A DNA stretch of 64,000 bases from Pseudomonadota bacterium (GTDB lineage: Bacteria > Pseudomonadota > Gammaproteobacteria > UBA12402), in the NCBI GenBank assembly GCA_039190005.1, contig JBCCYM010000002.1:10285-74284 (forward strand), written 5' to 3'. Every line of letters begins with the position of its first letter. Positions within the stretch are counted from its first letter, which is position 1. Shown here piece after piece: positions 1 through 64,000 of this stretch. A program made the translations under genes and the position numbers. The notes under the pieces were generated by a model. That model searched no databases, was not told where the DNA came from, and saw only the letters and a program-made list of their open reading frames with translations.

Positions 1-483
1 CGATAAACCACGTTTTTCATTGCCGAATAGCAGGCAGATGGGGCGATCAACGGGCAATGCTTCCAGACTGATTTCGCCGTCAATACAAGCGCCGGCGATG
101 ATGATATTGTCGCGGTTCATCTCATAATCATGCGGTGATGGCTTATCGCGCAGATAATCAAAAAACTGCTGGCTGGTTTGATGATGGTAGGTATTCACCC
201 AGTAAAAAGCGCCCTGTGTTGTGCCTTTGGCGTGTAAGCTTTTATCTTCGGGACTGATAGCGTGAATGGACATCGCGCCCAATGCTTCACAGCTTCTAAC
301 AATGGCGGCGGCATTGTGAGGGTCAGAGGGCGATTCAACCGCCACATGGACTGAGCTCATGCGATAGGGTAAGATCGATTCAATGCGTTGTCGGCGCGCT
401 TCAGTTAAATATTCGCCAAACACGTTAATCGCTTGATTAACCGCGTTGTTCTGGATAAGTTTTTCAATAATAGCCCTTGACAT
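1..483 (-). CDS. trmH: SpoU/TrmH-family RNA 2'-O-methyltransferase (likely tRNA Gm18 methyltransferase). It is partial: the N-terminal ~160 aa are here and the gene continues past the window start.
   Basis: Hand translation of the minus strand from the ATG at 483 gives MSRAIIEKLIQNNAVNQAINVFGEYLTEARRQRIESILPYRMSSVHVAVESPSDPHNAAAIVRSCEALG...LLFGNEKRGLS. The DPHN..AIxRSxxAxG and GNEKRGL motifs are typical of the SpoU family. It is not in the ORF track because it runs off the window. Confidence 0.65.
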   Translation of the reverse strand, partial: MSRAIIEKLIQNNAVNQAINVFGEYLTEARRQRIESILPYRMSSVHVAVESPSDPHNAAAIVRSCEALGAMSIHAISPEDKSLHAKGTTQGAFYWVNTYHHQTSQQFFDYLRDKPSPHDYEMNRDNIIIAGACIDGEISLEALPVDRPICLLFGNEKRGLS

Positions 484-490
484 GCGCTTG

Positions 491-1264
491 TCAAAAATGA
501 TTTTTCCAGTCGCGCAACACAGCAAAAACTTCAATGTCGTTAGATAATTTTTTACCAGCGTGTTGTTCAGCGGCTTGTCTGACACTTTCAACATCACAAC
601 GTAAAAAAGGATTAAACATTTTTTCAGCGGCGATGGTGCTGGGAATCGTGGCTTGGTTTGCCGCCCGTAATGCCTGGCATTCGCTGATGCGCGCGTCAAT
701 CGCCTTATTGTCAGGTTCAACGGCTTTGGCGAATTTCAGATTGGCCAGGGTGTATTCATGCGCGCAATAGATTTTGGTGGCGGCACGCAGTGGTTTTAAT
801 TTATTTAAAGAATCGCCGAATTGTTGTGCGGTGCCTTCAAACATGCGACCACAGCCGGCGGAAAATAATGTGTCACCAATAAATAAACAATCATCATTGT
901 AATAAGCAATGTGACCTTTGGTGTGTCCTGGAACATCGAGAATGTTTAAACTTAGCTTTAACAGCGGTAGCTCAATCTGATCATCTTGCTGGAGTGGATG
1001 CGTCAAACAGGGAATATTTTCTTTGCTGGGACCATACACTGTCAGGTCATCATAATCTTGACACAATTGGGCAACGCCACCGACATGGTCAGCGTGATGA
1101 TGGGTAATTAATATTGTTTTAAGATTCAGATGATGTGTTTTGACAAAGTCGCGTACCGGTGCGGCGTCTCCGGGATCAACCACGGCACAGTCATTGCTGT
1201 CACTATTAATAATCGCCCAGATGTAATTTGACTCAAACGCGGGAATTTCTTTTATTTTTAACAT
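491..1264 (-). CDS. gloB: hydroxyacylglutathione hydrolase (glyoxalase II), metallo-beta-lactamase fold
   Basis: Carries the THHHADHVGG metal-binding motif. Length is 257 aa. It shows the gloB-yafS-rnhA-dnaQ arrangement known from E. coli. Confidence 0.9.
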   Translation of the reverse strand: MLKIKEIPAFESNYIWAIINSDSNDCAVVDPGDAAPVRDFVKTHHLNLKTILITHHHADHVGGVAQLCQDYDDLTVYGPSKENIPCLTHPLQQDDQIELPLLKLSLNILDVPGHTKGHIAYYNDDCLFIGDTLFSAGCGRMFEGTAQQFGDSLNKLKPLRAATKIYCAHEYTLANLKFAKAVEPDNKAIDARISECQALRAANQATIPSTIAAEKMFNPFLRCDVESVRQAAEQHAGKKLSNDIEVFAVLRDWKNHF

Positions 1265-1316
1265 AAACTGATCTTAATTTGTTGAGTTAAGTAAAAAGTT
1301 CAGCAAAAATAATAGC

Positions 1317-2054
1317 ATGAATAGCACAAAACACAATCAATTGGCAGCTTGGTTACAAAGCGCGACAGGTCAAAATCTGACGCGGCTTGAAAAAGAACAA
1401 TTAACCCAGCTTTTTGCCCATAGTTACAGTGAAACTGTTGTCTTGCTCGGCAGTGTGGCGCAACAACACTTATTACCAAGCCTGCCGGCAAAAAACAGTT
1501 TTATTGCCGATGTGGATTTCGCGACCGCGACACTTGAGCGCAGTGCTTACCCAATTTTTACCGCCGATCCAAGACAGCTGCCGATTATGCCGGAAAGTGT
1601 TGATACTGTGTTAGTGCCACATACCTTGGAGCAATATCAACATCTGCCGCAAATGCTGCGCCAGATTTATCAGATGATGAAGCCACAGGCTTACTTTATC
1701 ATAATGGGTGTTGATCCAGTGAATCTTTGGGGTATCTGGCGTAATTTATCCGTTGAAATGAGGCGTGTATTGCCGAAAGTGTACAGTTTGAGCGCGATGT
1801 GCCGTTATCTTCGCTATGCCGGTTTTGCGGTGATGGAAAAACATCATATGCCCTTAAGGTATGCGCATACTGAAAACAAGCGCGCGCTGTGGCGATTTAT
1901 GCCGCGGCAATTGTCGATTTCTTGTCGTAATTATGTTATAGTGGCGCGTAGAAATGAACAGATAGTGACACCGCGAAAGCTCGGCTGGAAGAAAGTAACA
2001 CATCTGGCTGAGAATGGTTTTGCCAAACCGGCCATAAAAAAATCACATGAATAG
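1317..2054 (+). CDS. YafS-like class I SAM-dependent methyltransferase
   Basis: The 245-aa protein has a core region ([21 protein letters not shown]) resembling YafS ADPLHLPFADKSVDVCLLAHTL. It is located between gloB and rnhA as in E. coli. Its stop overlaps the rnhA start by 8 nt. Confidence 0.65.
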
Positions 2055-2514
2055 TCATCAAAATAGCAAACGTATTGCCATCTACACTGATGGCGCTTGT
2101 CGAGGAAACCCTGGTCCTGGCGGATGGGGGGCGATAATCTGCGACCCACAACAAGAGACCTGTCTTAATGGTGGTGAGTCCAATACCACCAATAATCGCA
2201 TGGAGCTCATGGCCGCGATTAAGGCATTATCCGCCTTGGCAGTTTCTTCTCAGATCGATTTGACCACCGATTCTCAATACTTGCGCTTAGGTATTACCGA
2301 GTGGTTAAAAAATTGGAAAAAAAATGGTTGGAAAACGTCAGCAAAAAAACCGGTTAAAAATAAAGATTTATGGGAAATGCTCGATCATGAAATAAAGCGG
2401 CATGATATTGATTGGCATTGGGTAAAAGGGCATAGTGGTCATCCTGGTAATGAAAAAGCGGATACTCTGGCAAACCAAGCGATTGATGACATGCTTAAAA
2501 CGGGCGTATTGTGA
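2047..2514 (+). CDS. rnhA: ribonuclease HI
   Basis: [20 protein letters not shown] and the C-terminal [14 protein letters not shown] motifs are present. Length is 155 aa. Confidence 0.95.
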
Positions 2515-3191
2515 TGCGACAAATTGTGCTTGATACGGAAACCACCGGTTTAGAAATTGATGATGGTCATCGTGTCATTGAAATTGGCTGTATTGAATTG
2601 AATAACCGTCGTATTACCGGTGAACATTTTCACCGCTATATCAATCCTGAAAGAGAAGTCGAAGAGGGCGCGTTAAACGTACATGGTATCAGCAATGATT
2701 TTTTAGCGGATAAGCCTAAATTTGCCGATATTGCTGATGAATTTATTGCGTTCATCCGCGGCGCGGAATTGATTATACATAACGCGCCGTTTGATGTTGG
2801 GTTTTTACAACATGAATTGCGTTTAATGCAGGCGCGGTCGTATAAAATAAAGGATTATTGTAAGGTTGTTGATACTTTGGCAATGGCTAGACGCTTGCAT
2901 CCCGGACAACGCAATAGTTTGGATGCCTTATGTCGCCGTTACGAAGTTGATAATAAACACCGTGAGTGGCATGGCGCCTTGCTGGACGCGGAATTATTAG
3001 CACAGGTTTATTTGCTGATGACTGGTGGGCAAACCAGTTTTGTTTTAGACGCGGATACGCCATCAGCGCAACAATTATCCGATACGGGGGGCTCAAAACC
3101 AGCGATGGTGTATCAGGAAACACCGATAATGTATGCCAATAGTGATGAGTTGGACGCGCATGAGCAGTTTATTAACATGATGAAAAGGTAA
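2511..3191 (+). CDS. dnaQ: DNA polymerase III epsilon subunit (3'-5' proofreading exonuclease)
   Basis: [11 protein letters not shown] exo I motif, then YxxxD and [14 protein letters not shown] motifs. The ATG at 2514 overlaps the rnhA stop (TGATG). Confidence 0.95.
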
Positions 3192-3200
3192 AAATCAATA

Positions 3201-5840
3201 ATGAAAAAGATTAAACTTAATTATCGTAACGATTACAAAATACCCAATCATGTCGTTGAGACGGTTGATTTGCGCTTTGAACTTGGTGAAGAAAAAACCA
3301 CAGTGACTGCCACCATGACAGTTAAAGCCAATGTCAAGGCCGAGCAAACAGCGGATTTGCTTTTGTATGGCAAAGATCAAACCTTATGTCATGTTAAGCT
3401 TGATAAAACACAGCTCAGTGATAAAGACTATAAAAAAACCGACGAGGGATTAACGCTTTTTAATGTGCCAAAGCGTTGTACGGTTGAAATCTGTTCCGAG
3501 ATTAAGCCTCAGGAAAATACTTCACTTATGGGACTTTATAAAAGCAAGGGTATGTTTTGCACCCAATGTGAGTCTGAAGGTTTTCGTAAAATAACATATT
3601 ATCCAGATCGTCCTGATGTGTTGGCGGTATTTACCGTTACTATCATTGCCGACAAAAAATCTTATCCGGTCTTGCTTGCCAATGGTAATTTAGTTGACAC
3701 CGGTGATTTGCAAGATGGCAAGCATTTTGCCAAATGGCATGATCCGTTTAAAAAACCTTGTTATTTATTTGCGTTAGTTGCTGGCGATTTATCGCATATT
3801 GACGATCATTTTATTACCCGGTCGGGTCGAAAAGTGCATTTAGCGATATACACGCATCAACATAACATTGATAAATGTCATTTTGCCATGACATCACTGA
3901 AAAAAGCGATGAAATGGGATGAAGAACATTATGGGCGTGAATATGATCTTGACCAATTTATGATTGTCGCCGTTGATGATTTTAATTTCGGTGCCATGGA
4001 GAATAAAGGTTTAAATATTTTTAACACACAGTATATTTTAGCCGATCCTAAAACCGCGACCGATCAGGATTATGCCAATATTGACACAGTTGTCGCTCAT
4101 GAATATTTTCATAATTGGAGTGGTAATCGGGTAACCTTGCGTGATTGGTTTCAACTTACGTTGAAAGAGGGATTAACCGTGTTTCGTGATCACAGTTTTT
4201 CTGAAAGCATAGGCTCGGCGGCGGTAACCCGTATCCAGCAGGTGAATAAATTACGTAACTTTCAGTTTGCTGAAGACCACGGCCCCTTGGCGCACCCCAT
4301 TCGACCAGACGCCTATATTGAAGTCAGTAATTTTTATACAGCGACAGTCTATGAAAAAGGTTCAGAAGTCATTCGGATGCTGAAAACTATTTTAGGTGAT
4401 GAATTATATCGTCGTGGTACTGATCTTTATTTTGACCGTTATGATGGTCAAGCGGTTACCTGTGAAAATTTTGTGCAGTGTATGGAAGAAGTGGGGGATG
4501 TTGATTTATCAAAATTCAGATACTGGTATGAGCAAGCGGGCACACCGGTGTTGCGTATTCGGTCAAAATATGATCGGAAAAATAAAAGCTTTTATGTGGT
4601 GATTAAACAAAGCTGTCCGAACACGCCGGGACAGCAACATAAAAAGCCCTTTTATATTCCGTTAAAAATGATGTTGTTGGATAAACATGGCAAGCAAATG
4701 CCATTGAAGCTGGAAGATAAGCCACAGCGGTTGAAAAATAATGTGTTAATTTTGGAAGAAGAACTATCAGAGTTCACCTTTGTTGATTTAAAAGAAAAAC
4801 CATTGGCGTCATTTTTATGCGGGTTTTCCGCGCCGGTGAAACTGCATTATCGTTACACGGAACATCAGCTGGCTTTTTTGATGACCCATGACTATGATCG
4901 TTTTTGTCAATGGGAGGCGGGAGAGCGCTATACGGTCAATGAAATTATTCGCACCATGAAACAGCTGCAAGCGGATGAGACCCCGACTAATTATCAGATA
5001 TTGATCAACGCGGTACGCTCTATTTTTGATGAAGAATACAGTGACAAACAGTTTACCGCTGAAATGTTATTGTTACCGACACTGGCTTATGTGATGCAGC
5101 ATCTTAAAAAAGTAGATATTGAGCATTTATGTAAAGCCAGAGAAATCGTCATGAAACGAATCGCCTCTGAATTAGAAGATAGCATGGAAAAATATTATCA
5201 GGCGAATCAAAGCGGCGACGCTTACAATTACAGTAAAGACGATGTTGGTCGCCGCCATCTGAAAAATGTGTGTTTAGCTTATCTGAGCGAATCTCAGCAT
5301 CCACAGCGTTTTGATATGGCATTGCAGCAATTTGAAACAGCGGATAATATGACCGATCAACTTGCCGCTTTCGCGATATTAGTGAATAAGGACACGCCGT
5401 ATCGTCAACAAGTGATTGAGCAATTTTATCAACAATGGCGGCATGAACCATTGGTGATTGATAAATGGTTTGCGATTCAGGCCTTAGCTGATGTGCCGGA
5501 TTATTATGATCAGTTAGCGCAATTGCTCAAGCACAAGGATTTTAATATTAAAAATCCCAATCGCGCGCGCGCGGTACTTGCTTCATTCACTAGAAATCTT
5601 AAACATTTCCATGATAGTTCCGGACGTGGTTATCAGCTTATCAGTCAATATATCATTAAATTGGATGCTATCAATCCGATGGTTGCTTCGCGTTTGGCGA
5701 CAAGTCTTACCAATTGGCGACAGTTTGATAAAGCGCGACAAAAGCTGATGAAACAAGTGTTGAAGGGAGTAGTAGCGGTTGATCGTCTCAGTAAAGATAC
5801 GTATGAAATTGTCAGTAAAAGTTTAGCAAAAGGGGTGTAA
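3201..5840 (+). CDS. pepN: aminopeptidase N (M1 family)
   Basis: The 879-aa protein carries GAMENKGL and [13 protein letters not shown] (HExxH..E zinc motif). Confidence 0.95.
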
Positions 5841-5842
5841 TC

Positions 5843-7282
5843 ATGACAACAAGTAGTAAAAAAAATAAAACAACTAAAACAAAGATGCGAAACGAATATG
5901 ATAGCATGGGACGGATGCAAGTGCCCGCGGATAACTATTACGGTGCCCAGACAGCGCGTTCTTTAGTACATTTTAATATTGGCCAGGATGTGATGCCCAA
6001 GCAGTTGATTACGGCCTTTGCCATTTTGAAAAAATCGGCGGCAAAAACCAACACTGAGTTGGGTTTACTGCCTAAAAATAAAGCCAGACTGATTATTCGT
6101 GCCGCCGATGACATTATTGCCGGCAAACTCGATCATCACTTTCCTTTGCGGGTTTGGCAAACTGGCAGTGGCACACAGACCAATATGAATGTGAATGAAG
6201 TGATTGCCAATCGCGCGATTGAATTAGCCGGTGGTGACATGGGTAGTAAGAAACCGATACATCCGAATGACCATGTCAATATGTCGCAATCGTCTAATGA
6301 TACGTTCCCAACCGCCATGCACATTGCCGCGGCGGTAGCCATAAAAGAACATTTGTTACCGGCGATAAGTGAATTGCGCCATGCCTTGGCAGATAAAGTC
6401 AAAGCATTTAAGCAGCTGGTGAAAATAGGGCGTACCCATTTGCAGGACGCGGTGCCGTTAACCTTGGGTCAAGAATTTTCCGCTTACGTCGCGCAGCTTG
6501 AAGCAGATGTTAAACATATTAAATCCGCCTTGCCATCGCTCTATGAGCTGGCCGCGGGTGGCACGGCTGTCGGAACAGGCATTAATAGCCATCCGCAGTT
6601 TGCCAAAAAAGTAGCGCGATATATCGCCATGGAAACCGGTTTGCCCTTTGTGACCGCTAAAAACAAATTTGCCGCGCTGGCCGCGCATGACGCTTTTGTC
6701 TATACCAGTGGTACTTTAAAAACACTGGCGGCTTCCTTGATGAAAATCGCCAATGATCTACGTTGGCTAGCTTCAGGACCGCGTTGTGGTTTAGGCGAAT
6801 TACACTTGCCGGAAAATGAACCGGGTTCTTCCATTATGCCAGGCAAAATTAATCCTACCCAATGTGAAGCCATGACCATGGTTTGTGTTCAAGTCATGGG
6901 GAATGATGCCGCCATTGGTTTTGCCGGCAGTCAAGGTAATTTTGAATTGAATGTGTTTAAGCCGTTAATGATGCATAATCTCATGCACTCTATTACCATT
7001 CTCGGTGATGCCTGCCATAGCTTTAGCAAGTATTGTGTTATCGGATTAACTGCCAATAAAGAAAAGATTGATTATTTTCTTCATCACTCACTGATGTTGG
7101 TAACCGCTTTAAGTCCGCATATTGGTTATGATCGCGCTGCGGAGATGGCGCATTATGCCTTGCATCATGATTTAAACCTAAAAGAAGCCGGTGTTAAACT
7201 TGGCTTATTAACTGAACAACAATTTGATAAATGGGTGCGACCAGAAAAAATGACCAAGCCCACAGCCAAGAAAAAGCGTTAA
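5843..7282 (+). CDS. fumC: class II fumarate hydratase
   Basis: [16 protein letters not shown] signature. Length is 479 aa. Confidence 0.95.
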
Positions 7283-7293
7283 GCGTTTTAACC

Positions 7294-7725
7294 ATGTCTG
7301 TATCTAGCCATCCGTATTGTAAACCTGAAGCGTATCCTTGGGTAATGCCTTGTCTGGTTGTGCCGGATATATCGCGATCCATTGCTTTTTATCAGCAGGC
7401 TTTTGGATTTGAATTTAAAGATAAATCCATCGATGCTAAAAGTGGTGATTGTTATTGCGCCGAACTTACTTATCGTGATCATATTATTTTTCTGACATTA
7501 GAAGACTTTGATGACCGAGAACAGCAAGCGCCGGTAAGCAATCACGTCTTATCTTCGATGTGGCTTTATTTGTATTGTGACGATGTTGATGCGTTATACG
7601 CTCAAGCCTTAGCCGCCGGTGCCAGTAGTCATCGATCACCGCGGCATATGTCATGGGGTGAACGAATGTGTACCCTTATCGGAATCAATGGCTACCGTTG
7701 GAGTTTTGCTACCGTAAATTCATAA
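7294..7725 (+). CDS. VOC (glyoxalase/bleomycin-resistance) family protein
   Basis: [19 protein letters not shown] has the beta-alpha-beta-beta-beta VOC fold signature. The track ORF starts at 7231 inside fumC. The ATG at 7294 just after the fumC stop is the more plausible start. Confidence 0.55.
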
Positions 7726-7742
7726 CATTAAACCTAAAAACC

Positions 7743-9011
7743 ATGCTAGATATTAAACAATTAAAACACGATCCTGAGACAATACGTCATAAGCTTAAAA
7801 AAAGAGGCTTTGATTTTGATATTGAAAAATTTCAAACCCTAGAGGGAAACCATAAAAAATATCAGCTTGCTGTTGAAACCTTGCAAGCGAAGCGCAATCG
7901 TCAAGCCAAAATGATTGGGCAAGCCAAAGCTCGAGGTGAAAATGTGGCTGAGTTAATTCAATCGGTTGATAAGTTGGGCGATGAATTGCATCAGGCGCAG
8001 CAAAAATTTAACCAAGCCGATGAAGAACTTAAGCAATATTTATTACAATTACCCAATTTGTTACATGAGAGTGTGCCAGACGGTAAAGATGAAAATGATA
8101 ATGTTGAACTACGTCATTGGGGAGAGCCAAAAAAATTTACTTTCCCGATAAAAGACCATGTCGATTTAGGTGAAGCAAAGCAATGGATGGATTTTAAAAC
8201 CGCCACTAAACTGGCGGGTTCACGTTTTGTTGTCTTATATGGACCATTGGCGCGACTACAACGGGCCTTGATTCAGTTTATGCTTGATTTACACACCCAA
8301 GCGCATGGTTATCAGGAAATTTATGTGCCTTCCATTACCAACAAAACATCGTTATACGGCACCGGTCAGTTACCTAAATTTTCTGAGGATTTATTTCACC
8401 TTGAAAATAAACACGATTACGCGCTGATTTCAACGTCTGAAATACAATTGGCCAATACCGTCCGCGATGACATTATTGATGTTGATAGTTTGCCGATAAA
8501 ATATGTCTGTCATTCCGCCTGTTTTCGCAGTGAAGCCGGTTCTTATGGTCGTGACACCCGTGGCATGATCAGACAACATCAGTTTGAAAAAGTTGAGATG
8601 GTGCAAATTGTCAAGCCGGAAGCGTCATACCAGGCTTTAGAAGCACTTATTCGCCATGCTGAGACGGTGTTGCAAAAACTTGAACTGCCGTATCGTGTGG
8701 TCAGCCTTTGTTCCGGTGATACCGGTTTTTCAGCCGCTAAAACCTATGATCTGGAAGTGTGGCTGCCCAGTCAGAATTGTTATCGTGAAATTTCCTCTTG
8801 TAGTAATTGTGAGGATTTTCAGGCACGGCGTATGAAAGCGCGTTACCGTCAACAAGGACAAAAGCCAGTGCTTGTGCACACACTGAATGGCTCCGGACTG
8901 GCTGTCGGCCGAACCTTGGTCGCTGTTTTGGAGAATTATCAGGATGAGCGGGGCGATATTCATATTCCCGAAGCATTGCAAGCCTATATGGGCGGGAAAA
9001 CCATCTTATAG
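7743..9011 (+). CDS. serS: seryl-tRNA synthetase
   Basis: Has the N-terminal coiled coil and the class II core ([27 protein letters not shown]). The likely start [12 protein letters not shown] is at 7743; the track ORF is extended upstream to 7668. Confidence 0.95.
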
Positions 9012-9255
9012 TCTTAATATAACTATTTGGTTATTAATATATTTTGTATTTTTCTACAAAAAGTACTTGACTTTTTTGTTTCATATTGTATCATTAGTCT
9101 TGTCTTCGCTGTGAGGCATAGGGTCAACTCCCTCCATCTATAACCCTCCCCCTGTGTCTCGCAGCCCCTTTAATGACCAGGGGCTTGTCAAGGCGTAAAA
9201 AATAATCTTTCCTCGAGATAATTGTTTCTTTAATTACTTTTTTTATGTGGTAATT

Positions 9256-9331
9256 CGCCCTTTGACCCCTCGACCCTTCGACAGGCTCAGGGCAAGCAGG
9301 CTCAGGGACCACCCTTCGACAGGCTCAGGGA
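9256..9331. repeat. Dispersed GC-rich intergenic repeat, family A ('ccttcgacaggctcagggcaagcaggctcagggacc' orientation), one and a half units
   Basis: Sequence cgccctttgacccctcgacccttcgacaggctcagggcaagcaggctcagggaccacccttcgacaggctcagggacc. Near-identical copies occur at eight or more other loci in the window. Confidence 0.9.
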
Positions 9332-9360
9332 CCATTGTGGTTTTTAGGATTATTATTTAT

Positions 9361-9445
9361 CTACCAATTTCTACAAAATTGGTAGATAAATCTGACTATT
9401 CATACTAAACTGGCAATAATCTACTAATTTTTGCTAAATTGGTAG
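9361..9445. promoter_or_regulatory. Two operator-like palindromes at the fic promoter/start: ctaccaatttCTACAaaattggtag at 9361-9385 and ctactaatttTTGCTaaattggtag at 9421-9445
   Basis: A perfect 10-bp inverted repeat with a 5-bp spacer appears twice, 60 bp centre to centre. The second copy overlaps the TTG start called in the ORF track and lies just 5' of the ATG at 9463. Confidence 0.5.
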
Positions 9446-10818
9446 TTAATGAGCTAAATGACATGAAAATTCCTTTACGACCACCGACAGTTGCTGAATT
9501 GACACAGAAATTATCCTATTCTCAACAGCAAACAGATATTCTAAAAAAAATAAGCTTATATACGTCAATTGGACAGCGAAAAGAATATTTACACTGGGAT
9601 AAACTAAGACATCTAGAACCGCCAAAAGCGTGGTCAACAGAGGAGCTATGGTTAGCTATTAAGCTCGCGCGTTCAAATGCTTATAAGCCTTTACCTTTCA
9701 CGGATAAGCGTCATCAGTCTTTTCAATTTACCACGCCTGATAGTGTAGTCCATAAATTGTATACCATTGATCGTTATCTTGGAAGAGCCGCGCGAGATAC
9801 CGCTTCGGTGTTGAATACGGGTTGGCGACAGACTTACTTGATCAGCTCAATTATTGAAGAAGCGATTAATTCCAGCCAGCTTGAAGGCGCTGTGACTACA
9901 CGAAAAGTAGCTAAAGCGATGCTGCGTGCTCAGCGCAAGCCAAGTAATCCCAGTGAACAAATGATTGTGAATAACTATAGAGCGATGCAGTTTGTTCAAG
10001 AAATAAAACATGAAAATCTGAGCGCGGAAATTATTTTTGAATTACATCGAATATTAACCGAAAAAACATTAGCGCGAACACAATGTGGCGTTTTAAGAAC
10101 GGATAACGATAACATACATGTCTGGGATGATCGGGATCACACGATTTTGCATACACCGCCTAATGCCAGTGAATTAAAACTGCGATTACGAAAAATCTGT
10201 AACTTCGCCAACACTTCTGAAGATGAATACTTTATCCATCCAGTAAGCAAGGCAATTATTCTGCATTTTATGTTAGCCTATGATCATCCTTTTATCGATG
10301 GCAATGGTCGCACAGCAAGAGCATTATTTTACTGGTATTTGCTTAAAAACGATTACCACTTAGTGGAATTTATCTCTATTTCTAGAATCATAAAGAACGC
10401 GCCGGCGCAATACGCTAAAGCGTTTCTTTATACTGAAACCGATGATAATGATATGACATATTTCATCATTCATCAGCTTGAAACAATTGTAAAAGCCTTG
10501 CAGCGTTTGAATGACTATCTGCGAAAGCAAACATGGGAAATAAAAGAAACAGAGCGTTTGGTCTATTCAGTAGAAAATTTGCGACACCAATTAAACTATA
10601 GACAGATCGCTTTAATCAAACACGCGTTAACGCATCCAAATGATCACTACTCAATTACCGCGCATCGTGTATCACATGATGTGACCTATGACACAGCCAG
10701 AAACGATTTATTAAAATTGGCTAAACTCAAATTATTTGTCCAAGAAAAAAAGGGTAAAGCGTTTATGTTTTTAGCCGCGTCTGATTTGCAACAGCGGCTG
10801 GAAAATCGCGGTGGATAA
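9439..10818 (+). CDS. fic: Fic-family AMPylase (class II, N-terminal inhibitory helix) with a C-terminal winged-helix domain
   Basis: Canonical Fic motif HPFIDGNGRTARAL. The upstream inhibitory motif SSQLEG matches (S/T)xxxE(G/N). Length is 459 aa. The start may be the ATG at 9463 (MKIPLRPP). Confidence 0.9.
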   Translation: MVVNELNDMKIPLRPPTVAELTQKLSYSQQQTDILKKISLYTSIGQRKEYLHWDKLRHLEPPKAWSTEELWLAIKLARSNAYKPLPFTDKRHQSFQFTTPDSVVHKLYTIDRYLGRAARDTASVLNTGWRQTYLISSIIEEAINSSQLEGAVTTRKVAKAMLRAQRKPSNPSEQMIVNNYRAMQFVQEIKHENLSAEIIFELHRILTEKTLARTQCGVLRTDNDNIHVWDDRDHTILHTPPNASELKLRLRKICNFANTSEDEYFIHPVSKAIILHFMLAYDHPFIDGNGRTARALFYWYLLKNDYHLVEFISISRIIKNAPAQYAKAFLYTETDDNDMTYFIIHQLETIVKALQRLNDYLRKQTWEIKETERLVYSVENLRHQLNYRQIALIKHALTHPNDHYSITAHRVSHDVTYDTARNDLLKLAKLKLFVQEKKGKAFMFLAASDLQQRLENRGG

Positions 10819-10823
10819 CAAAC

Positions 10824-10913
<90 letters not shown>

Positions 10914-11010
10914 AATGCTCAACAAGTTTAGTGTAATTTTTGCTTGAAGTCTATAGTTTTTATATGCCCAACGCGCGTCAAAATGTGAATTTATCCGCCA
11001 ATTTTGTCAC

Positions 11011-11145
11011 CACCCTTTGACCCTTCGACCCTTCGACAGGCTCAGGGCAAGCAGGTTCAGGGACCGCGGGTTAATGAACTTCAGATTCAGGGACCACTTT
11101 TTGGATTTCCTATTGCCTTCTGACTCTCCCGCAAGCGGGAGAGAT
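11011..11145. repeat. Family A repeat copy (same orientation as 9256-9331) plus a short palindrome tctcccgcaagcgggaga
   Basis: Sequence caccctttgacccttcgacccttcgacaggctcagggcaagcaggttcagggaccgcggg...cagggaccac, then a 7-bp-stem hairpin at 11124-11141. Confidence 0.85.
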
Positions 11146-11323
11146 TTCTTACTTTAAACCTTAAAACTGGACTTTTAATCATATCCTAGATTCACTGCTG
11201 GTTTGCAACAGTGAGGTAAGTTCTTTATACTCTATAAAAACTGATTCAAGCGAAAGTGTGTTAAGCCATTACTTAGCGTTTATTTTGTTTGGAAGGCATT
11301 ATATTATATTATTTTTATTTGCT

Positions 11324-12124
11324 ATGAACGAAAACATTGATACTGCTGTTATAGACGAAAACGCTGTGATTATTTATGAGCAGCCGCTGGATGAATTAAT
11401 TCGGGTATGTTTGCGTTTGGAATATCTTTTTCAACAGATGGATCATTTGCTGCAATCCACTGATTTAACGCAGCGGTGGGAAGTTGCCATCAGCTACTTA
11501 ATCGCTATATTGCATATCGCTGATCGCCCCGATCTCAAATCAAAAATTACCAAAAAATTGAATGACTACAGCAGCTATTTTGCCCAGTTGGCCACTAAAC
11601 CAAATATTGACAAGATAAAACTCAATACAATCTTACAACAGTTTCGCCTATTAAGTGAATTTTATCTCAAGGCGCCAGGAAAAATGGCGCAAACATTAAA
11701 AAATGATCCGTTTATGGATCGTATTTATCGTCGCCTGAGTAATTTAAGCGATTACGCCATAGACACGCCCATTTATAGCTATTGGCGAGCGCAATCATCG
11801 GAGTTCAAAGAAGCCTATATTTGTCGCTGTCTCGACCAACTGCTTAAATTGCGCGAGACAATTGATTTGTTATTACAAGTTAATCGTGATAGTGGTGAGT
11901 TTGTTAAGGTGCAGGCAAAGAACGGTTTTTATCATCAAAACTTCAGTTCAAGCTGGAATTTACAATTATTGCGTATTGCCATACCACGTCGTTATAAGCT
12001 TTATCCGGAGGTGAGCGCCGGTAAACATCGTATGAGCGCCAGATTCTTGTTGGCGGATTTATCACAACCTGGTAGTCAATCGTCTGATGATGTCAGTTTT
12101 TATATCAGCTGTTGCGCGATTTGA
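11324..12124 (+). CDS. zapD: cell division protein ZapD (YacF)
   Basis: The N-terminus IIYEQPLDELIRVCLRLEYLFQQM resembles E. coli ZapD [24 protein letters not shown]. The C-terminus GFYHQNF...YPEVSAGKHRMSARF resembles GFYQDN...YPQISGHKSRFAIRF. The track ORF starts earlier, at 11258. Confidence 0.8.
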   Translation: MNENIDTAVIDENAVIIYEQPLDELIRVCLRLEYLFQQMDHLLQSTDLTQRWEVAISYLIAILHIADRPDLKSKITKKLNDYSSYFAQLATKPNIDKIKLNTILQQFRLLSEFYLKAPGKMAQTLKNDPFMDRIYRRLSNLSDYAIDTPIYSYWRAQSSEFKEAYICRCLDQLLKLRETIDLLLQVNRDSGEFVKVQAKNGFYHQNFSSSWNLQLLRIAIPRRYKLYPEVSAGKHRMSARFLLADLSQPGSQSSDDVSFYISCCAI

Positions 12125-12143
12125 TTGGAACGCGGTTGATCCA

Positions 12144-13370
12144 TCAATTTTGTGGCGCTTTAGTTTTATGGCAGCTAAAGATTATTATCGCGAGTAAGAA
12201 AAATATTCCAACTAATATATACGGCGCGGTGAATCCAGCTTTTAAGGCGTAGCCACCTAAAATTGGACCCACACCCCAAGTTAACGCGAAAATTGATCCA
12301 GTAACCCCCATAATTTGTCCTTGCTGTTGCGCACTGACTTGCCCTGACAGTAATGTCACGGTAGAAACATAAGTAAAGGGCACGGCGATGGTTAGTATAA
12401 TATAGATCCAGGGCGTGGTCGAATTATGGACTGTTGGAAATAATATATTGCAGATAAATAGCACAACCAATCCTGTAAAAATAATTTTTGTTAGTGGGAT
12501 TTTCGCGGTGGCTTTAGGCATAACAAATAAAATAACAATCGCGTAGAGTGCGCCTATATAAGCAATAAAGTAGCCAACATTAGAACCCGTCCAACCCAGG
12601 CGCTCAGTAAGTAACACTGGCATGGTAGAGAAAAAGATTCCCCAGCCAAAGAGAAAACATAATAACACGCCACAATAGTGTACGGTTTGTTTATTGGTAA
12701 AAGCGTGGTAAATATTATTAAAGCTGGTGAAAATATTAATCTTTACAGTTTTGTCGCCAACAAATGTTTCTTTGAAAAAAAGCAGCAAGAAAAATCCAAT
12801 AAGGCCCATGATGGCACTGACATAAAATGGTGTTTGGAAGCCAATAATATTGCCAAAGATGGCTTTATCCATGAAAAATCCACCGATGACAGGACCTAAA
12901 ATAAATCCGAGGACATTGCCTAAAACAACCAAGCCTAAGCGGGAAGCTTTTTGTTCCTCAGTGCTAATATCGATAATGCCAGCTTGCGCGATGGGGATAC
13001 TGCCAGCCGTCGCGCCCGCGACACTGCGTCCGATCAGTAAGACCGTATAACTGTGCATCGGAATAGCTAACGCGCTTATAAAGAAACCAAGCGCGTTGCC
13101 GAGCATTGACACAATTAAAATAATTTTTCTGCCATATTTATCAGAGAGACTGCCTAGAACGGGAGACATTAAAAACATGAAAATACAATAAATACTCAAG
13201 GCGAGTTCATACAAAAGATTTCTTGACGCTAAGCTGGTGGTGACGCTAAGCATGTGAGCAGAATTTTTTAATATGACCGGGTCTAATACCGGGAAAGCGA
13301 CACCCCAACCGAGCGCGTCAATCATGATCGCCATGAACAAGACAAAGATGGTATATTTTTGTTTTTGCAT
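12144..13370 (-). CDS. MFS transporter (12 TMS, DHA1-like)
   Basis: A 408-aa polytopic protein. The GRKIILIVSMLGNALG loop motif is typical of the major facilitator superfamily. Confidence 0.8.
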   Translation of the reverse strand: MQKQKYTIFVLFMAIMIDALGWGVAFPVLDPVILKNSAHMLSVTTSLASRNLLYELALSIYCIFMFLMSPVLGSLSDKYGRKIILIVSMLGNALGFFISALAIPMHSYTVLLIGRSVAGATAGSIPIAQAGIIDISTEEQKASRLGLVVLGNVLGFILGPVIGGFFMDKAIFGNIIGFQTPFYVSAIMGLIGFFLLLFFKETFVGDKTVKINIFTSFNNIYHAFTNKQTVHYCGVLLCFLFGWGIFFSTMPVLLTERLGWTGSNVGYFIAYIGALYAIVILFVMPKATAKIPLTKIIFTGLVVLFICNILFPTVHNSTTPWIYIILTIAVPFTYVSTVTLLSGQVSAQQQGQIMGVTGSIFALTWGVGPILGGYALKAGFTAPYILVGIFFLLAIIIFSCHKTKAPQN

Positions 13371-13476
13371 AGTTAAACGCCTAGTATCCTAATTCCTGTA
13401 AGAATTTTTCTATAATGGCCTGAGAAAACGCAATATAATAAGGTTACAATAATGCTAGCACAAAATTGACACCACT

Positions 13477-13497
13477 ACTAGAACTATATATTCTAGT
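13477..13497. promoter_or_regulatory. Palindrome actagaaCTATATAttctagt in the divergent promoter region between the two MFS genes
   Basis: A 7-bp perfect inverted repeat around an AT-rich spacer. It is located 75 bp upstream of the 13572 start. Confidence 0.3.
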
Positions 13498-13571
13498 CAG
13501 GTAACTGTCAAATTAAAGCAAATTGCCGGGATCAAATGACTAAATAATAATGACGATAAGAGGCATTTAAC

Positions 13572-14861
13572 ATGACACCGCCGGAACAGAACCAAAAATT
13601 TAAAGCGACACCTTTCCAGATTTTCTGCTGGTGTGTTTTTGATTGGGCGCATTCCCCTTTTTTTAGTGTTATTATTACCTTTGTTTTCAGTAATTATTTT
13701 GTTCGCGCGGTAGCGCCTTCGGTAACGACTGGTACAATGTACTGGGGGTGGGCTATCGGCATTGGCGGTGTATTAACCGCGTTATTGTCACCAGTTATTG
13801 GCGCGATTGCTGATTATACCGGCAGTCGTAAAATTTGGTTAAGTGGTTTTTGCGCGGTCGCGACTATCTCAACCGCGCTGCTGTGGTTTACTTATCCGCA
13901 TACCCATTGGATACTGTGGGGATTAACTTTTGTCGTCATCGCTCAGATTTGCTTTGAATTAGCGCAATTATTTTATAACGCTATTATGGCCGCCATTACA
14001 CCTTCCGCTTGGATGGGAAGAGTTTCCGGTTGGGGTTGGGGACTGGGTTATATTGGTGGCATCTTTTGTCTGGTGATCGCCTTGTTTGTCTGCATCAAAA
14101 TGTTGCCGCATGAAAATTCGGCTAATGTGCGTAGTGTGGCATTACTGGTTGCCGCGTGGTTTTTGATATTTTCCTTACCTTTAATGATCTTTACCCCGGA
14201 TCGTCAGCTGCAAGCAAGTATGCCGATACTGAAAGCATGCCGTAATGGTCTCGGCGAATTATGGACAACATTTCAACACGCGCGACATTATCAAGGGATT
14301 TTATTATTTTTATTAGCGCATCTCATCTACACCGATGGCTTGAACACGCTTTTTTCAGTGGGCGGCACATTTGCTGGTGGGACATTTAATATGTCTTTCG
14401 AGCGGATTTTATTATTCGCGATCACCTTGAATGTGACTGCTGGCATAGGCGCGATGCTATTCGCCTGGGTTGACGATTATATCAGTTCTAAATTTACGAT
14501 AATTGTGTCGCTTATTGGGCTTATTGTTTGTGGTATGGCGATTCTATTTACTTATGATGTCTTATGGTTTTGGATTTTTTCATGTGTTTTGGGCATTTTT
14601 GTTGGGCCAACTCAGGCGGCTAGTCGCAGTTATATGGCGCATATTTCACCACCGAATTTATATAACCAGATGTTTGGTCTGTACAATTTTTCTGGCAAGA
14701 TATCGAGTTTTTCCGGGCCATTTATTTTCGCGATATTGACAGGCATGTTTCATTCACAACGGGCCGGTATGTCGAGTATCGTCATATTATTAGTCGTCGG
14801 GTTATTGATATTATTTTTCGCGGTGCCAAATGCTAAGAGAGCGGTATCTGCTGTGAGTTGA
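13572..14861 (+). CDS. MFS transporter, UMF1-like family
   Basis: A 429-aa protein with about 12 predicted hydrophobic helices. The N-terminus FQIFCWCVFDWAHSPFFSVIITFVFSNYF is typical of UMF1/Atg22-like MFS transporters. Confidence 0.75.
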   Translation: MTPPEQNQKFKATPFQIFCWCVFDWAHSPFFSVIITFVFSNYFVRAVAPSVTTGTMYWGWAIGIGGVLTALLSPVIGAIADYTGSRKIWLSGFCAVATISTALLWFTYPHTHWILWGLTFVVIAQICFELAQLFYNAIMAAITPSAWMGRVSGWGWGLGYIGGIFCLVIALFVCIKMLPHENSANVRSVALLVAAWFLIFSLPLMIFTPDRQLQASMPILKACRNGLGELWTTFQHARHYQGILLFLLAHLIYTDGLNTLFSVGGTFAGGTFNMSFERILLFAITLNVTAGIGAMLFAWVDDYISSKFTIIVSLIGLIVCGMAILFTYDVLWFWIFSCVLGIFVGPTQAASRSYMAHISPPNLYNQMFGLYNFSGKISSFSGPFIFAILTGMFHSQRAGMSSIVILLVVGLLILFFAVPNAKRAVSAVS

Positions 14862-14871
14862 TTTCAGTCGT

Positions 14872-15630
14872 ATGAAAAATAAAACCATTAATAAAAGTGT
14901 TGCTATTCTGTTAACCGGTGATGAATTGGTCAATGGCGAGATTATTGATAATAATGGCCACCAAATTGCCCGTTATCTTTTCGATCATGCGATTGCTAAT
15001 GGCATGCGCTTAAACTGTTCGGATGATCAAGAGGCGCTTGAGTTGTCCATGCGCTTTTTACTGCGGCATCATCAGGCCTTAATTACAACCGGTGGCTTGG
15101 GTCCCACTTCAGATGATCGCACGCGTTTTGCCTTAGCCAATATTACCGGACAGACACTCCGTTTTGACGAAGAAAGCTGGCAACGTATTACCGAGCGTTT
15201 ACATAAAGTCCGAGTCAGTCCGATTGGCACCAATAAACAGCAAGCCCTTTTCCCTGAATCGGCGCGTGTTATTCCCAATTTTCAAGGCACGGCTTCTGCT
15301 TGTGAATTGCGATATCAGGATAAATTGATTTTTATGTTGCCTGGTCCGCCAGCTGAATGTATGCCTATTTTTGAGTCTGAAGTCTTGCCGCGCCTGATTG
15401 AGGAAGGGTTTTGTTGTGATCTTTATCGGGAGAAGTGGCAACTCACAGGTATTGGCGAGGGCAATATTGCCGCGCAGCTTGATCCGCTACTCGAGCAATA
15501 TGATTTCATTCTCGGCTACCGTGCTCACAAACCCTATATCGACCTCAAAATTACTTGTGATGACGCGCAAGTTTTTAAGGCTGTCAAAGCAAAAATTGAA
15601 GCGTTAATAAAGCCTTATAAAGTCAATTAA
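14872..15630 (+). CDS. CinA-like molybdopterin-binding (MoCF-biosynthesis) domain protein, N-terminal domain only
   Basis: VAILLTGDELVNGEIIDNNG and TTGGLGPTSDDRT are signature motifs of the MogA/MoaB/CinA N-domain fold. Length is 252 aa. Confidence 0.6.
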   Translation: MKNKTINKSVAILLTGDELVNGEIIDNNGHQIARYLFDHAIANGMRLNCSDDQEALELSMRFLLRHHQALITTGGLGPTSDDRTRFALANITGQTLRFDEESWQRITERLHKVRVSPIGTNKQQALFPESARVIPNFQGTASACELRYQDKLIFMLPGPPAECMPIFESEVLPRLIEEGFCCDLYREKWQLTGIGEGNIAAQLDPLLEQYDFILGYRAHKPYIDLKITCDDAQVFKAVKAKIEALIKPYKVN

Positions 15631-15657
15631 AGTTAATTTAAATCTAAAAACCGCAGT

Positions 15658-15746
15658 GGTCCCTGAGCCTGCTTGCCCTGAGCCTGTCGAAGGGTCGAAG
15701 GGTCGAAGGGTCGAAGGCTCGAGGGGGTAAAAGTGTCGAAGGGTTA
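15658..15746. repeat. Family A repeat copy in the opposite orientation (ggtccctgagcctgcttgccctgagcctgtcgaagg), with three and a half gtcgaagg sub-repeats
   Basis: An exact reverse complement of the 9256/11011 copies. It lies in the gap before birA. Confidence 0.9.
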
Positions 15747-15792
15747 CACTCTGGTTTTGCTAATAACTACAGTTTTGGGTTAAACTTATTTA

Positions 15793-16776
15793 GTGATGAA
15801 GCCATTAAATCAAAATTTAGTCGCGATTACTGAGATACTCAGTGATGGTCAGTACCATGATGGTACTTCAATTGGTAAACGCTTGAATATTACCCGAGCC
15901 GCGGTTTGGAAACTGATAAAAAAACTTGAACAGTACGCCGTGCCATTGACTTCTGTTAAAGGGAAAGGGTATCGGCTTGAATCGCCATGTATTTTATTAA
16001 CGCCTGACAAGATAAAAGCCAAATTGCGCCATCGTTTATCGCGCTTGGATATTGTTGAAAAAATAGATTCAACGAATGATTATCTTAAGCCATTTGCCGC
16101 TCAGAACCAAAGCATTATCACTTGTATTGCCGAGACACAAACACAGGGAAAAGGTCGATTGCATCGGCAATGGCATTCACCATTTGCCGAAAACATCTAT
16201 CTTTCAATGTGCTGTCCTTTTGAAAAAGATATCGGTGAATTATCGGGATTAAGTTTGGTAGTGAGTTTAGCCATTTGTGATGCGATTGAGTCTGCCATTA
16301 ATTTGAAAGCGCAAACGCTAAAGGTAAAATGGCCTAATGATGTTTTAATAGATTATCATAAACTGGCGGGTGTTCTCATCGAAATACAGGCGGAGTCTAA
16401 TGGTTTTTGTCAGGTGATTATTGGCGCGGGTATTAATGTGAACATGAATAAGGTGCTGGCACAAAATATTGGTCAAGCTTGGTCTTCTCTGGCAAAAATT
16501 ACTGGTAATTATATTGATAGAAATCATTTGTCCGCGGCGATAATTGATACGCTCATTGATTATTTAGAACGGTTTTCCTCAAAAGGTTTGGCATATTTCA
16601 CCAGTGCCTGGCAAAAAAGAGATTGCTTGGCTAAACGTGCTATTTCAGTGCTGTCCGGTAATAAGAAAATAGCAGGCACTTGTATTGGGATTAATGAGCA
16701 AGGACAATTGCTGCTCAAAACAAAACAAAACAAAGTGTTAAGTTTATCCTCAGGGGATACCACATTGCTCAAGTAA
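15793..16776 (+). CDS. birA: bifunctional biotin-[acetyl-CoA-carboxylase] ligase / biotin operon repressor
   Basis: N-terminal HTH (GTSIGKRLNITRAAVWKLIKKLE). The QTQGKGRLHRQWHSP motif is the biotin-binding GRGRRG-type loop. Length is 327 aa. Confidence 0.9.
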   Translation: MMKPLNQNLVAITEILSDGQYHDGTSIGKRLNITRAAVWKLIKKLEQYAVPLTSVKGKGYRLESPCILLTPDKIKAKLRHRLSRLDIVEKIDSTNDYLKPFAAQNQSIITCIAETQTQGKGRLHRQWHSPFAENIYLSMCCPFEKDIGELSGLSLVVSLAICDAIESAINLKAQTLKVKWPNDVLIDYHKLAGVLIEIQAESNGFCQVIIGAGINVNMNKVLAQNIGQAWSSLAKITGNYIDRNHLSAAIIDTLIDYLERFSSKGLAYFTSAWQKRDCLAKRAISVLSGNKKIAGTCIGINEQGQLLLKTKQNKVLSLSSGDTTLLK

Positions 16777-16904
16777 GAAATTGCTGGATGGTTTGCGTGT
16801 TGATAGAACCAGGTGATTGACAGTTATACGGCACAATGCCTAAACAAAGCGCTTTAATCCAATGTCGCAATGTTTGTATTTTTTTTGTCCATCTAAAATT
16901 TCCT

Positions 16905-17064
16905 TGTTATTCCCGCGCTTCTTCGAGACCCTTCGACCCTTCGACAGGCTCAGGGCAAGCAGGCTCAGGGACCGCAAGTTCAGGGATCGTTTTTTGAAAT
17001 CCAAAGAACAGGTTACAGACATCAACATTTTTATGCGGGATCCCCGCTTTCGCGGGAATAACAA
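16905..17064. mobile_element. A MITE-like element about 160 bp long. It has 14-bp terminal inverted repeats TTGTTATTCCCGCG that enclose a family A repeat unit and a ggatcc-centred hairpin.
   Basis: The left end is ttgttattcccgcgcttc and the right end is ccgctttcgcgggaataacaa, in perfect inverted orientation. Internally it reads cccttcgacccttcgacaggctcagggcaagcaggctcagggacc. ORFs 16862..17158 and 16907..17116 (PEPACPEPVEGS) are translation artefacts of the repeat. Confidence 0.7.
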
Positions 17065-17090
17065 AAAAAGAAGATGTGAAGAACAGTGTA

Positions 17091-17678
17091 TTACTGATCA
17101 AATTGTCGCGCGACAAATGCCCAGTTCACTAAATTCCAGAACGCTTCAATATATTTAGGACGGGCGTTGCGGTAGTCTATGTAATAGGCGTGTTCCCAAA
17201 CATCACAGGTAAGCAATGGTTTTTTGGCGTCGGTCATCGGATTGCCGGCGTTGCCGGTGCTGACAATTTCTAAGCTACCGTTTTCTGTTTTAACTAACCA
17301 TGCCCAGCCCGAACCAAATGTGCCGGCGGCAGTGGCGCTGAATTTCTGTTTGAATTCCGCGAAAGAATTAAAATGCTTATGAATATTTTCAGCTAAGGCG
17401 CCCTGAGGTTCACCACCGCCATTGGGACTGAGACATTGCCAGTAAAAGCTATGATTCCAGATTTGTGCGGCGTTATTGAATATCGCGCCTTTAGACGCGT
17501 TATCAGTGATAATTTCTTCTAAAGATTTTTTCTCAAAAGCTGAACCGGGAACCAGTTTGTTTAGATTGTCGACATAGGCTTTGTGATGTTTGCCATAATG
17601 AAAATCTAATGTTTCCGCGGAGATATGGGGTTCTAAGGCATTTTTCGCGTAAGGTAAATCAGGCAGTTTGAATGACAT
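17091..17678 (-). CDS. sodB: Fe superoxide dismutase
   Basis: The protein starts MSFKLPDLPYAKNALEPHISAETLDFHYGKHHKAYV, and the C-terminus carries DVWEHAYYIDYRN. The start MSFKL is at 17678; the track ORF is longer. Confidence 0.95.
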   Translation of the reverse strand: MSFKLPDLPYAKNALEPHISAETLDFHYGKHHKAYVDNLNKLVPGSAFEKKSLEEIITDNASKGAIFNNAAQIWNHSFYWQCLSPNGGGEPQGALAENIHKHFNSFAEFKQKFSATAAGTFGSGWAWLVKTENGSLEIVSTGNAGNPMTDAKKPLLTCDVWEHAYYIDYRNARPKYIEAFWNLVNWAFVARQFDQ

Positions 17679-17811
17679 GGTTTTTTCCTCATCTGTTGGT
17701 GTTAAGTACAATGGGTATATTTGTTAATTGTATATAACGAATGTATGGCTAGCAATAGTTTCATCAAGTTTTCTAAAATCTGATTTTTTTCGATGTTTCA
17801 AATCGAAAGAG

Positions 17812-17918
17812 CTCCCTGAGCCTGCGGTCCCTGAGCTTGTGGTCCCTGAGCTTGTCGAAGGGTCGAAGGGTGGTCCCTGAGCCTGCTTGCCCTGAGCCTG
17901 TCGAAGGGTCGAAGGGTC
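17812..17918. repeat. Family A repeat, two tandem units in the ggtccctgag orientation
   Basis: Sequence ctccctgagcctgcggtccctgagcttgtggtccctgagcttgtcgaagggtcgaagggtggtccctgagcctgcttgccctgagcctgtcgaagggtcgaagggtcg. It lies in the divergent sodB/hldE intergenic region. Confidence 0.9.
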
Positions 17919-18016
17919 GTGCTAATGGTGAGTTTGCCAGATTTCAACAGTCCCATGTTGGTATTCTATGATAAAATTGTTACAATTAGCGTTTAGTATA
18001 ACAAGAGAGATCCCTG

Positions 18017-19450
18017 ATGAAGACCAATATACCCGATTTCAGTCAACTGCGTATTCTCGTCGTTGGTGATGTCATGTTGGATCGCTATTGGCATGGGGAC
18101 GCGTCGAGAATTTCGCCAGAGGCGCCGGTGCCGGTTGTTAAAATCGGACAGTGTGAAGATCGCCCCGGTGGCGCGGCGAATGTTGCTTTAAATATTTGCG
18201 CTTTAGGCGCCCACGCTGTGATTATGGGTGTTGTCGGCGATGATGCAGTGGCTGTCGTTCTCAAGCAAAAACTTGAAGCGGCTGGTGTGGCGCATCATTT
18301 GGTTGCGCTTGATAACATGCCAACCATTACCAAATTACGTGTATTAAGCCATCATCAACAATTGTTGCGTATGGATTTTGAGGAATCTTATCATCAATGC
18401 GCTTCAAATTTACTGCTTGAGTATTTCAAAACGACATTATCTGATGACATTGATGCTGTTATTTTCTCTGACTATGATAAAGGGACATTGGTAGATATCG
18501 CGGCAATGATTGATCTGGCTAGAAAAAAATCTATACCGGTTTTTGTTGATCCCAAACAGACAGACATGAATTTGTACTGCGGCGCGACCGTTTTCAAGCC
18601 AAATTTACAGGAATTTTATACCATTGTCGGTCGCTGTGACGACGAAAAAATGTTGATTAATAAAGCGTATCGTTTGCTGGAAACATACGAAATAGACGCC
18701 TTGTTATTGACTCGCGGTGAGCATGGCATCACCTTATTGCGTCAGAATGAGCCGGAGTTTCATTTGCCGGCACGCGCCAAAGAAGTGTTTGATGTCACCG
18801 GTGCCGGGGATACGGTGATCGCGGTTTTAACCGCCGCTGTCGCCGGTGGCCTGCCGTTACACGAGGCGACCCGATTAGCTAATATTGCCGCTAGTATTGC
18901 CGTTAATCGTTTAGGCGCAGCGACAGTTAGTGTGCCTGAGTTAAAAAACGCGTTAAAAAGCAAAGATAGCGATTCACATGGTGAAATGACTGAAGAGCAG
19001 TTATTGATCGCGGTGCGAGAAGCGCGCGCCAAGGGTAAAAAAATTGTGATGACCAATGGCTGTTTTGATTTGCTTCATGCCGGACATGTCCATTATCTTG
19101 AACAAGCTAAAAAATACGGCGATCGTTTAATTGTTGCCGTCAACGCCGATGATTCGGTGCGCCAACTTAAAGGCGACGGGCGCCCTCTCAATACCTTAGA
19201 AAAACGGATGGCCGTACTGTCGGGGCTATCCGCGGTGGATTGGGTAGTGTCTTTTTCCGAATTAACACCAGAGCGACTAATCAGTACGGTATTGCCTGAT
19301 GTGTTGGTCAAAGGTGGTGATTATAAGGGACAAGTGATTGCCGGTGGTGACGCAGTTTTGAAAAATGGTGGTCGCGTTGAATTACTGGATTTTGTTGCCG
19401 GTTGTTCTACCAGTGATCTGATTAAGAAAATGAAAGTAGAGAGAAAGTAA
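18017..19450 (+). CDS. hldE: bifunctional D-beta-D-heptose 7-phosphate kinase / D-beta-D-heptose 1-phosphate adenylyltransferase
   Basis: A 477-aa protein. It has an N-terminal ribokinase-like domain with a GAGD motif and a C-terminal cytidylyltransferase domain ([15 protein letters not shown]). Confidence 0.95.
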
Positions 19451-19451
19451 C

Positions 19452-20399
19452 ATGATTGTGGTTACCGGTGCTGCCGGTTTTATTGGCAGTAATCTGATTA
19501 AATTACTTAACACACTGGGTGAGAAAGACATTATTGCCGTTGATAATTTACAGGATGGAAAAAAATTCAAAAATATTGCTGACTGTGAAATTGCCGATTA
19601 CATTGATAAAGATGATTTCATTAACATGATCGCGGCTAATAAAGCCATATTCAGCAGTAATATAAAAGCAGTGTTTCATCAGGGCGCCTGTTCTAATACC
19701 ACGGAATGGGACGGCCAATTGATGATGGCGCAAAATTATACCTACTCTAAAACCTTGCTGCATTATTGCTTGGCGCAGCGTATTCCTTTTGTATACGCTT
19801 CAAGTGCCGCTGTATATGGCGATAATACTGTTTTTGAAGAGAATCCAGTTTATGAAAAGCCATTGAATATTTACGCCTATTCAAAATTACTGTTTGATCA
19901 GTATGTGCGACGTTTATTACCACGAGCGGAAAGTCAAATAGTCGGTTTGCGTTATTTTAATGTCTATGGTCCACGCGAATGGCATAAAGGAAGCATGGCA
20001 AGTGTCGCTTTTCATCATCAACAGCAGCTGCGAGAGTTGGGCTATGTTAAATTATTTGCTGGCAGTGACGGTTACGCTGATGGCGAACAACAGCGTGATT
20101 TTGTCTATGTCGGTGATGTGGTTGATGTCAATGTATGGTTTTACCAGCATCAGGAGAAAAGCGGTATTTTTAATGTCGGCACAGGTCGCGCGCAAACTTT
20201 TAATGATGTCGCTCATGCCGTGATCAATTGTTATGGTCATGGCAGCGTAAAGTATATTCCTTTTCCTGAGCATTTGCGTGGTTGTTATCAAAGTTTTACC
20301 CAAGCGAATATTGAGCGCTTACGAGCGGCGGGCTACAGTAAAAAATTTCTGACTGTTGCTGAGGGCGTCGCGCAGTATTTTAAAGAAGAACATGCCTGA
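19452..20399 (+). CDS. hldD: ADP-L-glycero-D-manno-heptose 6-epimerase
   Basis: Starts [15 protein letters not shown], a Rossmann fold. It has the YxxxK catalytic motif. Length is 315 aa. Confidence 0.95.
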
Positions 20400-21012
20400 A
20401 CAATCAAAAAAATTATATGTGGTTGCCGCGCCTTCCGGTGTGGGGAAAACCAGTCTGGTCAATGCCTTGCTAGCTGAATGTGATGATTTGTATTTGTCAA
20501 TTTCTTATACGACAAGACTGAAACGACAGGGTGAAATCGACGGCAGTGATTATTTCTTTGTTGACCAAAAAAAATTTCAACAGATGATCGCTGACAATGA
20601 TTTTTTGGAATACGCGCGGGTATATGGTAATTATTACGGCACATCATTTGCTTGGGTGACGGATAAATTAAATACGGGGCATCATGTGATCCTGGAAATT
20701 GATTGGCAGGGCGCGCAACAGATACGCCAACGATTTCCCGATGCGGTGATGATATTTTTATTGCCACCTTCAAAAGCGATGTTGCGAGAACGCTTGTACA
20801 AGCGTCAGCAGGATGATGAGGCGTCGATAAATACCAGAATGGAAGGTGTTGCCACTGAGGTTTCACACTGCTATGAATTTGATTATATCTTGGTCAATGA
20901 TGATTTTGATCGTACACTGCAACAATTAAAAGCTATCGTCAATGGCGTTCAATTACCTAAAAGTGATGCTGATATTGAAATTTTGGTGAATACACTTACA
21001 GGGACAAAATGA
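20392..21012 (+). CDS. gmk: guanylate kinase
   Basis: P-loop [10 protein letters not shown], then SYTTR and [15 protein letters not shown], close to E. coli Gmk. The ATG at 20392 overlaps the hldD stop. Confidence 0.9.
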
Positions 21013-21848
21013 CTGTGGATAAAACTGTTGCTAATATCGATTTCCGCGAACTATCCACGCCGCGTATTGCTGGTGATGAACCATTGTTTGATTATTGCAT
21101 GCAGCTTAAAGGCAAGATATTTCGTGATATTAATAACCGTTGTACACTACGTTTTGAGCGGCATGGTAAAGCTTATTTTATTAAACAACACTTTGGGATA
21201 GGTTGGAAAGAATTTTTTAAAAATATAGTTAAGTTGCGCTTGCCTATCGTGAGCGCTAAAACCGAATGGCAGGCGATTCAGTTTTTGAATAAAATTGATA
21301 TTCTTACCATTGAACTTGTCGCTTACGGTGAACGCTATTTTAATCCGGCACACCGGCAGTCTTTTATTGTTTCTAAAGAATTGCAACATTGTGTTAGCCT
21401 TGAAGATTTGTGTCAGGATATGGCATCACTTGCTTTAGAGTTAAGAATAAGGTTGCCGCGTGAAATTGCTCAGGTGACTCGACGGTTGCATCACCATGGT
21501 GTTAATCATCGTGATTGCTATCTTTGCCATCTATGGTTGAACCCGGAAACCTTTGAGCTTTATATTATGGATTTGCATCGGGCGCAAATCAGAAAAACGG
21601 TACCGCGGCGTTGGCTAATTAAAGATATTGGCGCCTTATATTTTTCAGCGCTGGACGCGAATTTGAGTCGTAAAGATGTTTTCCGTTTTTTGCGGGCTTA
21701 TTTTGATTTGCCATTACGTGCTATTTTGTCGCGACATAAATCATTTTTATTAGCTGTACAGAATCGCGCGATAAAGCTATATCAAAAGCTACATCATCGT
21801 ATTCCAGAACAAGCGGTTATCTTGAGGGATCAGTGTCTTGATGTTTGA
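21009..21848 (+). CDS. lipopolysaccharide core kinase, Kdo/WaaP (InaA) family
   Basis: Kdo-kinase-like fold of 279 aa. The catalytic-loop region HHHGVNHRDCYLCH resembles the HxDLHxxN motif of WaaP/KdkA. It is coupled by a 4-nt overlap to gmk upstream. Confidence 0.7.
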   Translation: MTVDKTVANIDFRELSTPRIAGDEPLFDYCMQLKGKIFRDINNRCTLRFERHGKAYFIKQHFGIGWKEFFKNIVKLRLPIVSAKTEWQAIQFLNKIDILTIELVAYGERYFNPAHRQSFIVSKELQHCVSLEDLCQDMASLALELRIRLPREIAQVTRRLHHHGVNHRDCYLCHLWLNPETFELYIMDLHRAQIRKTVPRRWLIKDIGALYFSALDANLSRKDVFRFLRAYFDLPLRAILSRHKSFLLAVQNRAIKLYQKLHHRIPEQAVILRDQCLDV

Positions 21849-23262
21849 TATCAAACAGATAAATCATGATAATTGGCAGCCTTTCACATTAGACCTTGAT
21901 GGTTGTGCTGTTAGTATTGATAAATTGCTGCGTCTTGTTCCCAGTCGAAGAATAGTCGCTGAGGCAGGCTGGAAAACGAATCAAACGCTTATCGCTAAGC
22001 TTTTTTTTGGTCGTCACGCGCGGAAAAATTTTTTGCGAGAGTTGAAGGGCAATCAGAAATTAGTAACGGCAATGATTCCCGCCGCCAAGATTGAAGCTTA
22101 TGGAAAAGATAAAATACACCATGTTTATATTATTTTATTTGAAAAATTGATCGCGTCAACGGACATAGCCGCTATTTGGTGTGGTAACGATAAAAATGCT
22201 GTGCGTGAATTGCTTGCTAAGATGCGCGATAATATCGCGCGAATGCATCAGCATAATATGTTGTTTGCCGATATTCATGCCGATAATTTTTTCTTAACCA
22301 CACAGTCTTTTTATTTACTTGATAGTGGTAGTGTCATCAGTAAAAGCGCGTTATCAGAAGTGATGTGTTTGAAAAACATGGCGACGCTTTATGGCCAATT
22401 ATTCGCTTATCATTATGATGTTATTGATGATGATTTTGCCGCTTACTGTCAGCAACGTGCTTGGCCACTGACTATTGATAAAAAGCGTAAATTTTATCAT
22501 TATTTTCATCGATATATCCATTATCGAATTGCTAAGTTACGTCGAAAATTATTGCGCAATAGCACAGGTATTTATTTTGAAAAAAATTTCTTCCGACTGT
22601 TCGCCTGTAAGCGTGGTCAGTACAGTGAGTTTTTGAAAAAATTTGCCAGTCAACCTGAGCGCGTGCTGAAAAAGCACAATTTGACAATCATTAAAGCCGG
22701 CAATACTTGCACGGTATTTCACTCGCGGCAATTCTCTTTAGTGATTAAGCGTTACAATATTAAAAATTGGTGGCGTTTATTAAAACGCTATTTTCGCAAG
22801 AGTCGAGCTAAACGATCGTGGATTAACGCGCATATACTTGAATTATTAGGTATCGCGACGGCAAAACCGATTGCCATACTGGAACGGCGTATCGGGTGGT
22901 GTCATATTAAGTCATATTTTGTCGCTGAATATGTTGAGGGTGTATTGCTGCGTGATTGTGATATTGATCACATCAAACAATTTGATGGTGTTAGTAAGTT
23001 TTTGAAGTTATTGGAGTGTTTTGCGCGTATTGGCATTGTTCATGGCGATATGAAAGCCGCTAATTTTAAACTTGATCATAAACAGATTTCCGTCTTGGAT
23101 TTAGACGCTATGCGTCTTTATTCGCCCAACAGCGCTTTGTTCAAAAAAAAATTTACTAAGGATTTGAATCGATTTTTATACAATTGGCACGATAAACCGG
23201 CAATAAGACAACTATTTGTTGATAAATTTAAACAATCTAAGCTGGCAATGTTTCTTTCCTGA
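21838..23262 (+). CDS. tandem-domain LPS kinase-family protein. The N-terminal half is a degenerate kinase-like domain and the C-terminal half is a canonical Kdo/WaaP kinase.
   Basis: The C-terminal domain carries VHGDMKAANF plus DLDAM, the catalytic-loop and DFG-like motifs. The N-terminal domain carries ADIHADNFFL...LLDSG. Total length is 474 aa. It overlaps the previous kinase by 11 nt. Confidence 0.65.
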   Translation: MMFDIKQINHDNWQPFTLDLDGCAVSIDKLLRLVPSRRIVAEAGWKTNQTLIAKLFFGRHARKNFLRELKGNQKLVTAMIPAAKIEAYGKDKIHHVYIILFEKLIASTDIAAIWCGNDKNAVRELLAKMRDNIARMHQHNMLFADIHADNFFLTTQSFYLLDSGSVISKSALSEVMCLKNMATLYGQLFAYHYDVIDDDFAAYCQQRAWPLTIDKKRKFYHYFHRYIHYRIAKLRRKLLRNSTGIYFEKNFFRLFACKRGQYSEFLKKFASQPERVLKKHNLTIIKAGNTCTVFHSRQFSLVIKRYNIKNWWRLLKRYFRKSRAKRSWINAHILELLGIATAKPIAILERRIGWCHIKSYFVAEYVEGVLLRDCDIDHIKQFDGVSKFLKLLECFARIGIVHGDMKAANFKLDHKQISVLDLDAMRLYSPNSALFKKKFTKDLNRFLYNWHDKPAIRQLFVDKFKQSKLAMFLS

Positions 23263-23451
23263 GCACAAGGAATTTGAAAACAATTTTGGTGAAAAAAGAG
23301 GTAATCCTTATCAAATATAAATGAGAGGCAAAAGGCATTATAGTCTTTATTTTTGTGTATATATATGAGGTGTTTACAATGACTTCATCAATGGGTTGCT
23401 TGCTTTGAGTCATGCAGTCGCACACTTAAAACAAAATAGCTGGAGATGCGA

Positions 23452-24816
23452 TCAACTTGGATCGTAAATAAATAACATCACATTGTCTCGCGATGCATTT
23501 TTGCCCCAGATAAATTGAGCAGCGCCCCATAAATCATATTGGTTACTATTGCTACTACAAGTAGTATCTGAACGCGTTGTGGTATTCGTGAAATTACAAA
23601 AAGCATTTTTATCTTCACCTAATTCGCTTGCAGTATATTCCGTAGCGTTAGGCCAGCCGTTGTCTTGCGGGCTAAAGCTTTTTGCAAACCAGTTAGATGG
23701 TATTGTAAAGTGTGCGGCATAGCAGCTAGCTAAATTATCAACAACGGTACTTATGTTGCCGCTAGCCTTAACGCAATCAAGATTCGCCGCTTCACCATCA
23801 CCACTGACGACTCTTGTATCTGGATCAAGGTTTTCTTTATCGCCTATCGGCGAGATGGCGTAAACTTGTGCATACCAATCACTATTGGTCACAATATCCG
23901 TTTCATTCTCTTGGCTATCATTATCATCACCAATAGTTGGCTCGAGAACAAATCTGGCAATTAAACCACCGTCGCCAACATGCAGTTGTACATTGCTACC
24001 TTGAGCGTTCGCTTCAACACCGAGACCAGTATAAGCTGTTGCAATAGTTCCACCCCACTCATTAACAACCTTACCGTCGGTATCGACACCGAAACCTTGA
24101 AGATCAATCGCCTTGATTGCAATACGTGGCTCACCATTTTCTCCCACATTTGGTACGCTAAATCTCACAACTGAACTGTCAAATGGATAGAAAGTGCCAT
24201 CATCATTAGCAATATAAACGCCATTGACATACAACTCAAAATAATTATCGGCAAAAACATAGCCGTGATAAACCGAGCAATTTTCAGAGTTGTCATCATC
24301 AAGGGTACAACCAGCTGCGGTAATGTCTAAGTTGTTAAAATAGCTGGAAGAATTTTTGTATGCTTCGATACTGTTCAGGTTGGTAGTGCTTTGTCGATCT
24401 GAACCACAATCGTTATACAATGATGTTGCCAGATAGTTCTCATGATCAAACACCAGTTCTGTTAAATCTAATCCAGGCACTGACCGAGTAATGCCATCGG
24501 TATCCACCATCAGTGTTACTGGCGAGGGACGATATTTGGGGCAATACCAGTTATCTGAGCCGCCTTTTATTGTTGAATAATAATCCCTAGCTATAGTTGA
24601 ACCGTCTTCATTATCAGCAGTAATAGTTTGCAAGCCTTGTGTCCAGCTTACAGACGTAGCGTTTGCATATGACCCTATCATCAGGGTTCCAATTATCAAC
24701 AAAGACAAGTATTTAGCTATATTTTTGATCTGGAATACATTTATATTTTTTCCTGTAGTTAGAATGGTTGATCTGTTATGGATGTCAAATCTAGCTATTT
24801 CTTTCTTCATGTTCAC
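23452..24816 (-). CDS. hypothetical secreted protein (Sec signal peptide; Cys-, Asp- and Gly-rich; no recognisable catalytic motif)
   Basis: A 454-aa ORF. KYLSLLIIGTLMIGSYANA is a signal-peptide-like segment with an A-N-A cleavage site. It has many DxDG/DGxG stretches and several Cys pairs. Confidence 0.55.
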   Translation of the reverse strand: MNMKKEIARFDIHNRSTILTTGKNINVFQIKNIAKYLSLLIIGTLMIGSYANATSVSWTQGLQTITADNEDGSTIARDYYSTIKGGSDNWYCPKYRPSPVTLMVDTDGITRSVPGLDLTELVFDHENYLATSLYNDCGSDRQSTTNLNSIEAYKNSSSYFNNLDITAAGCTLDDDNSENCSVYHGYVFADNYFELYVNGVYIANDDGTFYPFDSSVVRFSVPNVGENGEPRIAIKAIDLQGFGVDTDGKVVNEWGGTIATAYTGLGVEANAQGSNVQLHVGDGGLIARFVLEPTIGDDNDSQENETDIVTNSDWYAQVYAISPIGDKENLDPDTRVVSGDGEAANLDCVKASGNISTVVDNLASCYAAHFTIPSNWFAKSFSPQDNGWPNATEYTASELGEDKNAFCNFTNTTTRSDTTCSSNSNQYDLWGAAQFIWGKNASRDNVMLFIYDPS

Positions 24817-24909
24817 ACCTCTATCAACTCGTATAATTATGGAGTATAGTCAAAAATACATCATTTGGCAGAATTGGTGTAACTAAATGTAAATCGAAAA
24901 AATGTTGAC

Positions 24910-25845
24910 TCAAGTAAATTTTTTTCCGTTGCTAAAAAACCCTTGGCGTGCATTGAGTAAATCTTTCACAGGCAAAGCCTTGCCGCCAGGAAACTGCAAT
25001 GTTTTTAGTCGTAATAACCCCGCTCCGGTGATGACATCAATCCCTTTTTCATCGCAATTGATAATTGTACCGGCAGCCAGGTCATGATTATCTTTATGGA
25101 TAGAAATAATTTCCGCTGACCATATACGTATTGTGGTTTGATTAAGCTGAGAAGTCGCTACCGGCCAGGGATTGAAGGCGCGAATTTGACGATCAATCAT
25201 TTCAACAGCTTGTTGCCAATCAATGATAGCTTCCGTTTTAGTAATTTTATGCGCGTAACAGCTTTGCTTATTATCTTGTTTTATAGCTTGTATGCTTGAA
25301 TAATTAGCTAAAGTTTGTAAAAGAACATTAATGCCTAACTCTGCCAGTTTATCATGTAATGTCTGACTGGTATCCTCAGCTGTGATCGCGCAGCTTTGTT
25401 GTAAAAGCATATCACCGGTATCCAAACCTGCATCCATTTGCATGGTAGTAATACCGGTTTCTTGGTCGCCGGCTTGAATAGCTCGTTGTATTGGTGCCGC
25501 GCCACGCCATCGAGGTAATAATGACGCATGTACATTGATGCAGCCATATCGAGGGATAGATAATACCGCAGCCGGAATAATTAAACCGTAGGCGACAACA
25601 ACCATCACATCGGCATCTAAGCTTTTTAGTAGCGATTGTATCGTGTCATCAAGGCGTTGTGGTTGATAAATGGCTAAGTCTTGAGAAGCAGCAAGTTGTT
25701 TTACCGGACTTGCCATAAGTTTACGACCGCGACCGGCAGGGCGATCGGGTTGTGTTAAAACGGCAACAAGTTGATGTGGTGAATTAAGTAGCGCTTGTAA
25801 ATGATGGGCGGCAAATGCTGGTGTACCAGCAAAGATAATTCTCAT
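24910..25845 (-). CDS. fmt: methionyl-tRNA formyltransferase
   Basis: MRIIFAGTPAFAAHHLQALL matches the Fmt N-terminus. The SLLPRWRGAAPIQ motif is present. The start at 25845 abuts the hemY stop; the track ORF extends to 25887. Confidence 0.9.
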   Translation of the reverse strand: MRIIFAGTPAFAAHHLQALLNSPHQLVAVLTQPDRPAGRGRKLMASPVKQLAASQDLAIYQPQRLDDTIQSLLKSLDADVMVVVAYGLIIPAAVLSIPRYGCINVHASLLPRWRGAAPIQRAIQAGDQETGITTMQMDAGLDTGDMLLQQSCAITAEDTSQTLHDKLAELGINVLLQTLANYSSIQAIKQDNKQSCYAHKITKTEAIIDWQQAVEMIDRQIRAFNPWPVATSQLNQTTIRIWSAEIISIHKDNHDLAAGTIINCDEKGIDVITGAGLLRLKTLQFPGGKALPVKDLLNARQGFFSNGKKFT

Positions 25846-27020
25846 CGCTGTTCCATTAAAACCGCGCCGGTTTGGTAGGCTACGCACGCTTGCTCTTTAT
25901 CGCCAAGTTGCTGTTCAACCAGACCTAATTGCGCGTAAGCTTGAGCGCTCGGTTTTTTGCTGATGCTTTCTTGCAACATCTCTTTGGCGATGCCCCATAA
26001 TTTACAGCGTGCCGCGAGTTTTCCCGCTACAAGCAATAGCAAAGGACTGTGTCCATGTTGTTTGAGTAGTTGTTCAGCTTGTTTGAAGTGTTTTTCACTA
26101 TTGCTATGTTGAGCGCGATCAAATAAACGTATTAATTTTTCATCCCAGTTTTTCTTAGTGTAGTTATATATGAGATCAACAGTCTCATCGTCTTGATTAT
26201 GACAAAGTAGTTGTTGCGCGTAAATAGTCAATATCCCGGGTTCTTGGTGTAATTTGTTAGGCATGTCTGACCATATTTTTTTTAGCTCGCCAAGATCAAG
26301 TTTTTTAGCTTTTAATTTTTCACTGTAGCACTGTATCAATAGATCGCGCTGTTCTTGATGATCAATCACTTTATGCTTTTGTAGTTTTGGCAGTAATTCA
26401 ATTAAACTGTTCCAATCATTAAAATGCTGATAGATTCTTTTGAGCAGCAGTAATACATATTCGTGCTTGGGTGAGAGTTGACGTAAATGCTTTAAAGTAG
26501 CTAAAGCCTGCTCAAATTGTTTGGTGTAGAGTTGTAATTGCGCTTGGGTTAAACCTATGGCGATTTCCTCTTTTGGTGCTTTTTTATAAGCGTAGCGTAG
26601 ATATTTCTCACTTTGCTTTTGTTTGCCTTGTTGTTGTGCCGCGCAGGCTGCCGCGAGATAATTGATCAGCGGCATGTGGCTGCTTCTGACATTTTTGATT
26701 AATAAATTTTCCGCTTTTGACCAATTACCTTGGGTCAGTGCTAATAGGCCTTCCCCTGTTTTTGAGTGTGATTTGTTAATAGAACGTTGGTGATACCATA
26801 CCTGTAAACGACCATGCTGGGAGAATAGGGCGTAACAGACGCGCCAAATGATGTTTAACAGAATAAGCAGCAATAACAAAACGATGACAAATGTCCATAA
26901 GCGAATGGTAATTTCAAAATGACGGATATAAAACACAACATAACCGGGGTGATTGACAACTTCAATGCCGGCAAAAACAATGACAATTAGAAAGATACAG
27001 TATAAAAATAATCGCTTCAT
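25842..27020 (-). CDS. hemY: HemY-like TPR membrane protein (heme biosynthesis-associated)
   Basis: Two N-terminal TM helices, then TPR-like repeats. It sits directly downstream of hemX with an ATGA overlap. Confidence 0.75.
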   Translation of the reverse strand: MKRLFLYCIFLIVIVFAGIEVVNHPGYVVFYIRHFEITIRLWTFVIVLLLLLILLNIIWRVCYALFSQHGRLQVWYHQRSINKSHSKTGEGLLALTQGNWSKAENLLIKNVRSSHMPLINYLAAACAAQQQGKQKQSEKYLRYAYKKAPKEEIAIGLTQAQLQLYTKQFEQALATLKHLRQLSPKHEYVLLLLKRIYQHFNDWNSLIELLPKLQKHKVIDHQEQRDLLIQCYSEKLKAKKLDLGELKKIWSDMPNKLHQEPGILTIYAQQLLCHNQDDETVDLIYNYTKKNWDEKLIRLFDRAQHSNSEKHFKQAEQLLKQHGHSPLLLLVAGKLAARCKLWGIAKEMLQESISKKPSAQAYAQLGLVEQQLGDKEQACVAYQTGAVLMEQR

Positions 27021-28261
27021 GATTGATTACCTGTAGGCGCGCTGTCAGTGTTGGTACTTTGTTGGGATTGTATTGAAGAATCGGTGCTATTATTTTGCGC
27101 ATTTTTATTACTATTTTTGTAATAGTCACTCAGCATAATAATCGTTTTATTGAGATCCGGTAGTTTGGGTTTGATATTGATTCTGTTCAATGTTGCTATT
27201 GTTGACAATATTTGTTGTGTAGTTGCGTTTTTATTATAATATTTATGCATGACAGCGGTTAATTGCGCCAAAGCGTTTTGATAAATGTTTTGATTGCTAG
27301 TCAATAATGCTGATTGCGCTTGAGTGATTAGCAAAGCGGTGTATTGACCAAGTAAATCTTTTGACAGAATACTCACCGGAAAATTATCCACACCCTGTTT
27401 GCGTTTCACAATGACTAAATTATTAAGGACTTGATTGATGTTTATCTTTAAACGATCTTGCCAATTGTCTTGCGGACTTAATTTTTTCTGATCACCGTTG
27501 TTTTTGTTAGCTTCCATAGTAGAAATGTGATCGTCCATTATCGGCAAAGCCGTTATGATTCGGCGTAGTGCCTGCAGTTTTAGGTATAAACCGGCAATAT
27601 CGACAGGTTTAATCATTTCTAGATTGGTAATATCTTTTGTGATCGCTTGACGTAACGGTAGCACATTTGGATTGCCAGTGCGGTGTAGCAATTGATCGGC
27701 TGTGTTTAATAAACTGATGCTGGTGCTTATGTCACGTTGAAAAACCAGCGTGTAATTAGCTAAGCGGCTTAAATACAAAGCTTCAGCGACGAGCCAGGTG
27801 GCATCATTGCCCAGCAGTTGTTGATGTAATTTCGCGTTATTATCACTCATTGTGGTGATCAACTGTTGTTGCTGGTCATTTTGTTGCTTTAATTTATCAA
27901 AGTATTGTTGCAATGTGTTAAGCGCTGTCTGATTTTTGCTTAACTGTTCACGGTTAGTTTGTATTGCCGCTATTTTCTGTTGTAGTGTTTGATTTTGCTG
28001 AGTTATCGCCGAGAGTTGTCGCTTAAGCTGTTGATACTGTTTTTGTTGCTGGCGCCAATAGTTGCTGCTCAGCAATGCTACGGCGATGACTAGAACTAGA
28101 ATTAATAAAAGAATCAGATATTTTAACATCGATCCTGATAGTTTTCTACTGCTGTTTCCTTTGCCAATGGGGCTGGTTGATTTTTTGATAGCGTTGTTTT
28201 TTGTTTTATTATCACTATTTTTAGTTTGATCGGATGATGGTTTTGCTGGTTTATCATTCAT
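27017..28261 (-). CDS. hemX: HemX-like membrane-anchored protein (the 'uroporphyrinogen-III C-methyltransferase' misnomer family)
   Basis: A low-complexity N-terminus and a single TM (LKYLILLLILVLVIAVALL). A Gln-rich coiled coil follows. These features and its position upstream of hemY are typical. Confidence 0.7.
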   Translation of the reverse strand: MNDKPAKPSSDQTKNSDNKTKNNAIKKSTSPIGKGNSSRKLSGSMLKYLILLLILVLVIAVALLSSNYWRQQQKQYQQLKRQLSAITQQNQTLQQKIAAIQTNREQLSKNQTALNTLQQYFDKLKQQNDQQQQLITTMSDNNAKLHQQLLGNDATWLVAEALYLSRLANYTLVFQRDISTSISLLNTADQLLHRTGNPNVLPLRQAITKDITNLEMIKPVDIAGLYLKLQALRRIITALPIMDDHISTMEANKNNGDQKKLSPQDNWQDRLKININQVLNNLVIVKRKQGVDNFPVSILSKDLLGQYTALLITQAQSALLTSNQNIYQNALAQLTAVMHKYYNKNATTQQILSTIATLNRINIKPKLPDLNKTIIMLSDYYKNSNKNAQNNSTDSSIQSQQSTNTDSAPTGNQS

Positions 28262-28290
28262 CAGTGTGTTCTCTCAATATTTTTGTCCGC

Positions 28291-28315
28291 TATTCTCGCG
28301 CGGGCGAGAATGACA
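28291..28315. terminator. Solo dRS3-like hairpin tATTCTCGCgcggGCGAGAATgaca, between the rlmB stop and the hemX start
   Basis: A perfect 8-bp inverted repeat with a 4-nt loop. It has the same ATTCYCGC-N4-GCGRGAAT motif that forms the TIRs of the MITE-like elements. It is possibly a terminator for rnr-rlmB, though no clear U-tract follows. Confidence 0.4.
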
Positions 28316-28366
28316 CGGTAGTCAAACTGAAACATGGCTCGATAGTATGACGATAATAAAAAAATG

Positions 28367-29122
28367 TCAAATACCACCTAACTTTCGCTGACGTACCGCT
28401 TCAAAAACACTGATGGCCGTGGCGATAGAGACATTCAAGCTGCTAACCGTGCCAGACATCGGGATTGACCATAGGACATCACAATACTCTTTTACCAGTC
28501 GTCGCAGCCCTTTCCCTTCTGAGCCGAGAATTAACGCCAATGGGCCATCCAATTGACATTGATAGAGTGACTGTTCGGCCTCAGCTGTGCCGCCATATAA
28601 CCAAATACCTTCAGCTTTTAACCATTTCATGGTTTGCGCCAGATTATTAACTTGTATTAACGGTACTGTTTCAGCGGCGCCACAGGCGGCTTTGCTGACA
28701 GTCGCTGTTAGTCCAACAGCGTTATCTTTGGGAATGATAATCGCGTGAATGCCAGCGGCGTCGGCACTGCGTAGGCAAGCGGCAAGATTATGCGGGTCTT
28801 GTATGCTATCGAGTATAAGAAGAAAAGGTGGTTCATCGATAGTTTTCAGTAATTGTTGCAAATCTTTTTCGCTACCAATGGGTTTTGACAAACATAACGC
28901 GACCACACCTTGATGCGCTTCATGATTGAGTTGTTGATCCATTTTTTTCTTGTGCCATATTTCAATGGCAATACCGTGCTTTTTTGCTAACTTGATGATG
29001 GTTTGTACGCGTTTGTCTTCACGTCCTTGCTGTAAAATAATCTTTTTTACCCGTTGAGCGGCCGTTTGTAATACGGCAAGCACATTATGGAAACCTGTTT
29101 GGTAATGTGTCGCTCTAGCCAT
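28367..29122 (-). CDS. rlmB: 23S rRNA (guanosine2251-2'-O)-methyltransferase, SpoU family
   Basis: A 251-aa protein. The SpoU motifs LDSIQDPHNLAACLRSADAAG and LILGSEGKGL are present. It lies downstream of rnr as in E. coli. Confidence 0.9.
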   Translation of the reverse strand: MARATHYQTGFHNVLAVLQTAAQRVKKIILQQGREDKRVQTIIKLAKKHGIAIEIWHKKKMDQQLNHEAHQGVVALCLSKPIGSEKDLQQLLKTIDEPPFLLILDSIQDPHNLAACLRSADAAGIHAIIIPKDNAVGLTATVSKAACGAAETVPLIQVNNLAQTMKWLKAEGIWLYGGTAEAEQSLYQCQLDGPLALILGSEGKGLRRLVKEYCDVLWSIPMSGTVSSLNVSIATAISVFEAVRQRKLGGI

Positions 29123-31322
29123 TTCTTTTCCGCTTTCGTTTTGTTGAACGCTTTGTTTTTTTCTTAGTCACTAATTCAAAATCGATCTGTCGCGCGTCAA
29201 GATCAACTTGTGTCACCATCACTTCGATCCTATCCCCTAAACAGTATGTTTTGCCGCTATGACATCCTTGTAGACGTTGTTTACCAATATCAAATCGATA
29301 AAAATCACCGGATAAATTACGCACATGTACCAAACCTTCAACAAAAATATTTTCTAGTTCAACAAACAGACCGAAACCAGTCACCGCTGAAATAATGCCA
29401 AAAAATTTCTCACCAACCTTATTGAGCATGTATTCACATTTAAGCCAGCTAATAGCGCTGCGGGTGGCTTCGTCCGCTCGCCGCTCAGTCATTGAACAGT
29501 GTTCAGCCATGGCGACTAAACGTTCAACATTTATTTGCGTGTTTTCTTCTTCCTTCGATAGAATTGATTTTATGGCGCGATGGACAATTAAATCAGGATA
29601 ACGGCGTATTGGTGATGTGAAATGCAGATATTCTTTAAAACTTAAACTGAAATGACCAATATTATCGGTTGAATAAAAAGCGCGTGACATAGAGCGCAAC
29701 AACATCACCTGGATAATGTGATAATCAGGTCTGCTCGCGATCTGTTTTAACACTTCAGTATAATGTCGCGGTTCCGGTTTATCGCCGCCATTAAAATTTA
29801 GTCCCAGTTCACCTAAAAAGTGACGTAAATCATTTAGCGCTTCAGGTTTGGGGCCCGCGTGTACCCGATAGAGTGTAGGCGTCTTATGTTTATTTAAAAA
29901 TTTAGCCGCGGCAATATTCGCGCGTAACATGCATTCTTCTATAAGTTTATGCGCGTCGTTGCGTGTCTCCTGGACAATTTTTTTAATTTTTCGGTTTTTG
30001 TCAAAAACAATTTTAGTTTCAGTGGTTTCAAATGTGATCGCGCCGGCTTCCAAACGTTGTTTTGCCAGGCTTTGGTATAAGTCATATAAGGTCTGTAATG
30101 GTTGATGTAAGGCTTTGTCGATGCTGTTTTTATCAGCGTTAAAAAAATCAGCCACTTTATTATAAGTCAAGCGCGCGTGTGAATTTATGGTCGCAGAGTA
30201 AAAGTTATAGCGTGTCATTTTGCCACTTGGGGCTATCTTCATTTCACAGACAACACATAAACGGTCGACATTAGGTTTAAGTGAGCATAAATCATTGGAT
30301 AATTTTTTCGGTAGCATAGGAATGACTTTACCGGGGAAATAAACGGAATTACCGCGATTTAAAGCTTCATGGTCGAGTGCTGTGTTGGCTTGCACATAGT
30401 GGCTGACATCAGCAATGGCAACATATAAACGCCAACCCCTGATGCGCTTCTCACAATATACCGCGTCGTCAAAATCTTGGCTGTCATTGCCATCAATTGT
30501 GACAAAAGGGAGATGAGTGAGATCAACGCGATTCTGTTTATCGCTTTGATTTGGATGGCTATGGTAGTTTTCTAATAAGTGATTAATTTCTTCAGACCAT
30601 TGATAAGGTAAATCGTAATCACGTATCGCCATTTGCACTTCCATGCCTGCGGCCATATGATCACCTAAAATTTCAGTGATTTTGCCAATAGTTGGTGAAC
30701 GATGATCGGGGTAGTCGGTAATGCGTACCATGACAATTTCGCCGTCTACAGCGTTGTTTTTTTGACTTTCAGGGATAAGAATGCTTTGATTGATATACTG
30801 ATTCATTGGTTCAACAAAACCAGTTTCCCCTTTGCTGTGATAACGACCAAGAATATGCTCATAAGCACGTTCTAATACTTTAACAATAACACCTTCCTGA
30901 TGGCCATCATAGCTTGATACCGTGGCGCTGGCGAGTACAATGTCGCCGGTAAATACTTTCGCGGCTTGTTTGGCGGGCAAGCGAAGATCGGGTTTTGAAG
31001 GATTATTTGGGATAAAATAAGTCGCCCCATTTTTGCGTGTTTCGATATGTCCTTTGATTAAATGATCATCTCGACAGAGCATGTATTGTTGTTTGCCTAT
31101 TTGGATGAGCTGTCCATCGCGCACCATGGCTTTTAATCGTCTTCCCAGCGCGGTGAGTTGATTATCATCATCCAGTGCTAACAGTGTTGCCAAATTTTGA
31201 AAATTTATGCTTTTATCCTTATGTTTTTGCAAAACGTTGCAGATACATTCTCGTGATGGAATGGGATGATCATATTTTTTTGCTTCACGTTCAGCGTAAG
31301 GGTCTATGTATTTTTTGCTCAT
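29115..31322 (-). CDS. rnr: ribonuclease R
   Basis: Has an RNB domain (DGNDSQDFDDAVY..., an Asp-rich catalytic motif), cold-shock/OB N-domains and a C-terminal S1 domain with a basic tail (KKKTKRSTKRKRKRNG). The likely start MSKKYIDPYA is at 31322. Confidence 0.9.
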   Translation of the reverse strand: MSKKYIDPYAEREAKKYDHPIPSRECICNVLQKHKDKSINFQNLATLLALDDDNQLTALGRRLKAMVRDGQLIQIGKQQYMLCRDDHLIKGHIETRKNGATYFIPNNPSKPDLRLPAKQAAKVFTGDIVLASATVSSYDGHQEGVIVKVLERAYEHILGRYHSKGETGFVEPMNQYINQSILIPESQKNNAVDGEIVMVRITDYPDHRSPTIGKITEILGDHMAAGMEVQMAIRDYDLPYQWSEEINHLLENYHSHPNQSDKQNRVDLTHLPFVTIDGNDSQDFDDAVYCEKRIRGWRLYVAIADVSHYVQANTALDHEALNRGNSVYFPGKVIPMLPKKLSNDLCSLKPNVDRLCVVCEMKIAPSGKMTRYNFYSATINSHARLTYNKVADFFNADKNSIDKALHQPLQTLYDLYQSLAKQRLEAGAITFETTETKIVFDKNRKIKKIVQETRNDAHKLIEECMLRANIAAAKFLNKHKTPTLYRVHAGPKPEALNDLRHFLGELGLNFNGGDKPEPRHYTEVLKQIASRPDYHIIQVMLLRSMSRAFYSTDNIGHFSLSFKEYLHFTSPIRRYPDLIVHRAIKSILSKEEENTQINVERLVAMAEHCSMTERRADEATRSAISWLKCEYMLNKVGEKFFGIISAVTGFGLFVELENIFVEGLVHVRNLSGDFYRFDIGKQRLQGCHSGKTYCLGDRIEVMVTQVDLDARQIDFELVTKKKTKRSTKRKRKRNG

Positions 31323-31596
31323 TATATCAAATCGTTTATTTTTATAATGCAAGCATCGCATGAGTTGTGCGCTAATGCAACCTCTAAATATCTTGCTGTT
31401 ACTGTGTTTTTGTGTCAGAATAATAATGTCTCACCAAGTCAGTCTAATATAAAGCATTTTTCCTGTCTTTTAATTGTTCATTGATTCAAATAGGGCGATA
31501 CGTCATTTTTTGCAAGTCATTTCTTTCTTGCGATCCAGTTTTTAAGTGGTACAAGCGCGAGTTGCGCGTGCCAAAAACGCCGATAAGAGAAAAATC

Positions 31597-31805
31597 CATA
31601 CCCAACGCAGATCAAGATGCGAAGTAATATATAACTAAAAAAAGGTGTGAATTAGAAAATTTAGCTGTTCAGTTTGTTACCACCTTGGGACGTTCTGACC
31701 GAGAAAAACGCGAGTAATAGTTGTGCTATTGGGAGCGTTTTTCGACCGAGGAACGTTCCAAGGTGGTGACAAAATGGGCAGCTAAATTCGTATCTTGATC
31801 TGCGT
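31597..31805. repeat. A nested imperfect palindromic element about 210 bp long, with two inverted-repeat arm pairs around a central loop
   Basis: Outer arms: tacccaacgcagatcaagatgcgaa (31599-31623) and ttcgtatcttgatctgcgttgggta (31777-31801), 24/25 complementary. Inner arms: aatttagctgttcagtttgttaccaccttgggacgttctgaccgagaaaaacgc (31648-31700) and gcgtttttcgaccgaggaacgttccaaggtggtgacaaaatgggcagctaaatt (31725-31778), about 85% complementary. The loop is gagtaatagttgtgctattgggag. The left arm carries an extra roughly 30-nt insertion. Confidence 0.75.
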
Positions 31806-31830
31806 TGGGTATAATAAGAGTATCGATTAA

Positions 31831-32826
31831 ATGAGTAAAAAATTTCCACGTACAAAAGTAACACATGATTTGTTTTTTCAGCAATCTTTGATGCAGAAAT
31901 CTATCGCATTGGATTTTTTCAAAGCACATTTGCCGCGGAGTGTGCAGTCAAAAATTGATTGGAACAGTTTAACATTAGAGCCAGGACGATTTGTGGCTAA
32001 AGAATATAGAGTGCAATACAGTGATGTGTTGTATTCGGTAAGGCTTTCTGAGGAGTTAGCTTACTTATATATTCTAGCAGAACACAAAAGTTATGGTGAT
32101 CGTTTTCTGCCATTGCAATTATTAAGGTACATGTGTGCCATTTGGCAACGTTATATTGAACAGAAGAGAAAATTAGGGAAAGGACAGGGTTGTTTGCCGA
32201 TGATCTATCCACTTACATATTATCATGGTCGCCAATCGCCTTATCCGTATTCAACCGATATTCGCGATTGTTTTGCCGATAAGGCATTGGCGAAAGCGAT
32301 ATTTGATAAACCATTTCCCTTGATAGATATGACACAATACAGTGATGAAAACTTATTACAGCATGGTAGGGCATCCACATTTGAACTGTTGCAAAAGCAT
32401 ATTTTTGCCAAAGATTTATTAGAAGATATCCAGGAATTGTTGAAAAACAAGCATTTCATAGCGCTTATGCGTGAAACATCTGGTGATTATAGTTTTCAGG
32501 TGTTACAATATATGATAGAGGCAAGTGAGTCTACTCACGCTGATAAATTTTTAAAGCAATTAACCCAACAACTTCCAGAAATAGGTGATCAAATTATGAC
32601 AGTTGGACAACAACTCAGACAGCAAGGCATTGAGCAAGGTATTGAGCGAGGTATTGAGCGAGGCATTGAACAAGGTATTGAACAGGGCATTGAGCGAGGT
32701 ATTAAGCAGGGTAGGACGGTGGAAGCTATGACAATCGCAAGAACGCTCTTAAATCGGGGGATGTCACTTGAAGAAGTGGCGGAGATTACCCATTTATCTT
32801 ATGAAAAGCTTCAGAGAATTAAGTGA
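31831..32826 (+). CDS. rpn: Rpn-family (YhgA-like, PD-(D/E)XK) recombination-promoting nuclease / putative transposase
   Basis: The N-terminal block THDLFFQQSLMQKSIALDFFKAHLP...YSDVLYSV...ILAEHKSYGD matches the conserved YhgA/RpnA motifs (HDxxFK, DxLY, EHQS). The C-terminus has seven or more GIEQG/GIERG hexapeptide repeats and ends LEEVAEITHLSYEKLQRIK. Confidence 0.85.
   Translation: MSKKFPRTKVTHDLFFQQSLMQKSIALDFFKAHLPRSVQSKIDWNSLTLEPGRFVAKEYRVQYSDVLYSVRLSEELAYLYILAEHKSYGDRFLPLQLLRYMCAIWQRYIEQKRKLGKGQGCLPMIYPLTYYHGRQSPYPYSTDIRDCFADKALAKAIFDKPFPLIDMTQYSDENLLQHGRASTFELLQKHIFAKDLLEDIQELLKNKHFIALMRETSGDYSFQVLQYMIEASESTHADKFLKQLTQQLPEIGDQIMTVGQQLRQQGIEQGIERGIERGIEQGIEQGIERGIKQGRTVEAMTIARTLLNRGMSLEEVAEITHLSYEKLQRIK
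32596..32826 (+). CDS. Candidate intragenic RpnS-like small protein (77 aa), in frame within the 3' end of rpn
   Basis: The internal ATG at 32596 is preceded by AGGTGATCAAATT, a Shine-Dalgarno sequence at correct spacing. The identical SD plus ATG context is preserved in the downstream duplicate at 32948. This call is inferred from sequence only. Confidence 0.45.
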   Translation: MTVGQQLRQQGIEQGIERGIERGIEQGIEQGIERGIKQGRTVEAMTIARTLLNRGMSLEEVAEITHLSYEKLQRIK

Positions 32827-32887
32827 CATAGAATTACATGAGTAATTCTATTTTGCTTCAACATGCGAGTTTGCCTATGAGTGTACT

Positions 32888-33139
32888 GACGCTGATAGAT
32901 TTTTAGAGCAATTAACCCAACAATTTCCAGAAATAGGTGATCAAATTATGACAGTTGGACAACAACTCAGACAGCAAGGTATTGAGCAAGGCATTAAGCA
33001 GGGTATTAAACAAGGTAGGACAGCGGAAGCTATGACAATCGCAAGAACACTTTTAAATCGAGAGATGTCACTTGAAGAAGTGGCGGAGATTACGCGTTTA
33101 CCTTATGAAAAGCTTCAGCGAATTAAGTCAGAAAATTGA
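32888..33139 (+). repeat. A roughly 250-bp segmental duplication of the rpn 3' end (32535-32826). It has three instead of seven GIxQG repeats.
   Basis: About 90% nucleotide identity to 32535-32826. The difference is the number of 18-bp ggyattgagcragg repeats. Confidence 0.9.
32948..33139 (+). CDS. Free-standing RpnS-like ORF (63 aa), a duplicate of the Rpn C-terminal domain with its own SD and ATG
   Basis: MTVGQQLRQQGIEQGIKQGIKQGRTAEAMTIARTLLNREMSLEEVAEITRLPYEKLQRIKSEN. The N-terminal nuclease part of rpn has no in-frame ATG upstream of this copy. The frame opens only at 32846 after a TAA. Confidence 0.55.
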   Translation: MTVGQQLRQQGIEQGIKQGIKQGRTAEAMTIARTLLNREMSLEEVAEITRLPYEKLQRIKSEN

Positions 33140-33327
33140 TCTGAGTAGTGCAAACATTCCAAGGTTGAAATGCTATAAAATGGGTATAGGTCAGAATTTC
33201 TTTAGCAAAAACATTGTAAATAGTAGGGAGTTTATGCTATTTTACTGACTATTGTATGGCTTATCCAGGATTAATCTTCAATAAAGTGTCGTGAATTAAC
33301 GCTATCCAGATAGTAGAAATTTATATT

Positions 33328-35214
33328 ATGTCAAGAATTAAGCACCTTGCGCCGATGTTGGCGAATCAGATAGCGGCTGGTGAAGTTGTGGAACGTCCGG
33401 CATCGGTGGTAAAGGAGCTGGTTGAAAATAGCCTTGACGCCGGTAGTAAGCATATTGACATTGATATTGAAAAAGGTGGTATGCGCCTTATTCGGGTGCG
33501 TGACAATGGTATGGGTATTCATGCCGATGATTTAACGTTAGCCATTAGCCCTCATGCCACCAGCAAAATTTATACTCAGGAAGATTTGGCGCTTATCAGC
33601 AGTTTTGGCTTTCGCGGTGAGGCACTGGCGAGTATCAGTTCTGTTTCACGTTTTAACCTTACTTCGGCAACAGCGTCTGAAAACGCAGTTCAGATCAACT
33701 GTGAAGGCAAAGAAAATCATGAAATTTTGCCGGCATCACATCCTATCGGCACGACCGTTGAAGTGCGTGATCTCTTTTTCAATATACCCGCGCGACGTAA
33801 ATTTTTGCGTACCGAAAAAACCGAATTTACGCATATTGAAACATTGGTAAAACGTTTGGCATTGGCAAATTTCCCGGTGCAATTTACTTTACAGCATAAT
33901 CAAAAAACCATTTTTAATTTTTTACCAGCGCATACCGATGAACAAAAAGAACAGCGGGTTGCTAAACTCTGTGGCAAGGAATTTATGCGCCATGCTTTGC
34001 ATATTGACACGGCAGTTACGGGTATTCGATTATATGGTTGGATCGCGCAACCCAGTTTTTCACGCAGTCAAGCGGATTTGCAATATTGCTATATCAATGG
34101 CCGTATTGTGCGCGATAAAATGATCACCCATGCGGTAAAACGCGCTTATCGAGATGTGTTGTATCATGGTCGGTTTCCAGCATTTGTGATTTTTTTGGAG
34201 ATGGAACCTAAGGATGTTGATGTCAACGCCCATCCACAAAAGCTTGAGGTGCGTTTTCATCAAGGGCGTTTTGTCTATGATTTTCTTACTAAGAGTATTG
34301 AGCAGGCACTTGCCGATGTCAGACCGGCAATGCCACAATCATTTACGACATCCGCGCCGCAATCATCACCTAAGTTCTCAATGAATCATCAGCCACGTTT
34401 TAATTTTGCTGTTGAAGAGACAGTGCAAGCCTATAAGGCTTTTCATCATCCGTCGGAAGACCAGCCATATCAAAATAAGCGGCAAAGTGAAGCGACTGAT
34501 ATGCCGACAACAATGTTGCCAAAAAATGAAAAAGCGCAAATCGAAAATATTGCCACGGAAATTGCTAAGCAACAACAATCCAGCAAATTGCCGGAAACGC
34601 TTGAGCGGCGACCGTCAGCTGAGGCGTCTGATATGCCATTGGGTGTCGCCTTGGCGCAATTACATGGTGTTTATGTGCTGGCGCAGAATGATTATGGGTT
34701 GATATTGGTTGATATGCATGCCGCGCATGAGCGTATTGTTTATGAAAAAATGAAAAAAGCTTACGCCGCGCATAATATCGCCACACAGTTATTATTATTG
34801 CCGGTGACCTTAGAACTTAATGCTGAAGAAATACGCTGTGCTGAGAAGCACCAGCAATTTTTGCTTGAGCTCGGTTTAAATCTGGAATTTCTCGGCCCGG
34901 AAACACTGGTGATACGTGAAGTACCGTCAATACTGAGCGCGGACAATATCGCCCAATTACTACGTGATGTGTTATCAGAATTACTTGTTTGTCAAAGCAG
35001 CGATGAAGTCAACAGCAGAATTGATACTATATTATCAACCATGGCTTGCCATGGCGCGGTTAGAGCGAATCGCCAATTATCTTTGACTGAAATGAATAGC
35101 TTATTACGTGATATTGAAACAACTGAACGCAGTGGTCAGTGTAATCATGGACGACCAACCTGGACAGCACTGTCCATGACGGAATTGGATAAATTGTTTA
35201 TGCGCGGTCGTTAA
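33328..35214 (+). CDS. mutL: DNA mismatch repair protein MutL
   Basis: Has the GHKL ATPase motifs ANQIAAGEVVERPASVVKELVENSLDAG and DNGMGI. The C-terminal dimerisation domain is present. Length is 628 aa. Confidence 0.95.
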   Translation: MSRIKHLAPMLANQIAAGEVVERPASVVKELVENSLDAGSKHIDIDIEKGGMRLIRVRDNGMGIHADDLTLAISPHATSKIYTQEDLALISSFGFRGEALASISSVSRFNLTSATASENAVQINCEGKENHEILPASHPIGTTVEVRDLFFNIPARRKFLRTEKTEFTHIETLVKRLALANFPVQFTLQHNQKTIFNFLPAHTDEQKEQRVAKLCGKEFMRHALHIDTAVTGIRLYGWIAQPSFSRSQADLQYCYINGRIVRDKMITHAVKRAYRDVLYHGRFPAFVIFLEMEPKDVDVNAHPQKLEVRFHQGRFVYDFLTKSIEQALADVRPAMPQSFTTSAPQSSPKFSMNHQPRFNFAVEETVQAYKAFHHPSEDQPYQNKRQSEATDMPTTMLPKNEKAQIENIATEIAKQQQSSKLPETLERRPSAEASDMPLGVALAQLHGVYVLAQNDYGLILVDMHAAHERIVYEKMKKAYAAHNIATQLLLLPVTLELNAEEIRCAEKHQQFLLELGLNLEFLGPETLVIREVPSILSADNIAQLLRDVLSELLVCQSSDEVNSRIDTILSTMACHGAVRANRQLSLTEMNSLLRDIETTERSGQCNHGRPTWTALSMTELDKLFMRGR

Positions 35215-35237
35215 TTTTAAATAGTAGAGGTGAGTTT

Positions 35238-35768
35238 ATGACAATACGTGATTTTCAACACTATCATCCTCGCGTTGCTGAAACGGCTTATATTGATCCC
35301 AGTGCCGTGGTGATTGGCAATGTCACCTTGGCAGATGATGTGTCAATATGGCCTTTAACTGTGTTGCGTGGTGATGTGAATTCAATTCAGGTCGGTGCTC
35401 GAAGCAATATTCAAGATCGTAGTGTTGTCCATGTCACCCATTATGACCCTGAATACAGTCCTGACAGTGCCGCTGTGGTGATTGGGGATGATGTGACAGT
35501 CGGGCATGGTGTCATTTTACATGGTTGTACCATTGGTAATCGTTGTCTCATCGGCATGGGTTCGACATTATTAGATGGTGTCGTGATTGAAGATGAGGTT
35601 ATGGTTGGCGCGAATAGCTTAGTACCCATGTACAAAACACTGGAATCCGGCTATCTTTATCTCGGTAGTCCGGTTCAAAAAGTGCGAGCGCTTAAAGAGG
35701 CTGAACGAGCGTTTTTAAAATATAGCGCGATGCATTATGTTGAGCTGAAAAATAAATATGGCACTTGA
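35238..35768 (+). CDS. Gamma-class carbonic anhydrase family / hexapeptide-repeat (left-handed beta-helix) protein, YrdA/PaaY-like
   Basis: Hexapeptide repeats (VIGNVTLADDVSIW, IGDDVTVGHGVILHGCTIGN) are present, with the His ligands typical of gamma-CA. Length is 176 aa. Confidence 0.85.
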   Translation: MTIRDFQHYHPRVAETAYIDPSAVVIGNVTLADDVSIWPLTVLRGDVNSIQVGARSNIQDRSVVHVTHYDPEYSPDSAAVVIGDDVTVGHGVILHGCTIGNRCLIGMGSTLLDGVVIEDEVMVGANSLVPMYKTLESGYLYLGSPVQKVRALKEAERAFLKYSAMHYVELKNKYGT

Positions 35769-35790
35769 ATAGAAAAATCAAACAAAAGTA

Positions 35791-35819
35791 TTGACTTTTA
35801 GCATGGATTGAGCTAGTGT
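35791..35819 (+). promoter_or_regulatory. Candidate sigma70 promoter for the aro leader/operon: TTGACT, 17 bp, TAGTGT
   Basis: A consensus -35 hexamer at 35791-35796 and a weak -10 at 35814-35819. It lies about 10 nt upstream of the leader ATG at 35830. Confidence 0.35.
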
Positions 35820-35829
35820 TGGAAATACG

Positions 35830-35946
35830 ATGATGAATAATAGCTTAACAAAAACAGTTTCTCTTAGCTGGATTAGCTCAGCGATCTCTTTCTTTATCTC
35901 CGCAAAAGGATTTTTTAGCTTCTTTTATTTTGCCCCGTTGGGGTAA
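35830..35946 (+). CDS. Phe-rich leader peptide (38 aa) of the aro/phe/tyr operon. Not in the ORF track.
   Basis: ATG ATG AAT ... translates to MMNNSLTKTVSLSWISSAISFFISAKGFFSFFYFAPLG*. It has 8 Phe, 1 Tyr and 1 Trp. GGAAA lies 6 nt upstream of the ATG. A T7 run (35972-35978) sits between the leader stop and the aroG start (36037). Confidence 0.55.
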   Translation: MMNNSLTKTVSLSWISSAISFFISAKGFFSFFYFAPLG

Positions 35947-36036
35947 TATCATTATAAACTAAAACTATCAATTTTTTTCCTAAAACTGGCGCAGAAGTGT
36001 ATTCTGTAATGATCAATTAACGTCGAGTGATAAGCG

Positions 36037-37086
36037 ATGACTAAAATAAGTAATACAAATATTCATGAGATAAAACCATTATTATCCCCTGAAATGGTAC
36101 TCCATGATTTACCGATGAATGATAAGATTCGTATACATGTCCAATCGGGACGACAACAATTAGAAGCAATTATTAAAGGTGAAGATAAACGACTAATTGC
36201 CATTGTTGGTCCCTGTTCGGTTCATGAAAAAGACGCGGCACTGGATTACGCGCGTAAACTGAAAGTAGTGGCGGAAGCCATGAAAGATAAACTGTGCATT
36301 GTCATGCGAGTCTATTTTGAGAAACCGCGCACCACGGTGGGCTGGAAAGGACTGATTAATGACCCTTATCTTGATAACAGTTTTAATATTAACGCGGGAC
36401 TGAAATTAGCAAGAGAGCTATTGCTGGAAATTAATACACTTGGTCTTTTTGCCGCGACAGAGTTTGTCGATACATTCACCCCACAATATATTGCCGACCT
36501 CATTTCTTGGGCCGCTATTGGTGCAAGAACGGTTGAGAGCCAACCGCACCGTATGTTAGCTTCGGGTTTATCTATGCCTGTGGGGTTTAAAAACAGTACC
36601 ACTGGTGATGTGGAAGTCGCTGCTAATGCTGTGGCAGCTGCGACCAATCCGCATCGTTTTCTTGGTGTGACACAAAACGGGCTGGCAGCAATTGTCAATA
36701 CCAAAGGGAATGATAATTGTCATATTGTTTTACGTGGTGGTAAAAGTGGCACCAATTACAGTGCCGAACATGTCAACATGGCCGCGGCCTTACTGGCTAA
36801 ACATCATCTGCCACAAGGTATTATGATTGATTGCAGCCACGGTAATTCTAACAAAGATTTTAGACGACAGGCGGATGTCGTTGATGCTATTTGTAAACAG
36901 TTACTGCAAGGGTCAAGTCATATTATGGGCTTAATGATTGAGAGCAACTTATTAGAAGGTCGTCAGGATTTTGAACCCGGTGCAAAACTCGTTTACGGCA
37001 AAAGTATTACCGATGCTTGCATCGGCTGGGAACAAACAGAAATATTGTTAAACACGTTAGCAGAAAAAGTTAACATAGGGGGTTGA
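36037..37086 (+). CDS. aroG: 3-deoxy-7-phosphoheptulonate (DAHP) synthase, class I-alpha
   Basis: IVGPCSVHE, KPRT and GARTVESQ motifs. Length 349 aa. Confidence 0.95.
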   Translation: MTKISNTNIHEIKPLLSPEMVLHDLPMNDKIRIHVQSGRQQLEAIIKGEDKRLIAIVGPCSVHEKDAALDYARKLKVVAEAMKDKLCIVMRVYFEKPRTTVGWKGLINDPYLDNSFNINAGLKLARELLLEINTLGLFAATEFVDTFTPQYIADLISWAAIGARTVESQPHRMLASGLSMPVGFKNSTTGDVEVAANAVAAATNPHRFLGVTQNGLAAIVNTKGNDNCHIVLRGGKSGTNYSAEHVNMAAALLAKHHLPQGIMIDCSHGNSNKDFRRQADVVDAICKQLLQGSSHIMGLMIESNLLEGRQDFEPGAKLVYGKSITDACIGWEQTEILLNTLAEKVNIGG

Positions 37087-37973
37087 TGATGAATAATGAA
37101 CTAGAAAATTTAAGAAAACAAATTAATGACATCGATAGTCAGGTGCTCGATTTAATTACTCAACGTGCTGAAGTAGCAAAGTTAGTGCTAGCCAGTAAAT
37201 TGAAAATGGCTGGCGGTGAAGCACCACAGATTTTTTTCCCGCAGCGTGAACGGGAAGTGATTGCACGGCTGATTGACAAAAATACCAGTGCTTTGCCAGG
37301 ACAGTCAATCGCTAGTATTTTTCAGGCAATTATGAACGCCTGTCGCAATCTGCAAATTACTATGTTGGCTGACACGAAAGACGCGCCAAAAGCTAAGGCG
37401 TTAAAAATAAGTGTTCAAGGTATTGAGCACAGTTATTCGCATCAGGCAGCCGTTGAGTTTTGTAATCGTCGAAAATTGCCAAATTATAGGATTGATTATG
37501 CCGTTTCCAGCAACAATGTTCTCGATCATGTTGTTTCAGGAAAAACTCAGTATGGTATTGTCGCGCTTAATAACGCGCAGGGCGGTTTGGTTGATGAGAC
37601 CATCAAGGCCTTAACGCGGCATAACTATAATATTGTCGATAGCGTTGTCTTGCCGGTTGAACATAGTTTGTTAGTGCTGCCTGGGACAAAAAAAGAACAA
37701 ATTACCCATGTCTATTCACATTCGCAGGCATTGAGACAGTGCGCTGCTTATCTTAAAAAGGAATATCCCAACTGCAAACAAATTGAATGGGCGGATACGG
37801 CACTTTCTGCCAGTGATTTAGCTGCTGGGAAAATTGACAAACACAGCGCGGTTATCGCGCATGCGAATTGTGCTAAAACCAATGGTTTGAATATTCTGGA
37901 TCAAAATATACAAGATCTGAAAAATAATGAAACCTTGTTTTTAGTTGTTAACGCGGGATCGGCTAATGGCTAA
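37083..37973 (+). CDS. pheA: bifunctional chorismate mutase / prephenate dehydratase lacking the C-terminal ACT regulatory domain
   Basis: The N-terminus carries the AroQ chorismate mutase motif LRKQINDIDSQVLDLITQRAEVAKLV. The prephenate dehydratase core follows (GIEHSYSHQAA...TRF-like). Length is 296 aa, against about 386 aa for E. coli PheA. Confidence 0.85.
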   Translation: MMMNNELENLRKQINDIDSQVLDLITQRAEVAKLVLASKLKMAGGEAPQIFFPQREREVIARLIDKNTSALPGQSIASIFQAIMNACRNLQITMLADTKDAPKAKALKISVQGIEHSYSHQAAVEFCNRRKLPNYRIDYAVSSNNVLDHVVSGKTQYGIVALNNAQGGLVDETIKALTRHNYNIVDSVVLPVEHSLLVLPGTKKEQITHVYSHSQALRQCAAYLKKEYPNCKQIEWADTALSASDLAAGKIDKHSAVIAHANCAKTNGLNILDQNIQDLKNNETLFLVVNAGSANG

Positions 37974-38712
37974 ACATCAAATTGGCATTTTAGGTTATGG
38001 TCGCTTCGGGCGTATTATGATGCGCCTGTTAGCGTCAGATCATGAGGTTTTTTTCTATGATGTGAATGACAATTTGCATCAAGAACAATCTTTCAAACCG
38101 CTACAGGATCTGTTGAAACTGCCTGTGTTGATTTTGGCGGTGCCAATCAATCAAATGGAAACAGTGCTTAAGCAAATTTCTGCGCATTTAAGTACACAAA
38201 CAGTGATTGATGTTTGCTCGGTTAAAATCTATCCAACTCAATTAATGCTCAACTATCTGCCGGAAAAAGTCAATGTGATTGCGACACATCCTATGTTTGG
38301 TCCAGACTCATACGGTAGCCAAGGTCAAAAAAATATGATGATGTATCCAGCCAGAGTATCAAAGGCAATCTTTCAACAATGGCATGATTATTTTTTAGCA
38401 AAAGATCTCAATGTTTGTATCATGTCGCCGGAACAGCATGATCGCGAGAGTGCTTTTTCTCAAAGCCTGACCCATTTTTTAGGTCGGGTGTTGAATGAGA
38501 TAAACTTGCAAGACACTGATATTTCAACCGAAGGTTATCGAAGTTTGTTAAAAATTGTCGAGCAAACCTGTAATGATAGCTGGGAATTGTTTCAAGACAT
38601 CTTGCAATATAATCCATATGGCGAAACAATGATTGAACAACTTAACGCAGCAACGGACAACGTAGTCCATAAATTAAAATCAAGTAATCAGAGAGGTGAT
38701 GATGGCAAGTAA
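37966..38712 (+). CDS. tyrA: prephenate/arogenate dehydrogenase
   Basis: Rossmann motif GILGYGRFG and the conserved HPMFGP motif. The ATG at 37966 overlaps the pheA stop (ATGGCTAA). Confidence 0.8.
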   Translation: MAKHQIGILGYGRFGRIMMRLLASDHEVFFYDVNDNLHQEQSFKPLQDLLKLPVLILAVPINQMETVLKQISAHLSTQTVIDVCSVKIYPTQLMLNYLPEKVNVIATHPMFGPDSYGSQGQKNMMMYPARVSKAIFQQWHDYFLAKDLNVCIMSPEQHDRESAFSQSLTHFLGRVLNEINLQDTDISTEGYRSLLKIVEQTCNDSWELFQDILQYNPYGETMIEQLNAATDNVVHKLKSSNQRGDDGK

Positions 38713-39796
38713 TAGTTTTGGTAATTTATTTCGTATTACCACCTGGGGTGAATCACATGGTAAAGGCATTGGCGTGGTCATTGATGGTTGTCCTGCCGGA
38801 TTGCCATTATCAGAAGAAGAGATCAATATTGAATTGCGTCGACGTGCGCCGGCCGGTAATAATCCTTATACCACACCACGCAAAGAAGCGGATTTTGGTG
38901 AAATCTATTCCGGTGTGTTTGAAGGCAAAACAACCGGCGCGCCGATTGCAATTATTATTATGAATAACAATGCTGATTCCAGTAAATACGAACCCATTAA
39001 AAATTTACTGCGTCCGGGACATGCCAATTATACCTATTTAGAAAAATATGGCTGTTTTGATTACCGTGGTGGCGGTCGCGCATCGGCACGGGAAACCGCT
39101 TGTCGTGTCGCCGCGGGCGCGGTTGCCAAAAAATTGCTTGCCCATTACAACGTTGAAATTGCCGCGTTTATTCGATCAATTGGCACGGTAAACGCGGAAG
39201 AAGTGTTTTCGGATATTAAAGCATTGAAACAGCAACGCGATAATAGCCCGGTTTATTGTCCTTCGCCTGTTGCCGCTGGGAAAATGATGCAGGCGATCAG
39301 TGCCGCCAAAGAAGCGGGTGATTCATTAGGGGGTGTTGTTGAATTCGCGGCACATGGTTTACCTATTGGACTTGGTGATCCGGTTTATGAAAAAATCGAA
39401 GCCAATTTAGCCAAAGCGATGATGAGTTTACCGGCAACAAAAGGGTTTACCATTGGTGAAGGGTTTAGTGCCAGCACCATGTTAGGCTCAGCACATAACG
39501 ATACTTTCCATGCTGAAGATGAGCAAATAAAATTAACGACGAATAAAGCCGGCGGCACCTTAGGTGGTATTACTACCGGTGAGGTATTGCGTGGTCATGT
39601 CGCGTTTAAACCGACCTCTAGTATCAAAAAACAACAACAGTCGGTTAATCTTCAAGCCGAAAATAAAACATTTAAACTGCCTGAAGGCTCACGCCATGAT
39701 CCTTGTGTGGCTATTCGCGCGGTGCCGGTGGTTGAAGCGATGGTGGCATTAACACTTGTTGACGCCTTGTTGCTTAATCGTTGTGTCAAACTGTAG
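38696..39796 (+). CDS. aroC: chorismate synthase
   Basis: SFGNLFRITTWGESHG, GGRASARETA, and a C-terminus conserved with AroC. Confidence 0.95.
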   Translation: MMMASNSFGNLFRITTWGESHGKGIGVVIDGCPAGLPLSEEEINIELRRRAPAGNNPYTTPRKEADFGEIYSGVFEGKTTGAPIAIIIMNNNADSSKYEPIKNLLRPGHANYTYLEKYGCFDYRGGGRASARETACRVAAGAVAKKLLAHYNVEIAAFIRSIGTVNAEEVFSDIKALKQQRDNSPVYCPSPVAAGKMMQAISAAKEAGDSLGGVVEFAAHGLPIGLGDPVYEKIEANLAKAMMSLPATKGFTIGEGFSASTMLGSAHNDTFHAEDEQIKLTTNKAGGTLGGITTGEVLRGHVAFKPTSSIKKQQQSVNLQAENKTFKLPEGSRHDPCVAIRAVPVVEAMVALTLVDALLLNRCVKL

Positions 39797-39804
39797 TGGC
39801 TGTG

Positions 39805-40917
39805 ATGAAAACTTTAGCATTAAAACATCGACAAGGTATTTGCAATATTCATATTGGTAATCATATTATTGAAAATGAGTTACTGCTGCAAGCATGTCAT
39901 CCGCTTGCCAATCATTTTGTCATTATTTCAGACAGTAATGTCGCGCCTTTATATGCTGAACCTATTCTCAATCAGTTAGAGAAAGCAAACAAAAAATGTG
40001 AGTTATTTACCATCACTGCCGGCGAGAAAAGCAAAACCCGCGAAGTCAAACAAACACTAGAAGATAACATGCTAGCTGCGGCTTGTGGACGAGATACCGC
40101 TATTATTGCCATTGGCGGTGGTGTAGTGACCGATTTATCCGGTTTTATTGCCGCGACTTATTGTCGTGGCATTAAAAGTATTTATGTGCCGACAACGCTG
40201 CTTGCCATGGTCGATGCCGCGATTGGTGGCAAAACAGCAGTGAATACCCCGTTGGGTAAAAATATGATTGGCTGTTTTTATCAACCACATCATGTGTTTT
40301 GTGATGTCGGCACGTTAGCGACATTGCCTCATGATGAGCTTGCCAATGGATTGGTGGAAACCATTAAACACGCGCTTATTTTAGATAAAGATTTTTTCTT
40401 TGCGTTGGATAAGCTCTACACGCAAAAACAATTATCAGCTGTCCAGCTAGAACAATTGATTCATCGCAGTTGTGAGATTAAATGCGGTGTGGTTGAAAAA
40501 GATGAATGTGAAATCAGTGGAATGCGTCAGCTGGTTAATTTTGGTCATACTGTTGCCCATGGGATTGAACGCTTAATGGATTATAATGTCAGCCATGGCC
40601 AAGCTGTGTTGATTGGATTATGGGTTGAAAGTTGTTTGTCCAATTTATTGGGTTATTTAAGTGATCAGGAATTTGCTTGTATCACAAACAGTTTAGAAAA
40701 AATTAAATTTTCTAAACCGATAGATTTATCGATTCATCAACTTGATCAACTCAAAGAGAACATGATATTAGACAAAAAGTCAGTCGGTAAACAAGCACGT
40801 TTTGTCTTGCTTGATAACATCGGTAAAGCGCGTTATCACGACAAGCAGTTCAGTTTTTCAGTCCCTGAAAAAATAGTAGATAAAGCATTCATATTATATT
40901 TGGAGGTGAACCAATGA
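39805..40917 (+). CDS. aroB: 3-dehydroquinate synthase
   Basis: GGGVVTDLSGFIAATYCRGI, GGKTAVNTPLGKNMIGCFYQP and HGIERL motifs. The ATG is at 39805. The track ORF begins at TTG 39781, overlapping the aroC stop. Confidence 0.95.
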   Translation: MKTLALKHRQGICNIHIGNHIIENELLLQACHPLANHFVIISDSNVAPLYAEPILNQLEKANKKCELFTITAGEKSKTREVKQTLEDNMLAAACGRDTAIIAIGGGVVTDLSGFIAATYCRGIKSIYVPTTLLAMVDAAIGGKTAVNTPLGKNMIGCFYQPHHVFCDVGTLATLPHDELANGLVETIKHALILDKDFFFALDKLYTQKQLSAVQLEQLIHRSCEIKCGVVEKDECEISGMRQLVNFGHTVAHGIERLMDYNVSHGQAVLIGLWVESCLSNLLGYLSDQEFACITNSLEKIKFSKPIDLSIHQLDQLKENMILDKKSVGKQARFVLLDNIGKARYHDKQFSFSVPEKIVDKAFILYLEVNQ

Positions 40918-42341
40918 AATCCATGTTAACAGTGACCATTCCGGTATCAACAATAGAGCGTGCGCGGCAACATATTGCCGAAGTTGCCCATCAAGCGGAT
41001 TTGCTTGAGATAAGATTAGATTATTTAAAAAATCCTGATATTGAGGCATTAAAAAAACTAACAGCTGATATAACTCTGCCTTATATCTTAACCTTGCGCA
41101 GTAAACAACACGGTGGATTATTTTCTGGCGATGAAACGACACGCTTACATTTAATTAAAACCTTATTAGCAGCCAAGCCCGATTATTTGGATCTTGAAAT
41201 TGATGTAGAAGATCGTTATATCGACGAAATTCATGCCCAATATCCGGAAGTAAAGTTAATACGTTCATGTCATGATTTTAAACACACACCTGAAGATTTA
41301 TCTGCCATTTTAGAAAGAATGCGTCATCCGGCGATGAGTGTTTACAAAATAATTACCTATGCCAATTCCTCGCTTGATTCATTGCGTATGATGAATTTTG
41401 TCAAGCAACAATCCTCGCAACATCACATTGTTGGCCACTGTATGGGCGAAGAGGGGGTATTTAGTCGTATTGCCGGCGCGGTGATGGGTAATCTATGGAC
41501 TTATGTGGCTGTTGATACTGAGTCCGCAGTGGTAAGCCATCAATTGACCTTGTCTGATTATCACAATATTTATTTTTTACACAAAAAAAATAGCGATACA
41601 AAATTATTCGCCTTGCTTGGTGATCCAGTTATTTATAGTCTGGGCCATATTTTTCACAATAAAAACTTTGATCAACATGACATCAACGCGCTTTATTTAA
41701 AAATAAAAGTGTCGTCTGAACAATTAACGTCGCTTTTTGCCTTAATCAAAACACTGCCTTTTTTTGGTTTTAGCGTGACAACGCCGTTGAAACAAGAGGT
41801 GTTACCTTATGTCCGTAATCTTTCCGGTTTGCAGGCGGTGAATACACTTTCGGTTGAAAACGGTGAGATTTCGGCCATCAATACTGATGGTTTGGGGACG
41901 CTGGACGCGATTGAAGAAATTGTTAAAGTAAAAGATAAGAAAGTATTATTACTCGGTGCCGGTGGTGCCGCGAAAGCGATTGCGCAAGCCGCTCATGATC
42001 GTGGCGCCGATATGACCATTGCCAATCGAACATTTGCCAACGCTGAGAAAATAGCGCGACTGTTCCCCGCTAAAATTATTGATTTTTCAGTGGAGGATAA
42101 CACGCTTTATGACATTGTCATCAACGCTTTGACTTTAAATGTCTTTGAGCAAGCGACATTTATTGACTGGCTAAGCCATATTTTACAGCGGCAACCTTTG
42201 GTGATGGATGTTAATTATAACCGTGCCGATAATCCACTGTTAAGCCTATGCGAAAAATATAACTGCCAGGTCATTCGTGGTGAAAAAATGTTTGTTAACC
42301 AAGCATTGGCACAATATCGCTATTGGTTTAATAAGCAATAA
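40914..42341 (+). CDS. Bifunctional type I 3-dehydroquinate dehydratase / shikimate 5-dehydrogenase (AroD-AroE fusion)
   Basis: The N-terminal half (LLEIRLDYL...LTLRSKQHGG) is a type I DHQase. The C-terminal half (VLLLGAGGAAKAIAQAAHDRGADMTIANRT) is an NADP-binding shikimate dehydrogenase. Length is 475 aa. Confidence 0.85.
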   Translation: MKSMLTVTIPVSTIERARQHIAEVAHQADLLEIRLDYLKNPDIEALKKLTADITLPYILTLRSKQHGGLFSGDETTRLHLIKTLLAAKPDYLDLEIDVEDRYIDEIHAQYPEVKLIRSCHDFKHTPEDLSAILERMRHPAMSVYKIITYANSSLDSLRMMNFVKQQSSQHHIVGHCMGEEGVFSRIAGAVMGNLWTYVAVDTESAVVSHQLTLSDYHNIYFLHKKNSDTKLFALLGDPVIYSLGHIFHNKNFDQHDINALYLKIKVSSEQLTSLFALIKTLPFFGFSVTTPLKQEVLPYVRNLSGLQAVNTLSVENGEISAINTDGLGTLDAIEEIVKVKDKKVLLLGAGGAAKAIAQAAHDRGADMTIANRTFANAEKIARLFPAKIIDFSVEDNTLYDIVINALTLNVFEQATFIDWLSHILQRQPLVMDVNYNRADNPLLSLCEKYNCQVIRGEKMFVNQALAQYRYWFNKQ

Positions 42342-42387
42342 AACAACAGATTATTACCTATTTTTTTAAATTATCGGAGATATTATT

Positions 42388-43674
42388 ATGTCTAATTATC
42401 ACATAAAAGCTAGTCAGTTATCGGGTAGCATTGCTATACCGGCGTCAAAATCACAAAGCATTCGTGCTATTTTATTCGCGACAATGGCAAAAGGTGTCAG
42501 TACGGTTGAAAATTATTTAAACTCACCCGACATCAAAGCGATGGTATCCGCTTGTCGTCAACTTGGTGCTGAAATAGAACAACAGGATAATAAATTATTA
42601 ATAACAGGTGTTGATGGTAACCCGAACACGCCTGATGATGTCATTGATTCGGGTAACTCAGGACAAGTGTTGCGATTTGTCGCTTGCCTTGCCGGTTTGC
42701 AAGATCACTATGTTGTCTTAACCGGTGATGCTTCTATTCGTCATAACCGACCGGTTCAACCTTTGTTGGAAGCCTTGCCTAAATTAGGGGTGCAGTGTGA
42801 ATCCTTGCGCGGTGATGGTTACGCGCCACTGATTATCAAAGGGCCATTTCAAGGCAGTGAAACAACGTTAAGTGGTGAAGATTCACAACCGGTATCTGGC
42901 TTATTAATGGCGCTTGCTTTTAAACAAGGTGTTTCCACCATTACCGTTCGCAATCCAGGTGAAAAACCATGGGTAAATTTAACCTTGAAGTGGTTTGATC
43001 GCTTTGGGATTTCCTATAAAAATGATAATTTCGCCAATTATCAAGTCACCGGCAAAGCGCGAATTTCGGCATTCAATTATCGTGTGCCCGGTGATTTGAG
43101 TTCTTTAGCCTATCCATTGCTTGCTGCGTTGGTCACGCATTCTGAAATTACCATTACCGATGTCGATATGAATGAACCGCAGGGTGATAAAGCGATTGTT
43201 GAGGTCTTCAGAAAAATGGGCGCGAAGATTAGTATGAATGAACAGGAAAGAACCTTAACTGTCCATAAAATAGACTTTTTGCAAGGCATTGAAGTCGACG
43301 TCAATAATTTTATTGATTGCGTGACCATTATTGCTGTAGCGGGTTGTTTTGCTCAAGGCACAACAAAAATTACTGGCGCCGAGATCGCACGGACAAAAGA
43401 ATCCGATCGCATTTCGGCAATTACCCGTGAATTGAAAAAAATGGGCGCGAATATAGAGGAGTTGCCTGATGGATTAATTGTGCAGCAATCACAGTTACAC
43501 GCGGCAAATGTTGATAGCTATCATGACCATCGCATCGTCATGTCGCTAGCGGTTGCCGCGCTGACTATTAAAGAAGAAACGATTATCCATGATGTTCGCT
43601 GTGTGCAAAAAAGCTTCCCTAATTTCGATGGTATTTTTCAGTCATTAGGAGGGAATATAGTCAGTGAAGCTTAA
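42388..43674 (+). CDS. aroA: 3-phosphoshikimate 1-carboxyvinyltransferase (EPSP synthase)
   Basis: Starts IPASKSQSIRAILFA and carries the LGNSGQVLRF-like motif (SGNSGQVLRFVA). Length 428 aa. Confidence 0.95.
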   Translation: MSNYHIKASQLSGSIAIPASKSQSIRAILFATMAKGVSTVENYLNSPDIKAMVSACRQLGAEIEQQDNKLLITGVDGNPNTPDDVIDSGNSGQVLRFVACLAGLQDHYVVLTGDASIRHNRPVQPLLEALPKLGVQCESLRGDGYAPLIIKGPFQGSETTLSGEDSQPVSGLLMALAFKQGVSTITVRNPGEKPWVNLTLKWFDRFGISYKNDNFANYQVTGKARISAFNYRVPGDLSSLAYPLLAALVTHSEITITDVDMNEPQGDKAIVEVFRKMGAKISMNEQERTLTVHKIDFLQGIEVDVNNFIDCVTIIAVAGCFAQGTTKITGAEIARTKESDRISAITRELKKMGANIEELPDGLIVQQSQLHAANVDSYHDHRIVMSLAVAALTIKEETIIHDVRCVQKSFPNFDGIFQSLGGNIVSEA

Positions 43675-44206
43675 ACATATTGCCTTAATTGGTCTGAAAA
43701 GCTGTGGTAAAACGACTGTAGGGCAAGCGCTTGCCAAGCAGCTTGACTATCGCTATAACGATACCGATCAGATCATTGAACATTTATATGTTGATCAAGC
43801 GGGAGAGCGTCTTGATTTTCGATCCATTTATCAAAAATTAGGCAATGATCGATTTCGCCAACTGGAAACGCAAGCAATCGAGCAAGCTGTTGCTAATCGC
43901 GCGCCATCAGTGATTGCCACGGGTGGTGGCAGTTTATTAAATCAGCACAATGTTGAAAAGCTTGTTCAACATAGTGTGATGATTTATCTTAAAGCCAGTG
44001 TTGATACCTTAAAAGAAAGATGGCTAGCACGTCCACCATCGTTTATTAATCCTAAAAATCTATCTGAAGAACTGAGCAACTATTACGCTAAGCGGGCAAA
44101 AACCTATACAGGTATCGCCACTATTACAATAGTGGTTGATGAAAAAACGCCTGATGAGATTGTTACTGATATTATTATGGCACTAAATACTTTAGCTAAG
44201 ATGTGA
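43664..44206 (+). CDS. aroK: shikimate kinase
   Basis: Walker A motif IALIGLKSCGKTTVG. Length 180 aa. It overlaps the aroA stop. Confidence 0.9.
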   Translation: MKLKHIALIGLKSCGKTTVGQALAKQLDYRYNDTDQIIEHLYVDQAGERLDFRSIYQKLGNDRFRQLETQAIEQAVANRAPSVIATGGGSLLNQHNVEKLVQHSVMIYLKASVDTLKERWLARPPSFINPKNLSEELSNYYAKRAKTYTGIATITIVVDEKTPDEIVTDIIMALNTLAKM

Positions 44207-44221
44207 GTGATTTACCACAAT

Positions 44222-44309
44222 TGTCATTCTCGCGCAGGCGGGAATCCAGGGAACAAGCTACAAGCATACACATTGTTCTCCTGGATTCCCGCTTGCGCGA
44301 GAATGACGA
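44222..44309. mobile_element. A NIME/MITE-like element with roughly 30-bp terminal inverted repeats, each itself a dRS3-like hairpin. It is followed by degenerate gaatgac repeats to about 44350.
   Basis: The left end is tgtcattctcgcgcaggcgggaatccaggg. The right end is cctggattcccgcttgcgcgagaatgacga, in inverted orientation. Each end contains ATTCYCGC-N4-GCGRGAAT. It lies immediately downstream of aroK and is a likely operon terminator. Confidence 0.7.
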
Positions 44310-44422
44310 GAGAAATACGGTAATGACGGAGAAAATATGAGAATGACAGTGAGAAATAAGTATGATGAGGAAACGCTATAAGTATAAAACCCATGTAATT
44401 TTTTAAAATAGGTACATTTATT

Positions 44423-45604
44423 ATGAGTGATCTAATCGTAGAAAGACTAAAGCATATTCAGCTATCGCCAGCCATGGCCATAGCGGCTCACGCGACTGAG
44501 CTGAAGGCTGCTGGCATTGATATTATTGATTTAAGTGAAGGGCAGCCTGATTTTGATACACCTGAACATATCAAACAGGCGGGCATTAAAGCCATCACTG
44601 AAAATTTTACCCGTTATACCAATGTCAGTGGCACACTTGAACTGAGACAAGCGATTTGTAATAAGTTAAAGCGTGATAATCAATTGGATTATCAACCCGC
44701 GCAGATTTTAGTGTCTTGTGGCGCTAAACACAGTATTTATAACGCTTATCAGGCATTGCTCAATCCAGATGATGAAGTGATTATCCAAACACCTTATTGG
44801 CCCTCCTATGTGAGTATGGCTTGGCTTGCTCAGGCAAAACCGGTGATTGTGGAAACCTCTTTCGCTCAGAATTACAAAATGACAGCCGAGCAATTGGAGA
44901 AAGCCATTACGCCTAAGACAAAATTGCTTATTCTCTGTAGTCCATCCATCAGTGGTACGGTTTATTCACATGCCGAATTGCAGGCATTGGCAGAAGTGCT
45001 GATAGAGAATCCCCATGTTTATATCATCAGTGATGATATTTATGAAAGCATTTACTGGGCGGATGAGCCCTTTAGAAATCTTGTCATGCAAAACAACGCA
45101 CTTTATGATCGCGCCATTGTGACCAATGGTGTTTCCAAAGCCTATGCCATGACCGGTTGGCGTATCGGTTATGCTGCCGGTCCTCAAACGATTATTGATG
45201 ATATGCGAAAATTGCAATCGCACAGCACTTCAAACGCGACTTCTATTGCGCAAATTGCCGCCCAGGCCGCGCTTGAAGGTTCGCAAGAATGTGTCGCCAA
45301 AATGACACAGGTTTATCATGAAAGACAGAAAATTGTCTTAGCAGCCTTGAATGCTATCGATGGCTTTTGCTGTAATGAAACCCAAGGCGCGTTTTACTTT
45401 TTCGTTGAAGTGTCTCAAGCCATAAAAAAATTCAAGCTTAAAGATGATGTTGAATTTTCACAGCTTTTGTTAAAAGAAGCGAAAGTGACAGTTGTGCCTG
45501 GATCAGGATATGGTTTGCCAAACCATATACGCATTTCATACGCGACAAGTGAGGCATTGCTTATAAAAGCATTGCAACGGATAAAGCAATTATGTCGGAA
45601 TTAA
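44423..45604 (+). CDS. class I PLP-dependent aspartate/aromatic aminotransferase
   Basis: A 393-aa protein. The SKAYAMTGWRIGY motif contains the PLP-binding Lys. The TNPxNPTG-like region reads SPSISGTVYS. Confidence 0.85.
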   Translation: MSDLIVERLKHIQLSPAMAIAAHATELKAAGIDIIDLSEGQPDFDTPEHIKQAGIKAITENFTRYTNVSGTLELRQAICNKLKRDNQLDYQPAQILVSCGAKHSIYNAYQALLNPDDEVIIQTPYWPSYVSMAWLAQAKPVIVETSFAQNYKMTAEQLEKAITPKTKLLILCSPSISGTVYSHAELQALAEVLIENPHVYIISDDIYESIYWADEPFRNLVMQNNALYDRAIVTNGVSKAYAMTGWRIGYAAGPQTIIDDMRKLQSHSTSNATSIAQIAAQAALEGSQECVAKMTQVYHERQKIVLAALNAIDGFCCNETQGAFYFFVEVSQAIKKFKLKDDVEFSQLLLKEAKVTVVPGSGYGLPNHIRISYATSEALLIKALQRIKQLCRN

Positions 45605-45678
45605 AACAATGCGATTATAAAATTGAGAGATTAATAAAAATGTTAACATTCAAAATTAAATCAATACGGTGGGTCATC

Positions 45679-46392
45679 ATGAAGCATGTCATGGTGTCTG
45701 CTTTCTTGTTGAGCGCCTTAGTTACTGTATCAATTCATGCCGCCACAAAGCCATCGACATTAGTTGTCGGCACAACGGGCGATTATCCGCCCTTAACACG
45801 TTATCATCCTGACACGCGGACTTTTAGCGGCAGTGCTATCCAGTTGATTGAAGCGTTCGCAAAAGCCACGCATCGGCGGATTAAATTTGTTCGGACTACC
45901 TGGGTGGATTTATCAAATGATTTGCAGCAGGGTAAATTTCAAATGGCTGTAGGTGGTATTTCATCATCACCTGAAAGAGCTAAGTTATTTCTTATGTCGG
46001 ATCCAGTGTTGCGTTTCGGCAAAGTTGCCTTAGTGCGTTGTGGTGATGAAGGAAAATACAATACATTGAAAAAAATTGATTGTTATCCTACCCGCGTGGT
46101 TGAAAATCTTGGTGGTACGAACGCGCAATTTGCTCATGACCACATAAAAAATGCTGTCTTGATTATTGTGCCAAAAAATGCGTTAACCTTTGACTATTTA
46201 ATCCACAACAAGGCGGATGTTATGTTTACCGATTCAACGGAAGCTATATATCGTCAGCAACAGCATGATGGTTTATGCGCGGTTAATCCTGCAAAACCTT
46301 ATACGAATGAAACTAAGGTTTTTTTATTTAGAAAAAATGAGCAAGCATTGCGGCAACAGTTTAATGCGTGGTTAAAAACACAGCATAAATAA
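45679..46392 (+). CDS. Periplasmic solute-binding protein family 3 (SBP_bac_3). It is an orphan and a candidate cyclohexadienyl dehydratase (PheC-like).
   Basis: Signal peptide MKHVMVSAFLLSALVTVSIHAA, then an SBP_bac_3-type fold (LVVGTTGDYPP...). No ABC permease or ATPase genes are adjacent. It sits next to aro genes and an aminotransferase. The track ORF starts at 45592, overlapping the aminotransferase. Confidence 0.55.
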   Translation: MKHVMVSAFLLSALVTVSIHAATKPSTLVVGTTGDYPPLTRYHPDTRTFSGSAIQLIEAFAKATHRRIKFVRTTWVDLSNDLQQGKFQMAVGGISSSPERAKLFLMSDPVLRFGKVALVRCGDEGKYNTLKKIDCYPTRVVENLGGTNAQFAHDHIKNAVLIIVPKNALTFDYLIHNKADVMFTDSTEAIYRQQQHDGLCAVNPAKPYTNETKVFLFRKNEQALRQQFNAWLKTQHK

Positions 46393-46483
46393 TGTCTCCT
46401 GACAAGCTCAGATTTACATTTTGATAAGCATTAGTTACAATCATGCTAAATCTTAATGTATTTTTGAATAAAATAGGTAAAAA

Positions 46484-47854
46484 ATGAACTCAACGGCTGC
46501 TAATAGTAATAAAAAACTGGTGTTATTAGCCGCATCATTAATTACTTTCATATGTTGTACTGATTTTTCAATTGTGTTTACAATCATCCCTGCCATTCAA
46601 AGAGACCTGGGCGCTAACATGAATCAATCGCAGTGGTTAATGGTTGGTTTTACGTTAACGGCAGCTGCTTTTTTTATTACATTAGGTCGTTTTGCCGATT
46701 TAATAGGACATAGAAAATTATTATTTCTTGGCGTCATCGGCTTTGCTGTGAGTTCACTGCTGGCTGGATTGGCGCGATCGCCGTCCTTATTGGTAACAAT
46801 GCGTTTATTACAGGGGATTTTTGTCGCGGCGGCATTGCCAGCAAGTATGGCAATTATCTCAGACACCTTTCCGATAAAAGAACGCGGTAGAGCTTTGGGC
46901 ATTTTTAACAGTGCAACAGGTATTGGATTGGCGGCTGGGCCAACTATTGGCAGTTTGGTTATATACTATCTTACTTGGCGCTGGGTTTTCTTTCTTAATA
47001 TACCGATTGCAGCCATTGCGTTAGTTGTTGGTCTGGTATCGATTAAAGAATCCAAAATAAGTAAAGTGGCAGTTGATTGGCTGGGGACAGTGCTATTGAC
47101 CATCACAATTGGCGCAATCTTATATGTTATCAGCCAGGTAAGTTATTATGGCTGGCACGGTCTGGTGATGTGGGCGCTGCTTATTTTCTTTGTGTCACTG
47201 ATATTGCTGGTAATTGTGGAGTGTAAAGTAAAACAACAAGTCATACCGTTTAAACTATTTTTGAATAAGGGATTTATTTTAGGCGCGATGCTTTTTTCAG
47301 CGACTGTTGGTTTTGCCTGGTCTGTTATGATGATTATGCCGATTTACCTGCATAAGCAGCTTGGTTTTAGCATTGAAGCCTCCGGTCTACTGATTTTTGT
47401 TATGACCTTGATGACAATTATCGCGCCGATTGTTGCCGGACACTGGTTTGATAAAAAAAATAAAGTTGTTGCCATGCATGTGACTTTTCTGCTTAGCTTT
47501 TTGGGCTTATTGTTATTCGCGATGTTGCAATCGTATGGACCGATGTGGTTACTTATTGCCGGTTTTATTATTTTTGGTTTTGCCTGGGGCGCCGGTAATG
47601 GTATTTCAATACCGTTCGCGCTCGCGGAAGCCGGCGCCGATGAAAATGCCGGTGTGATAGGTGGTGGATTAGTTTGTACACTCTATATTGTGGCAGTATT
47701 TACCTTGACCATATTTATGGCTATTTTTCATCATAGCAGTGCTAATTTACCCTTTGCCATGAGAATGCATCATGGTTTTTATTTTTTAATGGTTTGTTTA
47801 TTGTTTTTTTGGTTGTTTTCGACAGTGAAAGCAAGCGCAACGGTTTCTAAGTAG
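46484..47854 (+). CDS. MFS transporter, DHA2 (14-TMS EmrB/QacA-like) family
   Basis: A 456-aa protein with about 14 hydrophobic segments. [13 protein letters not shown] is the loop 2-3 motif. Confidence 0.8.
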
Positions 47855-47865
47855 GTTTTATTTAT

Positions 47866-49059
47866 ATGACAACAACAGATTTAACTTTAATAAAAAAAGG
47901 TTTAGAAGAAATTCTAGTTGAAGAAGAACTCGAGCAAAAACTTAATTCAGGTCAGGTATTGCGTGTTAAAGCCGGATTTGATCCTACCGCACCTGATTTG
48001 CATTTGGGACATACGGTATTAATCAATAAACTAAGACAATTTCAGGATTTAGGGCATCAGGTCTATTTTATTATTGGTGATTTCACCGCGATGATAGGTG
48101 ATCCCACCGGCAAAAATAAAACCCGGCCACCATTGAGCAAAGAAGAAGTGGTGGAAAACGCTAAAACCTACGAAAAGCAGGTGTTTAAAATACTGGATAG
48201 AGATAAAACCGAGATTGTGTTTAATTCCGCGTGGTTGAGTGAATTGTCACCGGATCAACTGGTGCGTTTGGCATCCAATTACACCGTTGCGCGCATGTTG
48301 GAGCGTGATGATTTTGGCAAGCGTTACGCCAGTAATCAACCGATTGCGCTGCATGAGTTTTTGTATCCATTGTTCCAGGGGTATGATTCAGTGGCGCTAG
48401 AATCTGACTTTGAACTTGGCGGCACCGATCAGAAATTTAATTTGTTAGTGGGCAGAGAGTTACAGCGACAACATCAGCAACGTCCGCAAACGGTGCTGAC
48501 ATTGCCGCTGCTGGAAGGTTTAGATGGCGTTGCCAAAATGTCAAAATCGCAGGGTAACTATATTGCCATTGATGACGCGCCGACCGAAATGTTTGGTAAG
48601 CTGATGTCTTTGTCGGATACCTTAATGTGGCGTTATTATGATTTGATCAGTTTTAAAACACCTGATGAAATCGATCAACTAAAACAATCCGTTGCTGATG
48701 GCAAAAATCCACGCGATGTCAAAATCGTATTGGCAAAAGAGATCATTAGCCGTTTTCATAGCAAGATCGATGCTGATGCCGCTGAAGTCGATTTTATTCA
48801 GCGCTTTCAGAAAAACCAGATGCCTGAAAACATTCCCGCAATAAATTTACCGACGGTTAATGGCGAGTTAGGCATAGCGCGACTGTTGAAAGAAGCGCAG
48901 TTGGTTTCCAGTACCTCTGAAGCGAATCGCATGATCAATCAGGGCGCGGTCAGAATAGACGGTGAAAAGATCAGCGATCGCACATTGCAACTAAAATCAG
49001 GCACGCATCATATCTATCAAGTTGGCAAGCGTCATTTTGCTCAGGTAAAATTGGATTAG
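47866..49059 (+). CDS. tyrS: tyrosyl-tRNA synthetase
   Basis: HIGH motif (PDLHLGH), KMSKS motif (KMSKSQGN) and a C-terminal S4-like domain. Confidence 0.95.
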
Positions 49060-49160
49060 TATCACTTCAACGTGCGAATTTGCGTTGGGTATAGCAAGAT
49101 GGCGATAAATTTGTTACAGTATTCGAAGTTTATCCTGATCTTGAATGAGGAAGCCAGCGC

Positions 49161-50111
49161 ATGAATATGAATTTTTTGGATTTTGAACAGCCGATTGCTG
49201 AACTTGAAGCTAAAATCAACGAGTTAAGATTATTAGGCTCAGACACTGAAATTAATATCGGGGAAGAAATCGCTAAATTACAGAAAAAAAGTGAACAGTT
49301 AACAAAAACGGTTTTTGCTAAATTAACACCGATGCAAATCGTGCAGATCGCTCGTCATGTCAATCGACCGCATACTTCCGATTATATTCAACATATTTTT
49401 ACTGATTTTGATGAATTATATGGCGATCGTCATTATGGCAAAGGCGCGTCGATTATTGCCGGCATAGGGCGTTTAAACGGTTCGCCGGTAATGATTATCG
49501 GCAATGAAAAAGGACGTAAAACCGCCGATAAATTGACACGAAATTTCGGGATGCCGTCGCCGGAAGATTATCGTAAAGCCTTGCGACTGATGCAGATGGC
49601 TGAAAAATTCAAATTACCTATTATTACCCTTATCGATACCCCAGGCGCCTATCCCGGCATTAGCGCCGAAGAACACAACCAGAGTGAAGCAATCGCGCGT
49701 AATCTTATCATCATGTCCAAACTGAAAACACCGATTATTTGTGTGATTACCGGCGAAGGCGGATCAGGTGGCGCCTTGGCGTTAGGGGTGGGAGATAAAG
49801 TTTTTATGTTGCAATATAGTGTCTATTCAGTGATTTCACCGGAGGGGTGCGCGTCGATTTTATGGAAAACAGCCGATCATGCCGCTCAGGCTGCGGAAGC
49901 TTTAGGCGTTACCGCCAATCGGATTAAAAAATTGGGCTTGATTGACGATGTCATCGACGAGCCTTTAGGTGGCGCTCATCGTGATGTGCCGGCAGTGATG
50001 GCTAGTGTTAAACAAATGCTTACTCAAACGCTATCTCAACTGACCATGATGGATGAAGAGGCGTTATTAGCAAAACGTTATCAACGGTTATTGAATTGTC
50101 GTGCCATGTGA
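49161..50111 (+). CDS. accA: acetyl-CoA carboxylase carboxyltransferase subunit alpha
   Basis: [23 protein letters not shown] aligns with the E. coli AccA N-terminus. Confidence 0.95.
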
Positions 50112-51072
50112 TCTTGATGTTGTCGCCGCGTTACAACTTTTTTTAAGCAATATCAATAAAGACGCGCGGTTATGGATTGCTTATAGCGGTGGTGTCGATT
50201 CTCACGTATTGCTGCATGGTCTACACCATTTGCGGCCAAATGTATCTTTAAATGCCATTCATGTGAATCATCAGCTTCAAGCCGTGGCGTCAAGCTGGGC
50301 GGCGCATTGTCAGGACGTTTGCCGGCAATTGGCGATTCCTTTTTATCTTGAAAATGTGAATATCCAGACTAAACCGGGTGAAAGTCAAGAAGCGGTAGCG
50401 CGCCACGCGCGTTATAAACTACTTAAAACCTATGTATCGCCCGGTGATTATTTGCTGACAGCACATCATTTACAGGATCAGGCCGAGACATGTTTATTAC
50501 AATTATTGCGCGGTGCCGGTCCCAAAGGTTTAGCGGCAATGCCAGCGTTGACATCGTTTGCCGATGCCGCCCATCTGGCGCGACCATTGCTTCATGTGGA
50601 TAAACGCATGATAGTCGATTATGCCAGAACCCATCAATTAAACTGGGTGGATGATGCGAGTAATGAAGACGTATCGTATGATAGGAATTTCATACGTCAT
50701 CAAATCTTGCCATTATTGCGTCAACGACGACCAAGTCTTGATAAAGCCTTAGCGCGCAGCGCCCGTCACTGTGCTGAAGCAACCGCATTATCAAACGCGT
50801 TAGCGGAAATGGATTTTGTTGCCATTAAAATAGATGGAGAGCAAGGTATTTCAGCCACACAATTAAAAAAACTATCGGCAATGCGCCAGCGCAATGTCAT
50901 CCGTTACTGGTTGCAACAACAAGGCATTGTATTGCCGAGTGAAGTTAAGATGACACATATTTTGCAGGATATTATTTATTCACGCCATCAAGCGCGTCCC
51001 TGTGTGACTTGGGGAAATTACGCGATTAAACGGGTGAAAGATCACATTTTTTTGTTAGCTGAATCGAATTGA
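50101..51072 (+). CDS. tilS: tRNA(Ile)-lysidine synthetase (short form, 323 aa)
   Basis: PP-loop [15 protein letters not shown]. It has the accA-tilS adjacency seen in E. coli. It lacks the roughly 100-aa C-terminal domain of E. coli TilS. Confidence 0.8.
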
Positions 51073-51122
51073 TGCGATAGCCGCGAACGCTTTCGTTATT
51101 TAAGCTTAAAGCCGTAGTTGGC

Positions 51123-51267
51123 GATAAGATGAGAGTGTACTCTTCGACAGGTTCAGGGCAGCAGGCTCAGGGCCCTCAGTCTTAACGTATAAGATGGCTG
51201 AGCTTGTCGAAGCCAGAGCACGTACTTGGAAAACTTGTGATGTTCTTTGACCGGGCTCAGGGACCTT
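51123..51267. repeat. Mosaic intergenic repeat: a family A variant plus a family B unit (cgtataagatggctgagcttgtcgaagcc...)
   Basis: Sequence ctcttcgacaggttcagggcagcaggctcagggccctcagtcttaacgtataagatggctgagcttgtcgaagccagagcacgtacttggaaaacttgtgatg...gggctcagggacc. The family B unit recurs twice at 62535-62720. Confidence 0.85.
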
Positions 51268-51289
51268 AGGCGCCACTGCCGTTTAAGGT

Positions 51290-52048
51290 TTAATGCTGCC
51301 AAACATCAACTCTTGCCGGTGGAAAATTCATGCGGACAATTTTTCTTTTTATTAAGTTAAGATCTGTAGGCATATACGCTTCGTTGTGTTTGAGTCGGTA
51401 GGTAAACTGGATATATTTGCCATCTTTAGGTAAAACAGAGGTGATTTGTTTTAGAATGCCTTGACACATGTGGTAGGGCAGTGAACGCAACGGTAAACTG
51501 GAAATAATGTGTTTAACGCCATGATGATCTTTAATGAGTCTGGATAGCTCTAGCGCGTTTCCTTGAATGACTTTCACTTCGGGAAAATTTAAGCGCAATT
51601 TATCGGCTAAATTGGGGGAATATTCAACCGCAATAATCTGTTTGGGCGGTATGCCCGCCTTGATGAGTGATTTTATCACCACACCGGTACCGGCGCCAAG
51701 ATCAATAATCATATCATTAGGTTTGCAGTCTAGTGTGTGTGATACCATTTCCCGAGTGAGAAATCGTGAGCTGGGGATGACAGAACCGGTGGCGCGTGGG
51801 TTAATAATAAATTCCCTGAGAAATTGAAAAAGATGGGCTTGCGGTTTATATATTTTTTTTAAAAAAAGGTGCGTTTTATGTATAACAGGTATTTTTTTGC
51901 ACGCGAATCTGTAGCAATACCCTAATGACCATTGTAAAGTGCAGTAAATCAGCTCTGATAATTTATATAAAATTCTCAATATCAGGTATTTATTTATCCA
52001 ATTATGCAGTATTTTCCAGGGTGTAGTAATTTCGTAACTGTTATTCAT
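51290..52048 (-). CDS. class I SAM-dependent methyltransferase, phospholipid N-methyltransferase (PmtA)-like
   Basis: FIINPRATGSVIPSSRFLTREMV...DMIIDLGAGTGVVIKSL matches the COG3963/PmtA-type N-terminus. The track ORF probably over-extends at the 5' end, as 51850-52048 is AT-rich and promoter-like, so the true start is likely non-ATG. Confidence 0.6.
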   Translation of the reverse strand: MNNSYEITTPWKILHNWINKYLILRILYKLSELIYCTLQWSLGYCYRFACKKIPVIHKTHLFLKKIYKPQAHLFQFLREFIINPRATGSVIPSSRFLTREMVSHTLDCKPNDMIIDLGAGTGVVIKSLIKAGIPPKQIIAVEYSPNLADKLRLNFPEVKVIQGNALELSRLIKDHHGVKHIISSLPLRSLPYHMCQGILKQITSVLPKDGKYIQFTYRLKHNEAYMPTDLNLIKRKIVRMNFPPARVDVWQH

Positions 52049-52054
52049 GTTAAA

Positions 52055-52825
52055 TTAATTTTCCTCAATCACTCTTTCTTCAATTAACATCTGTCTACGG
52101 TGTGTTATTGTAAGATATAGAACAAGTACAACAATAACCGCCAGAGATAACAACGCGGTTGTGCCGTCACCAAGACCAAGTCCGCCATGCGACTTGGGTT
52201 TGCCTATCCAGTCGGCGCCCGCGGCACCAAATGGTCGGGTTAGAATGTAGGCTATCCAAAAAAGCGCGATTTTGTTTATTCTAAATAGATATAAAATAAG
52301 CGGTATCACAATCATGCAGGCGCCAAATATTAATGTCGCGTCTAAAAAGCCAAAATGCAATCGACCGGCAACTAAATCACCGGCAGCGGTTCCCAAGCAA
52401 AAGGTAAAGAATATCACTACCCAGTAATATTTCTCCCGCTTAGCGGTATGAACATAGTGAGGATCTAGCGTGCCTTCACTTTTATACCATAACCGTAGGG
52501 TAAAAAGTAGTAGCGCGATGAATATAAGTGTTGATACTTCAAGGGGCACACCGATAAAATGCACCGTGTCTGAAAACATGGTGCCAAATATTGCCACAAA
52601 AATAATCACAGTCCAATACATCCAGGGGACGTAACGTTTAAATCGCATTTGTATGATGACTGACGAAATGAGCGCTATAAAAGCAACGATAACAGCGCCA
52701 GGGGCGGAAAATTGATAGAAGAAATCAGCACTGGCCTCACCAACTGTTGTCGAAATGATTTTTATGATCCAGAAGAAAATGGTGATGCTGGCGACTCTGT
52801 TGACTAAATTGTCAGAAGTGTTCAT
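52055..52825 (-). CDS. hypothetical polytopic inner-membrane protein with an internal two-fold repeat
   Basis: A 256-aa protein with eight or more hydrophobic segments. Two halves share the pattern FWIIKIISTTVGEASADF / FWIAYILTRPFGAAGADW. Confidence 0.55.
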   Translation of the reverse strand: MNTSDNLVNRVASITIFFWIIKIISTTVGEASADFFYQFSAPGAVIVAFIALISSVIIQMRFKRYVPWMYWTVIIFVAIFGTMFSDTVHFIGVPLEVSTLIFIALLLFTLRLWYKSEGTLDPHYVHTAKREKYYWVVIFFTFCLGTAAGDLVAGRLHFGFLDATLIFGACMIVIPLILYLFRINKIALFWIAYILTRPFGAAGADWIGKPKSHGGLGLGDGTTALLSLAVIVVLVLYLTITHRRQMLIEERVIEEN

Positions 52826-52921
52826 TGCTTAATTTCGTCCCAAATAATGTATTTTAACGTCGAGAGCATACCATACTATTTTGAAATTTCCAGGTAACAA
52901 TCTGTAAATTTATAAATCAGC

Positions 52922-53848
52922 TCAACTGTCTTCTATTTCATTCGCAAAACTGATGGTTGCATCAATACGATCACAGTTTAATGTTATCATCAGCAGGCGG
53001 TCAATGCCTAAAGCGATACCGGCACAATGGGGTAAGCTGTGTTCTAGCGCGGCCAGGAAACGTTGATCTATCGTGACAGCGGCTTTGCCAAGTTGTTGTC
53101 TTTTGGCGACATCATTGTTAAAGCGTTGCTGTTGTTCAACAGGGTCACATAATTCATGAAAACCGTTGGCTAATTCGATGCCGGATAAAAAAAGTTCAAA
53201 GCGTTCGGCAATATTGCCATGAATTTTTGCCAGTGCCGCCTGTGATGTTGGATAGTGATAGACAAACGTGGCTTGTTGTAATGTTGGTTGTAAACAGTGA
53301 TAAAACAGTAAATCGAGATAATCGTCTTTGCTGTTTAGCTGATCAGTGAAAATATGGTGTTGCATTGCCAGTTCACGCAGGGTTTTAATATCAACTTGAT
53401 GCGGATTAATATCAAGATGATGTTCAAATAATGCTTGATAGCTGACGCGTCGCGCGGCTGTGTGAATATCAAAGACGGTTTGTAACAACGCGTCGGTTTC
53501 ATCCATTAATTGGTAATGATCAAAACCGGGACGATACCATTCCAGCATGGTAAATTCCTGACGATGATATTGACCGATTTCTTCGTCGCGAAACGCTTTG
53601 CAAATCTGAAAAATAGGCCCACTGCCAGAGGCGAGCAGGCGTTTCATGGCAAATTCAGGCGATGTTTGCAGGTAATGTCCGGATTTTGTTTGTATGGCAT
53701 TGATGTGTGGATCGGTGCCGGTACTTGCTGAGAGTAATGGTGTTTCAACTTCGAGAATATTACGCGCTTTAAAAAAAGCGCGGATATCATCAATGAGCTT
53801 AGCGCGCGCTTTTAATGCCGCTAAGCTTGCCGTAGGCTGCCATGACAT
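52922..53848 (-). CDS. epmA: elongation factor P--(R)-beta-lysine ligase (class II LysRS paralog)
   Basis: Class II aaRS motifs FRDEEIGQYHRQEFTMLEWY and GIALGIDRL are present. Length is 308 aa. It lies immediately downstream of efp. Confidence 0.9.
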   Translation of the reverse strand: MSWQPTASLAALKARAKLIDDIRAFFKARNILEVETPLLSASTGTDPHINAIQTKSGHYLQTSPEFAMKRLLASGSGPIFQICKAFRDEEIGQYHRQEFTMLEWYRPGFDHYQLMDETDALLQTVFDIHTAARRVSYQALFEHHLDINPHQVDIKTLRELAMQHHIFTDQLNSKDDYLDLLFYHCLQPTLQQATFVYHYPTSQAALAKIHGNIAERFELFLSGIELANGFHELCDPVEQQQRFNNDVAKRQQLGKAAVTIDQRFLAALEHSLPHCAGIALGIDRLLMITLNCDRIDATISFANEIEDS

Positions 53849-53854
53849 GATCGA

Positions 53855-54424
53855 TTATTCTTTTACCCGTGAGACATATTCGCCGGTACGGGTATCAACT
53901 TTAACCAGTTCGCCAGTCTGTACAAATAAGGGGACACGCACGGTCGCACCTGATTCCAGTTTGGCCGGTTTCCCGCCGGTGCCGGCGGTATCACCTTTCA
54001 CGCCAGGATCGGTTTCACTGATGCGTAGTGTGACAAAATTGGGTGGCAACACCGATAAGGGTTCATTATTCCACAAGGTTAACTGGCAGATATCATTTTC
54101 CTTGAGCCATTGTCGCGCGTCAACCACAGCGGCGGCGGAAGTGGCGTATTGTTCAAAGGTTTCCGGATGCATGAAATGCCAGTGTTCGCCATCATTGTAT
54201 AAATACTGTACTTCGATTTCCATGACATCGGCAGCTTCCAGGCTATCACCTGATTTTAAGGTTTTTTCGATCACACGACCGGTCTTTAAGTTACGCATTT
54301 TAATACGATTAAAGGCCTGACCTTTTCCCGGTTTTACCATTTCGTTATTGATAATGCTATGTGGATCGCCATCGACCAACACGCGCGTGCCATTACGCAT
54401 TTCATTGGTTGCAAAACTTGCCAT
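53855..54424 (-). CDS. efp: elongation factor P
   Basis: A 189-aa protein. The KPGKGQAF loop carries the conserved modifiable Lys. Confidence 0.95.
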
Positions 54425-54513
54425 GATTTACTGCCTCTTGTGTTGTTGTCAGTGTGTTTGCTAACGACTGACATGAGTTATATAAGGAGCTGCTGAAATC
54501 TGAATTTTTTAAT

Positions 54514-54593
54514 AGTTCAAGCAGTGTAACTGCTTGAACTAACTGGATTCCCGCCCTTCGACAAGCTCAGGAACCGCCTACGCGGGAATGACG
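54514..54593. repeat. Hairpin (agttcaagcagTGTAActgcttgaact) abutting a NIME-like unit. dRS3-like inverted repeats (ctggattcccgc ... gcgggaatgacgg) flank a family A fragment.
   Basis: An 11-bp perfect stem at 54514-54540. Then ctggattcccgcccttcgacaagctcaggaaccgcctacgcgggaatgacgg. Confidence 0.75.
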
Positions 54594-54674
54594 GAGTCGT
54601 CAGAATTCAACAATCTCTTTAATAATATACTAACACAATTACCGCGGTTTTGTTAGTGCTGTTGTCCTGATTTT

Positions 54675-55712
54675 TTATAATGGTTCATCGCTAATAGATA
54701 AACCATGATTGGTGGCAGCATAGACGATATGATGATAAACATAGACGCCATAAACCTGATTGCCGCCCAAACCATTTTCAGTGGTATAATTGCTGAAATG
54801 TTCGCCGCCATCTGTGGATATGGATAAACCATGATTGGTGCCGACATAGAGCTCATTGCCATTTACATAAATACTCCATGCTTGATCACTACCCAAGCCG
54901 TTTTCCATGGTATAATTTCGCAGATGCTGACCATCTTTAGTAAAAACAGACACACCACCGCTGCCATCATAATAGGCTGTGGTAGTGTAAATATAATGCG
55001 CTGTCACAAATAGATCACTGATGTCATTGCTTTTAAAACCAGTGGTGAAATTTTTGAAATTATAACCACCATCAGTTGATATCGATAAGCCACCACCCAT
55101 GCCATCGTAGTCTGGCGCTGTCGCGGCATAAATTGTTTCACCTTCGGCGTAAACGCTGATCACATTATCGCTGCTTAAGCCATTGATGGTGGTGCGATTG
55201 CTAAAATGTTTGCCACCATCAGTTGAAATAGCTAAACCGCCGGGACCGTCATAATCCTGCGTGGCGACATAGATGTGTTGACCTTGCACATAGACATCAC
55301 TGGCATCATTGCTGCCAAAGCCATTTGCTGTGGTATAGTTGGTAAAATGTTCGCCGTTATCATCGGATATGGATAAGCCACCGGTGTTGCCCTGGCTTGG
55401 TACCGTTGCGGCGTAAATTTTGCCATCGGCCGCGTAAGCCGCGAACACAACATTGCTGGCTAAACCATTTTCGTCAACAGTTTTATTATCAAAAGATTCC
55501 CCCTGATTAGTAGAAATTGATAACCCGCCATAAGTCGCCGCGTAAATATCACCGTTTGTGACATAGACATTTTTGACTAAATTACTGCCAAGCCCCTGTT
55601 TGGTGGTGATCGTAGTAAAAAGTCCGGATTTCGTCTGAGCCATGTCATTGGTAATCGAAAGGCTTGCTAAGCTGGTGAATAGTAGAATAAAGGAAAGAAT
55701 AGATTTTTTCAT
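54675..55712 (-). CDS. secreted BNR/Asp-box repeat beta-propeller protein
   Basis: Signal peptide MKKSILSFILLFTSLASLS. There are about seven roughly 46-aa repeats, each with GLSIS(T/D)DGG(K/E)HF, which matches the S-x-D-x-G-x-T-W/F Asp-box. Confidence 0.7.
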   Translation of the reverse strand: MKKSILSFILLFTSLASLSITNDMAQTKSGLFTTITTKQGLGSNLVKNVYVTNGDIYAATYGGLSISTNQGESFDNKTVDENGLASNVVFAAYAADGKIYAATVPSQGNTGGLSISDDNGEHFTNYTTANGFGSNDASDVYVQGQHIYVATQDYDGPGGLAISTDGGKHFSNRTTINGLSSDNVISVYAEGETIYAATAPDYDGMGGGLSISTDGGYNFKNFTTGFKSNDISDLFVTAHYIYTTTAYYDGSGGVSVFTKDGQHLRNYTMENGLGSDQAWSIYVNGNELYVGTNHGLSISTDGGEHFSNYTTENGLGGNQVYGVYVYHHIVYAATNHGLSISDEPL

Positions 55713-55962
55713 GATTGTACTCCTTGTAAAAAATAAAAAAATAATGAAAACGCCTGTTACGGCATGTCATAGAAGTTTGTTTTGGAAACGTATTGAATTT
55801 GCCGTGAATCGGCAAGACACTAAGCTAACAGAAAGTTGATGTGCATGTCAACTAAAAATTGAGCGACTACTTAGCAAGTTATTAATATGGCAGCTATATT
55901 TATATGGTGAGTCAATCAATGCTTGGTATTAATGTTGAGCGATTGCTATAAGTGGTTGACAT

Positions 55963-57261
55963 TTAGAAAGTTGGTATACAGTAAAACCAAATATAACTTA
56001 ATAACAGCGTAATAATAGTCAACGGCAAACCAGCGGCAAAAAAATTCCAAAATGTGATACTGCGGTTGTGATGGGATTCAGCCTGTTGAATGACAATCAC
56101 CGTGCTGGCAGCACTGATAATAAATAAATTACCGGCAAATGTACTGCTGATAGATAAAGCCATTAAATTATAGATTGACGTGTGACCAAAATAGGACAGA
56201 TAAAGTTCAACTAAAGGCATATTGGAGATCAGTTGGCTAACCATAGTGCTGATAATAAATATGTGCGAGAGCTTGTCTAAGTTAATATTTTTTTTGCTAA
56301 TAAACTGTTGAATGATACCGCTGTGCCAAACAGTGCCCATGACAATAAACATGGCAATGAAAAAAATCAGTGTCGACCAGTCAACTCGAGTAACTAATCT
56401 AACACGATGGGATGAAAAACAATACAGTGGTAAACAACTGATCAGTCCTATTGTACCTAGGGACAGTTTTGCTAAGTTCATATTAAATTGGGCTAGCGTA
56501 TAATAGATAAGCAATATCAGAAATAATAAAATACTTAAAAGAACAGGCCATCTATTGATTGAAGTGGTGTTCAAACTAATGGTTTGATAACTGGATTGCT
56601 GTTTTAAATCACGGCGAAATAAATAACATAACCATAAAAAACAGATGATTAAACTCAGCAAAACCGGCACGGAGAGGTAATTAAAAAAATCAATAAAAGG
56701 CATTGCTAATTGTCCCTGTACGGTAATTAATATATTTTGCGGATTACCGATGGGGCTGAGCGCGCTGCCGATGGTGATAGAAAAACACAACGCCAACAGA
56801 AATAGTTTCGCGTTAACTTTTGTGGCTTTTGCTAGTAACAGCGCGAGTGGTGTGGCAATAATGGCAACAGTGTCATTGGTAACTATCGCTGAGATAAATG
56901 CGGACATCAGCATGAATCCCAACAGTATTTTCCAGCGAGGCCGCGATTGACCTAATAGGAGTTGGCATAAGCGACGCGGTAAATCGGTTTCTTGTAAGCC
57001 TGAGCCTATACTAAAGACACCGAAAAGAAAACCGATAATATGCCATTGTACCAGTTTTACCGCCGTCATCGGAGAAACTTGATCGCAGACTAACAGTAAC
57101 ACCGCGCCACCCAGCATGATGTGCCAGATTTTTACCCAGGCCGGTAACCATTGGCGGATAGCGATCAAACAAAAAACAACGATGAGGATGCTAAAACTTA
57201 TGGGCATGGATTTTGATAACTGTTCCAAAATTATGTGTGTCAAGGCTTGTTTGCGTGGCAA
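55963..57261 (-). CDS. ArsB/NhaD-superfamily anion permease (ion transporter superfamily)
   Basis: A 432-aa protein with about 11-12 TM segments. The GSALSPIGNPQNILI motif is typical of ArsB/NhaD/CitMHS permeases. Confidence 0.7.
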   Translation of the reverse strand: MPRKQALTHIILEQLSKSMPISFSILIVVFCLIAIRQWLPAWVKIWHIMLGGAVLLLVCDQVSPMTAVKLVQWHIIGFLFGVFSIGSGLQETDLPRRLCQLLLGQSRPRWKILLGFMLMSAFISAIVTNDTVAIIATPLALLLAKATKVNAKLFLLALCFSITIGSALSPIGNPQNILITVQGQLAMPFIDFFNYLSVPVLLSLIICFLWLCYLFRRDLKQQSSYQTISLNTTSINRWPVLLSILLFLILLIYYTLAQFNMNLAKLSLGTIGLISCLPLYCFSSHRVRLVTRVDWSTLIFFIAMFIVMGTVWHSGIIQQFISKKNINLDKLSHIFIISTMVSQLISNMPLVELYLSYFGHTSIYNLMALSISSTFAGNLFIISAASTVIVIQQAESHHNRSITFWNFFAAGLPLTIITLLLSYIWFYCIPTF

Positions 57262-57329
57262 TGACAGATCTGAATTATAAGCAGTAAAGCAGAATAACGT
57301 ATCTGCGTCAAGCCTGGCATAGTGCTAGT

Positions 57330-58034
57330 TTAGGCGGGTACCATAAACGCTTGATCGATAGGGGTTTCACCGTCTAAGAGCGTATAAGTTTTTCGGTAAG
57401 TGTTTTTATTTTTCAATACTTCAATAAAACATCGTGCAACATTATCGCGTGATATTTTGCCAAAAGCATTTAGATTACCTAAAGTAACATTAACTTTCCC
57501 GGAACCGATATCTTGTGTTAATATGCCTGTGCGCAGAATAGTGTAGTTAATGCCGGATTCAATAAGGTAGTTCTCAGCTAATAGTTTTATTTTTACATAG
57601 TCATGATATTTTGGATTTTTAGTGGCTCTTAAAAGACCTTCCGGTACCGGTTCATTTATTTCTTGGTAGTAGTTTATGACATTCTGAATAAATTGATCTG
57701 GTTCTTTCTCGGTATGAATTGAACCAATATACAAAAAACGCTTTACATGCTTATTAACAGCGGCGTCAACCATATTGACTAGTCCTTGGTAATCAACTCC
57801 ATGAATATTTTTCCCCCGCGAGCCAGCAACAAAAATAATCGCGTCGAAACCTTCAACGAGCGTGTTAACATTATTTTCCAGATCACCAAGTAAGCACGCT
57901 GAGCCAAATTGTGTCACTAACTGTTCTTGTTCAGGATTCCGTATGAAGCCGGTGACTTGATGTGTTGTTTGAGATAATTGTCGTAATAATACTTGTCCGG
58001 TTTTGCCACTGGCGCCAACAACTAAAATTTTCAT
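57330..58034 (-). CDS. NAD(P)H-binding atypical SDR (NmrA-like) oxidoreductase
   Basis: MKILVVGASGKTGQVLLRQL is a Rossmann fold. Length is 234 aa. Confidence 0.75.
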   Translation of the reverse strand: MKILVVGASGKTGQVLLRQLSQTTHQVTGFIRNPEQEQLVTQFGSACLLGDLENNVNTLVEGFDAIIFVAGSRGKNIHGVDYQGLVNMVDAAVNKHVKRFLYIGSIHTEKEPDQFIQNVINYYQEINEPVPEGLLRATKNPKYHDYVKIKLLAENYLIESGINYTILRTGILTQDIGSGKVNVTLGNLNAFGKISRDNVARCFIEVLKNKNTYRKTYTLLDGETPIDQAFMVPA

Positions 58035-58081
58035 TTGTAGGTTTACTCTATTTTAAAAGAATGGGATAAGTATAATTAATT

Positions 58082-59048
58082 TCAGCTCTGTTTTGAAGAG
58101 ACGTGACCATAATCACGATAATACGCTTTAAACGATATCATACGTTTGCTTTTCTCATCGTATAATCTGATAGTAAGACACGATGGAATATCGCTTATTG
58201 TGAGTGAATGGATAGGTAATCGTTTGCTGACCAAAGCGTGACATGCTAGCAGGCGATAAAAAGGAATGCGTGAAGATAAATGATGCAGGTGATGATAGTT
58301 GATATTGCCAAAAAACCAACAGAGCCAAGTGGGTAATTTAACATAGCTGCTACCGTCAAAGCCGGCGTCAATGAAATTCCAGTTGGGCGCGCTGTCGTAA
58401 TAGCATTTTTCAAAATTGTGTTGTAAATAAAACAGAAAGATGCCGATTGAAAACGCTAATTGTATCGGCACACAAATCATCCAGAAAAAATGACTTAAGC
58501 CTAAATAGTAAGCAAGTGAACCATAAAATAATACTATCAATAGATTGGTGAGGTATAAATTATACCGTGTGGCGCAAAAACTCTTCTCGCCCATTTCTTG
58601 TCGATAAGCGCTAAAACGGTGGATGATTAAAAATTGTAAGATAGCGCCAAAAAACAAATAAAAATAATGGTGTTTGATAGAGACGATAGAGTAGTTTAGC
58701 GCCGCGTGATTTATGACGATATTCCTGACAGGTCATCAAAGTGATATAACCTATATTTTTCACGGTATGACCAAGGTCGCCATTATACCGGTGATGCAAC
58801 AAATGCGCAAACTGCCATCTTTTATACGATGTGACGACAATAATCCCTAAGATAGTGCTTCGCTAAGCGCGAGTTAAAAAGCGCGTAATGCACGCAGTCG
58901 TGAAACAAGATAAACAGGCGCACGTAGAGTAAAGCGCACAATAGTATAATTTGTAAGTATTGGCTTTCGCGTAGGGTTGGATGATTTTTAACAACTCTGT
59001 TTTGACCGATGTTGATTTTTTTCGGGTAATGAATGGGGGGAGATGCAT
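58082..59048 (-). pseudogene. Membrane fatty-acid desaturase gene split into three or more frames (frameshifted pseudogene or sequencing errors)
   Basis: ORF 58082..58657 carries the third His box NYHHLHHL. ORF 58611..58802 (HHRYNGDLGH) and ORF 58863..59048 (hydrophobic) are upstream pieces in other frames. The fragments sum to roughly 315 aa. Confidence 0.5.
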
Positions 59049-59081
59049 CGCGAGTATATACCTGAACGGTTAGTTGTTAGA

Positions 59082-59651
59082 TTAAAATATATTGTCTCTG
59101 GTGTCCTCATTTGGACACAGGGTGCCGTGTTGCCGCATCCATTGTCGGCAGTTATAGGTGAGATGACAGCTTGTATTTTCATAGAAGCCAGAGCCTATGC
59201 ACATTTTCTTTGAGCCTAACATCACGATATAACTATGCTTGATTTGGTTTTTTCCTGTTGCTGGATTGGGCCAGCAATATTGTATCCAATGGCCATTTGG
59301 ATGTTGCCTGCCTGTTGTCATGACATCTTGCACAATGGGTGAGCTCGCGCGTTGTTGAAAATTGAGATTTGGCGTTGCTGGATTAGCGATAAAAAAACCA
59401 TCATTTTTGGCATCGTCATCACAAACCAGAGCAAATACATAATGACCATGAGAAGATATTTCTTTGCTACTGAATTCATAGGCCGCTTGTTCTCTGGTTT
59501 CATGTTTGGCTAAATTTTCTGCTCTGATAACAAGTTGTTCAACATCTTTTTTCTCATCTGATATTGTATTTATATTGACATTGTTGGCATAAGTTGTGTA
59601 ATAAGCCGTCAGTGCGATAAACAACATAATGCTGCTGTAATAATATTTCAT
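59082..59651 (-). CDS. secreted Cache-like (single Cache/PDC fold) ligand-binding domain protein
   Basis: Signal peptide MKYYYSSIMLFIALTAYYTTYA. The HGHYVFA...GHWIQYCWPNPATGKNQIKHSYIVM...GSGFY pattern matches the Y..W.Y.W..P......K.Y...G.G.Y pattern of sCache_2-type domains. The start at 59651 is 8 nt after the CPBP stop. Confidence 0.5.
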   Translation of the reverse strand: MKYYYSSIMLFIALTAYYTTYANNVNINTISDEKKDVEQLVIRAENLAKHETREQAAYEFSSKEISSHGHYVFALVCDDDAKNDGFFIANPATPNLNFQQRASSPIVQDVMTTGRQHPNGHWIQYCWPNPATGKNQIKHSYIVMLGSKKMCIGSGFYENTSCHLTYNCRQWMRQHGTLCPNEDTRDNIF

Positions 59652-59658
59652 TTCAGTG

Positions 59659-60465
59659 TTAAATGATGTAGGAAAAACCAAGCAGAAATTCAATACAAAT
59701 ACCCGCAAACATATGCGATACAATAACGCTCAGGAGCGATTTATGTTTTTCGTATTGAATACCCCATAATAATCCGAATGACATGGCGACAAGACCAAAA
59801 GCCACGGATATGTGCGCGTGTGTCGCGCCAAAGACAATATTAGAAATCAGAATGGCCATACCAGCTCTTATTACATAGCCACCGACAAAAAAATCACGCA
59901 GTAAGGTCTGCATAAAGCCACGAATTATAAATTCCTGAAAAGGGCAGAAAAGCGCGTAAATGGCAAGAAAGGTGAGATAATGATAAACATGGAATTTATT
60001 GGCAGTTAGGTATGGCACGGTTGGATCAAATAAACGGTAAGGTAAATTGCCGTAAGCTATGCATATCCATTTGATAATAACAAAAAGAATAACGGTTGGT
60101 ATCGCCCAGGTAATCCCTCGAAATACTTGTTTTTGCCAATGATGCAAAGTCAAACCACAGTCTTGCAGTGTCAGCTTACTCCATCGAAGTACTAATGAGA
60201 CAATCGTAAAACCTACTAAAATTACCATTACACTGGGTATTGTGGTATAACCTTGTTCTGATATTAAATTTTTGATGCCATCAAGGAAAAAAATATACAT
60301 GCCGACTAAAAATAAGGAAGAAAGCGATACTAAACCTAATATATAGCGACGTCTGATTTCCTCATTTTCTGAGTGTAAGCTGGTATTTTCTGGTGTTTTT
60401 GCTAGTGATACTGTTGCAGTATTATTTTCTATTACCATCCTATTATTATTGTTATTATATGGCAT
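59659..60465 (-). CDS. CPBP-family intramembrane metalloprotease (CAAX protease / Abi domain)
   Basis: Motif 1 FQEFIIRGF (EExxxR). Motif 2 FGATHAH (FxxxH). A third His lies in the last TM helix. It has 7-8 TM helices. Confidence 0.8.
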   Translation of the reverse strand: MPYNNNNNRMVIENNTATVSLAKTPENTSLHSENEEIRRRYILGLVSLSSLFLVGMYIFFLDGIKNLISEQGYTTIPSVMVILVGFTIVSLVLRWSKLTLQDCGLTLHHWQKQVFRGITWAIPTVILFVIIKWICIAYGNLPYRLFDPTVPYLTANKFHVYHYLTFLAIYALFCPFQEFIIRGFMQTLLRDFFVGGYVIRAGMAILISNIVFGATHAHISVAFGLVAMSFGLLWGIQYEKHKSLLSVIVSHMFAGICIEFLLGFSYII

Positions 60466-60659
60466 TATGAATCTTAATCTGATGTAAAGTTATGATATTA
60501 TTTTGTCTAAACCCTGGTGCTATTATATCTTGATTCAGGCTAATGTCAAGTTGTTATTATATGATGGTGAGAACGCAATAAAGTTGCCTATGTTATGCCA
60601 GATCAAGATTTCTAACTTTACACAACTTCAGCATTATAGAATTTAATAGATCTTATTCT

Positions 60660-61169
60660 TTAAAGACATATTGCTGGATTAGTTACACAAGGGGCAGTCA
60701 CATTATCAATAAACACGTTAACATCATTGTATACTTTTCCTGTTTTGAACGTATTGTCAATGTTGCTTATTTTAAATGTAATACTGTTTTTTGTTAACAC
60801 GGGGTCGCTCAATGTGACGATATAAGCGGTTAAGTTTTGTTGGCCTGCTAGCGTAAGATCAGCATGAACAGCGGCGGCGTTCGGATTTTCTGAAAAAATC
60901 TCGCGCCAGTTTTTGATGAATCGATCGGTTTTAATTTTGGTAAACTTTCTGTTTGGACTATCAGAAAACGCGACAATGTTATTGTCTGGGCTAATGAGCT
61001 TCAAATAGGATTGCCCTTCTTTTTGTTGTACTATGGCATGATCAGCGTGCATGACAATCAGCCAGGGTGTTTTTGTTTGTTGAGATGCGTGATCGGTTGA
61101 CGCATTCGCGCAGGCGAACAGCGCGATGTTAAAGAGTAAAGCGATAGAAATTTGAAAAATTTTTCTCAT
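60660..61169 (-). CDS. hypothetical secreted protein, tandem paralog 1 (signal peptide, C-terminal Cys pair)
   Basis: MRKIFQISIALLFNIALFACANA, then about 150 aa. It is about 88% identical to the upstream paralog. Confidence 0.6.
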   Translation of the reverse strand: MRKIFQISIALLFNIALFACANASTDHASQQTKTPWLIVMHADHAIVQQKEGQSYLKLISPDNNIVAFSDSPNRKFTKIKTDRFIKNWREIFSENPNAAAVHADLTLAGQQNLTAYIVTLSDPVLTKNSITFKISNIDNTFKTGKVYNDVNVFIDNVTAPCVTNPAICL

Positions 61170-61223
61170 TGTGTTTTCCCCCATAGGACTATCGGCGCAA
61201 TTATAATAAAGTAAGTATAAATT

Positions 61224-61733
61224 TTATTCACATATTGCGGGAATGGTTTTGCAAGGGTCAGTAAAATTATCAATAAATAAGTTAATGTCATTATATACTT
61301 TTCCTTCTTTAAAGGTGTAATTGATATCATTGGCTTTAAATGTGAGACTATTTTTCGCTAACACCGGATCGCTCAATGTGACGATATAAGCGGTTAAGTT
61401 TTGTTGGCCTGCTAGCGTAAGGTCGGCATGGACAGCGGCGGCGTTAGGATTCTCTGAAAAAATTTTGTCCCAGTTTTTGATGAATCGATCGATTTTAATT
61501 TTAGTAAATTTTCTATTTGGGCTATCAGAAAACGCGACAATGTTATTGTCTGGGCTAATGAGCTTCAAATAGGATTGCCCTTCTTTTTGTTGTACTATAG
61601 CGTGATCAGCGTGCATGACAACCAGCCATGATGTTTTTGTTTGTTTGCTTGAATGATCTGTTGACGCGTTCGCGTATGCAAATAGCACGATACTAAATAA
61701 CAAAGCGATAGAAATTTGCAGTATTTTCCTCAT
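61224..61733 (-). CDS. hypothetical secreted protein, tandem paralog 2
   Basis: MRKILQISIALLFSIVLFAYANA...PCKTIPAICE. The start at 61733 is preferred over the extended track ORF. The nucleotide sequence is near-identical to 60660-61169. Confidence 0.6.
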   Translation of the reverse strand: MRKILQISIALLFSIVLFAYANASTDHSSKQTKTSWLVVMHADHAIVQQKEGQSYLKLISPDNNIVAFSDSPNRKFTKIKIDRFIKNWDKIFSENPNAAAVHADLTLAGQQNLTAYIVTLSDPVLAKNSLTFKANDINYTFKEGKVYNDINLFIDNFTDPCKTIPAICE

Positions 61734-61826
61734 TATATTTATCTCCATAGTGTTAGAATTAACAGACTGAGTTTCCCAGAAACTAGCACAAAATGTATAA
61801 GCCATCAAGTCAAAAATAGCATTTCA

Positions 61827-62420
61827 CTAGGCCATTTTTTTAACCGTTTCAGCCAATCGTTTACCCAGGGCGATACATAATTGTTTTTCATCATCAAGTA
61901 TGGGCAGATTGGCGCTGCCTTCGCCGGCAACATGGGTGGGGCCATAAGGTGTGCCGCCACCTTGAGTGGTAAATAACGGTTTTTCGCTGTAGGGCACACC
62001 AAGTAAGATATAACCTAAATGAAAAAGAGGTAACATCATGCTGATGAGCGTGGTTTCTTGACCGCCGTGTAAACTGGCTGTTGAGCTAAACACACCAGCG
62101 ACTTTGTTGATGGTATCACCGGATGCCCATACACCGCCGAGTTGGTCGAATAAGTATTTCATTGGCGCCGCCATATTGCCAAAACGGGTAGGGCTGCCCA
62201 GAGCTAGACCGATACATTCTTTAAAATCTTCCATTTTGACATAAGGCGCGCCGGATTCGGGAATATCATCCTGAGATTTTTCAGTTGTTGGTGATACCGG
62301 TGGTACGGTACGAATACGTGCTTGCACACCGTCAACACTTTCAATGCCTCTGGCGACAAAATCAGCCATTTTTTTAACGGCACCGTATTGGCTGTAATAG
62401 AGTACTAAGATTTCTTGCAT
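61827..62420 (-). CDS. wrbA: NAD(P)H:quinone oxidoreductase, WrbA (flavodoxin-like)
   Basis: Starts ILVLYYSQYGAVKKMADFVARG. SPTRFGNMAAPMKYLFD matches the WrbA FMN-binding loop. Length 197 aa. Confidence 0.9.
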   Translation of the reverse strand: MQEILVLYYSQYGAVKKMADFVARGIESVDGVQARIRTVPPVSPTTEKSQDDIPESGAPYVKMEDFKECIGLALGSPTRFGNMAAPMKYLFDQLGGVWASGDTINKVAGVFSSTASLHGGQETTLISMMLPLFHLGYILLGVPYSEKPLFTTQGGGTPYGPTHVAGEGSANLPILDDEKQLCIALGKRLAETVKKMA

Positions 62421-62490
62421 GTTTATCTCCTTTTATACTATTGATAACTATTATCTTTAAAACCACAGTTGATTGTCAAGTGATGGCGCA

Positions 62491-62783
62491 ACCCTTCGAC
62501 CCTTCAACAGGCTCAGGGCAAGCAAGCTCAACGTATAAGATGGCTGAGCTTGTCGAAGCCAAAGCACGTCCTCGGAAAACTTGTGATGCCCTTCGATGAA
62601 CTCAGGGACCACCCTTCGACAGGCTCAGGGCCCACCCTTTGAACGTCTTTAAGGCATAGATGGCTGAGCTTGTCGAAGCCCAAGCCTGCTTTCGAAAAAC
62701 TTGCTATGCCCTTCGATGAACTCAGGGACTACCCTTCGACAGGCTCAGGGCAAGCAGGCTCAGAGCAAGCAAGCTCAGGGATC
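62491..62783. repeat. Largest mosaic repeat array in the window, alternating family A and family B units (A-B-A'-B-A-A')
   Basis: Unit sequence: cccttcgacccttcaacaggctcagggcaagcaagctca | acgtataagatggctgagcttgtcgaagccaaagcacgtcctcggaaaacttgtgatgcccttcgatgaactcagggacc | acccttcgacaggctcagggccc | ...gcatagatggctgagcttgtcgaagcccaagcctgctttcgaaaaacttgctatgcccttcgatgaactcagggact | acccttcgacaggctcagggcaagcaggctcagagcaagcaagctcaggg. Confidence 0.9.
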
Positions 62784-62797
62784 ACGGGTTTTAAGGA

Positions 62798-63976
62798 TTA
62801 TGATTTAGATTCAGTAATTTCAATCATCCGCTGTAAAGCTTTTTTAGCTTGATCACACAACCATTGCTGACCTTTATCATCCAATCGTTGTCGCTGACCA
62901 GTGAATTCATTCACCACATCACCGGGCTTGACCAGATTATAATCCATAAGTTTGCCTTGACGCAAGAGATCAAGTAGGGCGACTAAATGAGGCGGATCAT
63001 TGCGTGACATGGTAGCGCAACCACAACCCATTGCCTTGATGTCGCTGATTAACGCATCGCCTAAATGCACAATGTCGTAGCCTTTATCGGCTAATTTCAT
63101 CCGCACATTTTTTACCATGTGGTTCTCAGTGCCGATGGCGTATTTCTTGTGTCGCCGTGGACCACGGTCATTGAGGATATAATCCCAGATAAACGCGGTT
63201 GAACCAGCAGCATCGGCAATACTCACCACTTCATGACGACATTCCGGGTGCACAATAACCGTATAATCCCGCGCTCGCCAGTAATCTACCATTGGCGCCC
63301 GTAAAAAAGAATGCACCGCGCAGTGACTGCCAAAAAGAAACAGTGTCGCTTGGTCAAACTGTTTGATTGCTTTGGTATCGAGCGCGTCTATATTGAATTG
63401 CGCTGCTTCATGACCACCCGGTAAATAAGCGATATTATCTTGCTTTATGCCTACCCATTGCGCCACATTTTCACCCATGTACTGATCAGGTATAAAAAGT
63501 ATCTTTTTATTTTGCGTTAACGCCCATTCAAAAACCGCTTTCACATTGGAGCTGGTACACACGGCGCCACCTTGAGCGCCAGTTAAGGCTTTAATTCTGC
63601 CGGAAGTGTTCATATAACAAATTGGCAGTATGTTATCTTCACCATAGCGTTCATTTAGTGCTAATAATACCGGTTCAACCATATCATCTTTCGCATTCAT
63701 TTCCATGGTGCAACCGGCTTTGGGATTGGTAATGTAAACACGTTGATCGGGGTTGGCTAAAATAGCAATCGATTCCGCCATAAAATGTACCGCTGATTCA
63801 ACGACAATCTTTTTCTCCGGATTGAACGCCGCTTTTAAGGCTAATTGATAAGAATCACCCACTTGACCACCAAATTGTTCAATTAAATTAACAATCTCAC
63901 CGCCCATGTAGTAATGCGCCAGAAGTAATAGCGTGTCACCGAAATGGTTTTGTGCCGGTTCAATATACTGTTTCAT
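62798..63976 (-). CDS. nadA: quinolinate synthase A
   Basis: LLLAHYY, VHPECRHEVV..ADAAGST and C-terminal CGCATM (Fe-S Cys ligands). Length 392 aa. Confidence 0.85.
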   Translation of the reverse strand: MKQYIEPAQNHFGDTLLLLAHYYMGGEIVNLIEQFGGQVGDSYQLALKAAFNPEKKIVVESAVHFMAESIAILANPDQRVYITNPKAGCTMEMNAKDDMVEPVLLALNERYGEDNILPICYMNTSGRIKALTGAQGGAVCTSSNVKAVFEWALTQNKKILFIPDQYMGENVAQWVGIKQDNIAYLPGGHEAAQFNIDALDTKAIKQFDQATLFLFGSHCAVHSFLRAPMVDYWRARDYTVIVHPECRHEVVSIADAAGSTAFIWDYILNDRGPRRHKKYAIGTENHMVKNVRMKLADKGYDIVHLGDALISDIKAMGCGCATMSRNDPPHLVALLDLLRQGKLMDYNLVKPGDVVNEFTGQRQRLDDKGQQWLCDQAKKALQRMIEITESKS

Positions 63977-64000
63977 CCACCGAATAACGGTGTCAGGTTC

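Follow-up and report, generated by a model that had tools for sequence, protein, structure and literature searches.

How might transcription of an operon that carries the whole shikimate pathway together with pheA and tyrA be adjusted to the supply of phenylalanine and tyrosine? The question is raised by a gap of 268 nt in the window, as we call the whole 64,000-nucleotide stretch of DNA that was analysed, between a gamma-carbonic-anhydrase-like gene (35238-35768) and a DAHP synthase gene starting at position 36037. The first-pass annotation had placed in this gap an unannotated Phe-rich leader peptide and likened it to the ribosome-mediated attenuators of the PheL/PheM type. Leader-peptide attenuation is a textbook mechanism, and to our knowledge nearly all described leader attenuators of amino acid biosynthesis use an intrinsic terminator/antiterminator pair. 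We therefore describe in turn the genes downstream, the leader ORF and its conservation, the putative start of transcription and the RNA that separates the leader from the DAHP synthase gene.

The genes and the element that follow the gap are these:

Positions 36037 to 37086, plus strand: class I-alpha DAHP synthase of the AroF/G/H family (aroG), with NCBIfam scores of 511.7 bits for PRK12755 and 495.8 for aroFGH.
Positions 37086 to 37973, plus strand: chorismate mutase/prephenate dehydratase (P-protein, pheA), 295 aa, with the Pfam domains CM_2 and PDT only.
Positions 37966 to 38712, plus strand: prephenate dehydrogenase (tyrA).
Positions 38702 to 39796, plus strand: chorismate synthase (aroC).
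Positions 39805 to 40917, plus strand: 3-dehydroquinate synthase (aroB).
Positions 40914 to 42341, plus strand: fused 3-dehydroquinate dehydratase/shikimate dehydrogenase (aroD-aroE).
Positions 42388 to 43674, plus strand: EPSP synthase (aroA).
Positions 43664 to 44206, plus strand: shikimate kinase (aroK/L).
Positions 44223 to 44307, plus strand: 28-bp inverted repeat, 96% complementary, with a 29-nt loop, right after aroK.

Profile matches bear out the gene content of the eight-gene aro/phe/tyr operon that had been proposed. The eight same-strand genes overlap or nearly abut in the order aroG-pheA-tyrA-aroC-aroB-aroDE-aroA-aroK and cover the complete shikimate pathway, with pheA and tyrA in addition. 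In NCBIfam, the DAHP synthase scores below the cutoff of the AroG equivalog and just above that of the AroH subfamily. The P-protein has no ACT regulatory domain, and its NCBIfam alignment covers positions 1-284 of a 386-position profile. The long hairpin formed by the inverted repeat has no U-tail and is the probable 3' boundary of the operon. The best named homologues of the AccA protein come from Gammaproteobacteria, Legionellales and Legionellaceae MAGs (∼67-74% identity); they point only weakly to a Legionellales-like gammaproteobacterium as the uncultured host.

The gap itself houses the leader, which has the following parts:

Positions 35830 to 35946, plus strand: leader ORF of 38 codons with an ATG start, identified by translation and by homologous ORFs in relatives; peptide MMNNSLTKTVSLSWISSAISFFISAKGFFSFFYFAPLG followed by the stop codon.
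Positions 35911 to 35931, plus strand: aromatic codon run F28 F29 S30 F31 F32 Y33 F34 (UUU UUU AGC UUC UUU UAU UUU), read directly.

Translation confirmed the short ORF and its length of 38 codons, and the one Tyr and one Trp codon attributed to it are both found. The Phe codons had been overcounted: the ORF contains seven rather than eight, and five rather than six of them fall within the run, which reads GFFSFFYF. Within the final 12 codons, Phe and Tyr together take six places, where shuffled sequences of equal base composition would be expected to give 2.2 (P = 0.0006), and the C-terminal half of the peptide is hydrophobic. A database look-up of the exact peptide returned no record of it as a called gene. 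A tRNA-like string inside the leader, GGATTAGCTCAGC, was considered and rejected as part of a tRNA, the tRNA check being negative and the string not conserved.

For the comparison with relatives, the contigs carrying the closest AroG proteins (53-72% identical) were fetched, and the DNA upstream of the DAHP synthase gene was inspected. This gave eight lineages, the window and seven others; seven of the leaders are complete, and the eighth (L083) ends inside the hairpin described below, at a contig end. The first-pass annotation had made its reading depend on conservation of the Phe codons, and each of the seven further lineages indeed has, immediately before the DAHP synthase gene, a short ORF with an aromatic 3' end (…FYF[T/A]…stop). 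The C-terminal parts of the complete leaders other than that of the window, each followed by the stop codon, are:

L079: …SFVSAKGFFYFTPLG
L080/L081: …HANRGSYFCAFYFTL
L082: …DFAAPYFFYFTR
L084: …CCVFFKNVYHFYPLG
L085: …LFARGFFSLFYFTR
L118: …ARVSAYYFSAFYFAR

The triplet F-Y-F (TTY TAY TTT) stands immediately 5' of the hairpin in six of the seven complete leaders, and L084 has Y-H-F-Y instead. From the start codon to the hairpin the frame is open in all seven, an outcome whose composition-based probabilities multiply to 10^-5.6. Their last 12 codons hold four to six Phe or Tyr codons, against about 2.2 expected from same-base shuffles, and this count exceeds that of both other frames in 6/7. Moreover, the N-terminal S-L-T is kept through synonymous changes among the window, L079 and L082 (AGC TTA ACA versus AGT CTA ACA); the [K/R]-G that precedes the Phe run is written AAA GGA, AAA GGC, CGT GGC or CGT GGT; and an in-frame indel of 9 nt, located between two conserved nucleotide anchors, separates the window from L079. 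The synonymous changes and the in-frame indel, together with the promoter-like geometry described below, all point to a frame that is read by ribosomes, an indirect but coherent body of evidence.

The gene upstream of the leader varies, being the gamma-carbonic-anhydrase-like gene in the window, a divergent aroA-aroK pair in L080-L085 and a LigT-like gene in L118. Because the upstream neighbours differ between lineages, it is the DAHP synthase gene itself that the leader is linked to. As an accessory element, it is patchily distributed. Three related lineages (L208, L209 and L086/L087) have no leader, and there a promoter-like sequence adjoins aroG directly. When genome contigs were searched with AroG, the relatives found were at most 56% identical and none of them had the hairpin. 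In a metagenome scan for the pattern of hairpin plus FYF, which matched at least 80 loci, L118 was genuine and 79 others were chance or unrelated matches. Taken together, the position, codon usage and conservation of this ORF make it quite probable that it acts in cis as a sensor of Phe and Tyr.

Upstream of the leader, two hexamers resemble the elements of a promoter:

Positions 35791 to 35796, plus strand: -35-like hexamer TTGACT, read directly and found at the same distance from the leader ATG in relatives.
Positions 35814 to 35819, plus strand: candidate -10-like hexamer TAGTGT, 17 nt past the -35 element and 10 nt before the ATG.

Of the TTGACT -35 element and the GGAAA ribosome-binding site that had been claimed, only the first remains a good candidate. 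TTGACT, TTGACA, TTGGAA or TTAGAA is present at the matching distance from the leader ATG in L079, L082, L084, L085 and L118; TAGTGT recurs with identical spacing in L085, and L118, L082 and L079 have TAGACT, TACGCT or CACACT at 6 nt from the ATG. Thus, six of the seven leaders share a -35-like hexamer, 17-18 nt, a TAnnnT-like hexamer (TAGTGT twice, TAGACT, TACGCT, TAATTA and CACACT) and then 6 or 10 nt to the ATG. A consensus promoter scan did not call the putative promoter of the window's leader because its -10 hexamer matches the consensus at only 3/6 positions. This arrangement would produce a near-leaderless transcript with a 5' UTR of ∼3-5 nt, and most leaders have no SD, whereas the aroG genes do. 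GGAAA is present at 35821-35825 and is not conserved in relatives; as the predicted start lies ∼3-5 nt before the ATG, it is probably at or upstream of the 5' end of the RNA and so would not serve as a ribosome-binding site. The near-leaderless start is least secure in the window, because transcripts reading through from the same-strand gene upstream could have a long 5' UTR there.

At its 3' end, the leader runs into a second conserved element:

Positions 35930 to 35946, plus strand: conserved hairpin with 5' arm UUGCCCC (35930-35936), loop GUU (35937-35939) and 3' arm GGGGUAA (35940-35946).

The 5' arm starts in the last Phe codon, and in the window the stop codon UAA (35944-35946) lies within the 3' arm. 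The consensus is UUUU[A/G]CCC(C)-loop-(G)GGGUAA(A), and the predicted energy (RNAfold) is -9.2 kcal/mol in the window and -7.5 to -10.1 kcal/mol in the relatives. The hairpin contains the best-conserved nucleotides of the region and is present in 8/8 lineages, the truncated L083 included; a search of the 64-kb window for the motif TTTTRCCC-N3-5-GGGTAA gave a single occurrence, where 0 are expected. The stop codon is UAA in the 3' arm in the window, L079 and L084, and UAG or UAA in the loop in L080, L082, L083, L085 and L118. The loop measures 3-5 nt, one pair alternates between A-U and G-U across lineages, and the distance from the CCC to the GGG half-site is 4 or 5 nt. RNAalifold on six spacers recovered only the three invariant C-G pairs of the hairpin. 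Since the stem shows no compensatory double changes among the eight sequences, the case for a role at the RNA level is confined to the variable loop and the single A-U/G-U switch, and the structure is conserved rather than proven. The hairpin may correspond to the 1:2 pause hairpin of classical attenuators, and its near-invariant sequence may also be read by an additional factor.

Between the hairpin and aroG, little else is conserved:

Positions 35947 to 36036, plus strand: leader-aroG spacer, with a T7 run at 35972-35978 and a weak aroG SD (GAG) near 36023.

In the window this spacer opens with a G-free stretch of 41 nt (35947-35987), and its length ranges from 58 to 106 nt across lineages. 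Over the first 50 nt after the hairpin, which can barely be aligned, C amounts to 70 and G to 19 when seven lineages are summed; from the hairpin to the SD the counts are 89 and 39, and the MFE lies between 0 and -14 kcal/mol. Only 0.4% of the 50-nt windows in the surrounding plus-strand genes, where G exceeds C overall, are equally G-poor and C-rich. The number of YC dimers in the spacer is modest (4-7). Judged by composition only, the spacer is thus rut-like, that is to say untranslated, unstructured and G-poor, with more C than G.

Such a spacer could in principle act without any premature termination, through translation or mRNA stability. The stalled ribosome would then unmask aroG as in ermC, or the transcript would decay through its AU-rich spacer; RNase E substrates, like S1-dependent translation enhancers, are typically AU-rich and unstructured. 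In L080 leader codons can pair with the aroG SD in a helix of 11 bp, and L082 has a local hairpin over this SD. However, the best pairing of the aroG ribosome-binding site is no better than that of shuffled sequences in 7/7 sequences, and its position is not conserved; moreover, the sole conserved structure, the stop-codon hairpin, leaves this site uninvolved. We consider control of this kind unlikely.

A classical attenuator of the PheL/TrpL type, in which a stalled ribosome would favour a 2:3 antiterminator over a 3:4 intrinsic terminator ending in the T7 run, was the mechanism proposed by the first-pass annotation. The aromatic-run ORF and the hairpin overlapping its stop codon do occupy the place of the classical 1:2 structure, and a T-run follows the hairpin by 25-35 nt in 4-5 of the eight sequences. 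In addition, more distant AroG loci of Hahella, Marinobacter, Bermanella and gammaproteobacterial MAGs (L055, L058, L057/L072, L040/L049 and L038) have, ahead of the DAHP synthase gene, both an aromatic leader and a strong canonical terminator. The T7 run itself is real, but it begins 25 nt past the leader stop and cannot be read as the tail of a terminator: neither direct inspection nor the terminator scans found a G+C-rich stem abutting it. A consensus scan from the leader to aroG gave no terminator-like site, and a relaxed one (stem of at least 4, at least 2 GC pairs, at least 4 T of 8) returned only the conserved hairpin, with a poor U-tail. Canonical terminators in this genome number 30 against a shuffle expectation of 20.5±4.5 per 20 kb, a modest excess.

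Folding gave no better support for a switch. The MFE fold of 35800-36040 is no better than that of shuffles (z = -0.37), and mutually exclusive 2:3 and 3:4 hairpins ending in a U-run were not found in the window; no relative has a terminator/antiterminator pair either. When the footprint of a ribosome was masked at the final F/Y codon, at a point two codons before it or at the stop, the folds yielded no consistent alternative. The 3' arm of the hairpin has no downstream partner that beats shuffles, a fraction of 0.19-0.96 of which pair equally well or better. Extended AU-rich '1:2' stems that put the T-run at their base can be drawn for L079, L080 and L085, though not for the window or L118, and were rejected as inconsistent. 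In L080, L082, L084 and L118 the MFE from the hairpin to the SD is 0 to -2 kcal/mol, so these four relatives have no room for a terminator/antiterminator pair. Covariance searches of Rfam produced no match in 34500-37500 even at E ≤ 10, Phe_leader (RF01859) included, and nothing relevant either in the whole window at gathering thresholds or in ten related loci at E ≤ 1, with no match upstream of aroG in five relatives. Because the fold, terminator, 3'-arm, ribosome-binding-site and Rfam searches were all negative, a mechanism of the PheL/PheM type is unsupported in this clade, and we regard it as quite unlikely for the window.

What remains is a sensing leader whose output would be termination of the Rho type. 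That second half of the proposal, which is drawn from the composition of the spacer and from the exclusion of the alternatives, we hold to be plausible though somewhat short of an even chance. The model as a whole, a translated leader that senses Phe- and Tyr-tRNA and is coupled to Rho-type premature termination or polarity before the full shikimate, pheA and tyrA operon, seems to us about equally balanced between right and wrong. In this model the input would be the supply of charged tRNA-Phe and tRNA-Tyr, and transcription would begin a few nt ahead of the leader AUG. When Phe and Tyr are ample, the ribosome would pass the F/Y run and be released at the stop codon within the hairpin; the hairpin would then re-form, and ∼60-100 nt of untranslated, unstructured, G-poor RNA with more C than G would be exposed, where Rho or Rho-linked polarity would stop transcription before aroG is translated. 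When either amino acid is scarce, the ribosome would stall on the F-Y-F codons that overlap the 5' arm, keep the hairpin open and cover the start of the spacer, as in the tnaC/speFL geometry, so that RNA polymerase would reach aroG and the operon would be expressed.

In its most specific form, the proposal describes a starvation attenuator with no terminator, in which a near-leaderless uORF has its Phe/Tyr codons fused to a stop-codon hairpin and the stalled ribosome shields a rut-like spacer from Rho; so detailed a version is offered tentatively. The length of the spacers counts against the Rho step, as 58-106 nt is short for a rut site. The weakest point of the model is the role of the hairpin, which is the best-conserved part of the element and yet is not clearly needed.

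The same geometry would suit a leader in which the nascent peptide, rather than tRNA charging, is the sensor. An arrest of the TnaC/SpeFL kind would have the C-terminal …[K/R]GFF…FYF[T/A](PLG, R or L)-stop hold the ribosome at or near the stop codon on a free metabolite. This reading has in its favour that the peptides are conserved beyond their aromatic residues, the [K/R]-G being encoded by unrelated codons and the ends FTR-stop, FAR-stop and PLG-stop recurring among relatives, and that the stop codon always lies in the hairpin beside a rut-like spacer, as in tnaC and speFL. Nevertheless, stalling induced by a ligand would have the wrong sign for a biosynthetic operon, whose expression it would turn on while the product is plentiful. 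The several Phe and Tyr codons in varied arrangement, which an arrest peptide does not need, fit a sensor of tRNA charging; the N-terminal halves are not conserved, and the conservation of the C-terminal part is confounded with that of the RNA hairpin. We therefore judge an arrest peptide very unlikely. Finally, it is least probable of all that the locus holds no regulator and that the ORF either encodes a small hydrophobic protein or is open by chance in U-rich DNA, with the palindrome TTTTACCC…GGGTAAAA serving as a DNA operator or another element: the nearly invariant stem with no compensatory covariation, the hydrophobic C-terminal half of the window's peptide and the three related lineages that lack the element would agree with this, but the spacing of the half-sites varies, which a dimeric DNA-binding protein tolerates poorly and which favours an RNA hairpin over such an operator, 7/7 complete copies retain the F/Y run together with its frame and start codon, the L085 peptide is strongly basic, unlike a membrane peptide, and the element always accompanies the DAHP synthase gene, no matter which other genes are nearby.

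Control of the operon by Phe/Tyr-tRNA charging through Rho would have consequences beyond this locus. The sensing half of a classical attenuator is retained here as a conserved ORF rich in aromatic codons, and its output half is replaced by a stop-codon hairpin and an unstructured, G-poor spacer. For the operon, whose P-protein has lost the allosteric ACT domain, the probable regulatory logic is induction by Phe/Tyr limitation. If the output is Rho-dependent, this leader would be a clean natural example of tRNA-charging control over factor-dependent termination in a biosynthetic operon. Rfam models and terminator-based attenuator finders look for a terminator/antiterminator pair; in lineages with few canonical terminators, searches based on terminators would in that case systematically overlook such regulators.

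Aromatic leaders before DAHP synthase genes are widespread in Gammaproteobacteria and missing from Rfam. Those of the distant gammaproteobacterial loci named above share with the present leader the downstream gene family and, again, F-Y-F (…YWFYFWF…, …GYGFYFSQ…, …AVFYFGYF…, …TYFFYFMF…). They differ by their strong G+C-rich terminators with U-tracts, by Trp codons in many cases and by having no UUUUACCC/GGGUAA hairpin. They belong to no Rfam family, and no description of them was found in the literature searched, although older comparative-genomics papers may mention them.

Among known systems, close parallels are pheL-pheA and pheM-pheST of E. coli, both covered by Rfam Phe_leader (RF01859). 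PheL ends in …FFFAFFFTFP-stop and PheM in …FFFYFST-stop. The leader described here resembles them in its near-stop Phe run upstream of a Phe-pathway gene, in a hairpin spanning the regulatory codons and the stop region and in its presumed input of charged tRNA. In contrast, it has neither an intrinsic terminator/antiterminator nor an Rfam match, it carries Tyr as well, it precedes an eight-gene operon led by DAHP synthase and it probably has no SD-containing 5' UTR. It is thus set apart from the Phe_leader family by the missing terminator, the invariant stop-codon hairpin and the apparently near-leaderless start.

An especially good match of the sensing half is provided by aroR-aroF of C. glutamicum. 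In that system (Neshat et al. 2014), a DAHP synthase gene is preceded by a leader peptide with Phe-Tyr-Phe, and transcription rises when Phe is limiting (as described in PMC11802643 and PMC4046766). F-Y-F before the DAHP synthase gene is likewise found in 6/7 leaders here (F32-Y33-F34 in the window). For ilvB of C. glutamicum, a leader peptide made with no ribosome-binding site is documented (cited in PMC4046766). The aroR-aroF system differs in being actinobacterial and terminator-based, and its operon is much smaller than the one studied here; the conserved hairpin at the stop codon and the G-poor spacer are peculiar to the present clade. Common descent with aroR is unlikely.

For the output half, the closest parallels are the uORFs that control Rho-dependent attenuation, such as tnaC, speFL, cruR, mgtL and corL (PMC12360218). 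In tnaC-tnaAB, speFL-speF, cruR and mgtL-mgtA, as in the leader described here, the decisive codons lie at the 3' end and are followed by an untranslated spacer of the rut type, with no intrinsic terminator; as in the tnaC, speFL and mgtL type, a stalled ribosome would shield this spacer. Their inputs are free ligands, ions or proline codons, and the genes that most of them induce serve catabolism or transport. By contrast, the leader described here, with a role for Rho that we infer, would respond to the charging of Phe- and Tyr-tRNA and would govern a biosynthetic operon.

The chorismate mutase/prephenate dehydratase encoded in the operon (window 37086-37973) is a protein of 295 aa that carries the CM_2 and PDT domains only, and the Phe-binding ACT domain is missing. 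Its length is close to that of the corresponding enzymes in the related lineages with the leader (L079-L085, 287-293 aa), and ACT is retained in the more distant homologue of L118 (364 aa), another lineage with the leader. A single 475-aa protein (window 40914-42341) combines dehydroquinate dehydratase with shikimate dehydrogenase as a fusion, and its top NCBIfam match is to the bifunctional PRK09310 type.

A 28-bp inverted repeat (window 44223-44307; 96% complementary, 29-nt loop), 17 nt past the aroK stop codon, lacks a U-tail, occurs once in the window and is followed by AATGAC-containing repeats. It probably corresponds to the operon end or to a REP-like element. A cluster of genes beyond the operon may have a functional connection with aromatic amino acids:

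44423-49059, 3' of the operon: aspartate/aromatic-type aminotransferase, periplasmic amino-acid-binding-protein-like gene, DHA2-family MFS transporter and tyrS

In relatives, the aminotransferase comes after aroK within the divergent aroA-aroK unit. A conserved GAAGTCAAG is present in the shared intergenic region of four loci (L080 ~2765, L084 ~2770, L085 ~2785 and, in a relative without the leader, L209 ~1088). Because its reverse complement contains TTGACT, this sequence probably provides the -35 element of the divergent aroA-aroK promoter. Elsewhere in the window, the gene immediately upstream of mutL (31831-32826) resembles a recombination-promoting nuclease of the Rpn/ISNCY type or a transposase, and repeated GCTCAGGG(C/A)CC motifs, which may be REP-like, are found in the convergent intergenic region 3' of tilS (51130-51270).

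Among the matches listed for the hairpin pattern in metagenome contigs (human-gut and others), one recurrent sequence accounts for many chance hits. It was found in L089, L091, L097, L099, L100, L103, L112, L115, L123, L129, L143, L144, L149, L153 and L166, and translates in one frame as …CIYFYFTHLGNGL(I/N)G(M/T)VWYNNLRQINRISGLSRAKAR. This sequence seems to belong to a repeated element that is widespread and has no relation to aroG.

Aromatic-rich leader ORFs also precede DAHP synthase genes at more distant gammaproteobacterial loci:

L055 2657-2785, Hahella sp. SMD15-11
L058 2670-2804, Marinobacter MAG
L057 2604-2780, Bermanella MAG
L072 2617-2793, Bermanella MAG
L040 2725-2862
L049 2759-2860
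L038 2749-2823

The encoded peptides read, up to the stop codon, …GQYWFYFWFNQG, …FFWWFGYGFYFSQHPGHS, …SYWYSAVFYFGYFSHTPNHH, …FAGAFFSWGYWFVT or MTKQASTYFFYFMFINPAKSLESL, and a strong canonical terminator lies 3' of every one of these ORFs. No Rfam family matched these leaders. Downstream of aroG in L038, a sub-threshold match to the Rfam Phe_leader family (4486-4641; 30.3 bits versus a gathering score of 55) may represent a pheA attenuator. By their appearance, the leaders listed here look like classical Phe/Tyr/Trp attenuators.

Follow-up and report, generated by a model that had tools for sequence, protein, structure and literature searches.

What are the GC-rich units of the array at positions 62484-62783 of the 64-kb window (the whole stretch of DNA that was analysed), and how did they come to lie among otherwise ordinary genes? 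The window is gammaproteobacterial-type housekeeping DNA of 41% GC, with serS, tRNA-Ser, zapD, birA, sodB, hldE, a shikimate cluster, tyrS, accA, tilS, efp, wrbA and nadA. A preliminary description distinguished two repeat units, A and B, and put the number of loci at nine or more; a blastn-short search of the window with the core and both units recovers precisely eight loci and no others (Table 1), and eight is also the number in the list given with that description. All eight lie outside open reading frames (ORFs) of at least 100 amino acids, as had been claimed, and because 89.9% of the window is coding, the chance of such a placement is ~1e-8. The loci fill 8 of the 24 gaps of at least 60 bp. 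The repeat elements have a GC content of 57.8%, compared to 41.3% for the window, in line with the earlier estimate of about 60% in AT-rich DNA. The A unit of roughly 45 bp is likewise real: the 44-mer by which it had been defined has five matches with at most three mismatches, and none in 100 shuffles. The 18-nt core CCTTCGACAGGCTCAGGG has 17 matches with at most four mismatches in the window, none of which is within an ORF, and three loci have exactly the same 47-nt centre of the A unit (100% identity), which two further loci match at 98%.

Table 1. Positions of the GC-rich repeat loci, the parts of the mosaic array and the CGTC-type REPs in the window.
Feature	Position	Strand	Setting and parts
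A-type locus 1	9258..9335	+	between serS and a Fic-domain gene; three 8-mers (two degenerate); cores 9275-9292 and 9313-9330, with a CAAG-CAGGCTCAGGG sub-repeat between
A-type locus 2	11012..11096	+	divergent region between tRNA-Ser(-) and zapD(+); core 11030-11047, then CAGGGA modules in decay
A-type locus 3	15656..15745	-	between a cinA-like gene and birA; core 15676-15693; at least four 8-mers, decaying outward
A-type locus 4	16917..16993	+	between convergent birA and sodB
A-type locus 5	17806..17922	-	divergent sodB/hldE region; two tandem A units with cores 17844-17861 and 17890-17907
Degenerate A core with B unit	51141..51265	+	between convergent tilS and a methyltransferase gene; degenerate A core 51141-51188, then B unit 51189-51265
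Single core	54553..54579	+	stem TCC/GGA; within the loop of a CGTC-type REP
Mosaic array	62484..62783	+	between the nadA stop (62798) and the wrbA start (62420)
Array part 1: A, 5' part	62484-62528		
Array part 2: B unit (B1)	62529-62612		
Array part 3: core	62611-62631		
Array part 4: degenerate core	62632-62655		
Array part 5: B unit (B2)	62646-62732		
Array part 6: A, 3' part	62731-62783		three CAGGCTCAGRG modules
CGTC-type REP	44220-44310		head-to-head dimer with 29-nt spacer
CGTC-type REP	17033-17062		
CGTC-type REP	28279-28314		
CGTC-type REP	54542-54597		
CGTC-type REP, half-copy	16903-16916		

Units A and B are both built from one 19-nt stem-loop module, NNNT followed by the loop TCGACARGCTC and then ANNN. 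The A unit is a single core of which both halves are tandemly amplified, with periods of 8 bp and 15 bp; on the TTCGAC strand it reads (ACCCTTCG)n, then ACAGGCTCAGGG, then (CAAG/ACCG-CAGGCTCAGGG)n. The internal tandem sub-repeats that had been noticed are real, with (ACCCTTCG)n forming the 8-bp series and (CAGGCTCAGGGnnnn)n the 15-bp series, and among these copies the outermost are the most decayed. Family A thus consists of single modules with the stem CCC/GGG, extended by partial tandem duplications of 8 bp and 15 bp. In the B unit, of which the window has three copies, two cores are inverted with respect to each other and separated by a spacer of ~27 nt, AGATGGCTGAGCTTGTCGAAGCC ... GCCCTTCGATGAACTCAGGGAC; one arm has the stem GGC/GCC and the other CCC/GGG.

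The array itself proved to be a genuine A/B mosaic, as the preliminary description had it. It begins 15 bp past the nadA stop codon and holds a duplication with a period of ~120 bp, whose copies have 76% identity ungapped and 89% identity over a 94-nt segment of B plus core. Spurious ORFs, which had also been pointed out, do cross it (e.g. ...ACPEPVEGSKG...), and a wrbA promoter-like site (62479-62450, minus strand) adjoins its end. Elsewhere in the window, the 22-mer ATYTGCGTTKGGTATARYAAGA is common to 17985-18006, 31798-31819 and 49078-49099, just upstream of hldE, a YhgA-like gene and accA, and looks like a promoter, with an extended -10 element, that the three have in common; 10950-11014 and 31762-31826 are connected by a related inverted match of 65 nt. 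Two adjacent paralogous ORFs without Pfam match, 60660-61184 and 61224-61808, have 82% DNA identity over 300 nt, and one Logan contig of the same organism breaks at this pair.

If the module is a stem-loop, the positions on either side of the loop should change together. An unbiased sample of arms was obtained with the pattern TTCGACARGCTCA-NNN-CGAACGG, which leaves the stem positions free. In 138 of the 155 distinct arms, the triplets on either side of T-TCGACARGCTC-A are perfectly complementary, while shuffles of the sample average 31 such arms and never exceed 50. The complementary pairs are of at least nine kinds: CCC/GGG (47 arms), GGC/GCC (26), TGC/GCA (20), TGG/CCA (20), TCC/GGA (19), CAC/GTG (3), and CGC/GCG, GAC/GTC and TGA/TCA (1 arm each). 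The covariation score for 111 distinct sequences is 0.505, compared to 0.122 ± 0.016 for shuffles, of which 0 in 500 reach 0.505, and scores do not exceed 0.146 when the partner positions are slid. In the same 111 sequences, 123 cells are changed on both sides where 45 are expected. Covariation therefore supports a 4-bp stem, made of three free complementary pairs and a fixed T-A pair, that closes an 11-nt loop, which is itself invariant save for one R position.

The arms are also combined in a regular way. Among 19 hairpin doublets, pairing within the stem of each arm is 95-100% Watson-Crick, but these positions can pair with those of the opposite arm in only 5-11%, so that a doublet almost always joins two unlike unit types. 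Pairing of the outer stem, CCGTTCG/CGAACGG, holds in 79-84%. Every doublet has a CCC/GGG arm, combined with one of type GGC, TGC, TGG or TCC, and the B units of the window, which join GGC/GCC with CCC/GGG, follow this design.

The repeat is not confined to the window. The core CCTTCGACARGCTCAGGG is present in at least 120 IMG/VR contigs, with 34-72% GC among the matches listed, and the hairpin form CCGTTCG-NNN-TGAGCYTGTCGAA-NNN ... CCCTTCGACARGCTCAGGG-CGAACGG in 49 plasmids of alpha-, beta- and gamma-proteobacteria, whose hosts include Moraxella, Sphingobium, Sphingomonas, Novosphingobium, Sinorhizobium, Comamonas, Polaromonas, Variovorax, Sulfuricella, Methylobacter and Methylotuvimicrobium. 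On these plasmids the matches are always in unannotated DNA, at up to 15 places per replicon, and mosaic arrays with the same partial tandem duplications occur in other lineages as well. No copy of the motif was found in 704 kb of unrelated metagenome control contigs (from a BirA scan, relatives of at most 41% identity); 5,426 E. coli genomes and 50,697 genomes of isolated phages were likewise free of it. The core is spread widely but patchily and is not lineage-specific; the window has the local form of a motif that distantly related bacteria have in common. In one IMG/VR contig of 42% GC (L225, 3014-3455), a hairpin doublet of the studied family lies between two tRNA genes.

A lineage-specific 33-mer matched only two contigs in the genome-contig scan. 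L122 is from a different Pseudomonadota metagenome-assembled genome (MAG; JBCCZV01) and has the same 33-mer and the same mosaic of A and B. L123 (JAEZAM010000111.1, from a MAG labelled Bacteroidetes) ends in an A-type unit at 1-60, with 33 nt identical to the window, and either the sub-family crosses phyla or the contig is mis-binned; its CzcA-type efflux genes are not diagnostic. The hairpin CTGACTCTCCCGCAAGCGGGAGAGATTTCTTA, which is terminator-like with an 8-bp stem and a T-rich tail, is found at 11118-11150 of the window and at 1722-1755 of L122, ~20-170 nt downstream of an A unit in both organisms.

This distribution bears on two alternative explanations of the repeats. Since the window itself comes from a MAG and short-read contigs break at repeats, the array could be an artefact of metagenome assembly or binning, for example chimeric joins at low-complexity sequence. 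We find this barely conceivable, given that the same sequences and junctions occur in independent Logan contigs of SRR22824305, and that the repeats are also present in the L122 MAG, in finished plasmids of cultured bacteria and in >200 IMG/VR contigs. Alternatively, the repeats could be kept for chromosome organisation, as sites where a host protein such as gyrase, IHF or a nucleoid protein binds double-stranded DNA. Lineages of very different GC have the same, unvarying 11-nt block, and its locations are only intergenic, as one would expect of such sites, and there is precedent in the binding of BIMEs by gyrase and by IHF (references cited in PMC6006769). However, the invariant block is not palindromic, and complementary flanks that covary are a prediction of a folded single strand, not of a duplex site. 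Moreover, the motif is absent from most genomes sampled and therefore no universal host protein can depend on it. We thus consider a role as duplex binding sites quite improbable.

Classical REPs have stems of 6-13 bp and loops of 2-5 nt, and REPINs are lineage-specific and vertically inherited. The repeats studied here are similar to the E. coli REP/BIME system and to REPINs in that they are short extragenic stem-loop units of probably high copy number. As in the REP/BIME system, they occur as singles, as inverted doublets of two types and as mosaic clusters, the doublet being an imperfect long hairpin whose two unit types parallel the Y and Z REPs paired in E. coli BIMEs; a GYRG-like tetranucleotide 5' of the unit, in the window lineage only, may be a further likeness. 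They differ from E. coli REPs in the 4-bp stem and the invariant 11-nt loop, and from REPINs in that the core is near-identical across bacterial classes. The resemblance to REP/BIME or NIME systems noted in the preliminary description therefore stands with respect to the small stem-loops, their arrangement as singles, inverted doublets and mosaics, their extragenic location and the dRS3-like CGTC REPs found in the window, but A and B are not two unrelated units.

Most REPs fall into two superfamilies, GTAG-tagged and CGTC-tagged; both are found in several phyla and have complementary stem variants, and their units are arranged singly, in head-to-head dimers or in clusters (Di Nocera et al., PMC3733652). 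The GTAG superfamily comprises 24 families, some with 5-bp stems or 9-15 nt loops and some with the degenerate tags GYRG and GTGG, and goes with RAYT transposases, while the CGTC REPs, including the Neisseria dRS3 of NIME arrays, ‘apparently lack a dedicated transposase’ (PMC3733652). The 5' flanks in the window lineage are GTGG-T in six cases (and four more in L122), GCGG-T in four and GTAG-T at 62727-62730 on the minus strand, which fits the degenerate GYRG and GTGG tags of the GTAG superfamily (PMC3733652). A stem-loop with complementary stem variants that form sub-families is another feature in common with that superfamily. Unlike GTAG REPs, the widespread proteobacterial form carries a CCGTTCG flank, and neither GTAG nor CGTC is found nearby. 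The repeats resemble the CGTC superfamily (in which CGTC-1 is the Neisseria dRS3) in their spread across phyla with little sequence change, and both this superfamily and NIMEs in having no known dedicated transposase and in forming arrays with other repeat units. CGTC REPs differ in having an 8-9 bp stem that starts with AT, a loop of 4-5 nt and a CCA tail. Thus, the 4-bp stem, the invariant 11-nt loop and the lack of a CGTC tag set the present family apart from both superfamilies.

The dRS3 repeat, ATTCCC-N8-GGGAAT, brackets units in Neisseria NIMEs. A second repeat in the window, (C/T)GTC-ATTCYCGC-N4-GCGRGAAT-CCA, fits the published description of a CGTC REP of the dRS3 type point by point, and its motif is in at least 120 IMG/VR contigs; it shares few loci with the studied family elsewhere (3 of 120 and 1 of 216). 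An arrangement that may correspond to NIME bracketing is seen at two loci of the window. At 54542-54597, the minus strand reads CGTC-ATTCCCGC-(27 nt with the core)-GCGGGAAT-CCA, such that the core lies between dRS3-like halves and occupies the exact position of the 4-nt loop of the CGTC-type REP. At locus 4, the A unit is flanked on both sides by CGTC-REP-like halves, 16903-16916 and 17033-17062. The other six loci are without such halves. The head-to-head CGTC REP dimer directly follows one co-oriented block, 36037-44206, that encodes a near-complete shikimate and aromatic amino acid pathway (homologues of aroG, pheA, tyrA, aroC, aroB, aroD/E, aroA and aroK). An ORF at 54675-55712 consists of five ~140-bp internal repeats and has only a weak BNR/Asp-box signal.

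No annotated family was found to which the elements belong. At the Rfam 15 threshold, only tRNAs were identified in the window and in 15 motif-rich loci. The elements have the hairpin arms CUGAGCUUGcCGAAG ... UUCGgCAAGcUCAg in common with RF02901 (AaHKsRNA41, an Aggregatibacter small RNA), but this match covers the arms only, with 13.5 bits where the gathering score is 97, and does not make the window elements members of that family. An rRNA or tRNA origin or complementarity was rejected, as there was no match with at most 5 mismatches in the E. coli rrn operon, and the translated hairpin had almost no words in common with a protein database. The motif strings were not found in the text and supplements of two REP catalogues (one of them PMC3733652), and a literature search by DNA and peptide strings returned no relevant description of the motif. 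The window repeats are best read as a local branch of a broad superfamily for which no description was found.

We consider it probable, on balance, that the elements are non-autonomous stem-loop repeats of the REP/BIME type that have multiplied in intergenic DNA. Single modules with a CCC/GGG stem would give family A, and an inverted pair of GGC/GCC and CCC/GGG modules with a ~27-nt spacer would give family B, in the layout of a REPIN or BIME. Local slippage or unequal recombination would then produce the 8-bp, 15-bp and ~120-bp tandem copies, and with them the mosaic arrays. By analogy with the REP/RAYT mechanism, the module would fold in single-stranded DNA, or possibly in RNA, and its constant loop would be recognised by an enzyme acting in trans, for which a Y1/HUH-type transposase similar to the RAYTs is the most plausible candidate. 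This enzyme would copy the module into further intergenic sites, among them the loops of other hairpins.

Some observations hint that the repeats have spread. In addition to the nested core, we found hairpins between Mu-like phage tail genes in L052. In the searched collections the top match has 41% identity for BirA and 77% for SodB; with the next-best SodB at 75-77% identity, no close relative is available for comparison. The nearest available relative, L214 (75% SodB identity), keeps the order of hldE, the epimerase and the kinase, and the spacers around these genes are short and repeat-free; because they are not strictly orthologous to those of the window, the comparison is only weak evidence for spread. 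Logan contigs of the same organism break inside elements, at both ends in L205 and at one end in L001, as expected for a high-copy repeat, which points to a high copy number genome-wide.

Small size, high copy number and intergenic location are also properties of ordinary MITEs, which derive by deletion from a DDE-type insertion sequence and carry terminal inverted repeats as well as target-site duplications, and the B unit is an inverted repeat of ~80 bp. If the units were MITEs, we would expect their copies to share defined ends. Nine copies aligned with their flanks have no common termini, terminal inverted repeats or target duplications, and their ends decay gradually; in addition, the unit is far below typical MITE size and the window has no DDE transposase. 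The MITE explanation is thus already disfavoured, and we regard it as very unlikely.

With respect to the enzyme that would copy the repeats, the check for a RAYT or IS200-like gene that had been recommended returned none in the 64-kb window, and no other Y1/HUH gene is present there. The sole transposase-like gene of the window encodes a YhgA-like Transposase_31 protein (Rpn-type nuclease; 31831-32826). A run of 12-bp tandem repeats (32609-32723) lies in the 3' part of this gene, and a ~300-bp copy of its 3' region is found just downstream (32878-33128, 89-91% identity; the repeats span 32526-33128). Unlike RAYT-mobilised REPs, the repeats were not found together with a RAYT in the window, at the motif loci, on the plasmids or at the IMG/VR RAYT loci. 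A tblastn search of 1.17 Mb of motif-bearing loci with E. coli RayT was negative, the 26 plasmids with a RAYT homologue do not overlap with the 49 motif plasmids, and a RAYT profile scan of IMG/VR identified two loci only, both without the motif. One Methylomonas RAYT locus lent no support to an association with RAYTs.

The elements might instead be primarily RNA elements, in which stem-loops in untranslated regions stabilise mRNA 3' ends, attenuate transcription or yield small RNAs; in that case, selection on RNA function would account for their copy number and conservation. Indeed, RNA from the minus strand of the array, the would-be nadA 3' UTR, folds with -125.9 kcal/mol (z = -3.9 versus shuffles). 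At the fourth stem pair, 99 arms have G-C and 51 have A.C, which reads as G-C or G.T on the opposite (TGAGC) strand, and a wobble allowed on one strand only is typical of RNA. The weak partial likeness to RF02901 is to a family derived from RNA-seq, and many REPs are transcribed and act as RNA (PMC3733652). On the other hand, the three variable stem pairs are almost wholly Watson-Crick, with G.U very rare, and no Rfam family is matched at threshold. If the elements functioned in transcripts, we would further expect a preferred orientation, but they occur in both orientations relative to flanking genes (5 versus 4 in the window, and 20 versus 10 in other loci of at most 56% GC), with no bias with respect to transcription. 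Divergent promoter regions hold two of the eight loci. Nor are the elements terminator-like, as a scan for intrinsic terminators missed all of them save one weak 5-bp site, 17822-17810. We therefore judge a primary role as RNA unlikely, although less so than the other alternatives.

The repeats have practical consequences. They break short-read assemblies, seed spurious ORFs (‘PFDKLRANG’, ‘VRPELVEG’ and ‘PEPVEGS’ are recurrent peptides) and could confound the linking of viruses to hosts by shared small repeats. Some carriers are cultivable, among them Moraxella osloensis and Sphingobium, with 1-15 copies per plasmid, as well as Methylotuvimicrobium alcaliphilum and Comamonas.

What is new here is the derivation of A and B from one 19-nt module with a covarying stem and an invariant loop, and the wide, patchy superfamily, without a description found, whose members lie beside classical CGTC REPs in the window and in one case inside one. 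These findings bear on how REP-like repeats spread and on why some of them stay nearly unchanged across distant bacteria. The module offers an unusually clean way into this problem, as what a partner has to recognise can be read from its constant loop and covarying stem. Whether the 19-nt module stands beside GTAG and CGTC as a third REP-like superfamily, across bacterial classes and perhaps phyla, is a more tentative proposal, which we regard as possible but somewhat doubtful. If it is true, the invariant loop and covarying stem would imply a conserved partner, either a single-stranded DNA nuclease or transposase or an RNA-binding factor, that is carried by, or passes between, very different bacteria and their prophages.
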